From a virus (taxonomy: Duplodnaviria > Heunggongvirae > Uroviricota > Caudoviricetes): a DNA stretch of 16,061 bases. Every line of letters starts with the position of its first letter. Positions within the stretch are counted from its first letter, which is position 1. Where the stretch lies: positions 1 through 16,061 of the IMG/VR virus record IMGVR_UViG_2778261537_000017; one strand, 5' to 3'. The position numbers and the translations under genes were made by a program. This document shows, in pieces, positions 1 to 16,061 of this stretch. The notes beneath the pieces were generated by a model. The model was not told where the DNA came from. It was given only the letters and a program-made list of their open reading frames with translations, and made no database searches.

Positions 1-624
1 GCCGGTAAGTAAGCCTTGAGGAACTCGCTTGTCGGCTAGACATTGGGTTCCGCGAATTATGTTAATCAGAGGGCTTAGTAACGATGGTTCCTGGCGGGCC
101 TCAACTTCTCCAGCCATTGCCCTGATGTAGTCGGCGCTTGCAACGTTGTTATATTCCGTTGCGAAGCAGCATAACAACGACAGAACGTGCTCTGTCGTTA
201 TTTCGCTCCAGTTGATGTTGAAAAATTCATCGCCTTTTTTGTCGTGTTCGGAATCGAAGATGCTTTGGTGGAGGATGTATTTGCCGGATTCTTTGCGCGG
301 TAACTTGATCGCTTTCTGGCGTTCCAGCTCCTTGTAAATCTGCATTGCTTCAATTAGTACCGGCCTGCCGTTCATGAAGGGATCGCGCAACCTTACACGC
401 TGGCCAACTCGACCCGTAATAAAGCTGTTTTCCTCTTCCACCAGCACGATAAAACCCTTTTCCTCTTTTTCTCGCAATTCGCGCAGCAGCTGGAGTTCCA
501 TATCGCGGCGGCGTTCAGGGTAGCTGGTCCGCTCAGCCATTATCAGCTCATTGTTGATCCATGCGGCAGTCATTGACGCCGGTTTGCCGACGCTCATCGA
601 AACAACGCATATTTTCTTATCCAT
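1..624 (-). CDS. mat: Phage protein at the P1 mat position (downstream of ref); N-terminal 208 codons only, C-terminus lies beyond the window
   Basis: Minus-strand frame is open from the ATG at 624-622 down to position 1 (I checked every in-frame triplet; no stop). RBS AAGGGG lies about 7 nt upstream. Translation begins MDKKICVVSMSVGKPASMTAAWINNELI. Not in the ORF track because no stop falls inside the window. The mat assignment is by position only. Confidence 0.6.
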   Translation of the reverse strand, partial: MDKKICVVSMSVGKPASMTAAWINNELIMAERTSYPERRRDMELQLLRELREKEEKGFIVLVEEENSFITGRVGQRVRLRDPFMNGRPVLIEAMQIYKELERQKAIKLPRKESGKYILHQSIFDSEHDKKGDEFFNINWSEITTEHVLSLLCCFATEYNNVASADYIRAMAGEVEARQEPSLLSPLINIIRGTQCLADKRVPQGLLTG

Positions 625-813
625 AGCGCCCCTTATAAAAAAGAAAAGCCACCAGCGGCGGCTTAGCAATACAACTGAAGGTAGCGCCCGGTACTCAGAC
701 TGTGCCGTCCATGGAATATTTGAAAAGGGATCCATCCGTACCGGGCATGTGATGATTCTGACTGAAGTCACTTGTCAGTTGTCAATTATTTCAGATTAAA
801 AATAATATATTTA

Positions 814-1374
814 TTAGTGCATGCTGTTTGCCATCTCATAGGCGTCAGCCAGCAACTCCATCTCTGACTTGTTCAGCAAGGTGAATTCTTTCTTGCCTCC
901 AACCACACCATCGGCATGAACAGGGACCAGCCAGGGGTATTTTTCTCTTACTTCAGCCGGTGCTGCATGCTGGTGGTGCCATCTACAAAGTGGCAATTGC
1001 TTTTTGTGACAACCAGGCGCGGTACGACCGGAGATATGGTGCAGAGACACCTCTTCAGATATTACTCCATGCATATAGCAGGCAATGCAGGGGAGAGCGC
1101 CAAGAGCATTGGCTATGCGCCGCTCCTCCGCCGTCGGTGTTCGTCCCTTCAAGCCACGAGATTTTATTTTTACCGCGCTTTTCCGCGTTTTGCTGGCTGG
1201 TGGGCGCTCTTTCTGTTTAGCGATACGGCGGTCGATAGTATTCCGCATTTTCTGATATTGAGATTCTCGCCAGGCCGGATCAGCCAACTTCTCCCGTTGC
1301 CGAGCGATCGCTCGTTCTCTGGCTGCCTTCTGCCACTTACGGTGCTGTTCAATTTTTTGTTCGATTGTTTTCAT
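814..1374 (-). CDS. ref: Ref, recombination enhancement function (HNH-type endonuclease), 186 aa
   Basis: The track ORF 814..1479 starts at a TTG and reads through the promoter and a terminator hairpin. The ATG at 1374 gives MKTIEQKIEQ... and 186 aa, the size I recall for P1 Ref. C-terminal Cys/His-rich HNH-like region (CIACYMHG...SLHHISGRTAPGCHKKQLPLCRWHHQH). Confidence 0.85.
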   Translation of the reverse strand: MKTIEQKIEQHRKWQKAARERAIARQREKLADPAWRESQYQKMRNTIDRRIAKQKERPPASKTRKSAVKIKSRGLKGRTPTAEERRIANALGALPCIACYMHGVISEEVSLHHISGRTAPGCHKKQLPLCRWHHQHAAPAEVREKYPWLVPVHADGVVGGKKEFTLLNKSEMELLADAYEMANSMH

Positions 1375-1379
1375 ATGGC

Positions 1380-1405
1380 AAAAAAAAGGCGGCCTGATGG
1401 CCGCC
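1380..1405 (-). terminator. Intrinsic-terminator-like hairpin plus U8 in the ref leader, ending 5 nt before the ref ATG
   Basis: Plus strand is A8 (1380-1387) followed by GGCGGCC-TGAT-GGCCGCC (1388-1405). On the minus-strand RNA this reads GGCGGCCAUCAGGCCGCC UUUUUUUU GCCAU AUG. Confidence 0.5.
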
Positions 1406-1461
1406 AATGATGTCAAGGAGTTAAGTAATGGCAACGTCTTCGTAGTTGACAAAAACTGCGG

Positions 1462-1489
1462 CTCAATTATAGCAATCAATTAGAGCAAT
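1462..1489 (-). promoter_or_regulatory. Paired C1-repressor operator-like sites (Op2a/b-like) overlapping a TATAAT upstream of ref
   Basis: caatcaattagagcaat (1473-1489) matches the reverse complement of the P1 operator consensus ATTGCTCTAATAAATTT at 14/17; a weaker overlapping copy aattatagcaat lies at 1465-1476. The minus strand reads TTGCTATAATTGAG. Confidence 0.6.
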
Positions 1490-1595
1490 GGTAGAGATTT
1501 TGTTTATCGCGAATCACATTTTTTCACTTCAGTACCTGTGTGCTATACTCCTTCTTGATTGATTGGATGCGGAATACAAACCCGCTCTTTTGTGC

Positions 1596-1623
1596 AGCCT
1601 GGCTCCTTGCCAGGCTTTTTTTA
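1596..1623 (+). terminator. Plus-strand intrinsic terminator (8-bp stem, 5-nt loop, T7 tail)
   Basis: AGCCTGGC-TCCTT-GCCAGGCT followed by TTTTTTT. In the minus orientation the hairpin is followed by CACAAAAGAG, so it is effectively plus-strand specific. Confidence 0.5.
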
Positions 1624-1932
1624 TTTCATCATGGAAGCTGTTAATGCTTTGGACCTTGCTGAACTGATTGAGAGGGCTTTGTCAACGTGCCCCAAAAATT
1701 CGCCAAACTCAGACATCACTTTAGCAAAACCGCGCCGTGCTTCTTCCTCGGTGGCATTCATCACGAAATGTTCAGCACTACGCATACTTCTGACAGGGAA
1801 CGCAACGGATATTGAGTCAATATCAGGCATTCTATCGCTCAGCTTTACAGTGACAATGACGGCTGGCGACTGAATATTAGTGCTCACTGACAGCACTACA
1901 TATTTTCCGTCGATGTTGAAATTCTTTCTCAT
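1621..1932 (-). CDS. cra: Cra-like small protein (gene between cre and ref), 103 aa
   Basis: Complete ORF with ATG at 1932 and a GGTGA RBS. Sits where P1 has cra. Function assigned by position only. Confidence 0.6.
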   Translation of the reverse strand: MRKNFNIDGKYVVLSVSTNIQSPAVIVTVKLSDRMPDIDSISVAFPVRSMRSAEHFVMNATEEEARRGFAKVMSEFGEFLGHVDKALSISSARSKALTASMMK

Positions 1933-1948
1933 ATGTCACCATAAATAT

Positions 1949-1965
1949 CAAAGAATTAGAGCAAT
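1949..1965 (-). promoter_or_regulatory. C1 operator-like site between the cre stop and the cra start
   Basis: caaagaattagagcaat matches the reverse complement of the operator consensus at 13/17, with the AGAGCAAT core intact. Confidence 0.45.
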
Positions 1966-1982
1966 CATTTACGCGTTAATGG

Positions 1983-3014
1983 CTAATCGCCATCTTCCAG
2001 CAGGCGCACCATTGCCCCTGTTTCACTATCCAGGTTACGGATATAGTTCATGACAATATTTACGTTGGTCCAGCCACCAGCTTGCATGATCTCCGGTATT
2101 GAAACTCCGGCGCGGGCCATATCTCGCGCGGCTCCGACACGGGCACTGTGTCCAGACCAGGCCAGGTACCTCTGACCAGAGTCATCCTTAGCCCCGTAAA
2201 TCAATCGGTGAGTTGCTTCAAAAATCCCTTCCAGGGCGCGAGTTGATAGCTGGCTGGTGGATGATGGCGAGGCAACACCATTTTTTCTGACCCGGCAAAA
2301 CAAGTAGTTATTCGGATCATCAGCCACACCAGAGACGGAAATCCATCGCTCGACCAGTTTAGTTACCCCCAGGCTAAGTGCCTTCTCTACACCTGCGGTG
2401 CTAACCAGCGTTTTCGTTCTGCCAATATGGATTAACATTCTCCCACCGTCAGTACGTGAGATATCTTTAACCCTGATCCTGGCAATTTCGGCTATACGTA
2501 ACAGGGTGTTATAAGCAATCCCCAGAAATGCCAGATTCCGTATATCCTGGCAGCGATCGCTATTTCCCATGAGTGAACGAACCTGGTCGAAATCAGTGCG
2601 TTCGAACGCCAGCGCCTGTTTTGCACGCTCACCGGCATCAACGTTTTCTTTTCGGATCCGTCGCATGACCAGTGAAACAGCATTGCTGTCACTTGGTCGT
2701 GGCAGCCCGGACCGACGATGAAGCATATTTAGCTGGCCCAAATGTTGCTGGATAGTTTTCACTGCCAGACCGCGCGCCTGAAGATATAGAAGATAATCGC
2801 GAACATCTTCAGGTTCTGCGGGAAACCATTTCCGGTTATTCAACTTGCACCATGCCGCCCATGACCGGCAAACGGACAGAAGCATTTTCCAGGTATGCTC
2901 AGAAAACGCCTGGCGATCCCTGAACATGTCCATCAGGTTCTTGCGAACCTCATCACTCGTTGCATCGACCGGTAATGCAGGCAAATTTTGGTGTACGGTC
3001 AGTAAATTGGACAT
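1983..3014 (-). CDS. cre: Cre site-specific tyrosine recombinase, 343 aa
   Basis: Translation MSNLLTVHQNLPALPVDATSDEVRKNLMDMF... matches P1 Cre along its length as I recall it. Catalytic residues are in place (GHSARVGAAR, GGWTN, MNYIRN). loxP lies about 420 bp upstream. Confidence 0.97.
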   Translation of the reverse strand: MSNLLTVHQNLPALPVDATSDEVRKNLMDMFRDRQAFSEHTWKMLLSVCRSWAAWCKLNNRKWFPAEPEDVRDYLLYLQARGLAVKTIQQHLGQLNMLHRRSGLPRPSDSNAVSLVMRRIRKENVDAGERAKQALAFERTDFDQVRSLMGNSDRCQDIRNLAFLGIAYNTLLRIAEIARIRVKDISRTDGGRMLIHIGRTKTLVSTAGVEKALSLGVTKLVERWISVSGVADDPNNYLFCRVRKNGVASPSSTSQLSTRALEGIFEATHRLIYGAKDDSGQRYLAWSGHSARVGAARDMARAGVSIPEIMQAGGWTNVNIVMNYIRNLDSETGAMVRLLEDGD

Positions 3015-3021
3015 TTAACAC

Positions 3022-3243
3022 TCAGATAATGGTTTTAAGTAAAGTGTACAGGATCGGCTCTGCCTTTACCTGTTTATGGTTCTCGTCATAGAAACGCCAG
3101 CGACCGCGCGTGCGTTCTATTTTCTCTTCACCGCGCGATAATGACAGTTGACAACTATCACGATCAAACCCTTTTGCCCGCCAGTAACCACGGTTTTTCT
3201 CAAGCTCAATATGAGTGGACACTTTAGCAGCTGAATATCCCAT
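3022..3243 (-). CDS. Hypothetical 73-aa protein immediately upstream of cre
   Basis: Strong RBS (AGAGGTGAAAA then ATG at 3243). Its TGA stop lies 7 nt before the cre ATG. Basic protein (MGYSAAKVSTHIELEKNRGYWRAKGFDRDS...). I do not recall an annotated P1 gene here, so it may instead be non-coding cre promoter sequence. Confidence 0.4.
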   Translation of the reverse strand: MGYSAAKVSTHIELEKNRGYWRAKGFDRDSCQLSLSRGEEKIERTRGRWRFYDENHKQVKAEPILYTLLKTII

Positions 3244-3340
3244 TTTTCACCTCTGATTGATTGGTGGTGCTAAGTGCGCTACGCGAAATCTGGAGCACTA
3301 ACACTGCCAACATTTCGCAGATTTTACGTAGCGCAACCTT

Positions 3341-3413
3341 GATCAAATGATCAAGTGATCACTATTTGACCTGATAAGGTATTGAACTGTATGGATTTAC
3401 AGGTAAATTGATC
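3341..3413 (-). promoter_or_regulatory. Cre promoter region with clustered Dam (GATC) sites
   Basis: GATC at 3341, 3349 and 3357 (three within 20 bp) and at 3410, between loxP and cre. Consistent with the reported methylation-sensitive cre promoters in P1. Confidence 0.5.
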
Positions 3414-3432
3414 ATGTTCAATAACCCTTAAG

Positions 3433-3466
3433 ATAACTTCGTATAATGTATGCTATACGAAGTTAT
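3433..3466 (+). other. loxP recombination site (13-bp arm, 8-bp spacer, 13-bp arm)
   Basis: Exact ATAACTTCGTATA-ATGTATGC-TATACGAAGTTAT. Confidence 0.97.
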
Positions 3467-3509
3467 TAGGTCCGAAGAGGAGTTTACGTCCAGCTGCGCA
3501 TAAAAATCA

Positions 3510-3526
3510 AGAATTATTAGAGCAAT
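3510..3526 (-). promoter_or_regulatory. C1 operator (immC region)
   Basis: agaattattagagcaat matches the reverse complement of the operator consensus at 15/17. Confidence 0.6.
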
Positions 3527-3586
3527 AAATTTTGAGAGAAAAATCCCACTCCACCAGCCAAAAACTGGATTGTTTTTCATAGTTGT

Positions 3587-3613
3587 TTGACAATTGCTCT
3601 AATAAATTATAGT
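3587..3613 (+). promoter_or_regulatory. Promoter (TTGACA ... TATAGT) with an overlapping C1 operator, directed toward coi and c1
   Basis: TTGACA at 3587-3592 is followed directly by ATTGCTCTAATAAATTA (3593-3609; 16/17 to the operator consensus) and a TATAGT -10-like hexamer. Confidence 0.65.
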
Positions 3614-3847
3614 TTTGCCGCCGTTTCGTAATACGACTTTGGATTCACTATTTAATGTGTCTTCAGCGTTGTAGAGCGGCTCAGAAGGAAATGAGCAAAC
3701 AGGGAAACCTTATACAACGGCATTACAGCTATGCATTGCTCATCTTACACACAGCGCAATGTTGTTAGATTACCCCAGCATGGATCATGGGTGAAACAGT
3801 AGGTCAGAGCTTCAGGCTCTGTGTTGTCAATACAGTGAGGCATAATT

Positions 3848-4057
3848 ATGGCTTTCATTCCACCAACCATCGACGACGTTAGACATTGCTCTAACGCTTT
3901 ATCTGTAGACCCCGCCGAAACCGACGCTGCCCGCGCCATTGCTGAACACTACTCAAAGATATCCAATCAGGAGTACCGCATCACCCAAGACGACCTGGAT
4001 GATCTCACTGACACAATCGAATATCTCATGGCCACTAACCAGCCAGACTCACAATAA
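3848..4057 (+). CDS. coi: Coi, C1-repressor inactivator, 69 aa
   Basis: Complete 69-aa ORF with a GTGAGG RBS, immediately upstream of c1 and downstream of the operator-controlled promoter. Size and position match P1 coi. Confidence 0.8.
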   Translation: MAFIPPTIDDVRHCSNALSVDPAETDAARAIAEHYSKISNQEYRITQDDLDDLTDTIEYLMATNQPDSQ

Positions 4058-4073
4058 ATGCACTAATAAATCT
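4057..4073 (+). promoter_or_regulatory. C1 operator-like site overlapping the coi stop
   Basis: aatgcactaataaatct matches the operator consensus at 14/17. Confidence 0.45.
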
Positions 4074-4103
4074 ATTATTTTCGTTGGATCCTTCTATAAT
4101 GGT

Positions 4104-4144
4104 GGCCAACAACTCCCAGTGTAATCCGCTGTGAGTTGTTGGCC
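4104..4144 (+). other. Perfect 12-bp inverted repeat with a 17-nt loop in the c1 leader
   Basis: GGCCAACAACTC (4104-4115) and GAGTTGTTGGCC (4133-4144), preceded by TATAAT (4094-4099) and followed by the c1 RBS GGAGGAGG. Confidence 0.5.
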
Positions 4145-4167
4145 ATGTCAATTCTGGAGGAGGATCA

Positions 4168-5019
4168 ATGATAAATTATGTCTACGGCGAACAACTGTAC
4201 CAGGAGTTCGTCAGCTTCAGGGATCTCTTTCTAAAAAAAGCTGTTGCACGCGCCCAACACGTTGATGCCGCCAGCGACGGTCGTCCTGTTCGCCCGGTTG
4301 TCGTTCTGCCGTTCAAAGAAACAGACAGCATTCAGGCTGAAATTGATAAATGGACTTTAATGGCGCGGGAACTGGAACAGTACCCAGACCTCAATATCCC
4401 AAAGACTATTTTATATCCAGTGCCTAACATCCTTCGCGGTGTGCGTAAGGTTACGACTTATCAGACAGAAGCTGTGAACAGCGTCAACATGACCGCTGGC
4501 CGCATTATTCATCTGATTGATAAGGACATTCGCATCCAGAAAAGCGCGGGGATCAATGAGCACAGTGCGAAATACATAGAGAACCTGGAAGCAACAAAAG
4601 AGCTAATGAAGCAGTACCCGGAGGATGAAAAATTCCGTATGCGTGTACACGGCTTTAGCGAAACAATGCTGCGCGTCCACTACATTTCCAGTAGCCCTAA
4701 CTACAATGATGGTAAATCAGTTAGTTACCATGTGCCGCTGTGTGGTGTGTTTATCTGCGATGAAACTCTCCGTGATGGAATCATCATCAACGGTGAATTC
4801 GAGAAAGCAAAATTTAGCCTTTATGACTCTATAGAACCGATCATCTGCGACCGCTGGCCGCAGGCAAAAATATATCGCCTGGCAGATATTGAAAATGTAA
4901 AAAAACAAATTGCCATCACTCGCGAAGAGAAAAAGGTCAAATCAGCCGCATCAGTTACGCGCAGCCGTAACACTAAGAAGGGGCAGCCAGTAAACGACAA
5001 CCCCGAAAGCGCGCAATAG
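4168..5019 (+). CDS. c1: C1 repressor of lysogeny, 283 aa
   Basis: Complete ORF MINYVYGEQLYQEFVSF... with a strong GGAGGAGG RBS. Length and N-terminus match P1 C1 as recalled, and cognate operator sites are present in the window. Confidence 0.9.
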   Translation: MINYVYGEQLYQEFVSFRDLFLKKAVARAQHVDAASDGRPVRPVVVLPFKETDSIQAEIDKWTLMARELEQYPDLNIPKTILYPVPNILRGVRKVTTYQTEAVNSVNMTAGRIIHLIDKDIRIQKSAGINEHSAKYIENLEATKELMKQYPEDEKFRMRVHGFSETMLRVHYISSSPNYNDGKSVSYHVPLCGVFICDETLRDGIIINGEFEKAKFSLYDSIEPIICDRWPQAKIYRLADIENVKKQIAITREEKKVKSAASVTRSRNTKKGQPVNDNPESAQ

Positions 5020-5043
5020 TTTCTATCCGGCATGGTCAATGAG

Positions 5044-6528
5044 TTATTCATTAAGCCATGCCAGAGCTTCATCAACCTGCGCTTCGTCTTCGACGCTAAG
5101 CACTTCATCCTGGGGAACATAATCAGCCAGCATAGCGAAACAATATGTATCCCAATGGTCTGGTGAGTGCAGGTTGAGTTTTTTCTTCATATCCTCCTTA
5201 CTCATCACCTTCCATTGACCTGCGGAGTTAATCCCTACAGGGATTTTCGACGCTTCCTCAATAGTTTCATTACCCTTATCCAGTCTCATACGACCAGATT
5301 TTACGGCCTCTGCGGCTTGAACGTTGGCATAAGCACGTTTATCAAAGTACAGGCTCTTATCTTCACGGCTATGCATCTTTTTACCCCAGCGTATACGCTG
5401 TACGGTAATACCATAATACTCGTACATCAGATCCGCCGTTGCTTTACCCAGGCCATCGCCGTCTATCGCTATGGTGATATTGGGGAATCGCTCAGGATTA
5501 CATTCTGCGAAAATTTTGGCGGCAAGCTGCGTTTCTGTAACGTCTGTGTATTCCAGCATTCGATAGTTGATTACACGGCGTTTATTTCGCTGGCCGGACA
5601 CCATCATGATATTGATAACGGACTTATCCCGTCCCGTACCACCAGCAACGTCCACACATGCAAGCCAGCCCCATCCTTTTGCAATCTTGACTTTCCGCCG
5701 CGTTGCACGTTCAACCTCATCACGCCCAAGAAGGAAGCCATCCTGTGATTTAGGGAATAGGCCGCGTACCTTAATCATGTACATAGGGTTATCACGCCCG
5801 CCGTACTCCGCCAGCTTCATTTTGATAAATGCTGGCGTTACCAACGGTGATTCCTCACTGTTAAGCGTGATCGCCGTATAAACGCCATCAGGGTTACCAG
5901 GACGCTTGGCCAGTTTATGGTGTGTATCGTAGAAATAGCCGCTTGGGCGTGTAGGCTGTGACAGCAATAAGATGCGGTTATCCTGTCCGGTAAGAGCACC
6001 GGTGATGATACCGAAAGCTCTATCACTGACACCGGAGGCTTCATCGATAATATACAGAAGATGATCTGCGTGTTCACCGGCGAGAGCTTCTTCACTTCCC
6101 AGACGAAAGCCCTTCGGTACTACAGTCCATACACCTTTACCAGTAATCTCATAGAAAGCGGTTTCTGTCAGAACAAAATAATCAGCAAGCCATGGGAAAC
6201 GGCTGGTGGCAGTAGCCCAGTTTATCTTGATGTACTTGAATATACCGGTCATTACCTGCTGAATTTTGTTCGCAACGATAATGGCACGGGCACCTGGATA
6301 CATGATTATGAACAACATGATCATGATAGAAGTCATGTCTGATTTCCCGGTACCGTGACCAGACGAAACAGATGTCTTGCTACCCTGTTCCTGCACAGAC
6401 TCAATAATCAGATCCTGCTGCCAGGTAGGTGTTTTGCCGAACAAAACATCAGCGGCAGCAATCCAGTCATAACGATATAGCGCCACCAGCTCGCGCCAAC
6501 GTGGATCTGTTACGCAACTTCTGGCCAT
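5044..6528 (-). CDS. pacB: PacB, terminase large subunit, 494 aa
   Basis: Walker A-like SSGHGTGKS and Walker B-like [10 protein letters not shown]. Its ATG overlaps the pacA stop (ATGA at 6526-6530). Confidence 0.88.
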
Positions 6529-7721
6529 TAATCATCATCCCCGTATAGCTTGCGGGTAACTTCTTCGTCTTCCTCCTCGTCTTCGTCCAGGTCTTGTTCC
6601 AGCCATGGGTCGTTTGATACACCTTCAGTATCAACATCTCCATAACCGCCTGTATCAACGATATCGGCGATTTCTTCCCTACGCTGCTCAATCCACAATG
6701 CGGCATCGGCGCGGCGGTTGGCGGCCCGTTCTCGCGCAACTTTGTCCAGATCTTCAAGAGAAGGGCCACCGACGGCTGTTTGCCTTTCCTCATCATCGGT
6801 ATTGGTCTTAGGAGCACGCAGATCGGCTTTGATTTGCTCCAGCATCAGGGGCGGTACTTTCCCTCCATGCGCCTCGATGAATTCAGCTGCCTCCAGCACT
6901 GACCAGTTGTTTTCACGCTTTCGTTCGTATGCCAGCTTAACAATGCCAGCTTGCCCCATAGACAAAGCGTGCTTTTCCGCCTCCCGGCTTTCTTTTCGAT
7001 AGTTATTCCGGATGCTGTAAATGGTGTTGATCAGGCTGCTTATCTGCGCGGAACAGCTGTTTAGCATGCTCGCGATACGGTATTCAGGCGGAGTTCCTTC
7101 ATCATCGTCTTTTTGCTGATCGCGCATTTCCTGAACCAAGCGAATACACGTATCCCTGGCGTTCTCCAGCATAAGGAGATGAGAGAGAGACTTTTCCAGA
7201 AGAGTGGTTTCCAGAACATCAGCCCCGGACCGACGCAACATAGCGCGCGCGGCCTTCCGCGCTTCAACGTTATCTATCAGGTAATCGCCAGCTTCGAATT
7301 CAAAGCGTTCACCATCATCATCCAGGGTGTCGCGTTCCAGGCGATCACGTAAGGTCCGGTGGGCGCGGGTGATCACGTCATGATCATCAGAACGATCATT
7401 TATGCGCTTATTCTGGCGCTTCGCGTTCTCGACTGCGGCACTGACAACAGCATTAACTCTTTGTTTTTCAGCCATTTCAGCCACAATGTGATCACCTGCA
7501 CGTTGATCATTAGCGTGATCAATGATCATGCTTTTTAGTGGTTTTCTGACAGGCTTATTTGGCTTACGGCTGTCCGCTGTTCCGGTGTCTTCTTTGAATG
7601 CACGGAGATAACGACGTGCGGTGTTTGGGTTGAGATTAAACTCGGCGGCATATTGTGCGATGGTGTAACCACCATCTCGCGCCAGGCGAGCAAAATTCTT
7701 CTTGTGATCGTCCCAGGTCAC
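6528..7721 (-). CDS. pacA: PacA, terminase small / pac-recognition subunit, 397 aa; GTG start
   Basis: The pac site lies inside its 5' third. Acidic C-terminal tail. Start is GTG at 7721 with RBS AAGGAAG; the next in-frame triplet upstream is a stop. Confidence 0.85.
7343..7528. other. pac packaging site: two clusters of Dam-methylatable hexamers flanking the cleavage region
   Basis: TGATCA at 7370 and 7381 plus GATC at 7343 and 7394 on one side; TGATCA at 7489, 7504, 7516 and 7523 on the other; about 90 bp between the clusters. Confidence 0.75.
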
Positions 7722-7807
7722 TTATGCTTCCTTTCGTATAAAACTCTTTTTGACGCGAGGGTAACGAAAGTCACATGTCAAAAGGCCCGGAACGGGCAAG
7801 CAATCAA

Positions 7808-8260
7808 TCAGATACGTGCGGATGTGGCATTACCGTAATGACGGTGCTGACGGACCACCTTATTGAAAAGTTGACGCGCCATCACCCAAGGCTGGTGCTC
7901 CCGGCGTTCCTTTTCGTCCTGCGTCATATAGAGTTCGTTCTGGAGTTTTTCATCAAACCGGCGCGGAGCGCGGCTGCGGCGAAAGAATTCAGGATTCAGA
8001 GAGTGGATCTGAAATCTACGTGGGCGTGTACTGTCATCAATCAAAACAGACGAATACTTAGACACAGCGATAGCCTTTAAGCGCAGATAAACATCGCGCT
8101 TATCGACATCCAGATGCGGGTATTCCTTTTCAAGAATTGCTGCGAGTTCTTTCGCTGATAGAAGAGATTTAGTGCGGATCATGTAATCCGCAATCTCGTA
8201 CGATGTTATTCGTGAGTGATTTATTTCCATGAAGTGGCGTCCCTGCCAGTTAAGTAACAT
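7808..8260 (-). CDS. lpa: Lpa-like late promoter activator, 150 aa (alternative ATG at 8230 would give 140 aa)
   Basis: Complete ORF directly upstream of pacA, matching the P1 order lpa-pacA-pacB. Assigned by position and size; I cannot verify the sequence. Confidence 0.6.
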   Translation of the reverse strand: MLLNWQGRHFMEINHSRITSYEIADYMIRTKSLLSAKELAAILEKEYPHLDVDKRDVYLRLKAIAVSKYSSVLIDDSTRPRRFQIHSLNPEFFRRSRAPRRFDEKLQNELYMTQDEKERREHQPWVMARQLFNKVVRQHRHYGNATSARI

Positions 8261-8330
8261 CCTGTCACCTACTGATTAGCCCATGTCAACTAATCAACGT
8301 GGAATATAATACCCTCGATTAAAGAAATAG

Positions 8331-8347
8331 CAATACATTATAGCAAT
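8331..8347 (-). promoter_or_regulatory. Operator-like element overlapping a TATAAT upstream of lpa
   Basis: Minus strand reads AAATTGCTATAATGTATTGCTATTTC. The 17-mer ATTGCTATAATGTATTG matches the C1 operator consensus at 13/17, and the -10 hexamer is embedded in it. Confidence 0.4.
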
Positions 8348-8348
8348 T

Positions 8349-9392
8349 TTATCTAACGCTCGACGAGTGACTTGTGATAGCGCCGACTCCAAGCGCGTAA
8401 TCAAAGAACAATCGTTGATGCATCGCCAGCCTACCGTGCGTCTTCTCCCAATTATCGCGGTCACGCTCAATATCACGCTGGCATGACTGGCACAGAGGAA
8501 TAGCATAAATGTCATGCGCGCATAATCGACTATGACGAACGATATAAGGCGTAATGTGAGCGCCAGCTCCCGCAGCTCCACAGCCACAGCATGGACGGGA
8601 AGCCACAAAGTCCATGTACTCGGGCAATTTTAGCGATTGAAGTTTTGGTATTTTGAAATGCGCCATACCTGGGTCGGAGTCAACATCCACAGGGCATACT
8701 TTTGCACGCATCGGCGCGGCGCGTTCTTCCATCATCTGAACATATGCTGTAGCGCGATCGTCATACGGGCGAATATCCGCCTCTTTCAGAGGTCCGCTAT
8801 CCTGCGGAGTAGCCTTCATCTTATTTATTGATATGCGGCAGACTTCTTCCGGCATCAGGTGCATCATGTTGCGCATGAAAGCCCACCAGCACAGCTCCTG
8901 AATACTTAAATCATGGCTATTTGAAAGGCCCATTTCCTGACGGGCGACATCCAGTATCCAGTTAACGCGATTATTGTGCAGCGTTTCTTTCAGCTCATTA
9001 AAACCACGCATCCGGTAATGGTTATCGTGATGCCAGCACAACAACACCGCGCTATTGTCTCGTTCAGCGTGGACAATATGGTTGTCACACCAACTACGAT
9101 CTGCGGCCTGGCATTGACCCTCTTTCCTACGCAACCACACCACCAGCGCGTCAATTCCACCAATACGGCGAAACAGTTCATCGCTGTTAAAAAACGGCTG
9201 CAACGCCTCATTTGTTGCCATGGTTTGCTCGGTAACAACGAGGCCGTCTTCCATGTGCTCGATTAACTCACGCGGCACCGGCTCCATGATAAATTTACGG
9301 CCAGCCTCCACCAGCTTTCTGACCTCCTGATCCACTTTGAACGTGGCGAGGCCAAGCTCTTTCTGTACAAAGGGAGTAATTACGGCTTTCAC
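8349..9392 (-). CDS. pdcB: Post-doc protein B-like, 347 aa, with a C-terminal Cys-rich (zinc-ribbon-like) region; GTG start
   Basis: Complete ORF, GTG at 9392 with RBS AAAGGTG (alternative ATG at 9287). C-terminal region [40 protein letters not shown]. Sits between doc and lpa as in P1. Confidence 0.65.
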
Positions 9393-9419
9393 ATCACACC
9401 TTTAATCACTGATTGGGCT

Positions 9420-9599
9420 TTATCTGCTGCCCGGCATTCTCTGTTTAAGCACAACCATTTCCTGACGGCATAACACAGCAATAGCGGTCCTGACTCCAAT
9501 TTGCTTACCAACCAGGTATTGCTTTACCTTGCGGCGACTCACGCCATCAAGAAGCATCTTTAACGCTTCACGGGACAATTTGTTGTATTTGCGTGCCAT
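9420..9599 (-). CDS. pdcA: Small basic protein (59 aa) immediately after doc (post-doc protein A position)
   Basis: The ATG at 9599 (MARKYNKLSREALK...) lies 5 nt past the doc stop. The track ORF start at 9620 would overlap doc. Confidence 0.45.
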   Translation of the reverse strand: MARKYNKLSREALKMLLDGVSRRKVKQYLVGKQIGVRTAIAVLCRQEMVVLKQRMPGSR

Positions 9600-9603
9600 T
9601 AAT

Positions 9604-9984
9604 CTACTCCGCAGAACCATACAATCTACGTAACGTGTCGGCGACAGAAGATACAGATATCTCGCCAGTCGCAGCGCCTACAGTAAGGTCTGCCAGTTCA
9701 GGTGAATCAAATACCTGCACCCCGTTACGGCGTAGAAATAGCAGCGCACTGTTTAGCGCGGTACGCTTATTGGCATCATTGAATATATGCCCTCTCGCTG
9801 TAGCCACCAGGTAGGTGGCGGAGACTTCGAAAAGGTCGGTGATCTCTTCGTAGGCAACTCTGGCCTGAACTCTCCCGATAATGGCCTCTGCCCTACCCGG
9901 ATCTGACATTCCCGGCAGGCCGCCGTAGCGGCTTATATTCGCATCATGAAGCGCAATAAGTTCTTCCGGTGATATATGCCTCAT
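9604..9984 (-). CDS. doc: Doc toxin (Fic-fold kinase that targets EF-Tu), 126 aa
   Basis: Fic-type motif HIFNDANKR. Size matches P1 Doc. Start overlaps the phd stop. Confidence 0.95.
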
Positions 9985-10205
9985 TATCGGTTAACCAGTT
10001 CCTTGTTGGTGGAGTCCAGGGTGTCAAACAGGGATGCAAATTCAGCATCCAGCGCCGCTTTTTTGTAGGCTTCGAAAGTAGCCTTGCTGACAATTACTGC
10101 TGGCTCACGGCCTCTGCGGGTGATTTCAACCTCTTCCCCGGCTTCAACATTGTTGAGCACTTCAGAAAGGTTGCCACGCGCGGTACGGAAGTTAATGGAT
10201 TGCAT
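9984..10205 (-). CDS. phd: Phd antitoxin, 73 aa
   Basis: [49 protein letters not shown]... from the ATG at 10205 (the track ORF begins two codons earlier at a GTG). TAATG-type overlap with the doc start. Confidence 0.95.
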
Positions 10206-10212
10206 AAACACC

Positions 10213-10240
10213 TCGTGTACTCGTTATGTGTACACAATTA
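10213..10240 (-). promoter_or_regulatory. phd-doc promoter/operator region with GTGTAC-type palindromes
   Basis: cGTGTACtcgttatGTGTACACaa lies between the humD stop and the phd start. Confidence 0.55.
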
Positions 10241-10277
10241 TAAACTTCACAGGCATAAAGCACCAGCACTTTGCAGC

Positions 10278-10667
10278 TTAAATAACCGGACAATCATCAA
10301 ATTCCCCACTTCGGGCATCATTGATGACATGAGTGATCACACCAAAAACAGCATTACTGCCCGTGTATCCATCGTCATCTACTGGTAACGCCTCTTTCTT
10401 CCCGGTGCTTAAATCCTCCAGGTGCTGGCGCGGATACTTCCTGTATCTCTTTATGCGATATTCACCCTCCATAGCGCACACAAGCAGAGAACCATCAACC
10501 GGAGTAAGCGAGGAATCAACCACCAGCAAAGCACCCTGCAATATTCCCTCACGGTGATGGCTATCAGCTGCCCGCATGAAGTAGGTTGCTGATGGATGCC
10601 TGATTAGTTGCTGATCAAGAGAAATTCGGCTTTCAACATAATCCGCCGCAGGAGAAGGGAAGCCCAT
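10278..10667 (-). CDS. humD: HumD, UmuD'-like translesion-synthesis accessory protein, 129 aa
   Basis: Complete ORF with RBS GAGGTGA. Size and position (directly upstream of phd/doc) match P1 humD. Confidence 0.88.
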   Translation of the reverse strand: MGFPSPAADYVESRISLDQQLIRHPSATYFMRAADSHHREGILQGALLVVDSSLTPVDGSLLVCAMEGEYRIKRYRKYPRQHLEDLSTGKKEALPVDDDGYTGSNAVFGVITHVINDARSGEFDDCPVI

Positions 10668-10686
10668 AGCGTTTTCACCTCAATAA

Positions 10687-10706
10687 TACTGTTCATTTAT
10701 ACAGTA
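10687..10706 (-). promoter_or_regulatory. LexA (SOS) box upstream of humD
   Basis: tactgttcatttatacagta has the CTGT-N8-ACAG architecture and matches the E. coli LexA consensus TACTGTATATATATACAGTA at about 16/20. It lies about 20 nt upstream of the humD RBS. Confidence 0.7.
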
Positions 10707-10841
10707 TACATTAAAGAGACACCTTTGGTGCAAACGCGTTACGTACATCAACCACCGCTGATGATTTTGTGCTCTTTGCTACTATTCATCACCAACGGAT
10801 CAGCGTAACCTCGTTGCCAATCAGTTAATAAGGAATTAGCT

Positions 10842-11426
10842 ATGCCTAATCGCATTCCTCTCGATCCTATATTGCCCAAAAATTTTGACTGCACTCCTAA
10901 CGAGAAACGCTCTAAAGCTCAGCTGGACGCCTGGTGGGACCATCCATATGGGGTTACACAACCTGACGGGAAAATTGTAGTTTATTGTCTGAATGGTGGG
11001 GCGTGGGACCGTCCATCCGTGCTTTGTTTGGCAGATAACTATGATGAAGCCTGTGAACTTGCCGAAAGACAGCAGGCAAGCTGGGTAAAAACACGGTCTG
11101 AACCGACATTCATGTTTTCAAAAGAACCGCCATTTATACTGGCGAGGATGCCGCAGCGACCGGATCATCAACAAGAAATTGTTGCTGAATTTTCCTCTAG
11201 GGATGAGATGAATCTCTTCTCATTAAAGCAGGAAGAAAGGGATCGCGTCGAAGTGTCTCCAACTCTCGACCACAACCGGATGAACCTGGCCCAGCTCGCC
11301 TGGTACAGCAAAGAATTAGAGATGTCTATTGCCCGGCTTGAAAACGAAAAAGCCGCTATCCAAGTCCAGCACGAAGTAGTTCTGAACCGGATTAGAGAAA
11401 TGCAAAACGATAACAGGGGATTTTGA
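10842..11426 (+). CDS. Hypothetical protein, 194 aa (first gene of a coupled two-gene operon)
   Basis: Complete ORF, AGGA RBS 7 nt upstream. No motif I recognise. The C-terminal third is rich in charged residues with heptad-like spacing (possible coiled coil). No long hydrophobic segment. Confidence 0.7.
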   Translation: MPNRIPLDPILPKNFDCTPNEKRSKAQLDAWWDHPYGVTQPDGKIVVYCLNGGAWDRPSVLCLADNYDEACELAERQQASWVKTRSEPTFMFSKEPPFILARMPQRPDHQQEIVAEFSSRDEMNLFSLKQEERDRVEVSPTLDHNRMNLAQLAWYSKELEMSIARLENEKAAIQVQHEVVLNRIREMQNDNRGF

Positions 11427-11783
11427 ATGGCTAAAATCGAGTACCATCGCGATCGCGGTAATTACCTGGAAATATACGATCATGAATCTCTTAACGATAT
11501 CAACGATGCGTTATATGAATACTGTGAAAAAACGAGCATCACAGATGCACCTGATGCATTTGTCGAGCTGCCGGTATATCTCCGCGACATCTATGCAATA
11601 CGAACACCGCCCGTATCGGTGATTCACATTGGCTATGTCCGCCTGTCCATCGAAGAAGATGAAGATCGTTATATCGTGCGCCACTATACATTGGACAGAA
11701 AAGAACTTCCTAATGAATGGAACATGAGTAATTTCTACAACGGTGAATATGGCTTAAAATCCGCTAATAATTTACGGTCATAA
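11427..11783 (+). CDS. Hypothetical acidic protein, 118 aa (second gene, translationally coupled)
   Basis: Its ATG directly follows the upstream TGA (TGAATG). AGGGGA RBS lies inside the end of the upstream gene. No recognisable motif. Confidence 0.7.
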   Translation: MAKIEYHRDRGNYLEIYDHESLNDINDALYEYCEKTSITDAPDAFVELPVYLRDIYAIRTPPVSVIHIGYVRLSIEEDEDRYIVRHYTLDRKELPNEWNMSNFYNGEYGLKSANNLRS

Positions 11784-12336
11784 TCTATACAGGCATGTAT
11801 AACAACAACGAGCCTATTAGCTGTCAACAACGTTATTTTCTCAAATAAGAAAAAGCAGAAAGCAAATTGTTTAAGGTCACAAATTGTGGCCTTGATGGAG
11901 GAGGGAGGCTTATTGGCTATGGCTAAAAATCAAATTAGACACTTCATGTTGCTGTAGCTCATCAAGATCCGAGGCCACAAAACCTTTTCCGAAAAACTTC
12001 ACAAGTAACTCACTAGCCGCATCATTGTCACCTATTACACGAAAGTCATACGGCAACGTCGCAAGTTGACGATGTAATCCTGCTGAGAAAGTCGAATCTA
12101 ACAGCGCCCAGAATTCCCACCGCAGGATAATACTCGCCTCTTAACACTGTATATATGTTGTTACGATATGTTTTTCTGTCTCTAAAAAAAGATGTTAATA
12201 GAATGCTAACCATTGAAGGGGATAAAAATATACAATTCCAACAAACGTTATTTTTAACAATTTTTTTCTTTGCGTTGACTTTCCCGGACACCTTGTCTGA
12301 CCTAAGGTGCGCGAAAGCCACTTTTTCCTTCCTGAG

Positions 12337-12357
12337 TTATCCACAAAGTTATGCACT
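12337..12357 (+). promoter_or_regulatory. Tandem DnaA boxes in the nrdA regulatory region
   Basis: TTATCCACA (12337-12345) is a perfect DnaA box; TTATGCACT (12349-12357) matches 8/9. Confidence 0.65.
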
Positions 12358-12374
12358 TGCAAGAGGGCCATTTT

Positions 12375-12420
12375 CACACTATCTTGCAGTGAATCCCAAA
12401 CATACCCCCTATATATAGTG
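12375..12420 (+). promoter_or_regulatory. Two NrdR-box-like palindromes over the nrdA promoter
   Basis: CACACTATCTTGCAGTG (12375-12391) and CCCCTATATATAGTG (12406-12420) match the NrdR box pattern as recalled, spaced about 31 bp apart. Confidence 0.6.
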
Positions 12421-12498
12421 TTCTAAGCAGCTTCCCGTACTACAGGTAGTCTGCATGAAACTATTGCGGAAAGAATTCCAAAAACAGGTACGACATAC

Positions 12499-14784
12499 AT
12501 GAATCAGAATCTGCTGGTGACAAAGCGCGACGGTAGCACAGAGCGCATCAATCTCGACAAAATCCATCGCGTTCTGGATTGGGCGGCAGAAGGACTGCAT
12601 AACGTTTCGATTTCCCAGGTCGAGCTGCGCTCCCACATTCAGTTTTATGACGGTATCAAGACCTCTGACATCCACGAAACCATTATCAAGGCGGCCGCAG
12701 ACCTGATCTCCCGTGATGCGCCGGATTATCAGTATCTCGCCGCGCGCCTGGCGATCTTCCACCTGCGTAAAAAAGCCTACGGCCAGTTTGAGCCGCCTGC
12801 GCTGTACGACCACGTGGTGAAAATGGTCGAGATGGGCAAATACGATAATCATCTGCTGGAAGACTACACGGAAGAAGAGTTCAAGCAGATGGACACGTTT
12901 ATCGATCACGACCGTGATATGACCTTCTCTTATGCTGCCGTTAAGCAGCTGGAAGGCAAATATCTGGTACAGAACCGCGTGACCGGCGAAATCTACGAAA
13001 GCGCCCAGTTCCTTTATATTCTGGTTGCCGCGTGCCTGTTCTCGAACTACCCGCGTGAAACGCGCCTGCAATATGTGAAGCGTTTTTACGACGCGGTTTC
13101 CACATTTAAAATTTCGCTGCCGACGCCAATCATGTCCGGCGTGCGTACCCCGACTCGTCAGTTCAGCTCCTGCGTACTGATCGAGTGCGGTGACAGTCTG
13201 GATTCCATCAACGCTACCTCCAGCGCGATTGTGAAATACGTTTCCCAGCGTGCCGGGATCGGCATCAACGCCGGGCGTATTCGTGCGCTGGGTAGCCCGA
13301 TTCGCGGTGGTGAAGCGTTCCATACCGGCTGTATTCCGTTCTACAAACATTTCCAGACAGCGGTGAAATCCTGCTCTCAGGGCGGCGTGCGCGGCGGTGC
13401 GGCAACGCTGTTCTACCCGATGTGGCATCTGGAAGTGGAAAGCCTGCTGGTGTTGAAAAACAACCGTGGTGTGGAAGGCAACCGCGTGCGCCATATGGAC
13501 TACGGGGTACAGATCAACAAACTGATGTATACCCGCCTGCTGAAAGGTGAAGATATCACCCTGTTCAGCCCGTCCGACGTACCGGGGCTGTACGACGCAT
13601 TCTTCGCCGATCAGGAAGAGTTTGAACGCCTGTATACCAAATATGAGAAAGACGACAGCATCCGCAAGCAGCGTGTGAAAGCCGTTGAGCTGTTCTCGCT
13701 GATGATGCAGGAACGTGCGTCTACCGGTCGTATCTATATTCAGAACGTTGACCACTGCAATACCCATAGCCCGTTTGATCCGGCCATCGCGCCAGTGCGT
13801 CAGTCTAACCTGTGCCTGGAGATAGCCCTGCCGACCAAACCGCTGAACGACGTCAACGACGAGAACGGTGAAATCGCGCTGTGTACGCTGTCTGCTTTCA
13901 ACCTGGGCGCAATTAATAGCCTGGATGAACTGGAAGAGCTGGCAATTCTGGCGGTTCGTGCACTTGACGCGCTGCTGGATTATCAGGATTACCCGATCCC
14001 GGCCGCCAAACGTGGAGCGATGGGTCGTCGAACGCTGGGTATTGGTGTGATCAACTTCGCTTACTACCTGGCGAAGCACGGTGTGCGTTACTCCGACGGC
14101 AGCGCCAACAACCTGACGCATAAAACCTTCGAAGCGATTCAGTATTACCTGCTGAAAGCGTCTAACGAGCTGGCAAAAGAGCAAGGCGCGTGCCCGTGGT
14201 TTAACGAAACCACTTACGCGAAAGGGATCCTGCCGATCGATACCTATAAGAAAGATCTGGATACCATCGCTAATGAGCCGCTTCATTACGACTGGGAAGC
14301 ATTGCGTGAATCAATCAAAACGCACGGCCTGCGTAACTCCACGCTTTCTGCCCTGATGCCGTCAGAGACTTCTTCACAGATCTCTAACGCCACTAACGGT
14401 ATTGAACCGCCGCGCGGTTACGTCAGCATCAAAGCGTCGAAAGACGGTATTTTGCGCCAGGTGGTGCCGGACTACGAGCACCTGCACGACGCCTATGAGC
14501 TGCTGTGGGAAATGCCGGGTAACGATGGCTACCTGCAACTGGTAGGTATCATGCAGAAATTTATCGATCAGTCGATCTCTGCTAACACCAACTACGATCC
14601 GTCACGTTTCCCGTCAGGAAAAGTGCCGATGCAGCAGTTGCTGAAAGACCTGCTCACCGCCTACAAATTCGGGGTCAAAACGCTGTATTATCAGAACACC
14701 CGTGACGGCGCTGAAGACGCGCAGGACGATCTGGTACCGTCAATCCAGGACGATGGCTGCGAAAGCGGCGCATGTAAGATCTGA
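12499..14784 (+). CDS. nrdA: Ribonucleoside-diphosphate reductase 1, alpha subunit, 761 aa
   Basis: Complete [36 protein letters not shown]..., essentially the E. coli NrdA sequence as recalled. ATP-cone N-terminus; C-terminal ...CESGACKI. Confidence 0.98.
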
Positions 14785-14793
14785 TATTGAGAT

Positions 14794-14908
14794 GCCGGAT
14801 GCAGCGTGAACGCCTTATCCGGCCTACGGCTCGGATTTGTAGGCCTGATAAGACGCGTCAGCGTCGCATCAGGCACAGGATGCGGCGTAAAATGCCTTAT
14901 CCGGCATT
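14794..14908. repeat. REP/BIME cluster (three REP units in alternating orientation) between nrdA and nrdB
   Basis: GCCGGATGCAGCGTGAACGCCTTATCCGGCCTAC (14794-14827), the inverted copy GTAGGCCTGATAAGACGCG...CGCATCAGGC (14839-14874), and GATGCGGCGTAAAATGCCTTATCCGGC (about 14878-14906). Confidence 0.85.
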
Positions 14909-14930
14909 AAACTCCCAACAGGACACACTC

Positions 14931-16061
14931 ATGGCATATACCACCTTTTCACAGACGAAAAATGATCAGCTCAAAGAACCGATGTTCTTTGGTCAGCCGG
15001 TCAACGTGGCTCGCTACGATCAGCAAAAATATGACATCTTCGAAAAGCTGATCGAAAAGCAGCTCTCTTTCTTCTGGCGTCCGGAAGAAGTTGACGTCTC
15101 CCGCGACCGTATCGATTACCAGGCACTGCCTGAACACGAAAAACACATCTTTATCAGCAACCTGAAATATCAGACGCTGCTGGATTCCATTCAGGGCCGT
15201 AGCCCGAACGTGGCACTGCTGCCGCTTATTTCTATTCCGGAACTGGAGACCTGGGTCGAAACCTGGGCGTTCTCAGAAACGATTCATTCCCGTTCCTATA
15301 CTCATATCATTCGTAATATCGTTAACGATCCGTCTGTTGTGTTTGACGATATCGTCACCAACGAGCAGATCCAGAAACGTGCGGAAGGGATCTCCAGCTA
15401 TTACGATGAGCTGATCGAAATGACCAGCTACTGGCATCTGCTGGGCGAAGGTACCCACACCGTTAACGGTAAAACTGTGACCGTTAGCCTGCGCGAGCTG
15501 AAGAAAAAACTGTATCTCTGCCTGATGAGCGTTAACGCGCTGGAAGCGATTCGTTTCTACGTCAGCTTTGCTTGTTCCTTCGCATTTGCAGAACGCGAAT
15601 TGATGGAAGGCAACGCCAAAATTATTCGCCTGATTGCCCGCGACGAAGCCCTGCACCTGACCGGCACCCAGCATATGCTGAATCTGCTGCGCAGCGGCGC
15701 GGACGATCCTGAGATGGCGGAAATTGCCGAAGAGTGTAAGCAGGAGTGCTATGACCTGTTTGTTCAGGCAGCTCAACAGGAGAAAGACTGGGCGGATTAT
15801 CTGTTCCGCGACGGTTCGATGATTGGTCTGAATAAAGACATTCTCTGCCAGTACGTTGAATACATCACCAATATCCGTATGCAGGCAGTCGGTTTGGATC
15901 TGCCGTTCCAGACGCGCTCCAACCCGATCCCATGGATCAACACCTGGCTGGTGTCTGATAACGTGCAGGTTGCTCCGCAGGAAGTGGAAGTCAGTTCTTA
16001 TCTGGTCGGGCAGATTGACGCGGAAGTGGACACCGACGATTTGAGTAACTTCCAACTCTGA
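14931..16061 (+). CDS. nrdB: Ribonucleoside-diphosphate reductase 1, beta subunit, 376 aa
   Basis: True start is the ATG at 14931 ([13 protein letters not shown]...) with an AGGA RBS. The track ORF from 14787 is an in-frame read-through of the REP cluster. The stop is the last codon of the window. Confidence 0.97.

What the first reader, a model, noticed from the sequence alone, without database searches (positions are those of the whole stretch)
1380..1405. Terminator-like hairpin plus U8 inside the ref leader, 5 nt from the start codon
On the minus-strand RNA a 7-bp GC-rich stem (GGCGGCC/GGCCGCC, 4-nt loop) is followed by eight U and then GCCAU-AUG of ref. This canonical intrinsic terminator lies downstream of the C1-operated ref promoter (TATAAT near 1468) and replaces any Shine-Dalgarno. 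Ref expression would then need read-through or antitermination and unusual translation initiation, or the hairpin mainly insulates ref from cre/cra transcription.
Basis: seen in the sequence. Interest (0 to 1): 0.5.

Follow-up and report, generated by a model that had tools for sequence, protein, structure and literature searches.

The report
Terminator hairpin in P1 ref leader
A strong, evolutionarily conserved transcription-stop hairpin lies between the repressor-controlled promoter and the start codon of the phage P1 ref nuclease gene, most likely to keep this host-damaging enzyme at a low level; ref attenuator control was already reported in 1988.

Summary
On the minus strand, GGCGGCC-AUCA-GGCCGCC (1405-1388) is followed by U8 (1387-1380), GCCAU, then the ref AUG (1374). 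The hairpin folds at -16.2 kcal/mol. Only two hairpins this strong occur in the 16-kb window, and none occurred in 300 shuffles.

The window is a P1/P7-type phage-plasmid. The hairpin lies about 55 nt downstream of the C1-operated promoter P2ref, and ref has no Shine-Dalgarno.

Comparative data support function. In Salmonella/Klebsiella P1-like plasmids (Ref 65-67% identical), the same layout (operator, leader, hairpin, U-run, ref) uses a different stem, GACGGUC/GACCGUC. Two base pairs changed on both sides, with one G·U intermediate. RNAalifold finds only this helix.

P1-like plasmids that lack ref still keep the promoter, leader and hairpin.

Best reading: a leaky intrinsic terminator that attenuates ref and ends cre/c8 transcription. 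A weak SD-less start lowers expression further. No conserved antiterminator or leader peptide was found.

The P1 record also predicts a promoter (P1ref) that would start inside the stem. It is absent from the outgroup.

Novelty is low. [quoted passage not shown]

The parts
1388..1405 (-). Terminator hairpin: GGCGGCC (1405-1399), loop AUCA (1398-1395), GGCCGCC (1394-1388)
   Evidence: Sequence; scanner; -16.2 kcal/mol, z -3.5; pair probabilities 0.975-0.997 in the long transcript; 99.2% of cells paired and 3 pairs changed on both sides across 18 leaders, none in slid controls; the only helix in the RNAalifold consensus.
1380..1387 (-). U8 tract directly after the stem. It is the release element of the terminator, and in read-through mRNA it is the U-rich stretch at -13 to -6 where an SD would sit.
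   Evidence: Sequence. Run length is 7-10 in ref-containing P1-clade relatives, 6 in ref-less plasmids and 5-8 in the outgroup.
1375..1379 (-). Spacer GCCAU between the U-tract and the AUG; no Shine-Dalgarno
   Evidence: Sequence. Relatives have GCCAT, GACCAT or ACCTT; the outgroup has 12-13 nt, also without a good SD, and some members start with GTG.
814..1374 (-). ref coding sequence (186 aa), RecA-dependent HNH nuclease
   Evidence: ORF; matches PDB 3PLW over residues 1-186 of both; annotated Ref in P1 and P7 records; Pfam PF16786 in homologs.
1406..1459 (-). 5' part of the ref leader transcribed from P2ref (start site inferred near 1459-1457). Contains ACUCCUU at 1421-1415 and GUUGCCA at 1435-1429.
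   Evidence: Start site inferred from the -10 position. Folds. The 5' stem and the GUUGCCA:UGGCGGC pairing are not well kept in relatives. A CUCC(U/C)..UGA motif recurs 5' of the hairpin in all clades.
1466..1471 (-). -10 hexamer TATAAT of promoter P2ref, preceded by TGC (extended -10)
   Evidence: Sequence; annotated as the P2ref -10 in AF234172 at the equivalent position.
1473..1489 (-). C1 repressor operator Oref (ATTGCTCTAATTGATTG)
   Evidence: Annotated protein_bind 'monovalent C1 controlled operator Oref' in AF234172 (P1 1962-1978), mapped onto the window through the gap-free alignment.
1407..1434 (-). Predicted second promoter P1ref: -35 TTGCCA 1434-1429, -10 CATCAT 1412-1407 with TG at 1415-1414. 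The expected start is about 1401-1398, inside the 5' arm.
   Evidence: Annotated 'predicted sigma 70 promoter P1ref'; found by the scanner at 9 of 12; transcripts from 1401-1398 cannot form the hairpin (-3.4 to -5.5 kcal/mol); not present in the outgroup.
1621..1932 (-). c8 (103 aa), the upstream co-oriented gene whose transcripts would run into the hairpin
   Evidence: ORF; annotated c8 in P1 and P7; no U-tract follows its stop codon on this strand.

Best explanation
The element is a working intrinsic (Rho-independent) terminator inside the 5' leader of ref. It acts as a constitutive, leaky attenuator and as an insulator.

RNA polymerase reaches it by two routes. It starts at the C1-operated promoter P2ref once C1 is inactivated, or it arrives from the unrepressed cre/c8 genes in the lysogen. 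Either way it transcribes a 7-bp G-C hairpin followed by eight U. Most complexes release there, giving a leader RNA of roughly 80 nt or ending the cre/c8 transcript. The minority that read through make ref mRNA.

That mRNA has no Shine-Dalgarno. Its AUG is preceded by the U8 tract and, 13 nt upstream, by the stable hairpin, so initiation is probably weak and of the U-rich, S1-assisted kind. Together with C1 and H-NS repression, this keeps a host-damaging RecA-dependent nuclease low in lysogens and modest after induction.

Shown here: the structure, its stability, its rarity by chance, its position, its conservation with compensatory changes, and its retention without ref.

Inferred: termination efficiency, read-through as the main route to ref mRNA, and the mode of translation initiation.
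For: Anatomy and stability. Rarity: 0 hits in 300 shuffles.

Position: downstream of the annotated C1 operator and P2ref, 5 nt from the AUG.

Conservation in the P1 clade: the stem is fixed while the loop (AUCA, AUUA, UAAA, GAAA, GCAA), the U-run length and the spacer vary.

Nearest outgroup (Salmonella/Klebsiella P1-like plasmids, Ref 65-67% identical): the same order, operator then leader then hairpin then U5-8 then ref. The stem is GACGGUC/GACCGUC, so G-C became A-U and C-G became U-A, with a U·G intermediate in one lineage.

Formal count on 18 leaders: 99.2% of cells paired, 3 pairs changed on both sides, none in any slid control. RNAalifold finds only this helix.

Read-through: in the outgroup there are only 12-13 nt between the U-run and the start codon and no promoter match there, so an intact, conserved ref must be reached by read-through. 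In P1, ref mRNA rises 73-fold after C1 inactivation, more than any gene tested that C1 does not control, but less and later than ssb, dmt and kilA (PMC4713147). That fits transcripts from P2ref passing a leaky terminator.

Insulator role: c8 has no terminator of its own on this strand. Ref-less plasmids keep the hairpin between c8 and a convergent ant gene. In the Salmonella locus it is the only strong same-strand terminator after a run of co-oriented genes.

Need for low expression: ref lowers lysogenisation 40-fold, enhances the SOS response, and is also bound by H-NS.
Against: - No transcript 3' or 5' ends for this region were available. The P1 RNA-seq papers I could read do not address it. 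Termination efficiency and read-through are therefore inferred.
- The predicted promoter P1ref could supply ref mRNA that bypasses the hairpin in P1-clade phages. Its TGnCATCAT element is kept throughout the P1 clade, including ref-less members.
- More distant ref genes (about 50% identity) have no leader terminator, so the arrangement is not a general requirement of ref.
- The 1988 title speaks of an 'antiterminator', which implies regulated rather than constitutive read-through.
Confidence: 0.68

Rival explanations
1. Regulated attenuator. The hairpin competes with an alternative antiterminator fold, or is overridden by a phage or host factor, so that read-through into ref is switched on under particular conditions. 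This is what the 1988 title suggests.
For: The title of Windle, Laufer and Hays 1988 says 'attenuator-antiterminator control' (reference lists). In the nascent RNA, before the 3' arm is made, GUUGCCA (1435-1429) can pair with UGGCGGC (1406-1400). The outer pairs of a 5' stem overlap GUUGCCA, giving a formal 1:2 / 2:3 / 3:4 layout. That pairing is 83.7% kept on the 18-leader alignment.
Against: - The alternative is much weaker: -14.0 kcal/mol for the leader with the 3' arm blocked, against -23.4 with the terminator.
- It is lost in most outgroup leaders (AUUACCA, AUUAGCU, AGCCUUA) and weakened by indels in some P1-clade variants.
- The 5' stem is only 71.5% paired, and RNAalifold reports neither helix.
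- No conserved leader peptide exists. The frame that is open from TTG 1479 into ref is broken by indels and by a TAG in relatives.
- No Rfam family matches.
Confidence: 0.14
2. The promoter, leader and terminator form a unit of their own: a C1-repressed small RNA of roughly 80 nt made on induction. ref expression is a by-product of its read-through, or is driven by P1ref.
For: The constant unit across elements is operator/promoter, a leader of about 35-75 nt, hairpin and U-run. It occurs with ref but with a non-homologous upstream gene in the Salmonella clade. It occurs with c8 but without ref in E. coli and E. albertii plasmids and in at least six distinct viral-contig sequences, with the -10 and operator intact and GNRA loops. 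The 3' end (GC hairpin plus 6-8 U) has the form of Hfq-binding sRNA terminators. A CUCC(U/C)..UGA motif, the same sequence as the 16S anti-SD core, sits unpaired just 5' of the hairpin in all clades.
Against: - No RNA detection, no target and no Rfam family.
- All ref-less cases share one junction, so they are one event followed by recombination, and the leader may simply be left over.
- The anti-SD-like motif is altered to CUCCGU in most ref-less leaders.
- The leader 5' half is poorly conserved between clades.
Confidence: 0.1
3. The hairpin does not matter for ref. ref is transcribed from P1ref, which starts inside the stem, and the hairpin serves only as the 3' end of cre/c8 and of abortive P2ref transcripts.
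For: P1ref is annotated in the P1 record (predicted) and found by the scanner with a TG-extended -10. Transcripts starting at 1401-1398 cannot form the hairpin. The GenBank fragment M27041 begins at P1 2004 (window 1447), so it contains P1ref but not P2ref.
Against: - Oref does not overlap P1ref, yet ref mRNA is induced 73-fold on C1 inactivation, more than genes C1 does not control.
- P1ref is a 9-of-12 match with a poor -10.
- The outgroup has no equivalent promoter, yet it keeps the hairpin immediately before ref.
Confidence: 0.07
4. Chance palindrome with no function.
For: None beyond the general frequency of loose terminator-like matches (8 found against 3.6 expected in 4 kb under lenient rules).
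Against: No comparable hairpin appeared in 300 shuffles. Compensatory changes across clades and variable loops on a fixed stem point to selection on the structure.
Confidence: 0.01

Closest known systems
The ref 'attenuator' of phage P1 (Windle, Laufer and Hays, J Bacteriol 1988;170:4881)
   Same: Same gene, same phage family and same region. [quoted passage not shown] This is the only strong same-strand terminator-like hairpin found anywhere in the window, and it lies between the ref promoter and the AUG. The GenBank fragment M23246 cited in the P1 record ends at P1 2063, which is window 1388, the last base of the stem.
   Different: I could not read the paper, so the identity of their attenuator with this hairpin is inferred. 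The window differs from P1 by a loop base (AUCA against AUUA). The cross-clade covariation and the ref-less elements are new observations as far as I can tell.
Leader attenuators of bacterial operons (trp, his, pyrBI type)
   Same: An intrinsic terminator placed between promoter and first codon, so that expression depends on read-through.
   Different: There is no conserved leader peptide and no conserved antiterminator helix. The terminator nearly abuts the start codon and takes the place of the SD.
Early terminators of lambdoid phages overridden by N or Q
   Same: Terminators close to repressor-controlled early promoters limit expression of downstream phage genes.
   Different: No nut- or qut-like element was sought or seen, and to my knowledge P1 has no known processive antiterminator. 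The distance to the gene is 5 nt. The outgroup data suggest passive leak rather than factor-driven override.
sRNAs derived from 5' leaders by premature termination; P1/P7 C4 antisense RNA as a precedent for small RNAs in this phage
   Same: Own promoter, short transcript, GC hairpin plus a long U tail, and retention without the downstream gene in some relatives.
   Different: No evidence of a stable RNA or of a target. C4 is processed from a longer transcript and is unrelated in sequence. No Rfam hit in the window.
SD-less translation initiation assisted by U/A-rich leaders and ribosomal protein S1
   Same: There is no SD, U8 lies at -13 to -6, and the start of the coding region is A-rich and unstructured.
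   Different: Not tested. A -16 kcal/mol hairpin sits at the upstream edge of the ribosome-binding region.

Membership tests
Intrinsic (Rho-independent) terminator | G+C-rich stem of about 5-11 bp with a loop of 3-8 nt | tested here: met
   7 G-C pairs, 4-nt loop, -16.2 kcal/mol.
Intrinsic (Rho-independent) terminator | U-tract of at least 5-6 nt starting 0-2 nt after the stem, on the transcribed strand | tested here: met
   U8 begins directly after the stem on the strand of ref, c8 and cre. On the + strand the same palindrome is followed by AAUGAUG, so it works in one direction only.
Intrinsic (Rho-independent) terminator | Structure kept by selection (compensatory changes) | tested here: met
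   G-C to A-U and C-G to U-A, with a U·G intermediate, between the P1 clade and the Salmonella/Klebsiella clade. 99.2% of cells paired, and no pair changed on both sides in slid controls.
Intrinsic (Rho-independent) terminator | RNA 3' ends in the U-tract, in vivo or in vitro | not testable with these tools
   No transcript-end data in the papers I could read.
Leader attenuator with alternative antiterminator | Terminator located between the promoter and the start codon of the regulated gene | tested here: met
   P2ref -10 at 1471-1466, hairpin 1405-1388, AUG 1374. Same order in the outgroup.
Leader attenuator with alternative antiterminator | Conserved, mutually exclusive antiterminator helix | tested here: inconclusive
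   GUUGCCA:UGGCGGC is possible in the window and in most P1-clade leaders. It is 83.7% paired overall, lost in most outgroup leaders, and absent from the RNAalifold consensus.
Leader attenuator with alternative antiterminator | Leader peptide ORF whose translation sets the fold (for the ribosome-mediated class) | tested here: not met
   The only open frame through the leader (TTG 1479 into ref) is broken by 1-nt indels and a TAG in close relatives, and it has no counterpart in the outgroup.
Terminator-ended small RNA (Hfq-type 3' module) | Own promoter plus an intrinsic terminator with a long U tail, giving a short discrete transcript | tested here: met
   P2ref to U8 gives a predicted 78-80 nt. 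This is a sequence prediction only.
Terminator-ended small RNA (Hfq-type 3' module) | Kept independently of the downstream gene | tested here: inconclusive
   Kept in ref-less plasmids and viral contigs, but all share one junction.
Terminator-ended small RNA (Hfq-type 3' module) | Detected stable RNA, Hfq binding, or a target | not testable with these tools
   No data. No Rfam family matched.
C1-controlled P1 transcription unit | C1 operator (consensus ATTGCTCTAATAAATTT, from my own knowledge) overlapping the promoter | tested here: met
   ATTGCTCTAATTGATTG at 1489-1473, annotated Oref in AF234172. Operator-like sequences sit at the same place in the outgroup and in Pantoea alvi.

The most novel reading that the evidence does not exclude
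The C1-operated promoter, the short leader and the terminator together form a mobile unit that makes a small RNA of roughly 55-80 nt when the repressor is inactivated, and this RNA has a function of its own. On this reading ref is one of several things that can sit behind the unit. The unit is found with ref but with an unrelated upstream gene in the Salmonella clade, and with c8 but without ref in a lineage of E. coli and E. albertii phage-plasmids. An unpaired CUCC(U/C)..UGA motif lies next to the terminator in every clade.
Probability: 0.1. Interest if true: 0.55.

Novelty: already known. Interest (0 to 1): 0.28.

Why it matters
Ref is a RecA-dependent HNH nuclease that damages the host chromosome, enhances the SOS response and underlies phage-antibiotic synergy (PMC4713147). 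How tightly it is held down, and how it is released on induction, therefore matters for P1 biology and for the very common P1-like phage-plasmids of E. coli and Salmonella (700 plasmid records matched this region).

The leader terminator adds a third layer of restraint to C1 and H-NS, and the SD-less start adds a fourth.

What this analysis adds to the old observation is comparative. Compensatory changes indicate that the hairpin is under selection as a structure. The outgroup leaves read-through as the only visible route to ref. The promoter-leader-terminator unit can persist without ref.

None of this overturns current understanding.

Tried and rejected
1. Primary papers: Windle 1988, Lu 1989, Lobocka 2004, Gruenig 2011 and Laufer 1989 are not held. 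Only the title and the GenBank notes could be used.

2. Rfam at gathering threshold on the whole window: no match.

3. N-terminally extended Ref or a leader peptide: the ORF listing gives a 221-aa ORF from TTG 1479 that runs through the hairpin in the ref frame. It is rejected because relatives carry frame-breaking indels (GACCAT, GTGCC, T7-T10) and a TAG.

4. Antiterminator GUUGCCA:UGGCGGC and the 5' stem: counted on the alignment and not kept in the outgroup.

5. Long-range pairing of leader ACUCCUU (1421-1415) with AAGGAGU (1551-1545), or with the CAAGGAG loop of the c8-proximal hairpin: by eye on alignment A1, changes on one side (AACGAGT in L018; loops AAGAGG, AAGATG, AAGGAA; CUCCGU in ref-less leaders) are not compensated. 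I dropped it.

6. Perfect TTGACA at 1416-1411 as a -35: 17 bp downstream lies GCCGCC, so there is no -10. Rejected.

7. Leader terminator as a general ref feature: not so. Chromosomal-prophage ref genes follow an upstream gene with an SD. E. coli, Enterobacter and Pantoea lineages at about 50% identity have other upstream regions.

8. P1 RNA-seq papers: nothing on this leader.

9. The Pantoea alvi hairpin aligns one column out of register in A3, so the G-C to C-G change at pair 4 should not be counted. The other two covarying pairs are in register.

Full report
**What the window is.** The region holds cre (3014-1983, minus), a 103-aa gene (1932-1621), a 186-aa gene (1374-814) and c1 (4168-5019, plus). 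A 401-nt query across the finding matches phage P7 at 97% and P1 at 96%. It also matches 700 plasmid records, 64 of them at 99% or better. The 186-aa protein aligns over its full length with the solved P1 Ref protein, PDB 3PLW.

**The observation.** It is exactly as described. On the minus strand the order is:
- GGCGGCC, 1405-1399
- AUCA, 1398-1395
- GGCCGCC, 1394-1388
- U8, 1387-1380
- GCCAU, 1379-1375
- AUG, 1374-1372

The scanner scores it 7 of 7 G-C pairs with a 4-nt loop. It folds at -16.2 kcal/mol and takes 80% of the ensemble. It is still formed with probability 0.975-0.997 inside a 269-nt c8-to-ref transcript. Under strict rules only two sites in the 16-kb window qualify on either strand, and none appeared in 300 dinucleotide-preserving shuffles. 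No SD-like purine run precedes the AUG.

**Regulatory context.** The P1 record annotates the following:
- The C1 operator Oref, equivalent to window 1489-1473 (ATTGCTCTAATTGATTG).
- Promoter P2ref, with its -10 TATAAT at 1471-1466.
- A second, predicted promoter P1ref: -35 TTGCCA at 1434-1429 and -10 CATCAT at 1412-1407.

No terminator is annotated there. From P2ref the start site should be near 1459, so the hairpin begins about 55 nt into the transcript, and a terminated product would be 78-80 nt.

Its -10 ends one base before the stem, so its transcripts would begin at about 1401-1398. They would lack most of the 5' arm and could not form the hairpin (-3.4 to -5.5 kcal/mol).

On this strand the c8 stop codon is followed by a hairpin without a U-tract. 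Transcripts from cre and c8 should therefore also run on to the ref-leader hairpin.

**Close relatives.** Among 80 viral-contig loci encoding Ref at 94-100% identity I found 49 distinct leader sequences.
- The 14 stem positions are fixed, apart from C-to-U changes at the base of the 3' arm in a few sequences.
- The loop varies (AUCA, AUUA, UAAA).
- The U-run is 7-10 nt.
- The spacer is GCCAT, GACCAT or ACCTT.

These indels also break the reading frame that, in the window, is open from TTG 1479 through the hairpin into ref. That frame is therefore not coding.

**Elements without ref.** Some plasmid matches end at query position 319, which is window 1382, the end of the U-run. In pE2865-1 and E. 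albertii pEA13_2, cre and c8 are followed by the operator, -10, leader and hairpin (loop GAAA) plus T6. Then, 3 nt later, comes the stop codon of a convergent antirepressor gene preceded by an icd-like gene. There is no ref.

A 15-mer scan of viral contigs found at least six distinct ref-less leader sequences, with GAAA or GCAA loops. Some have P1-type 5' halves, and all share the same junction. In these elements the hairpin is the only terminator between c8 and the convergent operon.

**Distant relatives.** Ref homologs extend to about 45% identity across Enterobacterales.

The nearest outgroup is a set of Salmonella and Klebsiella P1-like plasmids at 65-67% identity. Its layout is a C1-type operator overlapping TATAAT, a leader of about 60-70 nt, the hairpin GACGGUC-UUCG/UACG-GACCGUC (GGCCGUC in one lineage), U5-8, 12-13 nt without a good SD, and then GTG or ATG of ref.

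Compared with GGCGGCC/GGCCGCC, pair 2 has gone from G-C to A-U. Pair 6 has gone from C-G to U-A, with a U·G intermediate.

On an 18-leader alignment the helix is 99.2% paired. Three pairs show changes on both sides, and none does in any of six slid controls. One of the three comes from the Pantoea alvi row, which is a column out of register, and should be discounted. RNAalifold on the same alignment predicts this helix and nothing else.

P. alvi has a third stem (GCCGCC-UCCG-GGCGGC, U7). It lies about 35 nt after a near-consensus operator but about 100 nt before ref.

In the Salmonella locus:
- The gene upstream of the operator is unrelated to c8.
- No promoter match lies between hairpin and start codon.
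- The hairpin is the only strong same-strand terminator in 3.4 kb.

Ref genes at about 50% identity, and those in chromosomal prophages, have other upstream regions, often with an SD and no terminator.

**Alternative folds.** Before the 3' arm is made, GUUGCCA (1435-1429) can pair with UGGCGGC (1406-1400). A 5' stem overlaps GUUGCCA, giving a formal attenuator layout. Three results speak against it:
- The alternative is about 9 kcal/mol weaker than the terminator state.
- It is kept in only 83.7% of cells and lost in most outgroup leaders.
- The 5' stem is only 71.5% paired.

I could not support a regulated switch from sequence, and I could not exclude one that depends on a factor.

**Mechanism.** The best-supported reading is a constitutive, leaky terminator with two jobs. 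It ends transcription coming from cre/c8 and from P2ref, and it lets only a fraction through into ref. ref is then poorly translated because it has U8 in place of an SD and a stable hairpin 13 nt upstream.

Published data fit this (PMC4713147):
- ref mRNA rises 73-fold after C1 inactivation. [quoted passage not shown]
- ref reduces lysogenisation 40-fold and is also bound by H-NS at CGATAAA. This sequence is at window 1509-1503.

Since Oref does not overlap P1ref, the C1 dependence argues that much of the induced ref mRNA starts at P2ref and passes the hairpin. That step is inference. No transcript-end data were available.

[quoted passage not shown] Their GenBank fragment M23246 ends at P1 2063, which is window 1388, the last base of the stem. 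I could not read the paper. Even so, the finding is almost certainly their attenuator.

It meets all the sequence criteria of an intrinsic terminator. It meets the positional criterion of a leader attenuator, but not the leader-peptide criterion, and the antiterminator criterion is inconclusive.

**Verdict.** It is already known in substance.

The new points are comparative: covariation across clades, read-through as the only visible route to ref in the outgroup, and persistence of the promoter-leader-terminator unit without ref. The last point leaves open, at low probability, that the leader RNA has a role of its own.

Noticed in passing
window 1596-1623 (+), with 1521-1549 (+): A second strong terminator-like hairpin lies on the + strand (AGCCTGGC-TCCTT-GCCAGGCT plus T7), back-to-back with the ref-leader one and abutting the c8 stop codon. 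It would stop transcription running antisense to ref, not c8 transcription. A TG-extended promoter-like site (TTTTCA-17-TATACT) lies about 47 nt upstream, so a + strand RNA of roughly 65-70 nt is conceivable (fold -23.2 kcal/mol, z -2.7)..
   Followed up: partly
window 1545-1620: The non-coding c8-ref spacer is almost invariant among P1-like elements (alignment A1). It contains AAGGAG (1551-1546) with no start codon at SD distance. The reason for this conservation is unknown. The H-NS site CGATAAA reported in PMC4713147 lies just downstream, at 1509-1503.
   Followed up: no
L082 2042-2071; L083 2793-2822; also L093, L112, L141, L164, L173: A lineage of P1-like phage-plasmids (E. coli pE2865-1, E. 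albertii pEA13_2 and several viral contigs) has no ref. A convergent icd-like gene plus a KilAC-domain antirepressor module ends 3 nt after the T-run of the retained leader hairpin, whose loop has become a GNRA tetraloop (GAAA or GCAA)..
   Followed up: partly
window 1421-1411; L224 about 2450-2462; L207 about 1300-1314: A CUCC(U/C)..UGA motif (ACUCCUUGA in the window) lies unpaired just 5' of the hairpin in the P1, Salmonella/Klebsiella and Pantoea alvi clades. Its core is the same sequence as the 16S rRNA anti-SD. In the window it also spells a perfect TTGACA, but no -10 follows it..
   Followed up: partly
L006, L008, L129 (about 95 nt upstream of the ref ATG): In these contigs the left half of the C1 operator is replaced by ...TTCCGTTTTCTGAGACGACCCC. 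This looks to me like a Tn21-family transposon end (from memory, not tested). If so, an insertion into Oref could derepress ref. L165 and pPK8568 (L084) have other transposon insertions that cut the leader before the hairpin..
   Followed up: no
window 814-1479 (-): the ORF listing reports a 221-aa ORF because the ref frame stays open upstream through the hairpin to TTG 1479. This is an accident of this sequence: indels and a TAG break it in close relatives..
   Followed up: yes
L224 2501, L227 2501, L232 1195: Several Salmonella-clade ref genes begin with GTG and have no good SD, so weak translation initiation seems to be a shared property of ref in the clades that carry the leader terminator..
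   Followed up: no
The P1 record names it c8 (putative establishment of lysogeny). cra is the 73-aa ORF upstream of cre..
   Followed up: yes

What the first reader, a model, noticed from the sequence alone, without database searches (positions are those of the whole stretch)
1523..1623. Candidate small plus-strand RNA between ref and cra
A plus-strand promoter-like element (TTCACT, 15-nt spacer, extended -10 TGcTATACT at 1541-1549) is followed about 50 nt later by a clean plus-strand intrinsic terminator (8-bp stem and T7 at 1596-1623). An internal GCGG...CCGC hairpin is also present. All flanking genes are on the minus strand, so this would be a roughly 70-nt antisense or independent sRNA overlapping the cra 3' end and the ref 5' region.
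Basis: seen in the sequence. Interest (0 to 1): 0.5.

Follow-up and report, generated by a model that had tools for sequence, protein, structure and literature searches.

The report
Unannotated small RNA gene in P1-like phages
Between the c8 and ref genes of a P1-type phage-plasmid lies a very strongly conserved, promoter-to-terminator unit that most likely makes a ~66-nt regulatory RNA whose first ten bases match the ribosome-loading regions of several phage genes, including the gene just upstream of cre; it is not annotated in phage P1 or in Rfam.

Summary
An extended -10 (TGcTATACT, 1541-1549) is followed by a 4-bp hairpin and a strong plus-strand intrinsic terminator (1596-1622). One correction: the flanking gene is c8, not cra.

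Across c8-anchored P1-like loci, the block from the -10 to the terminator is the least variable DNA nearby. Only 10 of 67 columns vary, against 50 of 103 c8 third-codon positions and 86 of 99 upstream intergenic columns. T-run length varies from 5 to 9, which excludes a reading frame through it.

The 5'-terminal GAUUGAUUGG is almost invariant. Its complement occurs 4 times in 50 kb of the element, against 0.17 expected. Three copies lie in translation-initiation regions:
- directly before the Shine-Dalgarno sequence (SD) of cra, window 3255-3264;
- before an unannotated 28-aa hydrophobic ORF in the C1-controlled pmgT (Op88) leader;
- in pmgS codons 7-10.

Best reading: a new Hfq-type, trans-acting phage sRNA with a 5' seed, which is also unavoidably antisense to any c8-to-ref read-through.

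There is no Rfam match, no GenBank or RefSeq annotation and no paper found. Expression, Hfq binding and regulation are untested. Covariation has no statistical power here.

The parts
1521..1526 (+). -35-like hexamer TTTTCA, with a 17-nt spacer to the -10. Weak and probably dispensable.
   Evidence: Found by the promoter scan. All 6 columns vary among relatives. Two Tn3-family insertions sit between it and the -10.
1541..1549 (+). Extended -10 promoter element TGcTATACT.
   Evidence: Only 1 of 11 columns in 1539-1549 varies among 56 distinct c8-anchored sequences.
1557..1622 (+). Predicted ~66-nt small RNA. The start site is inferred at G1557 (+/-1) and the 3' end in the T-run.
   Evidence: The fold shows a free 5' end, a small hairpin and a terminator. 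Diversity is pi 0.011, with 10 of 67 columns variable. There is no Rfam family at gathering score.
1557..1570 (+). 5' seed GAUUGAUUGG(AUGC), predicted single-stranded.
   Evidence: Nt 1-9 are invariant in all 19 distinct variants and position 10 varies in 4. The complement CCAATCAATC occurs 4 times in L183 against 0.17 expected. It is the most enriched 10-mer complement along the RNA.
1569..1585 (+). Internal hairpin GCGG-loop-CCGC.
   Evidence: One variant keeps the stem through G-C to G-U plus a new G-C. One variant lengthens it and one singleton breaks it.
1586..1595 (+). U-rich single-stranded linker UCUUUUGUGC, a possible Hfq contact.
   Evidence: Read from the sequence and fold. The Hfq role is inferred from established knowledge of Hfq-binding modules.
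1596..1622 (+). Intrinsic terminator: 8-bp stem, loop UCCUU, U-tail. It abuts and overlaps the c8 stop codon (1621-1623).
   Evidence: The stem is invariant except for one C-G to U-G change, the other changes are in the loop, and the T-run length ranges 5-9. It is not a terminator on the minus strand, where no U-tract follows (sequence).
3255..3264 (-). Candidate target site CCAAUCAAUC in the cra translation-initiation region. It sits at -21..-12, directly 5' of the SD GAGGUG.
   Evidence: It is invariant in 120 of 120 loci. It is present in P1 downstream of P3cre. It is predicted accessible, with duplex energy -17.8 kcal/mol.
1621..1932 (-). c8 gene, convergent with the sRNA. Any read-through of c8 towards ref is fully complementary to the sRNA.
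   Evidence: There is no minus-strand terminator between 1621 and 1405. A natural deletion removes about 1521-1917, taking the sRNA promoter and c8 together.

Best explanation
The region is a self-contained gene for a non-coding RNA of about 66 nt, carried by P1-like phage-plasmids.

Transcription. It starts about 7 nt after an extended -10 promoter, which needs little or no -35. The C1 operator Oref does not overlap this promoter, so the RNA is probably made in lysogens. Transcription stops at a strong intrinsic terminator that abuts the c8 stop codon.

Architecture. The RNA has the layout of an enterobacterial Hfq-type sRNA:
- an unpaired 5' seed (GAUUGAUUGGAUGC);
- a small hairpin;
- a U-rich linker;
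- a terminator hairpin with a tail of 6-8 U in most variants.

Proposed action. The seed pairs with CCAAUCAAUC motifs placed immediately upstream of the Shine-Dalgarno sequence (SD) of cra, the first gene of the cra-cre unit. It pairs likewise upstream of a 28-aa hydrophobic leader ORF that opens the C1-controlled pmgT (Op88) early operon, and more weakly inside the first codons of pmgS. Pairing would limit ribosome loading or mRNA stability.

Because the gene converges on c8, the RNA is also perfectly antisense to any c8 transcript that reads through towards ref.

Shown here: the anatomy, the purifying selection, the non-coding nature, and the enrichment, conservation and predicted accessibility of the seed sites.

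Inferred: transcription, the exact ends, Hfq dependence, and the direction and size of any regulation.
For: (1) Anatomy. The extended -10 and the strong terminator are 47 nt apart, and the 5' end is unpaired.

(2) Selection, in 56 distinct c8-anchored sequences.
- 10 of 67 columns vary in 1557-1623 (pi 0.011).
- c8 third-codon positions: 50 of 103 (pi 0.095), Fisher p = 7e-6.
- Upstream intergenic region: 86 of 99 (pi 0.115), p = 4e-21.
- c8-cre intergenic region: 23 of 50, p = 3e-4.
- The conserved block begins at the -10, where 1 of 11 columns varies, whereas all 6 columns of the -35 vary.
- Relatives that differ by 12% over 201 bases carry almost all their differences left of the -10.

(3) Non-coding. 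T-run length is polymorphic (5-9), and every plus-strand ORF found runs through the terminator.

(4) Strand. The two stem substitutions are G-C to G-U and C-G to U-G. Both pair on the plus strand and would be A-C mismatches on the minus strand.

(5) Seed.
- Nt 1-9 are invariant.
- The complement of nt 1-10 occurs 4 times in 50 kb against 0.17 expected, and none of 100 shuffles reached 4.
- It is the most enriched 10-mer complement along the RNA.
- Three of the four copies are sense-strand initiation regions: cra at -21..-12, the pmgT-leader ORF at -25..-16 (extendable to 14 bp), and pmgS at +21..+30.
- These sites are conserved: 120 of 120, 66 of 85 with the full 14-bp form, and 59 of 62.
- They are present in P1 itself.
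- They are predicted to be open, with duplex energies of -16 to -22 kcal/mol.
- Shuffled seeds reach a 12-nt perfect match anywhere in the element in only 3.4% of trials.

(6) The locus is widespread and unannotated. It is in 695 of 5426 complete E. coli genomes and 700 PLSDB plasmids, and no RNA feature is listed under the match in the rows shown.
Against: - No expression data of any kind were available. The promoter is a consensus match, and such matches are not enriched locally.
- Covariation gives no support. The stems hardly vary, and shuffles equal the observed scores.
- Seed position 10 changes (G to A or U) in four haplotypes without a compensating change in the cra or leader sites.
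- Three loci have a 4-nt deletion in the leader site, again uncompensated.
- A Salmonella plasmid that has lost c8 and the sRNA keeps all the sites.
- P1's own leader site pairs over only 11 nt.
- The pmgS site lies outside the usual window for blocking initiation.
- The fourth motif copy is antisense inside a gene.
- Enrichment of a 10-mer could instead reflect a DNA or RNA motif recognised by some other factor, or duplicated leader modules. The minus strand of the sRNA locus itself reads site + AAGGAG.
- Two transposon insertions between the -35 and the -10 are tolerated.
Confidence: 0.55

Rival explanations
1. The RNA is made but acts only in cis, as a convergent antisense RNA of the GadY type. 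It would pair with the 3' untranslated part of c8 transcripts that read through towards ref. That would trigger RNase III processing or transcriptional interference, and so uncouple c8/cre transcription from the toxic, C1-controlled ref gene. Under this view the seed matches elsewhere are incidental.
For: - The geometry fits. The sRNA converges on c8 and abuts its stop codon.
- No minus-strand terminator lies between the c8 stop (1621) and the ref leader terminator at 1405-1388, so read-through RNA would be perfectly complementary.
- A natural deletion removes the sRNA promoter and c8 as one block.
- Ref is harmful to the host and is repressed at several levels.
Against: - A cis-antisense RNA keeps its complementarity whatever mutates, so it does not explain near-invariance of every unpaired base.
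- It also does not explain the 24-fold excess of seed complements at distant initiation regions.
- In four relatives ref is replaced by an oppositely oriented antirepressor gene, yet the sRNA is unchanged.
Confidence: 0.2
2. No sRNA is made. The conserved block would serve the minus strand or the DNA. Options are a c8 3'-end stabilising hairpin, a relic or functional 'site + SD' leader module (AUCCAAUCAAUCAAGAAGGAG), or a binding site for a protein that recognises CCAATCAATC. The plus-strand terminator would merely stop stray antisense transcription from entering c8 and cre. The promoter match would be accidental, being the reverse complement of AAGGAGTATA.
For: - The opposite strand folds equally well.
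- Promoter-like matches are at chance frequency.
- The minus strand of the locus has the same site-plus-SD layout as the cra and pmgT-leader initiation regions.
- The motif persists in a plasmid that lacks the sRNA.
- In some relatives a plus-strand antirepressor gene lies upstream and could use the terminator.
Against: - No start codon follows the minus-strand SD-like sequence.
- The conserved TGTGCTATA part of the -10 lies outside that SD-like sequence.
- The terminator is oriented for the plus strand only. In this window and in P1 no plus-strand gene lies upstream of it.
- The wobble substitutions fit plus-strand pairing only.
- Three of the four motif copies are on the sense strand next to start codons, which a DNA site would not require.
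Confidence: 0.15
3. The region encodes a small protein on the plus strand, for example the 25-34-aa frames that start at 1540, 1563 or 1567.
For: ORFs of 34 aa are listed on the plus strand at 1540-1644 and 1563-1667.
Against: - Both frames run through the terminator and its T-run.
- The T-run length varies from 5 to 9 among relatives, which would shift the frame.
- No Shine-Dalgarno sequence precedes the AUG at 1567.
Confidence: 0.02

Closest known systems
c4 antisense RNA of phages P1 and P7 (immI region)
   Same: It is encoded by the same phage. It is a short trans-acting RNA that represses phage genes (icd/ant) by pairing through short complementary stretches at a ribosome-binding region, and it acts in the lysogen alongside C1. 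This is established knowledge (Citron and Schuster 1990, cited).
   Different: c4 is cut out of the operon transcript that it regulates and lies next to its targets. The present RNA has its own promoter and terminator, sits in the c8-ref spacer, and its candidate targets are 1.7 to 18 kb away. The Rfam search of the region at E <= 10 gave no C4-family match.
OmrA/OmrB (Rfam RF00079), Hfq-dependent sRNAs of E. coli
   Same: The layout is the same: a 5'-terminal seed, an internal hairpin and a terminator with a long U-tail. OmrA nt 10-18 (AUUGAUUGG) are identical to nt 2-10 of this RNA.
   Different: There is no overall homology, and no OmrA-B hit even at E <= 10. This RNA lacks the CCCAGAGG 5' end, which by my recollection of the literature carries most known OmrA/B pairings. 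A shared 9-mer is within chance for a post hoc comparison.
GadY, a cis-encoded sRNA between gadX and gadW
   Same: It is also encoded on the opposite strand of the spacer between two co-directional genes, overlaps the 3' end of the upstream gene's mRNA, and is Hfq-associated. It is the model for the cis-antisense rival.
   Different: The Rfam GadY score is 13.4 bits against a gathering score of 45, which is a chance-level match. GadY has no known regulon of distant seed sites.
Other phage or prophage sRNAs: DicF, the lambda lytic-cycle sRNA and svsR (listed); IsrK; VpdS of phage-plasmid VP882 (recalled, not retrieved here)
   Same: They are small base-pairing RNAs carried by temperate phages that tune phage or host genes after transcription (papers listed).
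   Different: None was compared with this RNA at the sequence level here, and none is reported from P1-like elements. None of the papers found mentions this locus.

Membership tests
Hfq-type trans-acting sRNA of enterobacteria | Independent transcription unit with its own promoter. | tested here: inconclusive
   The extended -10 TGcTATACT is nearly invariant (1 of 11 columns vary) and the conserved block starts there. No transcript data exist.
Hfq-type trans-acting sRNA of enterobacteria | Rho-independent terminator with a U-tail of about 6-7 or more. | tested here: met
   8-bp stem with 6 G-C pairs. The T-run (counting the stem's last T) is 7-8 in the two commonest variants and ranges from 5 to 9.
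Hfq-type trans-acting sRNA of enterobacteria | Conserved single-stranded seed with complementary sites at target initiation regions. | tested here: met
   Nt 1-9 are invariant. The complement occurs 4 times against 0.17 expected, with three copies at initiation regions, and these are conserved and predicted accessible. This is in silico only.
Hfq-type trans-acting sRNA of enterobacteria | Binding to Hfq and Hfq-dependent stability or action. | not testable with these tools
   Only a U-rich linker and the U-tail are visible. P1vir growth is impaired without Hfq, but that is not specific to this RNA.
Any Rfam 15 family (including OmrA-B, GadY, SorX, C4) | Covariance-model score at or above the family's gathering score. 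| tested here: not met
   No hits at gathering score in the whole window. The best sub-threshold hit is SorX at 22.6 bits against 46.6, and its aligned identities are concentrated in the terminator hairpin.
Cis-antisense RNA (GadY-like, 3'-end overlap) | A sense transcript exists that overlaps the RNA. | tested here: inconclusive
   The RNA overlaps only the c8 stop codon. No minus-strand terminator lies before 1405, so c8 read-through is plausible but not shown.
Type I toxin-antitoxin pair (small hydrophobic toxin plus RNA antitoxin) | A small hydrophobic ORF whose translation is blocked by the RNA and which is harmful without it. | tested here: inconclusive
   A 28-aa hydrophobic ORF with a 14-bp seed site beside its SD exists in the pmgT leader. 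A plasmid lacking the sRNA keeps the ORF intact. The ORF matches no known family. Toxicity was not tested.

The most novel reading that the evidence does not exclude
The RNA is a second 'immunity-type' riboregulator of P1-like phage-plasmids. It would be made in the lysogen and use one 10-nt seed to hold down three things:
- cra-cre recombinase expression;
- the leader peptide and downstream genes of the C1-controlled Op88 (pmgT) early operon;
- a morphogenesis gene (pmgS).

It may also be the true determinant of the classical c8 clear-plaque (lysogeny establishment) phenotype. That phenotype was assigned to the neighbouring ORF by map position only. This last point rests on my recollection of the P1 literature and was not verified here.
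Probability: 0.2. Interest if true: 0.75.

Novelty: new member of a known kind. Interest (0 to 1): 0.6.

Why it matters
P1 is one of the most used phages in genetics, both for transduction and for Cre-lox. P1-like phage-plasmids sit in about one in eight complete E. coli genomes and carry resistance genes.

Two regulatory RNAs are known in P1: c4 and, by my recollection of the literature, the antisense RNA of the lytic replicon. A third, conserved sRNA would add a post-transcriptional layer to the lysis-lysogeny and plasmid-maintenance circuitry, with predicted sites at cra (the gene preceding cre) and at the leader of a C1-controlled early operon. It would also explain why a 'spacer' is more conserved than the genes around it.

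The finding also points to an unannotated 28-aa membrane peptide. And it gives a concrete, cheap set of experiments.

Tried and rejected
- **Rfam.** Nothing at gathering score. The sub-threshold hits (SorX, Hrs12, GcvB, GadY) are far below their gathering scores, and the one alignment printed for this strand (SorX) matches mainly the terminator hairpin.
- **Covariation.** With 13 distinct variants the stems are almost invariant. The count of structure pairs and RNAalifold give no signal above shuffles. The lower GGA/UCU stem is broken in 5 of 13 variants and was dropped.
- **Coding potential.** Rejected because of the T-run length polymorphism.
- **Long-query duplex scans.** RNAduplex with 38-40 nt of the RNA against all candidate initiation regions was uninformative, because shuffled queries scored better. 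The 16-nt seed scan by energy alone was also within the shuffle range. Only exact-complement counting was discriminating.
- **Pairing with the ref leader/attenuator** (a possible antiterminator role). No better than shuffles.
- **Co-loss test.** The one sRNA-less plasmid examined keeps all the sites.
- **Compensatory seed/site changes.** None found.
- **Paralogue search with a covariance model.** It found only a weak (17-bit) match to the antisense strand of the pmgT leader.
- **C8 homologues.** All hits listed are at least 81% identical, and nearly all named ones are from E. coli, so no distant relatives were available to add divergence.
- **Literature.** Six full-text searches, a sequence-string search and five papers read. 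None mentions an RNA here. The P1 genome paper and the 1988-89 ref papers are not held.
- **Host targets.** They could not be screened, because no whole E. coli genome was available to the script tool.

Full report
**1. What the window is**

The window is a P1-like phage-plasmid. BLAST of 1380-1700 finds phages P1 and P7 and related Escherichia and Salmonella phages at 90-99% identity.

In the P1 and P7 GenBank records the gene order is cra, cre, c8, ref. All four are on one strand, which is the minus strand of the window. In window coordinates:
- ref ends at 814 and starts at 1377;
- c8 is 1621-1932;
- cre is 1983-3014;
- cra is 3022-3243.

So the finding lies in the c8-ref spacer, not 'between ref and cra'. 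P1's record annotates the ref promoters and the C1 operator Oref at about window 1407-1494 on the minus strand. It annotates nothing on the plus strand between there and c8.

**2. The observation**

- TGcTATACT lies at 1541-1549. TTTTCA lies 17 nt upstream of the TATACT hexamer.
- A GCGG/CCGC hairpin lies at 1569-1585.
- A plus-strand terminator lies at 1596-1616, with 8 pairs of which 6 are G-C, followed by T6 and then A.

Promoter-like matches are at chance density (7 against 6.5 expected), so the promoter match alone is weak. The terminator is among the two best of eight (3.6 expected).

The RNA folds with a free 5' end, a small hairpin and the terminator (-23.2 kcal/mol, z = -3.1). The opposite strand folds as well, so folding energy does not identify the strand. 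On the minus strand no U-tract follows the hairpin, so it terminates plus-strand transcription only.

**3. Conservation**

Window, P1 and P7 are identical over roughly 1506-1616, apart from the length of the terminator T-run. Their flanks differ.

PLSDB holds 700 plasmids with the locus. Relatives about 12% divergent over 201 bases carry nearly all their differences left of the -10.

To avoid selecting on the element itself, I anchored on the C8 protein. Of the 80 viral contigs retrieved, 69 could be placed on the c8 DNA. Together with the window they gave 56 distinct sequences, and I measured diversity per column.

| Region | Variable columns | pi | Fisher p vs 1557-1623 |
|---|---|---|---|
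| sRNA 1557-1623 | 10 of 67 | 0.011 | - |
| c8 third-codon positions | 50 of 103 | 0.095 | 7e-6 |
| Spacer 1440-1538 | 86 of 99 | 0.115 | 4e-21 |
| c8-cre spacer | 23 of 50 | 0.086 | 3e-4 |
| c8 second-codon positions | 15 of 103 | 0.017 | 1.0 |

The low-diversity block begins at the extended -10, where 1 of 11 columns varies. The -35 is not conserved (6 of 6 columns vary), as expected for an extended -10 promoter.

Two independent Tn3-family insertions have their junction at about 1533-1535 and leave the -10 intact. Low diversity continues about 35 nt into the c8 C-terminus.

**4. Non-coding, and which strand**

The terminator T-run ranges from 5 to 9 T among variants. All plus-strand ORFs of 30 aa or more cross it, so the region does not encode a peptide.

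Substitutions inside the RNA are few.
- Loop and linker changes.
- A G-C to G-U change in the small hairpin, accompanied by a new G-C pair.
- An insertion that lengthens that stem.
- A C-G to U-G change at the top of the terminator.
- One singleton that breaks the small stem.

The two wobble changes pair on the plus strand only. Formal covariation tests have no power and give no signal.

**5. The 5' end and its complements**

Nt 1-9 (GAUUGAUUG) are invariant in all 19 distinct variants. Position 10 varies in four.

I fetched a complete element identical to the window over this locus (query 1440-1640): CP027320.1, 78.9 kb. I scanned it with the 16-nt 5' end.

The best non-self hit is 14 contiguous pairs, of which 12 are Watson-Crick, at L183 33587-33600. 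This lies in the leader of pmgT, just downstream of the C1 operator Op88 and its promoters. It ends 3 nt before AGGAG-N8-ATG of a 28-aa hydrophobic ORF, MNTAFKIIMAAIYFWLFSITFGGIVAHG. That ORF is unannotated in P1. The SJ46 record lists a 'membrane protein' among the features under the match to this region. Shuffled seeds reach a 12-nt perfect match in 3.4% of trials.

A check of nearby start regions then showed the same 10-mer, CCAAUCAAUC, directly before the SD of cra, at window 3264-3255 (positions -21..-12).

Counting exact copies gives four in the 50-kb locus L183, which excludes the sRNA gene. The expectation is 0.17, and none of 100 shuffles reached four.

Scanning all 10-mers along the RNA, the 5'-terminal one is the most enriched.

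Three copies lie on the sense strand at initiation regions: cra, the pmgT-leader ORF, and pmgS codons 7-10. The fourth is antisense inside a gene near ban and is probably chance. Initiation windows make up only about 3% of both strands. So three of four landing there has a probability of roughly 1e-4 by a simple binomial estimate (my calculation, not a tool result).

The sites are conserved:
- cra, 120 of 120 loci;
- pmgT leader, 66 of 85 with the full 14-bp form; two substitution variants keep pairing as G-U, and three loci carry a 4-nt deletion;
- pmgS, 59 of 62.

All three exist in P1 itself. All are predicted to be open, with opening energies of 0.1-2.5 kcal/mol and duplex energies of -16 to -22 kcal/mol. 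The leader region around the site and the start of the small ORF is itself an island of low diversity.

**6. Points that weaken the target model**

- Seed position-10 variants and the leader deletion are not compensated.
- A Salmonella IncY plasmid has a clean deletion of about 1521-1917, which removes the sRNA promoter through c8. It keeps every site. So the RNA is not indispensable.
- The minus strand of the sRNA locus reads AUCCAAUCAAUCAAGAAGGAG. This is the same 'site + SD' layout as the targets. The antisense strand of the pmgT leader looks like a miniature 'seed + terminator'.
- This suggests that the sRNA arose from an inverted copy of such a leader. It also leaves room for the view that the motif is a leader module with some other function.

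**7. How it most likely works**

I favour a constitutively transcribed, Hfq-type base-pairing RNA. Its 5' end would occlude the region just upstream of the SD of cra and of the Op88 leader ORF, and so damp these genes in the lysogen.

As a by-product of its position, it is antisense to c8 read-through towards ref. The ref gene is toxic and multiply repressed.

Steps shown: the anatomy, the selection, the non-coding nature, and the seed-site statistics. Steps inferred: transcription, the exact ends, Hfq dependence and the regulatory outcome.

**8. Comparison with what is known**

No Rfam family matches. PGAP and GenBank records list only c8 or nothing under the locus in the rows shown, across 699 E. 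coli records. No paper in the library mentions the locus.

The nearest functional analogue is P1's own c4 RNA. The nearest architectural analogues are 5'-seed sRNAs such as OmrA, which shares AUUGAUUGG but is not homologous.

The candidate is therefore a new member of a known kind, not a new kind.

**9. Verdict**

Confidence is about 0.7 that a real sRNA gene is here, summing the trans-acting and cis-only readings. It is 0.55 for the specific trans-acting seed model.

Interest is 0.6. This would be a new, conserved regulator in a classic model phage, with directly testable targets. It still lacks any expression evidence.

Noticed in passing
window 1388-1405 (minus strand), T8 to 1380; ref ATG at 1377: A strong minus-strand intrinsic terminator sits between the ref promoters/Oref and the ref start codon, ending 3 nt before the ATG. 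It is presumably the 'attenuator' named in the title of Windle et al. 1988 (references). P2ref to this terminator would give a C1-controlled leader RNA of about 80 nt. Rfam gives only weak terminator-type hits there.
   Followed up: partly
window 1955-1965 (minus strand): A perfect 11-nt C1-operator core, ATTGCTCTAAT, lies between the cre stop and the c8 start. It is not annotated as an operator in the P1 record. It hints that c8 may be C1-controlled.
   Followed up: no
L183 33615-33701 (CP027320.1), equivalent to the P1 pmgT leader; outside the window: An unannotated 28-aa hydrophobic ORF (MNTAFKIIMAAIYFWLFSITFGGIVAHG) with a good SD lies between Op88 and pmgT. Its first two-thirds are very conserved while pmgT itself is highly variable. 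Its coding part also occurs on about 280 other plasmids without the 5' site. The P1 record notes identity to sequence downstream of hsdR on R124/3. It matches no family.
   Followed up: partly
L183 33564-33586 (minus strand): The hairpin in the pmgT leader is an intrinsic terminator on the antisense strand (10 pairs, then T4AT4). It is directly preceded by GATTGATTGGAT, making a miniature copy of the sRNA's seed plus terminator. The covariance model scores it at 17 bits. No antisense promoter was predicted.
   Followed up: partly
L081 about 990 and L096 about 3115 (equivalent to window 1533-1535): Two different Tn3-family transposons are inserted at almost the same point, between the -35 and the extended -10 of the sRNA promoter, in two metagenome-derived P1-like contigs.
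   Followed up: partly
L003, L004, L007, L008 (E. albertii and E. coli plasmids), left of the region equivalent to window 1440: In these relatives ref is replaced by a plus-strand KilAC-domain antirepressor gene that converges on the sRNA locus. The Oref/P2ref segment is kept and would now fire antisense into that gene.
   Followed up: no
L010 / L271 (Salmonella plasmid pCFSAN058545_02), junction equivalent to window 1521 | 1917: A natural deletion removes the sRNA promoter, the sRNA and all but the first few codons of c8 as one block. ref and cre are left adjacent.
   Followed up: yes
window 1-625 (minus strand) and 646-664: Where P1 has mat, downstream of ref, this element carries a different minus-strand ORF with its own terminator. 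So the element differs from P1 in gene content just left of ref.
   Followed up: no

What the first reader, a model, noticed from the sequence alone, without database searches (positions are those of the whole stretch)
3022..3243. Unannotated 73-aa ORF with a strong RBS ending 7 nt before cre
The region between loxP and cre is usually treated as cre promoter space, but it contains a complete ORF with a near-ideal RBS and a stop 7 nt from the cre ATG. Cre itself has a weak RBS, so translation of this ORF could couple to or occlude cre initiation. The protein is basic, which fits a small nucleic-acid-binding or regulatory peptide.
Basis: seen in the sequence. Interest (0 to 1): 0.45.

Follow-up and report, generated by a model that had tools for sequence, protein, structure and literature searches.

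The report
Known P1 gene cra, upstream of cre
The 73-codon reading frame just upstream of the Cre recombinase gene is real and protein-coding, but it is the long-annotated phage P1 gene cra (ORF1 of 1986); its function is still unknown, and its stop codon always sits 7 bases before a cre start that has no ribosome-binding site of its own.

Summary
Window 3022..3243 (minus strand) is a 73-aa ATG ORF with an AGAGGTG Shine-Dalgarno 4 nt upstream. Its TGA lies exactly 7 nt before the cre ATG. The protein is basic (pI 9.6), and cre has almost no SD.

"Unannotated" is wrong. The ORF is P1 cra (AF234172 CDS 207..428), which is "pot. ORF1" with an annotated RBS in X03453.

It is a genuine gene. dN/dS is 0.06-0.20. 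Homologues at 25-40% identity occur without cre in SSU5/pMT1-like phage-plasmids, in virulent Ackermannviridae phages and as stand-alone genes. A confident AlphaFold model (pLDDT 88) gives an alpha-alpha-beta4-alpha fold with no significant match to any characterised protein.

- In four diverged Cre lineages the 7-8 nt gap is kept while the spacer sequence changes.
- cre lacks an SD in three of these lineages, as it does in P1.
- Phage D6, which has no cra, gives dre its own AGAGGTG.

Evidence against coupling being essential:
- Rare natural frameshift alleles of cra keep cre intact.
- Published CRISPRi scores cra non-essential.
- Two annotated cre promoters lie inside cra.

Verdict: a correct rediscovery of a known gene. 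Coupling is plausible but untested, and the protein's function is unknown and probably not Cre-specific.

The parts
3022..3243 (-). cra CDS (73 aa plus TGA), equal to P1 Cra / ORF1 and a member of PHROG 804
   Evidence: dN/dS 0.06-0.20
3248..3254 (-). Shine-Dalgarno of cra (AGAGGTG), 4 nt upstream of the ATG
   Evidence: -7.1 kcal/mol; annotated RBS in X03453
3015..3021 (-). 7-nt cra-cre spacer (GTGTTAA on the mRNA strand). Its length is conserved but its sequence is not.
1983..3014 (-). cre CDS (343 aa), with no usable SD
3321..3346 (-). P3cre (pR1) promoter upstream of cra: -35 TTGATC at 3341-3346 containing a GATC, -10 TAAAAT at 3321-3326. This is the promoter that would make a bicistronic cra-cre mRNA.
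   Evidence: Mapped from the P1 annotation 104..129 onto the window sequence. The hexamers are identical.
3138..3167 (-). P2cre (pR2) promoter inside cra: -35 TTGATC at 3162-3167, -10 CATTAT at 3138-3143. Not conserved in the diverged relatives.
3026..3050 (-). P1cre (pR3) promoter inside the 3' end of cra: -35 TGTACA at 3045-3050, -10 ATTAT at 3026-3030. It would give a cre mRNA with a leader of only a few nucleotides.
3433..3466 (.). loxP (ATAACTTCGTATA ATGTATGC TATACGAAGTTAT)
3387..3402 (.). LexA box CTGTATGGATTTACAG between loxP and P3cre, assigned to the divergent P2coi promoter in the P1 record

Best explanation
The ORF is cra, a genuine, known gene.

Shown here:
- It encodes an 8.7-kDa basic protein.
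- The predicted fold is alpha-alpha-beta4-alpha.
- The protein belongs to a narrow phage and phage-plasmid family.
- Purifying selection maintains it.

Inferred: in the P1 lineage cra is the first cistron of a cra-cre message made from the Dam-site-bearing P3cre promoter. Ribosomes load at the strong cra SD and terminate 7 nt before the SD-less cre ATG. They then reinitiate there (termination-reinitiation coupling), so Cre synthesis from the long transcript is tied to cra translation.

From the P1 annotation: the two weak promoters inside cra (P2cre, P1cre) give a cra-independent basal Cre supply. This would make coupling helpful but not essential.

Inferred from distribution: the Cra protein has a job of its own that is not Cre-specific. 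The most likely role is a small nucleic-acid- or protein-binding factor acting on DNA transactions early after entry of the element.
For: Identity:
- Annotated as cra/ORF1.
- PHROG 804 at E = 8e-35.

Real gene:
- dN/dS is 0.06-0.20 in unsaturated pairs.
- Among 85 close loci there are 14 synonymous and 16 non-synonymous segregating sites over about 48 and 171 sites, so pN/pS is about 0.3.
- All 85 loci are intact.
- The motif E-x-E-K-x-x-G-Y-W-R-A-K-G-F ... W ... L-x-x-L-L-K and the basic charge are conserved down to 25-40% identity, including homologues with no cre downstream.
- The AlphaFold2 model has pLDDT 88.4.

Coupling:
- The gap is 7 nt in P1 and in three diverged lineages (spacers GTGTTAA, GCAGACA, CTAACTT, TTAAGCT). 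It is 8 nt in a metagenomic pair whose Cre is 64% identical.
- The cre SD duplex is 0 to -2.5 kcal/mol, against -7.1 to -11 for cra.
- Distances of -8 to +10 nt are treated as predictive of termination-reinitiation (PMC10666635).
- D6 has no cra, and dre has its own AGAGGTG.
- P2cre is not conserved in the diverged relatives, so cre there must depend on upstream transcripts.

Not Cre-specific:
- Homologues are the last gene of a RecA-like operon next to repA in SSU5/pMT1-like elements.
- Homologues occur in virulent Ackermannviridae phages.
- Stand-alone homologues are followed directly by terminator-like hairpins.
Against: - No expression data for Cra were found, and no direct test of coupling exists.
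- No conserved hairpin masks the cre start: mean unpaired probability is 0.5-0.65. A structure-opening form of coupling is therefore unsupported.
- The metagenomic pair L100 has an SD-like TAAGGA for cre (-5.9 kcal/mol).
- Natural frameshift alleles end cra about 100 nt upstream of cre, yet cre stays intact.
- CRISPRi knock-down of cra gives an efficiency of plating of 0.66 and is scored non-essential (PMC10695390).
- The same reinitiation paper notes that E. coli pairs about 10 nt apart may equally initiate independently.
Confidence: 0.55

Rival explanations
1. cre is translated independently of cra. It would use SD-independent or near-leaderless initiation on transcripts from the internal promoters P1cre/P2cre. 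On this view the 7-nt gap simply reflects genome compaction and shared ancestry, and cra and cre are only neighbours.
For: - The annotated promoters P2cre and P1cre lie inside cra.
- The -10 of P1cre lies 12-16 nt upstream of the cre ATG (window 3026-3030 against 3012-3014).
- Frameshifted cra alleles keep cre intact.
- cra is non-essential in the CRISPRi screen.
- The cre start region is largely unstructured.
- The reinitiation paper states that pairs about 10 nt apart may initiate independently.
- From established knowledge: Cre is routinely expressed without cra in heterologous systems.
Against: - Gap length is conserved while the spacer sequence diverges in lineages saturated at synonymous sites.
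- P2cre is not conserved in the diverged relatives.
- D6 dre, which lacks cra, has a strong SD, whereas cre lacks one in P1 and in three of the four diverged cra-containing lineages.
Confidence: 0.33
2. Cra is a dedicated partner or regulator of Cre. It might form a complex with Cre or bind near lox to bias cyclisation or dimer resolution, with the close spacing serving co-translational assembly.
For: - cra-cre synteny is kept down to Cre at 64% identity and Cra at about 40% identity.
- Gene pairs spaced -8 to +10 nt apart are enriched for subunits of heteromeric complexes.
- The protein is small and basic.
Against: - Homologues occur in SSU5-like elements and in virulent Ackermannviridae phages with no adjacent tyrosine recombinase.
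- The D6 Dre/rox system has no cra.
- From established knowledge: Cre alone is sufficient for lox recombination in vitro and in eukaryotic cells.
- There is no match to Xis-type or other recombination-directionality families.
Confidence: 0.1
3. The ORF is not a gene. It is a chance frame kept open by constraints on the embedded cre promoters, or it acts only as a cis-acting upstream ORF whose peptide is irrelevant.
For: - ORF length alone is only marginally unusual: 5.9% of shuffles reach it.
- Two promoters overlap the ORF.
- It has no Pfam or NCBIfam family.
Against: - dN/dS is 0.06-0.20.
- Protein-level conservation extends to homologues outside any cre context, including the C-terminal LLK-x-I-I that overlaps P1cre.
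- The structure model is confident.
- The promoter P2cre is itself not conserved, whereas the protein is.
Confidence: 0.02

Closest known systems
P1 Cra (AAQ13977; 'putative cre associated function') = ORF1 of X03453; P7 Upf0.2; PHROG 804
   Same: Same gene at the same position. The window protein is 97% identical to the P1 reference, and its exact sequence is on at least 1000 public contigs.
   Different: Nothing of substance. The window allele differs at 2 residues from the P1 reference (A5T, I12L).
SSU5_068 / pMT1 WP_002222711 ('putative Cre-associated protein' in SSU5) and Ackermannviridae homologues such as Klebsiella phage May gp143
   Same: Same family: 34-41% identity over the full length, the same conserved motif, size and basic charge.
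   Different: No tyrosine recombinase lies downstream. In SSU5-like elements it is the last gene of a RecA-like/SPFH operon next to repA. In virulent phages it is a lone small gene. The 'Cre-associated' label there is therefore a misnomer.
Termination-reinitiation coupled gene pairs in E. coli (Huber et al. 2019, PMC6728339; PMC10666635)
   Same: Co-oriented genes, a stop-to-start distance within -8 to +10 nt, and a downstream gene without its own SD.
   Different: The typical coupled pairs overlap by 4 or 1 nt, whereas here the gap is +7 nt. Coupling is untested, and internal promoters provide a bypass.
Phage D6 Dre/rox
   Same: A homologous recombinase module in a P1-related phage (Dre is 41% identical to Cre), with the same c1 - site - recombinase layout.
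   Different: D6 has no cra. dre carries AGAGGTG 10 nt upstream and a 3-codon mini-ORF (ATGGTTTCATGA) whose stop overlaps the dre ATG.
Xis/RDF-type small basic proteins next to tyrosine recombinases
   Same: Small, basic, encoded immediately beside a tyrosine recombinase gene.
   Different: No sequence or fold similarity was found. Cre needs no directionality factor (established knowledge). The family also occurs without recombinases.

Membership tests
P1 Cra / PHROG 804 family | Significant sequence similarity over the full length to Cra | tested here: met
   PHROG 804 at E = 7.9e-35 over residues 3-73; 97% identity to P1 Cra
P1 Cra / PHROG 804 family | Position between loxP and cre, same strand as cre | tested here: met
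   loxP 3433-3466, cra 3022-3243(-), cre 1983-3014(-)
Translationally coupled pair (termination-reinitiation) | Co-oriented genes with a stop-to-start distance of about -8 to +10 nt | tested here: met
   7 nt here and in three diverged lineages, 8 nt in L100; criterion taken from PMC10666635
Translationally coupled pair (termination-reinitiation) | Downstream gene lacks an effective SD of its own | tested here: met
   cre 0 to -2.5 kcal/mol against cra -7.1 to -11; the exception is L100 at -5.9
Translationally coupled pair (termination-reinitiation) | Both cistrons on one transcript | not testable with these tools
   Only the annotated promoter P3cre upstream of cra and the absence of a terminator between the genes bear on this. 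No transcript data are available.
Translationally coupled pair (termination-reinitiation) | Downstream translation depends on upstream translation reaching the native stop | not testable with these tools
   This needs reporter fusions. Natural frameshift alleles with cre intact show only that coupling is not essential for persistence.
Recombination directionality factor (Xis-like) | Sequence or fold of a known RDF/Xis family (winged helix / HTH) | tested here: not met
Recombination directionality factor (Xis-like) | Strict association with a site-specific recombinase | tested here: not met
   Homologues occur without an adjacent recombinase in SSU5-like, Ackermannviridae and stand-alone loci
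Anti-phage defence component (PADLOC) | Match to a defence-system profile | tested here: not met
   No hit

The most novel reading that the evidence does not exclude
Cra is a functional small basic protein that modulates DNA recombination or repair transactions of incoming phage or plasmid DNA. In the P1 lineage it would be produced stoichiometrically with Cre through translational coupling and would act with Cre at lox, for example to favour cyclisation after infection. That would be a hitherto unrecognised accessory factor of the Cre/lox system.
Probability: 0.1. Interest if true: 0.6.

Novelty: already known. Interest (0 to 1): 0.2.

Why it matters
Cre/lox is among the most widely used genetic tools, yet its native regulation in P1 is little studied. 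Apart from a non-essentiality score in one CRISPRi screen, I found no functional study of its upstream neighbour cra in the library I could search.

The comparative pattern suggests that native Cre synthesis is tied to cra translation. The pattern has three parts: a fixed 7-nt gap, an SD-less cre, and a strong SD on dre where cra is missing.

The wider distribution shows that the name "Cre-associated" is positional, not functional. None of this changes how Cre is used. It gives a cheap, testable hypothesis and corrects some database names.

Tried and rejected
- Pfam, NCBIfam, PADLOC and a PDB sequence-profile search gave nothing for Cra.
- The first AlphaFold run, with 20 close sequences, was poor (pLDDT 62). 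I discarded it in favour of the 31-sequence run (pLDDT 88).
- I looked for a conserved hairpin masking the cre start and found none.
- I tested whether the 356-aa protein upstream of cra in diverged P1-like elements matches the RecA-like protein or the 111-aa upstream protein of SSU5-like elements. It matches neither. All these neighbours belong to PHROGs of unknown function.
- The simple sigma-70 consensus scan finds none of the annotated cre promoters, because they are weak.
- The genome papers by Lobocka et al. 2004 and Sauer & McDermott 2004, and Sternberg et al. 1986, are not held in the library. What I say about them rests on the GenBank records and on background knowledge.
- I considered a LexA/SOS link. 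A LexA box lies 140-160 nt upstream of the cra operon in P1-like elements, and another lies between umuD and a cra-like gene in L101-L103. This gives only two independent contexts, and the box is absent upstream of cra in the SSU5-like loci, so I did not pursue it.

Full report
**What is in the sequence.** The window is a P1-like phage-plasmid segment, closest to Salmonella phage SJ46 (99% identity over 72% of the window).
- On the minus strand, cre occupies 1983..3014 (343 aa).
- The ORF in question occupies 3022..3243 (ATG start, 73 aa, TGA stop).
- loxP is at 3433-3466, and coi and c1 follow on the plus strand.
- The mRNA-sense sequence reads ...CAGAGGTGAAAA-ATG...ATC-TGA-GTGTTAA-ATG(cre).
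- The cra SD pairs with the 16S 3' end at -7.1 kcal/mol. The best site upstream of cre reaches only -2.5.
- The protein is 8.7 kDa with pI 9.6.

ORF length alone is weak evidence: 5.9% of shuffles of the 418-nt interval reach 73 codons.

**It is not unannotated.**
- Megablast to phage records shows the ORF annotated as cra (Cra, 'putative Cre-associated protein') in P1, P7 (also Upf0.2), phiW39, SJ46 and RCS47.
- In the P1 genome record it is CDS 207..428, 'putative cre associated function'. cre starts at 436.
- That record places promoter P3cre upstream of cra, and promoters P2cre and P1cre inside it.
- In the 1986 record X03453 it is 'pot. ORF1 (aa 1-73)' with its own annotated ribosome-binding site.
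- I mapped the three promoters onto the window, and all hexamers are identical (see the parts list).
- A published map names cra between loxP and cre (PMC2409434).
- A genome-wide CRISPRi screen scores cra non-essential for plaque formation, with an efficiency of plating of 0.66 (PMC10695390).
- I found no paper that assigns a function.

**It is a real protein-coding gene.**
- All 85 close relatives I fetched keep the 73-codon frame.
- Across those 85 loci there are 14 synonymous and 16 mostly singleton non-synonymous segregating sites, so pN/pS is about 0.3. For cre the counts are 99 and 33, about 0.1.
- Between diverged lineages with unsaturated dS, dN/dS is 0.06-0.20.
- A profile search of 1.84 billion representative proteins finds only 25 relatives, so the family is narrow.
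- The family shares E-x-E-K-x-x-G-Y-W-R-A-K-G-F, a central R-x-D...I...W, and a C-terminal L-x-x-L-L-K-x-I-I.
- A basic charge is conserved throughout the family (pI 9.0-10.7).
- The C-terminal motif overlaps promoter P1cre, yet it is also conserved in homologues that have no cre downstream. The constraint is therefore on the protein.
- With the 31-sequence alignment AlphaFold2 gives a confident model (pLDDT 88.4, pTM 0.75): helices 5-16 and 18-23, a four-stranded meander at 34-62, and helix 65-71.
- Pfam, NCBIfam, PADLOC and PDB sequence searches are all empty.

**Genomic contexts.**
1. P1 proper: loxP, then about 190 nt, then cra, then 7 nt, then cre.
2. Diverged P1-like elements of Salmonella, Klebsiella and Cronobacter (Cra 58-67% identical). 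The order is a 68-aa gene, a 356-aa gene (overlapping cra by 4 nt), cra (71 aa), 7 nt, then a 342-aa Cre homologue.
3. A metagenomic contig with a Cra relative (about 41% identical), an 8-nt gap, and a Cre that is 64% identical.
4. SSU5/pMT1-like phage-plasmids. About 765 PLSDB plasmids carry a 70-aa homologue at about 39% identity. It is the last gene of an operon with a RecA-like recombinase and an SPFH protein, it lies next to repA, and no tyrosine recombinase follows it.
5. Virulent Ackermannviridae phages, for example Klebsiella phage May gp143. Here it is a lone small gene.
6. Stand-alone genes beside umuDC or a ProQ-domain gene, followed directly by terminator-like hairpins.

The protein therefore has a role that does not require Cre, and the name 'Cre-associated' describes only its position in P1.

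**Does cra translation feed cre?**

Evidence for:
- The stop-to-start distance is exactly 7 nt in P1 and in three lineages that are saturated at synonymous sites relative to P1. The spacer sequences differ: GTGTTAA, GCAGACA, CTAACTT and TTAAGCT. In the fourth lineage the distance is 8 nt.
- cre has essentially no SD in P1 and in three of the four diverged lineages, whereas cra always has a strong one.
- Experimental work on native E. coli pairs shows that reinitiation falls steeply with distance. That work treats -8 to +10 nt as predictive of termination-reinitiation (PMC10666635).
- Phage D6, whose Dre is 41% identical to Cre, has no cra between rox and dre. There dre carries AGAGGTG (-7.1 kcal/mol) 10 nt upstream, together with a 3-codon mini-ORF whose TGA overlaps the dre ATG.
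- The internal promoter P2cre is not conserved in the diverged relatives. cre there must be read from transcripts that start upstream of cra.

Evidence against, or limiting:
- No conserved hairpin occludes the cre start.
- The metagenomic pair has an SD-like TAAGGA for cre.
- In P1, annotated promoters inside cra can supply cre mRNA that cannot be coupled.
- The same paper cautions that pairs about 10 nt apart may initiate independently.
- Two independent 1-nt deletions truncate Cra to 41 aa and move its stop about 100 nt away from cre. One is in the A4 run of GCAAAAGGG, the other at TTTGATCG. They occur on 115 and 17 contigs, and cre is intact in all seven loci of these alleles that I fetched.
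- These deletion alleles are rare: 1 of 90 in IMG/VR, against at least 1000 contigs for the window allele alone.

I conclude that coupling is the most likely way Cre is made from the long transcript (probability about 0.5-0.6), and that it is dispensable for persistence of the element.

**What the protein does** remains unknown. The consistent basic charge and the conserved Trp/Arg/Lys residues fit nucleic-acid binding. The neighbours (Cre, a RecA-like recombinase, UmuDC, replication genes) hint at DNA transactions. This is inference only.

**Novelty and score.** The feature is a correct rediscovery of a gene annotated since 1986 (ORF1) and 2004 (cra). The small additions made here are:
- the conserved 7-nt spacing with an SD-less cre;
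- the D6 contrast;
- the non-Cre distribution of the family;
- the natural null alleles;
- a confident fold model.

Interest is low (0.2). The most novel reading still open is that Cra is a true accessory factor for Cre or for recombination generally, at a probability of about 0.1.

Noticed in passing
window 3022-3243 and homologues (P0003, P0024, P0030, P0032 etc.): NCBI/PGAP and UniRef name this 73-aa protein 'creatininase'. It has no similarity to any enzyme family, so this is almost certainly a mix-up propagated from the gene symbol cra. In many phage records cre itself is labelled 'GST-loxP-cre recombinase fusion protein', a name inherited from a vector entry.
   Followed up: partly
L108-L114 (equivalent to window about 3146-3161): Two independent 1-nt deletions in cra give 41-aa products (P0043 on 115 contigs, P0044 on 17 contigs). 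One is an A4-to-A3 slip in GCAAAAGGG, the other is at TTTGATCG. The rest of cra and all of cre are unchanged. Several single in-frame deletion alleles (4-28 aa) and two apparently compensated double frameshifts (P0016, P0019) also exist.
   Followed up: yes
L206 (phage D6, AY753669) 2411-2437: D6 has no cra between rox and dre. Immediately upstream of dre lies AGAGGTGAA-ATG-GTT-TCA-TGA, a strong SD plus a 3-codon mini-ORF whose stop overlaps the dre ATG (ATGA). This may be a minimal coupling device or a remnant of a deleted cra.
   Followed up: partly
L093-L099, L207 (diverged P1-like elements of Salmonella, Klebsiella, Cronobacter): Two extra genes sit between the lox side and cra. They encode 68 aa (PHROG 19934) and 356 aa (PHROG 7674), both of unknown function. 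The 356-aa ORF overlaps cra by 4 nt. P1 proper lacks both.
   Followed up: partly
window 3387-3402; L101 3851-3866: A perfect LexA box (CTGT-N8-ACAG) lies about 145 nt upstream of the cra ATG and is conserved in nearly all P1-like loci. A LexA box also lies between umuD and a divergently oriented cra-like gene in metagenomic contigs L101-L103. A possible SOS link for the family was not tested.
   Followed up: partly
phage record JX564242.1 / NC_049809.1 (Lactococcus phage Q33) 17548-17583: A 36-nt stretch identical to the window's loxP region lies inside the annotated portal gene of a Lactococcus phage record. This is unexpected for that host and may be an engineering scar or a chance or artefactual insertion.
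   Followed up: no
L007 (Acinetobacter idrijaensis, 399-nt contig); L012 (Catenulispora yoronensis, 704-nt contig): Tiny contigs in unrelated genome assemblies carry P1-type or SSU5-type cra at 96% and about 39% identity to the window protein. This is most likely enterobacterial or vector contamination of those assemblies.
   Followed up: no
L060, L086 (IMG/VR P1-like contigs): Two of 85 close relatives have a premature stop in cre (at codon 39 and at codon 205) while cra is intact.
   Followed up: no
window 3162-3167 and 3341-3346: The -35 hexamers of both P3cre and the internal P2cre are TTGATC, so each contains a Dam site (GATC). The P1 record marks Dam sites only in the P3cre region.
   Followed up: no

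What the first reader, a model, noticed from the sequence alone, without database searches (positions are those of the whole stretch)
4104..4144. Perfect 12-bp inverted repeat immediately upstream of the c1 ribosome-binding site
GGCCAACAACTC and its exact complement, separated by 17 nt, lie between a TATAAT hexamer and the c1 RBS. A perfect 12-bp stem is unlikely by chance. It could be an RNA processing or attenuation structure in the coi-c1 transcript, or a dimeric protein-binding site controlling repressor synthesis.
Basis: seen in the sequence. Interest (0 to 1): 0.45.

Follow-up and report, generated by a model that had tools for sequence, protein, structure and literature searches.

The report
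Conserved RNA hairpin in P1 repressor leader
The inverted repeat just upstream of the phage P1 master-repressor gene c1 is a real, evolutionarily maintained RNA stem-loop in the c1 messenger leader, not a protein-binding site. It probably makes repressor synthesis depend on which of the two promoters made the transcript.

Summary
The window is a P1-like phage-plasmid. Perfect arms are 13 nt (4103-4115/4133-4145) and extend to 17 bp with one C/U mismatch and a 9-nt loop. The repeat lies between the annotated Pc1 -10 box (TATAAT, 4095-4100) and the c1 Shine-Dalgarno sequence (4156-4163). It is the most stable local fold in the 16-kb window.

It is a sense-strand RNA structure. Eight lineages of coi-c1 elements have a 14-19 bp hairpin starting 1-4 nt after an invariant TATAAT, with very different sequences. 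Seven double compensatory changes were found, four of them between two P1 alleles. About 14 G.U pairs occur against one A.C apposition. No U-tract is conserved and arm sequences are not conserved, so a terminator or a protein site is unlikely.

Best mechanism (inferred): Pc1 transcripts start inside the stem and carry a 5'-terminal hairpin with a free ribosome-binding site. In read-through coi-c1 transcripts, the full hairpin clamps a pyrimidine tract (4081-4096, upstream of the Pc1 start) onto the c1 ribosome-binding site. This resembles IS10/IS50 fold-back inhibition.

The hairpin is not annotated in P1 or P7 records and has no Rfam match. The classic P1 papers could not be read.

The parts
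3848..4057 (+). coi (C1 inactivator, 69 aa), the upstream gene of the coi-c1 operon. Transcripts from P1coi read through it into the leader.
   Evidence: ORF list. Annotated coi in phiW39, SJ46, P1 and P7 under the 98.5-99.9% identical match.
4057..4084 (.). Bivalent C1 operator Oc1ab (formerly Op99a/b), which overlaps the -35 region of Pc1.
   Evidence: Transferred from the AF234172 annotation (locus L001 608-635, ungapped offset +3449). The sequence AATGCACTAATAAATCTATT was read.
4095..4100 (+). Pc1 (formerly P99a) -10 hexamer TATAAT. The annotated -35 is TCTATT at 4071-4076.
   Evidence: AF234172 annotation. TATAAT is invariant in all 30 distinct leader sequences of eight lineages. The consensus promoter scan does not call it because the -35 is poor.
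4081..4096 (+). Proposed anti-SD / anti-AUG strand (UCGUUGGAUCCUUCUA). It lies in the Pc1 spacer and -10, so it is present only in RNA started upstream (P1coi).
   Evidence: It pairs with 4155-4171 in the minimum-free-energy fold of read-through RNA and in both RNAalifold consensus structures. Duplex energy is -16.8 kcal/mol against -8.2 +/- 2.4 for shuffles, p=0.003. AUCC is conserved throughout: T13 and C14 of alignment A4 are invariant, and A12 and C15 are at 90% or more.
4103..4119 (+). 5' arm of the hairpin (TGGCCAACAACTCCCAG). The predicted Pc1 start at 4107/4108 lies inside it.
   Evidence: Covariation count. The start position is inferred from the usual 7-8 nt distance from the -10; it has not been mapped.
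4120..4128 (+). Loop (TGTAATCCG). The fold adds two marginal apical pairs.
   Evidence: Loop substitutions in relatives (A4123T, A4123C, C4126T in P7) are tolerated.
4129..4145 (+). 3' arm of the hairpin (CTGTGAGTTGTTGGCCA).
4155..4171 (+). c1 translation-initiation region (U-GGAGGAGG-AUCA-AUG-A), the 3' strand of the proposed outer helix.
   Evidence: The predicted cost of freeing SD..AUG is 13.6 kcal/mol in read-through RNA and 4.9 in Pc1-start RNA. Native exceeds shuffled upstream sequence with p=0.015.
4168..5019 (+). c1 (primary repressor of lytic functions, 283 aa).
   Evidence: ORF list. The annotated C1 is 98.5-100% identical. Homologues carry Pfam PF27008 Phage_P7_repressor_C1.

Best explanation
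The inverted repeat encodes a sense-strand RNA stem-loop that forms the core of the c1 leader and acts in cis after transcription. The structure gives the two kinds of c1 mRNA different leaders. Transcripts from the C1-autoregulated promoter Pc1 start about 7-8 nt after TATAAT, inside or at the base of the stem. They therefore begin with a base-paired 5'-terminal hairpin, which is expected to protect the 5' end from RppH- and RNase E-dependent decay, and their ribosome-binding site is open. Transcripts that read through from P1coi contain the whole hairpin plus the pyrimidine tract just upstream of and overlapping the -10 box (4081-4096). The hairpin brings that tract next to the c1 Shine-Dalgarno sequence and AUG (4155-4171), and the two pair. 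As a result, c1 is translated poorly from the coi-c1 mRNA while coi is translated. What is shown here is the existence, conservation, covariation, strand polarity and fixed position of the hairpin. Predicted by folding in every lineage is the occlusion of the ribosome-binding site in read-through RNA only. The transcription start, any effect on half-life or translation, and the biological consequence (Coi in excess over C1 when P1coi fires) are inferred and untested.
For: Hairpin reality: statistics.

Conservation: eight lineages with C1 at 75-100% amino-acid identity all have an invariant TATAAT. In each, a 14-19 bp hairpin starts 1-4 nt after it, with dG of -19 to -31.5 kcal/mol and a -10-to-SD distance fixed at 53-55 nt. 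The stem sequences are very different.

Covariation: type A and type B P1 alleles have the same length and register. They show 4 double compensatory pairs, plus one mismatch repaired and one created. In total 5 pairs change on both sides against 0-1 in the slid controls, and 91% of cells are paired against 22-51%. All three states C-G, U.G and U-A occur at pair 4106-4142. L230 versus L232 adds 2 double changes and JK004 versus S. arizonae adds 1.

Strand polarity: about 14 distinct G.U pairs against 1 A.C apposition. The + strand fold is more stable than the - strand fold in 7 of 8 lineages, for example type B at -24.5 versus -13.5.

Local constraint: 19 of 50 nt differ between A and B in 4100-4149, against about 2% in 2 kb of flanks, yet the fold is kept.

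5' cap geometry: the nucleotide 7-8 nt after the -10 is paired, or 1 nt from a stem of at least 9 bp, in all eight lineages.

Fold-back: SD unpaired probability is 0.01-0.35 in read-through RNA and 0.49-0.69 in Pc1-start RNA. The opening cost of SD..AUG is higher in read-through RNA by 2.6-8.8 kcal/mol in all eight lineages. It is also above shuffled-upstream controls in all seven tested, with p of 0.01-0.185. The outer helix appears in both RNAalifold consensus structures. There are lineage-specific extensions: UUGA/UCAA, AUAG/CUAU and UUGUA/UACAA. A distant lineage has the altered SD GGAGCA with a matching upstream UGCUC, p of 0.0015-0.003. Strong leader hairpins occur only where a co-oriented gene lies upstream; distant repressors next to a divergent integrase have none.

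Two-promoter operon: C1 is made from P1coi and Pc1, and Coi only from P1coi (PMC8546580; annotation).
Against: No transcription start, structure probing, half-life or translation data were available. The Pc1 start is inferred from spacing alone.

The outer helix has no clean double covariation within the coi-c1 group. Its variation is C/U opposite G. A cognate-versus-non-cognate swap test was not significant (p=0.18; p=0.03 in a version with one mis-assigned lineage). Single-lineage shuffle tests are weak in JK004, L226 and L232 (p of 0.14-0.19). Any pyrimidine-rich upstream sequence tends to pair with a strong SD in silico.

Some natural variants break a stem pair (G4133T, G4133A, G4105C, G4104T, T4136C) or weaken the anti-SD tract (GATCACTTT, GTTCCC).

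Compensatory-looking changes in a DNA palindrome can also arise by template-switch correction, although that would not create G.U pairs.

The effective number of independent lineages is small.
Confidence: 0.45

Rival explanations
1. The hairpin is only a 5'-terminal stabiliser. It caps Pc1 transcripts and prolongs the life of the weakly transcribed maintenance c1 mRNA. The predicted pairing of the upstream pyrimidine tract with the Shine-Dalgarno sequence is an in-silico by-product.
For: The predicted start (7-8 nt after the -10) is paired, or 1 nt from a stem of at least 9 bp, in all eight lineages. In JK004, S. arizonae and L226 the GC-rich inner stem begins exactly there. Pc1 has a poor -35 and so is a weak promoter. 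Statistical support for the outer helix is only moderate.
Against: Pairs on the 5' side of the predicted start are maintained. Pair 4106-4142 covaries as C-G, U.G and U-A. Outer helices at +1..+7 are kept by wobble changes or repositioned partners in S. arizonae, S. Newport and L226. Those nucleotides exist only in read-through RNA. The conserved AUCC-pyrimidine tract in a promoter spacer is left unexplained.
Confidence: 0.2
2. The long, irregular stem (hairpin plus outer helix, about 90 nt) is an RNase III or other processing site in the coi-c1 transcript. It would uncouple the fates of coi and c1 mRNA, as in the phage lambda N leader or T7 early mRNAs.
For: There are 17 near-perfect base pairs in P1, coaxial with a further 8-14 bp outer helix in read-through RNA. 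The full stem exists only in read-through RNA. coi and c1 mRNA levels can move independently after infection (bioRxiv 10.64898/2025.12.28.696737).
Against: Inner stems are only 9-13 bp in JK004, S. arizonae and L226, which is short for RNase III. No cleavage data exist. Nothing in the sequence could be tested for RNase III determinants with these tools.
Confidence: 0.12
3. The hairpin is a transcriptional attenuator, pause or terminator that stops part of the P1coi transcription before c1.
For: The stem is very stable and GC-rich, lies after the coi stop, and is followed by a moderately U-rich spacer (UGUCAAUUCU). L230 has UAGUUUUUU after its stem.
Against: The terminator scans flag nothing at the hairpin in the window or in L230. 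The U-run of L230 is UAGUAAUUC in its sister L232 while the stem covaries. By my hand calculation with the d'Aubenton-Carafa score (formula recalled from memory), P1 and JK004 fall well below zero. P1coi is reported to express c1.
Confidence: 0.06
4. The repeat is a DNA site for a dimeric protein, or a cruciform, that controls Pc1.
For: The perfect palindromic arms lie next to a promoter.
Against: Arm sequences are not conserved while C1 and Coi are: A and B arms differ by about 40% and other lineages are unrelated. Symmetry is kept through G.U pairs, which are G-T mismatches of symmetry in DNA, and the - strand fold is much weaker. The arms do not resemble the asymmetric 17-bp C1 operator. 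The centre-to-centre spacing of 26-29 bp is atypical for a dimer.
Confidence: 0.03
5. The repeat has no function. It is a chance or selfishly maintained quasi-palindrome, kept symmetric by template-switch correction.
For: Template switching can make both arms change together. Some natural variants carry unpaired positions.
Against: A hairpin persists at a fixed position in eight lineages despite complete sequence turnover, with a fixed -10-to-SD distance, a strand-specific wobble pattern and G.U intermediates. The chance expectation is 0.019 per window.
Confidence: 0.05

Closest known systems
Fold-back inhibition of read-through transcripts in IS10 (Tn10) and IS50 (Tn5) transposase genes (Davis, Simons and Kleckner 1985; Schulz and Reznikoff 1991; cited from memory, papers not held)
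   Same: The ribosome-binding site pairs with a segment that lies upstream of the gene's own transcription start. Only transcripts coming from outside promoters are translationally blocked; own-promoter transcripts lack the 5' strand. Here the 5' strand (4081-4096) overlaps the Pc1 spacer and -10 box.
   Different: In P1 the upstream promoter is part of the same regulatory operon (P1coi) rather than a fortuitous external promoter. The two strands are about 60 nt apart and are bridged by a conserved 17-bp hairpin. Nothing has been tested experimentally.
5'-terminal stem-loop mRNA stabilisers such as the ompA 5' UTR (Emory, Bouvet and Belasco 1992; from memory)
   Same: A stable stem-loop lies within 0-1 nt of the predicted 5' end of the Pc1 transcript in all eight lineages.
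   Different: The conserved pairing extends on the 5' side of the predicted start, so the element is larger than a cap hairpin. The start and half-life are unmeasured.
Phage lambda cI expressed from PRE and PRM with different leaders (from memory)
   Same: The master repressor is made from two promoters whose mRNAs differ at the 5' end and therefore in translation efficiency.
   Different: In lambda the maintenance transcript is leaderless and poorly translated, while the upstream (establishment) transcript is well translated. In P1 the prediction is the opposite polarity, and the upstream transcript also encodes the anti-repressor Coi.
Lambda N-leader and T7 early RNase III hairpins (from memory)
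   Same: A long irregular hairpin lies next to a ribosome-binding site in a phage regulatory or early transcript.
   Different: There is no evidence of cleavage, and the stems in several lineages are shorter than typical RNase III substrates.
Rfam families
   Same: Nothing matches at gathering score.
   Different: The best sub-threshold hits at the hairpin are psRNA14 (19.2 bits against a gathering score of 60, E=4.6) and AS-traG (16.8 against 58, E=9.9). Both are noise.

Membership tests
Conserved cis-acting RNA stem-loop (sense strand) | The structure is kept across relatives despite sequence change, with compensatory substitutions. | tested here: met
   Eight lineages. 5 pairs change on both sides between the A and B alleles against 0-1 in slid controls. 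There are 2 more double changes between L230 and L232 and 1 between JK004 and S. arizonae.
Conserved cis-acting RNA stem-loop (sense strand) | Strand polarity: wobble pairs valid on only one strand. | tested here: met
   About 14 G.U pairs against 1 A.C apposition. The + strand fold is more stable than the - strand fold in 7 of 8 lineages.
Fold-back inhibition (IS10/IS50 type) | The ribosome-binding site is complementary to a segment upstream of the gene's own promoter start. | tested here: inconclusive
   It is predicted in the minimum-free-energy and consensus folds of every lineage. The opening cost is higher by 2.6-8.8 kcal/mol. Against shuffles, p is 0.01-0.185. The swap test gives p=0.18. 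A distant lineage with a changed SD has a matching anti-SD.
Fold-back inhibition (IS10/IS50 type) | Own-promoter transcripts lack the 5' strand. | tested here: met
   The 5' strand 4081-4096 lies within the annotated Pc1 spacer and -10 (4095-4100), so it cannot be in Pc1 RNA. This relies on the GenBank promoter annotation; the start has not been mapped.
Fold-back inhibition (IS10/IS50 type) | Translation of read-through transcripts is reduced and is relieved by mutations in the 5' strand. | not testable with these tools
   Needs reporter fusions or toeprinting.
5'-terminal stem-loop stabiliser (ompA type) | The stem-loop leaves no more than about 2-4 unpaired nt at the 5' end of the mRNA. | tested here: inconclusive
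   The condition is met if the start is 7-8 nt after the -10, giving 0-1 unpaired nt in all eight lineages. The start has not been mapped.
5'-terminal stem-loop stabiliser (ompA type) | It lengthens mRNA half-life. | not testable with these tools
   Needs rifampicin chase experiments with stem mutants.
Intrinsic (Rho-independent) terminator | A U-tract immediately 3' of a GC-rich stem. | tested here: not met
   The tail is UGUCAAUUCU in P1. No terminator is called at the site. The U-run in L230 is not conserved in L232.
Palindromic operator for a dimeric DNA-binding protein | Half-site sequences are conserved among relatives that share the regulator, and symmetry is kept at the DNA level. | tested here: not met
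   Arms are 40% divergent between alleles whose C1 is 99-100% identical, and unrelated in other lineages. Symmetry is kept only as RNA wobble pairing.
C1 operator (ATTGCTCTAATAAATTT, asymmetric 17-mer) | A match to the operator consensus. | tested here: not met
   The arms GGCCAACAACTC / GAGTTGTTGGCC bear no resemblance to it. The real operators lie at 4057-4084 and 3885-3901.
RNase III processing site | About two turns of dsRNA and actual cleavage. | not testable with these tools
   There are 17 bp plus an outer helix in P1, but a 9-13 bp inner stem elsewhere. Cleavage cannot be assessed.
Any Rfam family | A score at or above the gathering threshold. | tested here: not met
   No match in the window at gathering score. 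Sub-threshold hits have E of 4.6 or worse.

The most novel reading that the evidence does not exclude
The hairpin is the clamp of a promoter-selective translational switch. c1 is essentially untranslatable from the coi-c1 read-through mRNA and translatable only from Pc1 mRNA. Firing of P1coi therefore yields Coi in excess over C1 and locks the lytic choice. The two sequence-divergent but isostructural hairpin alleles, each present in about half of natural P1-like plasmids, would be functionally equivalent versions maintained by compensatory evolution.
Probability: 0.3. Interest if true: 0.65.

Novelty: new member of a known kind. Interest (0 to 1): 0.5.

Why it matters
P1 is a classic model for the lysis-lysogeny decision and the prototype of widespread phage-plasmids. 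Current quantitative models of its decision equate 'free C1' with c1 mRNA minus coi mRNA. That assumes the bicistronic coi-c1 message yields C1 and Coi equally (PMC8546580).

A conserved leader structure that hides the c1 ribosome-binding site only in that message, and caps the Pc1 message, would add a post-transcriptional layer to immC control. It would explain how an anti-repressor encoded upstream of its own target on one transcript can win, and it gives a simple set of mutations to test.

Even on the minimal reading, it adds an unannotated, covariation-supported RNA element to the P1 and P7 maps. It also explains gene-caller errors in relatives, such as the false 21-aa extension of C1 through the hairpin.

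Tried and rejected
- **Rfam.** A permissive scan of the region and a gathering-score scan of the whole window gave only noise.
- **Terminator and promoter scans.** No terminator is called at the hairpin. Pc1 is not called because of its weak -35.
- **Repeated or mobile element.** The 53-nt hairpin matches only its own locus in phage records; the second 'place' per record is the palindrome hitting itself.
- **Genome-contig scan with a C1 alignment.** It returned only 4 near-identical loci. The first IMG/VR scan returned only 99-100% relatives. These were useful for population variants but not for deep covariation.
- **Distant C1-like repressors** (22-45% identity, next to a divergent integrase). 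They have no comparable leader hairpin, so they were not usable as homologous leaders.
- **Literature.** Lobocka 2004, Osborne 1989 and Velleman 1987 are not held. Full-text searches found no description of this hairpin or of a mapped Pc1 start. The search for a citable fold-back inhibition paper failed.
- **In-silico arm-complement mutants.** Ribosome-binding-site accessibility rose in all five lineages, but the mutant arms create new pairings, so the test is confounded.
- **Accessibility-versus-shuffle test.** It was weak, with p of 0.05-0.23.
- **Cognate/non-cognate swap test of the outer helix.** It was not significant, p=0.18.
- **Mini-ORF ATG 4099 to TGA 4134.** Rejected because the ATG is absent in type B.
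- **Alternative pairing of the right arm with 4186-4196 in c1.** It is not conserved in type B (sequence).
- **GC-rich discriminator (stringent control) idea.** Rejected because type B has ATAGGTC at that position.

Full report
**Context**

The window is a P1-like phage-plasmid. Positions 3600-5100 are 99.9% identical to phiW39 and SJ46, and 98.5% identical to P1. Using the richly annotated P1 record AF234172 (ungapped offset +3449), the region maps as follows:

| Feature | Window coordinates |
|---|---|
| P1coi promoter with operator Oc1d | 3587-3616 |
| imcA, imcB | within 3655-3882 |
| coi | 3848-4057 |
| Operator Oc1c | 3885-3901 |
| Bivalent operator Oc1ab | 4057-4084 |
| Pc1 (formerly P99a) -35, TCTATT | 4071-4076 |
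| Pc1 -10, TATAAT | 4095-4100 |
| c1 | 4168-5019 |
| pacB (convergent) | 5044-6528 |

Neither the P1 record (535 features) nor the P7 record annotates anything between the Pc1 -10 and c1.

**Observation**

It is slightly larger than described:
- The perfect arms are 13 nt (4103-4115 / 4133-4145).
- They extend to 17 nt (4103-4119 / 4129-4145) with a single C4116/U4132 mismatch and a 9-nt loop.

A perfect inverted repeat of 12 nt or more with a 3-40 nt spacer is expected 0.019 times per shuffled window. The only other one in the window is loxP, at 3433-3466. As RNA, it is the most stable 50-nt fold of the whole window on either strand, at -31.5 kcal/mol against a mean of -9.1 +/- 3.9. Its z-score is -8.8.

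**It is a conserved RNA structure of the sense strand**

Population data give 30 distinct leader sequences. The sources were about 200 IMG/VR loci (with some contigs duplicated between scans), PLSDB plasmids, and contigs found through C1 homologues. They fall into eight lineages with C1 at 75-100% amino-acid identity. All eight share the following:
- an invariant TATAAT;
- a hairpin whose first paired base is 1-4 nt after it;
- 14-19 base pairs, with dG of -19 to -31.5 kcal/mol;
- a -10-to-SD distance of 53-55 nt.

The stem sequences, however, fall into three very different classes: GGCCAACAACUC, ACA(C/U)YCCCC and GCGCACAYCC.

The most telling comparison is within P1 itself. Two alleles, A (this window) and B, each occur in roughly half of about 700 PLSDB P1-like plasmids: 332+27+4 records at 90% identity or more, against 339 at 80-90%. 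They differ at 19 of 50 positions in 4100-4149 but at only about 2% of positions in the 2 kb around it. They are colinear without gaps.

| Pair | Type A | Type B | Change |
|---|---|---|---|
| 4106-4142 | C-G | U-A | both sides |
| 4110-4138 | C-G | U-A | both sides |
| 4114-4134 | U-A | G-C | both sides |
| 4118-4130 | A-U | G-C | both sides |
| 4109-4139 | A-U | G.U | one side |
| 4113-4135 | C-G | U.G | one side |
| 4116-4132 | C/U mismatch | C-G | pair gained |
| 4115-4133 | C-G | A/G | pair lost |

For pair 4106-4142 the wobble intermediate U.G exists in both backgrounds.

The formal count gives 5 pairs with changes on both sides, against 0-1 in the six slid controls. It also gives 91% paired cells against 22-51% in the controls.

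Independent lineages add more. L230 versus L232 has two double changes, A-U to G-C and C-G to U-A. JK004 versus S. arizonae has one, U-A to C-G. S. arizonae versus S. Newport has wobble-preserving single changes.

Across lineages there are about 14 distinct G.U pairs against one A.C apposition. The + strand fold beats the - strand fold in 7 of 8 lineages, with type B at -24.5 versus -13.5. So the selected molecule is the c1-sense RNA.

**What this excludes**

- **A protein-binding DNA palindrome.** The half-sites are not conserved while the candidate regulators are, and the symmetry is RNA-type.
- **An intrinsic terminator.** The tail is UGUCAAUUCU. Scans find nothing. The only U-run, in L230, is lost in L232 although the stem covaries.
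- **A repeated or mobile element.** The hairpin is unique in P1-type genomes.
- **An Rfam family.** No family matches.

**Mechanism**

Two geometric facts stand out. First, the base 7-8 nt after the -10, which is the usual start distance, is itself paired or is 1 nt from a stem of at least 9 bp in all eight lineages. In three lineages the GC-rich inner stem begins exactly there. A Pc1 transcript would therefore begin with a 5'-terminal stem-loop, the classic protection against 5'-end-dependent decay. This link to stabilisation rests on established knowledge and was not tested here.

Second, pairing is nevertheless maintained on the 5' side of that point. Pair 4106-4142 covaries. Outer helices at +1..+7 are kept in S. 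arizonae, S. Newport and L226 by wobble changes or by a relocated partner. Those nucleotides exist only in RNA that started upstream, that is, from P1coi. P1coi is known to transcribe coi and c1 together, whereas Pc1 gives c1 alone (PMC8546580).

Folding read-through RNA shows what the full hairpin could be for. In every lineage the pyrimidine tract just 5' of and overlapping TATAAT pairs with the Shine-Dalgarno sequence, with the hairpin closing the intervening loop. In P1 and L230 the pairing also covers the AUG. The P1 tract is UCGUUG-G-AUCCUUCU at 4081-4095, and AUCC is conserved across lineages. Both RNAalifold consensus structures contain this outer helix.

| Measure | Read-through RNA | Pc1-start RNA |
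|---|---|---|
| Predicted SD unpaired probability | 0.01-0.35 | 0.49-0.69 |
| Cost of freeing SD..AUG (kcal/mol) | 7.8-13.6 | 4.1-5.9 |

The opening cost is higher for read-through RNA in all eight lineages. It also exceeds shuffled-upstream controls in all seven lineages tested, with p values of 0.015, 0.02, 0.14, 0.025, 0.15, 0.01 and 0.185. The P1 duplex is -16.8 kcal/mol against -8.2 +/- 2.4 for shuffles, p=0.003.

Lineage-specific extensions next to the invariant UCC/GGA core look co-adapted: UUGA/UCAA in P1, AUAG/CUAU in JK004 and UUGUA/UACAA in L230. A more distant lineage (C1 at 58-60% identity, with a different upstream gene) uses the unusual SD GGAGCA. It has a matching UGCUC upstream, plus pairing over the start codon, with p of 0.0015 and 0.003.

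Strong leader hairpins are found only where a co-oriented gene precedes c1. Distant repressors next to a divergent integrase have none. Because the 5' strand lies inside the Pc1 spacer and -10, it cannot be part of a Pc1 transcript. This is the logic of IS10/IS50 fold-back inhibition of read-through transcripts (from memory).

**Caveats**

- The outer helix lacks clean double covariation inside the coi-c1 group; its changes are C/U opposite G.
- A cognate-versus-non-cognate swap test was not significant (p=0.18).
- Three lineages are individually weak in the shuffle test.
- The arm-complement test is confounded.
- Some natural variants break a stem pair or weaken the tract.
- The number of independent lineages is small.
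- The Pc1 start is inferred from spacing, not mapped.
- The primary P1 literature could not be read, so an earlier mention of this dyad symmetry cannot be excluded.

**Verdict**

The protein-site reading is not.
- I put about 0.85 on 'functional sense-strand RNA stem-loop in the c1 leader'. Within that, I put about 0.45 on the dual-leader model (5' cap for Pc1 mRNA plus a clamp for ribosome-binding-site occlusion in coi-c1 mRNA), 0.2 on cap only, 0.12 on a processing site and 0.06 on attenuation.
- In kind it is an ordinary cis-regulatory leader structure, so it is a new member of a known kind.
- It sits at the heart of a textbook genetic switch. It also bears directly on an assumption in current models of the P1 decision, namely that coi-c1 mRNA yields C1 and Coi equally.

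Noticed in passing
window 3433-3466: loxP: 13-bp perfect inverted repeats with an 8-bp spacer. It is the only other perfect inverted repeat of 12 nt or more in the window. cre lies at 1983-3014 on the minus strand.
   Followed up: partly
window 4100-4149, compared with L009, L053 and L062: There are two isostructural hairpin alleles, A and B. They differ at 19 of 50 nt while 2 kb of flanks differ by about 2%. Each is present in about half of roughly 700 PLSDB P1-like plasmids. U.G intermediates of the C-G to U-A switch at pair 4106-4142 occur in both backgrounds. Why the divergence is concentrated in exactly this patch is unexplained.
   Followed up: partly
window 4186-4196: GGCGAACAACT in c1 codons 7-10 is a near copy of the left arm. 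It is therefore complementary to the right arm 4134-4144 (10 of 11), giving a possible alternative pairing in Pc1 transcripts. The complementarity is not kept with the type B arm.
   Followed up: partly
window about 5033 onward, compared with L009: In type B elements, homology to the window stops about 14 nt after the c1 stop. No pacB is found within 1.2 kb downstream. A GC-rich hairpin (ATGCCCGGCATCAACCGGGCAT) follows c1 instead.
   Followed up: partly
window 5017-5071 (minus strand) and 14807-14910 (both strands): These are the next most stable local folds in the window, at -23 to -26 kcal/mol. The first lies between the convergent c1 and pacB stops and could be a shared terminator.
   Followed up: no
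L227 about 780-860; L229 about 750-825: This is a distant C1 lineage (58-60% amino-acid identity, with a 99-aa ORF upstream instead of coi). The SD is GGAGCA, with a matching upstream UGCUC. The start-codon region pairs with GAUCUACUAU. Duplex energies are -19.0 and -17.7 kcal/mol against -8 to -9 for shuffles. An A/T-rich 10-bp palindrome, CTCTAAAAAA-N5-TTTTTTAGAG (probably a bivalent operator), lies just upstream.
   Followed up: partly
L232 801-863: The gene caller started c1 at the ATG inside TATAATATG. This produces a false 21-aa N-terminal extension translated through the hairpin. The true start is ATGGTCAAC at 864.
   Followed up: yes
window 4099-4134: An 11-codon mini-ORF (ATG inside TATAATG to TGA) runs through the left arm and loop. 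It has no SD and its ATG is absent in type B (TATAATATAG). It was judged not to be real.
   Followed up: yes
window 4087-4090 and 4163-4166: Two GATC (Dam) sites sit in the two strands of the proposed anti-SD/SD helix. One is in the Pc1 spacer and the other lies between the SD and the AUG. They are not conserved in S. arizonae, L226 or L230.
   Followed up: no
window 3877-3896: The scan flags a terminator-like hairpin inside coi that overlaps operator Oc1c (CGTTAGACATTGCTCTAACG followed by CTTTATCTGT). It is probably just the operator sequence context.
   Followed up: no

What the first reader, a model, noticed from the sequence alone, without database searches (positions are those of the whole stretch)
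10668..12498. P1-like backbone abuts chromosomal nrdAB with no visible integration signature
P1-type elements normally replicate as plasmids. Here the P1 block, intact across loxP, is followed within about 1.7 kb by the native-looking nrdA control region and nrdAB with REP elements. Between humD and the DnaA boxes I see no integrase, IS element, att-like direct repeat or tRNA. Integration at lox is excluded because loxP is flanked by P1 DNA on both sides. The window may therefore capture an unusual chromosomal insertion of a P1-like fragment, a plasmid that captured chromosomal DNA, or an assembly join.
Basis: inference. Interest (0 to 1): 0.7.

Follow-up and report, generated by a model that had tools for sequence, protein, structure and literature searches.

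The report
Plasmid–chromosome join inside a shared promoter
The "unexplained" DNA between the phage-plasmid and nrdA is ordinary P7-type P1 sequence, and the true join lies inside a ~130-base copy of the nrdA promoter that P1-family plasmids are already known to carry. It is therefore a join through shared homology (real recombination or an assembly chimera), not a new kind of integration.

Summary
The P1-like block does not end at humD. P7-type P1-family DNA runs on to window 12375, at 99-100% identity to many phage-plasmids. Chromosomal identity starts at 12247 and is 100% from 12275 to 16061. The two overlap over 129 nt (12247-12375). This overlap is the "nrdA-like promoter" with DnaA boxes, already annotated in P1 records M95666 and NC_005856.

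The switch from plasmid-type to chromosome-type bases falls inside that homology. The last plasmid-type base is 12274, the first chromosome-only base is 12376, and a marker at 12303 is chromosome-type. So an integration signature does exist: shared homology. loxP, IS elements, tRNAs and flanking repeats are excluded.

The window is very probably the first 16 kb of a 47-kb draft contig, NMHQ01000041.1. No complete E. coli genome, plasmid, phage or metagenome record searched has this junction. One other draft contig (4.2 kb) encodes the same hybrid.

Without reads I cannot separate a real RecA-type crossover (about 0.48) from a chimeric contig through the repeat (about 0.40). Either way the finding is ordinary in kind. 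Interest is low.

The parts
1..624 (-). mat-like gene, cut 18 nt before its stop. Window position 1 is a contig start in five public assemblies.
   Evidence: The 208-aa cut product is on record on 5 contigs that all begin at this position. One of them, NMHQ01000041.1 (47,063 bp), is 100% identical to window 1-10624.
1983..3014 (-). cre (343 aa)
   Evidence: PF00589; annotated as site-specific integrase in pEND_Eco12053-2.
3433..3466 (-). loxP, an exact 34-nt match flanked by P1 DNA on both sides
   Evidence: 0 mismatches; 0 matches expected by chance.
10278..10667 (-). humD
   Evidence: PHROG UmuD-like, E = 4e-55.
10687..10706 (.). LexA box TACTGTTCATTTATACAGTA between humD and upf94.2
   Evidence: Sequence read. 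It occupies the same position as the LexA site annotated in P1 and P7.
10842..11426 (+). upf94.2 (P7 name); the equivalent of P1 lxr
   Evidence: The DNA is 96.6% identical to P1 through phd-humD-lxr.
11427..11783 (+). upf93.6 (P7 name), a P7-type module gene
   Evidence: phrog_5797, E = 4e-77.
11784..12246 (.). P7-type plasmid DNA with no confident gene. P7 carries IS903 inserted in this stretch and annotates upf91.7 at window 12046-12321(-).
12247..12375 (+). The 129-nt homology shared by P7-type plasmids and the chromosomal nrdA promoter; this is the P1-family 'nrdA-like promoter'. It contains DnaA boxes at 12337-12345 (TTATCCACA) and 12349-12357 (TTATGCACT) and the -35 hexamer TTGCAA at 12357-12362.
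   Evidence: The role of the nrdAB promoter DnaA boxes is described in PMC8203912.
12275..12302 (.). The 28-nt interval in which the sequence switches parent. 12274 is the last plasmid-type base. 12303 (T) is chromosome-type, where 28 of 28 fetched P7-type loci have G.
   Evidence: Caveat: one IMG/VR plasmid piece carries T in a plasmid context, so the switch could lie anywhere in 12275-12375.
12376..12498 (+). Chromosome-only part of the nrdA promoter and leader. The -10 hexamer TATCTT is at 12380-12385.
   Evidence: 100% identical to chromosome NZ_CP132979.1 from 12275 onward.
12499..14784 (+). nrdA
14785..14930 (.). REP/BIME copies in the nrdA-nrdB spacer
   Evidence: Sequence read. This part of the window is repeated about 8 times per genome, against once for 11900-12750.
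14931..16061 (+). nrdB; the window ends on its stop codon

Best explanation
A P7-type P1-family phage-plasmid and the E. coli chromosome were joined by a homologous (RecA-type) crossover. The crossover lies inside the ~129-nt nrdA-promoter segment that P1-family elements carry.

The window shows the junction 'plasmid-left / shared block / nrdAB'. The product is either a cointegrate (plasmid inserted just upstream of nrdA) or a plasmid derivative that carries nrdAB. The hybrid promoter keeps the DnaA boxes, the -35 and -10 hexamers and the leader, so the essential nrdAB operon should still be expressed.

Shown: the homology, the hybrid base pattern, and the exclusion of lox, IS and tRNA routes. 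Inferred: that the exchange happened in cells rather than in an assembler, and the topology of the product.
For: - The plasmid match ends at 12375-12382 and the chromosome match starts at 12244-12247, so the two overlap.
- The fine map shows plasmid-type bases up to 12274, the chromosome-type T at 12303, and chromosome-only sequence from 12376.
- All 28 P7-type loci fetched, and the best complete plasmids, carry G at 12303.
- A second record of the same hybrid exists. WP_211489573.1 is a partial protein of 65 aa that equals window 12203-12397. It sits on a separate 4,172-bp E. coli contig that runs 22-24 nt past the shared block. A de Bruijn graph built with words longer than about 30 nt needs reads that physically link the plasmid-type bases to the T.
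- The block has exchanged sequence in the past. Its 101-nt core is 100/101 identical between P7-type plasmids and E. coli, but only about 77-81% identical between P7-type and P1, whose flanks are 94-97% identical.
- One plasmid piece carries the chromosomal T.
- Chromosomally integrated P1-like elements are known, and their cause is unexplained (PMC10879196).
Against: - The source is very probably a 47-kb contig of a draft assembly, and no read evidence is available.
- None of 5,426 complete E. coli genomes has the junction, although roughly 80-90 of them carry this P7-type region.
- The junction is also absent from PLSDB, INPHARED, GTDB representatives, JGI metagenomes and IMG/VR.
- A repeat shared by two replicons is exactly where chimeric contigs form.
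- The T at 12303 is not a strict chromosome marker.
- The second hybrid contig stops just after the block, which suggests an ambiguous assembly graph.
- The reciprocal junction was not found. The one valid scan was; one search was invalid.
Confidence: 0.48

Rival explanations
1. Assembly chimera. The strain carries a normal autonomous P7-type plasmid and a normal chromosome. The assembler, or a contig-merging or polishing step, walked from the plasmid into the chromosome through the 101-129-nt shared block. The T at 12303 then comes from bubble popping, majority consensus, or a plasmid variant that already has T.
For: - The source is a draft contig that starts at a recurrent contig break and joins 12.3 kb of plasmid to about 34.7 kb of chromosome.
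- The junction is absent from every closed genome and curated collection searched.
- The join lies exactly in a repeat shared by two replicons.
- A plasmid with T exists, which makes a perfect 101-nt repeat possible.
- The second hybrid contig ends 22-24 nt beyond the block, as at a graph node.
Against: - With G in the plasmid, as in 28 of 28 fetched loci, the longest exact repeat is 72 nt. A graph with words of 31-72 nt would produce a chimera carrying G, not T.
- Assemblers usually break at such repeats rather than misjoin them.
- The same hybrid turns up in two separate contig records.
Confidence: 0.4
2. A plasmid that captured chromosomal DNA (a 'P1-prime'), co-existing with an intact chromosome. 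It would form by homologous entry at the nrdA-like promoter followed by an aberrant exit elsewhere. This is a special case of the in vivo reading, listed separately because it matches the reader's second alternative. Its probability is part of the 0.48 given to the in vivo reading, not additional to it.
For: The 4,172-bp hybrid contig ends 22-24 nt after the block. That is what is expected if the chromosomal sequence to the right has two different left-hand contexts in that genome (inference).
Against: - No plasmid record in PLSDB or in the complete genomes carries the junction.
- At least 34.7 kb of chromosome follows in the source contig, which would push a ~98-kb P1-type genome beyond its headful size.
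- The second junction has not been seen.
Confidence: 0.12
3. Integration by a dedicated or illegitimate route with no homology (Cre/lox, an IS element, a tRNA-targeting integrase, or end joining), as implied by 'no visible integration signature'.
For: None was found. cre is present in the window.
Against: - loxP is intact and lies 8.8 kb from the join.
- There is no IS element, tRNA or direct repeat at the join.
- The breakpoint falls within 101 nt that are 100/101 identical in the two parents.
Confidence: 0.02

Closest known systems
P1 'nrdA-like promoter' with DnaA box (GenBank M95666 features; NC_005856 misc_feature '94 pct identical to E. coli DNA region containing two predicted DnaA boxes')
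   Same: It occupies the same position in the P1-family map, to the right of humD-lxr and to the left of upfN/upfM/pmgV. It has the same DnaA boxes and -35 hexamer, and the same right-hand end of homology inside the promoter spacer.
   Different: The P7-type copy in the window is longer and much closer to E. coli: 129 nt in all, with a 101-nt core at 100/101. In P1 the well-matched part is 56 nt at about 94%, and the whole block is about 79% identical.
Phage P7 (AF503408), region humD - upf94.2 - upf93.6 - upf91.7/upf91.6
   Same: Window 10278-12375 is collinear with this region and 99.2% identical. P7 Upf91.6 is the plasmid's version of the ypaB-like ORF inside the shared block.
   Different: P7 has IS903 inserted in the non-coding stretch and the window does not. 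In P7 the block is followed by plasmid DNA, not by nrdA.
Chromosomally integrated P1-like prophages (Pfeifer & Rocha 2024, PMC10879196)
   Same: These are P1-group elements found in chromosomes with no dedicated integration module. The authors state that the cause of integration remains to be clarified.
   Different: Those cases lie next to resident prophages or recombinase genes. This one lies at the nrdA promoter with a visible homology patch, and it is unverified.
Plasmid-chromosome cointegrates formed by homologous recombination (for example Hfr formation through shared IS copies; P1/P7 integrative suppression).
   Same: A single crossover between a short sequence shared by a low-copy plasmid and the chromosome.
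   Different: Here the shared sequence is a captured host promoter fragment of about 0.1 kb, not an IS element of about 1 kb.
Repeat-induced chimeric contigs in short-read assemblies
   Same: A junction inside a sequence shared by two replicons, seen only in draft contigs.
   Different: The hybrid base pattern (plasmid-type bases 29 nt from a chromosome-type T) is not what a graph built with words longer than 30 nt would give from the usual G-type plasmid.

Membership tests
P1-family (Punavirus) phage-plasmid, P7-type right-hand region | Collinear, near-identical backbone including cre-loxP-c1-pacAB-lpa-pdcB-doc-phd-humD | tested here: met
   96-100% identity to many P1-like plasmids over window 1-12375, with an exact loxP.
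P1-family (Punavirus) phage-plasmid, P7-type right-hand region | The stretch 10668-12375 (LexA box, upf94.2, upf93.6, nrdA-like promoter) is present in P7 and its relatives | tested here: met
E. coli chromosomal nrdAB operon | Promoter with DnaA boxes, nrdA, REP-containing spacer and nrdB, identical to chromosomes | tested here: met
   Window 12275-16061 is 100% identical to NZ_CP132979.1, and 5,416 genomes cover at least 80% of 12000-16061.
Cre/lox site-specific integration | Junction at loxP, giving a hybrid lox site | tested here: not met
   loxP is intact at 3433-3466, flanked by P1 DNA and 8.8 kb from the join.
IS-mediated cointegrate or transposition | An IS copy at the junction, with target-site duplication | tested here: not met
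   there is no transposase ORF or IS end at 11784-12498. The IS903 of P7 is absent.
Integrase-mediated insertion at a tRNA/att site | A tRNA or att core repeat at the junction | tested here: not met
Homologous-recombination cointegrate | The junction lies in a sequence shared by both parents, with a hybrid pattern of parent-specific bases | tested here: met
Homologous-recombination cointegrate | A reciprocal junction at the other end of the inserted element | tested here: inconclusive
   Nothing was found in JGI metagenomes. The GTDB scan was invalid because the spacer was mistyped. The source assembly could not be read beyond 10.6 kb. A protein of the reciprocal type (YpaB L23F) exists once, on an unrelated 271-bp contig.
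Homologous-recombination cointegrate | Physical continuity in single molecules (spanning reads, PCR) | not testable with these tools
   No read data are available.
Assembly chimera | The junction lies in a repeat shared by two replicons and is seen only in draft contigs | tested here: met
Assembly chimera | Reads support only the parental junctions | not testable with these tools
   No read data are available.

The most novel reading that the evidence does not exclude
The captured nrdA-promoter fragment conserved in P1-family phage-plasmids acts as a portable homology patch. It would let these otherwise extrachromosomal prophages dock by RecA-dependent recombination next to nrdAB, and leave again. 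That would explain some of the chromosomally integrated P1-like elements whose origin is unexplained. The window and the second hybrid contig would be the first sequence-level examples.
Probability: 0.1. Interest if true: 0.55.

Novelty: new member of a known kind. Interest (0 to 1): 0.25.

Why it matters
If the junction is real, it is a clear example of how a plasmid prophage with no chromosomal att site can enter the chromosome: through about 100 nt of captured host promoter. It would give a concrete mechanism for a class of integrated P1-like elements whose origin a recent survey left open (PMC10879196).

If the junction is a chimera, it is a useful warning. The nrdA-like block of P1/P7-type plasmids can link plasmid and chromosome contigs in draft E. 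coli assemblies, which would create false 'integrated prophages' or false 'plasmid-borne nrdAB'.

In both cases the elements involved are already known, and nothing points to a new type of system.

Tried and rejected
- **Cre/lox, IS, tRNA/att and direct-repeat routes.** All rejected.
- **Known structured RNAs.** None in the window at Rfam gathering thresholds.
- **Promoter and terminator scan of 10600-12560.** It found nothing above shuffled expectation for promoters and did not flag the nrdA promoter, which scores 8 of 12.
- **Looking for the junction elsewhere.** There was no record in the complete E. coli genomes, PLSDB, phages, GTDB representatives, JGI metagenomes or IMG/VR.
- **Reciprocal junction.** None in JGI metagenomes.
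- **Exact look-ups of three hypothetical junction-spanning ORFs.** None is on record.
- **Tracing the source contig through common window proteins** (Upf93.6, NrdA, Cre, Upf94.2, PdcB). All failed, because only the longest contigs are read. The gene cut at the window's left end did find it.
- **Literature searches.** No paper was found on a P1-nrdA junction or on the source assembly. Lobocka et al. 2004 could not be opened.
- **The T at 12303 as proof of a crossover in the 28-nt interval.** I first read it this way and then weakened that reading, after finding a plasmid piece with T in a plasmid context.

Full report
**1. What the window is.**
A whole-window search against 5,426 complete E. 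coli genomes returned P1-like phage-plasmids covering window 1-12382 at 96-100% identity. No record covered more than 77% of the window. The best hit is pEND_Eco12053-2 (NZ_CP126930.1). Its annotation reads ref, cre, c1, pacB, pacA, lpa, a DUF968 protein (pdcB), pdcA, doc, phd and humD, followed by a 'DNA-binding protein' and a hypothetical protein.

Window 12000-16061 matched essentially every chromosome from window 12244 onward. The annotated genes there are ypaB, nrdA, nrdB and yfaE. The plasmid match therefore ends after the chromosome match begins.

**2.
Against the phage collection, window 10600-12382 is 99.2-99.3% identical to P7, to Salmonella phage SJ46 and to several 'P1' isolates. 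P1 proper matches only part of it.

P7's annotation gives humD, a LexA site, upf94.2, upf93.6, an IS903 insertion that is absent here, and upf91.7/upf91.6. P1 has lxr, hot and upfO in the same place. Both window ORFs hit phage protein families end to end. upf94.2 corresponds to P1 lxr, with 96.6% DNA identity through phd-humD-lxr. The LexA box is at 10687-10706.

**3. The shared block.**
A three-way alignment and a finer one with eight plasmids, five chromosomes and P1 show that P7-type plasmids carry a copy of the chromosomal nrdA promoter region spanning window 12247-12375.

- The left 28 nt of the block differ at four bases and one indel.
- The 101-nt core (12275-12375) differs at one position only, 12303, which is G in plasmids and T in chromosomes.
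- The block holds the two DnaA boxes (12337-12345 and 12349-12357) and the -35 hexamer. It ends four bases before the -10 hexamer.
- The nrdAB promoter and its DnaA boxes are well studied (PMC8203912).

This homology is already on record for P1. M95666 annotates an 'nrdA-like promoter' and a 'dnaA box'. NC_005856 notes 94% identity to an E. coli region with two predicted DnaA boxes.

**4. Where the sequence switches parent.**
Window 928-12375 differs from pEND_Eco12053-2 at a single base, the T at 12303. Window 12275-16061 is 100% identical to the chromosome of strain ARS-C101. The window carries plasmid-type bases through 12274, chromosome-type T at 12303, and chromosome-only sequence from 12376.

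All 28 P7-type loci fetched carry G with the plasmid-type left side, and none carries T. The best complete plasmids all show at least one mismatch to the window over 12100-12375. Taken at face value, the exchange lies in the 28 nt at 12275-12302.

There is a caveat. One IMG/VR plasmid piece (L060) has the plasmid-left side, T, and the plasmid-right side. T is therefore not a strict chromosome marker, and the exchange may lie anywhere in the 101-nt core.

**5. Other routes are excluded.**
loxP is intact at 3433-3466. The window has no tRNA. No IS element or transposase lies at the join. No direct repeats flank the join; the repeats found in the window are C1-operator-like sites and chance pairs. 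No Rfam family matches.

**6. Where the window comes from.**
The gene cut by the window's left edge gives a 208-aa product that is on record on five contigs. All five start at window position 1. One of them is NMHQ01000041.1 of GCA_002511735.1, 47,063 bp long, and it is 100% identical to window 1-10624.

The window is therefore very probably the first 16,061 nt of that draft contig. The contig would consist of 12.3 kb of plasmid DNA followed by about 34.7 kb of chromosome. I could not read the contig past 10.6 kb, nor any other contig of that assembly.

**7. Is the junction seen elsewhere?**
It is not in any complete E. coli genome (0 of 5,426), although about 80-90 of them carry this P7-type region. 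It is not in PLSDB, the phage collection, GTDB representatives, JGI metagenomes or IMG/VR.

It does appear once more. WP_211489573.1 (P0183) is a partial 65-aa protein identical to the translation of window 12203-12397. It has the plasmid-type start, the Leu encoded by the T allele, and the chromosomal end 'SHYLAVNP'. It sits on a single 4,172-bp E. coli contig that stops 22-24 nt beyond the shared block. I could not fetch that contig.

The reciprocal-type protein (YpaB L23F) exists once, on a 271-bp contig labelled Salmonella. The reciprocal DNA junction was not found in JGI metagenomes. My GTDB scan for it was invalid.

**8. Real or artefact?**
For a real crossover:
- The base pattern is hybrid.
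- G is constant in the plasmids sampled, so a graph with words of 31-72 nt should have produced a chimera carrying G.
- A second, separate contig record carries the same hybrid.
- The block has exchanged with chromosomes before. P7-type versus E. coli is 100/101 in the core, while P7-type versus P1 is only about 77-81%, inside flanks that are 94-97% identical. A T-carrying plasmid also exists.

For an artefact:
- Only draft contigs show the junction.
- It lies exactly in a repeat shared by two replicons.
- The source contig begins at a recurrent contig break.
- The second hybrid contig ends right after the block, as at a graph node.
- Low word sizes, bubble popping or consensus polishing can yield the T.

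By rough reasoning, both a fixed crossover at a 0.1-kb homology and a misjoin at this repeat are rare, and rare to a similar degree. I put the in vivo reading at about 0.48, which includes a plasmid that captured nrdAB. I put the chimera at about 0.40. I treat the question as undecidable without reads.

**9. Comparison with what is known, and novelty.**
All components are known: P7-type backbone, the P1-family nrdA-like promoter, and chromosomal nrdAB. Homologous cointegration of plasmids is textbook biology. Integrated P1-like prophages have been reported with their cause left open (PMC10879196).

If real, this is a new instance of a known kind, with an unusually legible mechanism. If not, it is an assembly artefact worth flagging. 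In neither case is it a new type of integration. The feature that made the finding look strange, the absence of any signature, does not hold.

Noticed in passing
window 11083-11115 (inside upf94.2); also window 246-278 (inside mat): A 33-nt stretch of upf94.2 matches, at 100%, features annotated as CRISPR in about 1,000 complete E. coli chromosomes (1,018 chromosomal places). A second 33-nt CRISPR match lies in the mat gene. These appear to be host spacers against P1/P7-type plasmids. The PAM and array type were not checked.
   Followed up: no
window 12247-12375 compared with P1 (L003 2617-2753): The nrdA-like block is only about 77-81% identical between P1 and P7-type plasmids, whereas the flanking backbone is 94-97% identical. 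The block seems to have been overwritten in one lineage, possibly by gene conversion from a host chromosome.
   Followed up: partly
L060 (IMGVR_UViG_2778261693_000004), positions 5116-5244: This is a P7-type plasmid piece whose nrdA-like block carries the chromosomal T at the marker position while keeping plasmid DNA on both sides.
   Followed up: partly
window position 1: Five contigs from different assemblies and assemblers start at exactly this nucleotide, 18 nt inside the 3' end of mat and next to a very AT-rich stretch. Two of them are only 96% identical to the window. The cause of this recurrent break is unknown.
   Followed up: partly
window 16061: The window ends exactly on the last base of the nrdB stop codon, which is also the first base of yfaE. 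The source contig goes on for about 31 kb, so this looks like a cut made at a gene end.
   Followed up: no
window 853-927: The window has about 75 nt in ref that pEND_Eco12053-2 lacks. The window's Ref is the full 186 aa, and the plasmid's copy is the shortened one.
   Followed up: partly
L009, L010, L013, L014, L015; L032, L033: Draft contigs of 0.2-0.4 Mb carry P1-like genes, so they are cointegrates, integrated copies or misjoins. L010 and L033 have IS1 copies beside the P1 genes. None is joined at the nrdA-like block.
   Followed up: no
PLSDB NZ_CP051662.1 (148 kb), positions 80621-81125: This is a plasmid record with an nrdA that is 94% identical to the window's. Several PLSDB 'plasmids' of 1.4-4.9 Mb that match nrdA are evidently chromosomes.
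   Followed up: no
protein P0152 (WP_302184608.1), on a 271-bp contig labelled Salmonella enterica: This YpaB has the plasmid-type Phe23 but an E. coli chromosome-type C-terminus. That is the pattern expected at a reciprocal junction or after a conversion patch.
   Followed up: no
window 799-822/4058-4081, 1474-1492, 3503-3526/3593-3616: Repeats containing ATTGCTCTAATAAATT look like C1 operator sites around ref, cre, loxP and c1.
   Followed up: no

What the first reader, a model, noticed from the sequence alone, without database searches (positions are those of the whole stretch)
10687..10706. Near-consensus LexA box directly upstream of humD
TACTGTTCATTTATACAGTA sits about 20 nt upstream of the humD RBS, so the UmuD'-like gene (and probably the phd-doc genes downstream of it) would be SOS-inducible. 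The box also lies in the divergent intergenic region shared with the unknown two-gene operon and could influence it.
Basis: partly seen in the sequence, partly recalled or inferred. Interest (0 to 1): 0.45.

Follow-up and report, generated by a model that had tools for sequence, protein, structure and literature searches.

The report
Known LexA operator of phage humD
The 20-base palindrome is a real, strongly conserved binding site for the host SOS repressor LexA, sitting on the promoter of the phage P1-type humD (UmuD'-like) gene; the same site is already annotated in the phage P1 and P7 genome records, so it is correct but not new.

Summary
TACTGTTCATTTATACAGTA is at 10687-10706, a perfect TACTGT-N8-ACAGTA palindrome. 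It is the best LexA-like site in the window, and no shuffled window matches it.

The window is a P1/P7/SJ46-type phage-plasmid segment. The identical 20-mer, at the identical 19-nt distance from the humD ATG, is already annotated as a LexA binding site in the P1 and P7 GenBank records. The "unknown" divergent gene is P1 lxr ("LexA regulated function").

Comparative data show selection:
- All 87 humD loci examined carry the box.
- The two arms are almost invariant, while the central 8 nt and the flanks vary.
- The box stays with humD whether the upstream neighbour is lxr or hot, and also where phd-doc is absent.
- Six distant phage humD-like genes (N15, phiKO2 and others) have one too.

The best-supported promoter is TTGCAC-19-TATACT. 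Its -10 overlaps the box, the same layout as E. coli umuDC.

Control of lxr looks unlikely. SOS read-through into phd-doc is possible but untested.

Verdict: already known, low interest. LexA binding itself was not tested here.

The parts
10687..10706 (.). LexA (SOS) box. It reads TACTGTATAAATGAACAGTA towards humD and has perfect TACTGT/ACAGTA arms.
   Evidence: Sequence read. Unique in the window. Approximate heterology index 4.25, with 0 of 200 shuffles reaching it. Identical to the LexA sites annotated in the P1 and P7 records. Arms nearly invariant across 87 loci.
10703..10708 (-). Predicted -10 hexamer TATACT of the humD promoter. It overlaps the first 4 nt of the box. The predicted transcription start is near A10696.
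   Evidence: Top-scoring sigma-70 candidate towards humD in the window, and in 6 of 7 independent upstream contexts. The TA immediately 5' of the box is conserved in 38 of 39 distinct sequences. This is a prediction only; the start site has not been mapped.
10728..10733 (-). Predicted -35 hexamer TTGCAC, with a 19-nt spacer to the -10.
   Evidence: TTGCAC, TTTCAC or TTGCAT occurs at the same offset in four otherwise dissimilar upstream contexts. In the window alone the score of 8.89 is only about the 75th percentile of background.
10676..10681 (-). Shine-Dalgarno GAGGTG of humD. It lies 8 nt before the ATG and 5 nt after the box.
   Evidence: Read directly from the sequence.
10278..10667 (-). 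humD, a 129-aa pre-truncated UmuD'-like protein and the gene the box controls.
   Evidence: Matches the NCBIfam NF051876 HumD equivalog at 220 bits (cutoff 120). Matches Pfam Peptidase_S24. 43% identical to E. coli UmuD, starting at UmuD Gly25. 100% identical to P7 and SJ46 HumD.
9604..10211 (-). phd-doc toxin-antitoxin genes directly downstream. They have their own promoter (Pphd -10 TATAAT at 10242-10237) and may also receive read-through from the humD promoter.
   Evidence: P1 and P7 annotation transferred by position. No terminator-like site between humD and phd. Co-transcription has not been tested.
10842..11783 (+). Divergent genes lxr / upf94.2 (10842-11426) and upf93.6 (11427-11783). 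They are neighbours of the box and probably not its target.
   Evidence: P1 and P7 annotation. They match only function-unknown PHROGs. The box is 135 nt from the ATG. An lxr homologue lying away from humD has no box.

Best explanation
The palindrome is the host-LexA operator of the humD promoter of a P1/P7/SJ46-type phage-plasmid.

In an undamaged lysogen a LexA dimer binds TACTGT-N8-ACAGTA. This covers the -10 hexamer (TATACT, 10708-10703) and the predicted start site (about 10696), and so keeps RNA polymerase off the promoter.

DNA damage activates RecA, LexA cleaves itself, and the promoter opens. HumD is then made. It is a UmuD' homologue that already lacks the N-terminal 24 residues, so it needs no RecA-mediated cleavage step. 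It can join host UmuC for translesion synthesis.

Shown here:
- the sequence and its statistical strength;
- its identity with the annotated P1 and P7 sites;
- purifying selection on the two arms;
- linkage of the box to humD across different gene contexts;
- the layout shared with umuDC.

Inferred, not shown: actual LexA binding, the promoter and start-site positions, and inducibility.
For: - **Annotation.** The P1 record has protein_bind LexA 87545..87564, 'LexA binding site in the regulatory region of lxr and humD'. The P7 record has 94404..94423, 'regulation of humD expression'. P1's 20-mer and its 19-nt spacing to the ATG are identical to the window's.
- **Strength.** The approximate heterology index is 4.25, comparable with recA on the same scale, and 0 of 200 shuffles reach it.
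- **Conservation.** All 87 humD loci have a box. There are 15 sequence variants, and all keep CTGT-N8-ACAG. The minor-allele fraction is 0.4% and 1.3% in the arms, 16% in the central 8 nt and 8-26% in the upstream flanks. All variants score 0.6-7.6.
- **Linkage to humD.** The box is present with lxr upstream (divergent) and with hot upstream (co-directional). It is present in plasmids without phd-doc. BLAST homology in many plasmids ends about 15 nt beyond the box.
- **Distant relatives.** Stand-alone MGFPSPA... genes in N15, phiKO2 (annotated lexA site), HK140, vB_Ecl_MII_003, Huey and Hafnia yong1 all have a strong box. In four of the six it starts 34-37 nt before the ATG.
- **Promoter.** The -10 TATACT overlapping the box is the top candidate in 6 of 7 contexts. 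In E. coli umuDC the top candidate is TTGATC-17-TACTGT, with the -10 inside the box, and that box also ends 19 nt before the ATG.
- **Protein.** HumD starts at UmuD Gly25 and matches the HumD equivalog.
Against: - No binding or expression experiment could be consulted. McLenigan 1999 and Lobocka 2004 are not in the held library, and no P1 transcription-start data were found.
- The promoter call is weak on its own. The simple promoter scan finds nothing in 10500-11000. My matrix score for TTGCAC-19-TATACT is only about the 75th percentile of background, and a 19-nt spacer is unusual.
- The P1 record places its predicted PhumD about 440 bp upstream, inside lxr.
- The heterology matrix rests on a box list recalled from memory.
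Confidence: 0.85

Rival explanations
1. Bidirectional operator. The same LexA site also represses the divergent lxr/upf94.2-upf93.6 operon, as the P1 gene name 'LexA regulated function' implies.
For: The box lies in the shared 174-bp intergenic region. The P1 record describes it as being 'in the regulatory region of lxr and humD'. Weak + strand promoter candidates overlap the box: TTCACC-20-TACAGT at 6.67 and ATAATA-18-TACATT at 5.7.
Against: The box sits at the humD end of the region, 135 nt from the lxr ATG. The best + strand candidate (CTGATG-16-TACTAT with an upstream TG, 10758-10785) lies about 50 nt downstream of the box, where LexA would not block it. About half of close humD loci have hot rather than lxr upstream and still keep the box. 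The only lxr homologue found away from humD (L139, 66% identity) has no site better than a heterology index of 14.9; that is a single case.
Confidence: 0.15
2. Roadblock rather than promoter occlusion. humD is transcribed from a distant upstream promoter, either the P1-annotated PhumD inside lxr or read-through from hot or late promoters. LexA bound just before the RBS then stops elongating polymerase.
For: The P1 annotation places PhumD about 440 bp upstream of the box. In hot-humD arrangements the upstream gene is co-directional, only about 100-120 bp away. The local promoter scores only moderately.
Against: The upstream sequence differs completely between contexts, yet a -35-like hexamer at a fixed offset and the TATACT -10 are retained. 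The umuDC homologue uses a promoter that overlaps its box. N15, vB_Ecl_MII_003 and Huey have the box at the same position with unrelated upstream genes.
Confidence: 0.12
3. A chance palindrome, or an inert relic carried along with an ancestral umuD gene and no longer functional.
Against: 0 of 200 shuffles give an equally good site. The arms are almost invariant while the centre and flanks have diverged, across 87 loci and in distant phages. That pattern indicates ongoing selection rather than a relic.
Confidence: 0.02

Closest known systems
LexA binding site annotated upstream of humD in phage P1 (AF234172, 87545..87564) and phage P7 (AF503408, 94404..94423)
   Same: The 20-mer is identical (TACTGTATAAATGAACAGTA towards humD). 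The 19-nt distance to the humD ATG is identical. The flanking genes are the same: humD-phd-doc on one side and lxr/upf94.2 on the other. The window region is 98-99.7% identical to these phages.
   Different: Nothing differs in the box itself. Just 5' of the box the window, like 38 of 39 distinct relatives, has TATACT, whereas the P1 laboratory reference has TGTACT. Like P7 and SJ46, the window has a 194-aa Lxr followed by upf93.6. In P1, lxr is instead followed by a convergent hot gene.
E. coli umuDC operator/promoter (box TACTGTATATAAAAACAGTA; published heterology index 2.77, PMC2994835)
   Same: Both are perfect TACTGT/ACAGTA palindromes, 17 of 20 positions identical. Both end 19 nt before the start codon. 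In both, the best -10 candidate overlaps the promoter-distal arm. The gene products are homologous: 43% identity, with HumD starting at UmuD Gly25.
   Different: humD encodes the already-truncated form and has no umuC partner next to it. The -10 candidate is shifted 2 nt (TATACT versus TACTGT). The -35 spacing is 19 nt rather than 17 nt. The central 8 nt differ.
LexA boxes of stand-alone umuD'-like genes in other temperate phages (phiKO2 gp23 with an annotated lexA site; N15 gp26; HK140 gp28; Huey; Hafnia yong1)
   Same: These proteins start MGFPSPA or VGFPSPA. Each gene is preceded by a strong TACTGT-N8-ACAG box, which in four of the six starts 34-37 nt before the ATG.
   Different: The phage lineages and gene contexts differ. 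phiKO2 pairs the gene with a divergent dinI, and HK140 has its box 282 nt upstream, ahead of an extra ORF. In N15 and phiKO2 a terminator follows the gene, rather than a toxin-antitoxin pair.
The second P1 LexA site, at the P2coi promoter next to lox (AF234172, 46..65)
   Same: It uses the same host repressor and lies in the same window, at 3385-3404.
   Different: It is a weaker box (AACTGTATGGATTTACAGGT, approximate heterology index 7.4). It controls the C1-inactivator operon, that is the lysis-lysogeny switch, not a repair gene (PMC4713147).

Membership tests
Enterobacterial LexA (SOS) box | 20-bp palindrome matching TACTG(TA)5CAGTA, with the CTGT-N8-ACAG core intact | tested here: met
   17 of 20 positions match the consensus, and all 12 arm positions match. 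The consensus is as given in PMC6590174.
Enterobacterial LexA (SOS) box | Low heterology index, in the range of proven operators | tested here: met
   The approximate index is 4.25 on a matrix built from 26 recalled E. coli boxes. On the same scale recA is 4.41, sulA 3.89 and lexA1 5.4. No shuffled window reaches it. Published values for comparison are recA 4.31 and umuDC 2.77. The matrix is approximate.
Enterobacterial LexA (SOS) box | Position overlapping or adjacent to the promoter of the regulated gene | tested here: inconclusive
   A conserved -10 candidate, TATACT, overlaps the box. However, the promoter is only predicted, the simple scan finds none, and the start site is unmapped.
Enterobacterial LexA (SOS) box | Conserved upstream of orthologous genes, with arms constrained and centre free to vary | tested here: met
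   87 of 87 loci carry it. Arm variation is 0.4-1.3% against 16% in the centre. Six distant phages also have one.
Enterobacterial LexA (SOS) box | Binds LexA, and the gene is derepressed in lexA(Def) hosts or after DNA damage | not testable with these tools
   This needs EMSA, footprinting or reporter assays. The primary papers are not held. Only a secondary statement was found (PMC9603915).
HumD family (NCBIfam NF051876), the gene governed by the box | Profile score above the curated cutoff | tested here: met
   220.2 bits against a cutoff of 120.
HumD family (NCBIfam NF051876), the gene governed by the box | Begins at the position of the UmuD cleavage product (Gly25), with no adjacent umuC | tested here: met
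   The alignment starts at HumD G2 = UmuD G25. The next gene downstream is phd.
P1-annotated humD/lxr LexA site | Same sequence, same position relative to humD, syntenic flanks | tested here: met

The most novel reading that the evidence does not exclude
Transcription released from the LexA-controlled humD promoter reads through the 72-nt, terminator-free gap into phd-doc. DNA damage would then transiently raise expression of the Phd-Doc addiction module, coupling the SOS response to toxin-antitoxin dosage in P1-type phage-plasmids.

A smaller novel point concerns the promoter itself. The conserved TTGCAC-19-TATACT promoter overlapping the box would be the real PhumD. The P1 laboratory reference carries an A-to-G change at its -11 position (TGTACT), which could explain weak HumD expression in P1 and why the P1 record places PhumD elsewhere.
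Probability: 0.3. Interest if true: 0.35.

Novelty: already known. Interest (0 to 1): 0.1.

Why it matters
The site ties a phage-borne, pre-activated UmuD' homologue to the host SOS switch. A P1-type lysogen would then supply the mutagenesis accessory factor only when DNA is damaged. This has been part of the standard annotation of P1 and P7 since their genomes were deposited, so the finding adds a correct annotation to this window rather than new biology.

The comparative results here refine the known picture in three small ways:
- The box travels with humD, not with lxr.
- A conserved -10 overlaps the box.
- The laboratory P1 reference is the odd one out at the -11 position.

Tried and rejected
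- **Simple promoter scan.** It found no sigma-70-like site in 10500-11000 or in 9300-10700. I replaced it with my own weight-matrix scan plus cross-context comparison.
- **A -10 inside the box centre** (TATAAA at 10701-10696) or just after the box (TATTAT at 10688-10683). Both were considered and rejected. The centre hexamer is not conserved in relatives (TATGAA, TATGGA, TATGTG and others), and the downstream one has no usable -35.
- **Function of Lxr and Upf93.6.** There were no hits in Pfam, NCBIfam or PADLOC, and only function-unknown PHROGs matched. For Lxr, the solved-structure search gave nothing below E = 0.4, and a single-sequence AlphaFold model had mean pLDDT 47.4, too poor to use for a fold search.
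- **Primary literature.** McLenigan 1999 (PMC94175) and Lobocka 2004 (PMC523184) are not held. Searches for P1 transcription-start or SOS transcriptome data found nothing relevant.
- **Weak hairpin at 10731-10719.** It was flagged as terminator-like on the - strand. It overlaps the -35 and spacer, and the sequence there differs in the other upstream contexts. I treated it as chance.

Full report
**Observation**

Positions 10687-10706 read TACTGTTCATTTATACAGTA on the + strand. On the - strand, the humD strand, they read TACTGTATAAATGAACAGTA.

- humD is the 129-codon ORF at 10278-10667 (-).
- Its ATG is at 10667-10665 and a GAGGTG Shine-Dalgarno is at 10681-10676.
- The box therefore ends 19 nt before the ATG and 5 nt before the RBS.
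- The site is the only TACTGT-N8-ACAGTA match in the window, even with two mismatches allowed.
- It is one of two CTGT-N8-ACAG matches, against 0.27 expected.

I built a heterology-index matrix from 26 E. coli LexA boxes. This list is recalled from the Lewis 1994 and Fernandez de Henestrosa 2000 compilations, and only the umuDC box was verified against sequence, so the scale is approximate.

- The site scores 4.25. On the same scale recA is 4.41, sulA 3.89 and lexA1 5.4.
- It is the best site in the window.
- None of 200 shuffled windows reached it (minimum 6.14, median 12.4).
- Published values for orientation are recA 4.31 and umuDC 2.77 (PMC2994835).

**What the locus is**

- Positions 9500-12000 are 99.7% identical to Salmonella phage SJ46, 99.1% to P7 and 98.1% to P1. 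The P1 match covers only the first 75% of that query.
- By position, the window carries cre-cra, lox, coi and c1, then pacB-pacA-lpa-pdcB-pdcA-doc-phd-humD on the - strand.
- The P1 record (AF234172) carries a protein_bind feature "LexA binding site in the regulatory region of lxr and humD" at 87545..87564.
- The P7 record (AF503408) has the equivalent feature, "regulation of humD expression".
- P1's 20-mer and its 19-nt distance to the humD ATG are identical to those in the window.
- A later paper states that humD is a LexA-regulated SOS gene (PMC9603915).

The feature is therefore already known and annotated.

**Evidence that the box is functional and belongs to humD**

I collected 80 loci from viral contigs that encode close HumD relatives, five plasmid loci at 72-92% nucleotide identity, and the P1 and P7 loci.

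- All 87 usable loci have a box. There are 15 sequence variants, and every one keeps CTGT-N8-ACAG.
- Across 39 distinct 110-nt segments, the minor-allele fraction is 0.4% in the left arm and 1.3% in the right arm.
- The same fraction is 16% in the central 8 nt and 8-26% in the upstream flanks. This is the pattern expected for a LexA dimer site.
- All variants score 0.6-7.6 on my scale.
- In many plasmids, BLAST homology to the window stops about 15 nt beyond the box (query position 157-162).
- Upstream of that point the neighbour differs. Of the 80 close loci, 38 have hot co-directional with no lxr, 28 have lxr divergent, and 9 have both.
- Some plasmids carry the box and humD with no phd-doc downstream.
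- Conversely, nearly all of the 55 lxr loci fetched sit next to humD and its box. The one full-length homologue found elsewhere (L139, 66% identity) has no site better than a heterology index of 14.9, which is within chance.
- Six distant phages with stand-alone genes starting MGFPSPA or VGFPSPA all have a strong box: N15 gp26, phiKO2 gp23, HK140 gp28, vB_Ecl_MII_003, Huey and Hafnia yong1.
- In four of the six that box starts 34-37 nt before the ATG, and in phiKO2 it is annotated as a lexA site.

**Mechanism**

HumD matches the NCBIfam HumD equivalog (220 bits; cutoff 120). It aligns to E. coli UmuD from Gly25 onward at 43% identity. It is therefore the pre-cleaved UmuD' form with no adjacent umuC, in line with the description of HumD in PMC7092418.

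My sigma-70 matrix uses textbook hexamer frequencies recalled from memory.

- Its best candidate towards humD is TTGCAC (10733-10728), a 19-nt spacer, then TATACT (10708-10703).
- That score of 8.89 is only about the 75th percentile of window background, so it is unconvincing on its own.
- The same TATACT, starting 2 nt before the box, is nevertheless the top candidate in 6 of 7 independent upstream contexts.
- In four otherwise dissimilar contexts it is paired with TTGCAC, TTTCAC or TTGCAT at a fixed offset. In two others it is paired with TTCAAA at 17 nt.
- For E. coli umuDC the same scan gives TTGATC-17-TACTGT, with the -10 forming the left arm of the box, and that box also ends 19 nt before the ATG.

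The most likely mechanism is therefore classical promoter occlusion. LexA on the box covers the -10 and the predicted start (about A10696), and LexA self-cleavage during SOS frees the promoter.

This differs from the P1 record, which predicts PhumD about 440 bp upstream, inside lxr.

One detail stands out. The P1 laboratory reference is the only one of 39 distinct sequences with G instead of A at the position that would be -11 (TGTACT). This would weaken the promoter. My recollection, unverified here, is that McLenigan et al. 1999 reported HumD to be poorly expressed in vivo.

*phd-doc.* The 72-nt gap between humD and phd shows no terminator-like site, and humD-phd-doc are contiguous in all close relatives. 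Read-through from the humD promoter is therefore possible. However, the gap holds phd's own promoter (Pphd; -10 TATAAT at 10242-10237, transferred from P1), and nothing here measures transcription. This claim cannot be decided.

*lxr operon.* Four observations argue against control by this box:
- The box is 135 nt from the lxr ATG.
- The best + strand promoter candidate (10758-10785) lies downstream of the box.
- The box is retained where lxr is absent.
- The lxr homologue found away from humD has no box, although that is a single case.

**Rivals**

- A bidirectional operator (confidence 0.15) and a roadblock to distant upstream transcription (0.12) remain possible. Neither is exclusive of LexA binding.
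- Chance or an inert relic is effectively excluded by the shuffles and the conservation pattern (0.02).

**Limits**

- No experiment on LexA binding or humD induction could be read. The two primary papers are not held, and no P1 start-site or SOS-transcriptome data were found.
- Both weight matrices rest on recalled values.
- Attempts to assign a function to Lxr and Upf93.6 failed.

**Verdict**

The feature is the known, annotated LexA operator of humD in P1-type phages. Novelty: already known. Interest: low.

Noticed in passing
window 3385-3404: A second LexA box, AACTGTATGGATTTACAGGT, with an approximate heterology index of 7.4, below the 5th percentile of shuffled windows. It lies between cra and lox. 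It corresponds to the P1-annotated 'LexA binding site' at 46..65, which overlaps the P2coi promoter of the C1-inactivator operon. Both of P1's annotated LexA sites are therefore inside this window.
   Followed up: yes
window 12244-16061 (junction zone 12244-12382): The right end of the window is not phage. From about 12244 it is 96-99.5% identical to the E. coli chromosomal nrdA-nrdB-yfaE region. P1-like plasmid homology runs up to 12382. The roughly 140-bp overlap, which contains a TTATCCACA DnaA-box motif, is shared by P1-like plasmids and the nrdA promoter region. None of 5,426 complete E. coli genomes covers at least 80% of 11300-12800, so none spans this junction. It is either recombination of a P1-like element with the chromosome through the shared segment, or an assembly chimera.
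   Followed up: partly
window 10707 versus L001 (P1 AF234172), the corresponding base: The P1 laboratory reference has G where this window and 37 other distinct relatives have A, giving TGTACT instead of TATACT immediately 5' of the box. This is the -11 position of the conserved -10 candidate, so it may be a promoter-down change specific to the laboratory strain.
   Followed up: partly
window 10842-11783; loci L003, L004, L006: In roughly half of close relatives, hot (the DNA polymerase III theta homologue) lies directly upstream of the box and humD in the same orientation, and lxr/upf93.6 are absent. The lxr segment therefore behaves as a variable insert between hot and humD. Lxr and Upf93.6 match only function-unknown PHROG families.
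   Followed up: partly
L148 (phiKO2) 355-375; L149 (HK140): In phiKO2 the LexA box of the umuD'-like gene is shared with a divergent dinI homologue. HK140 also has a dinI homologue next to the module. Phage humD-like genes thus tend to sit with other SOS modulators.
   Followed up: no
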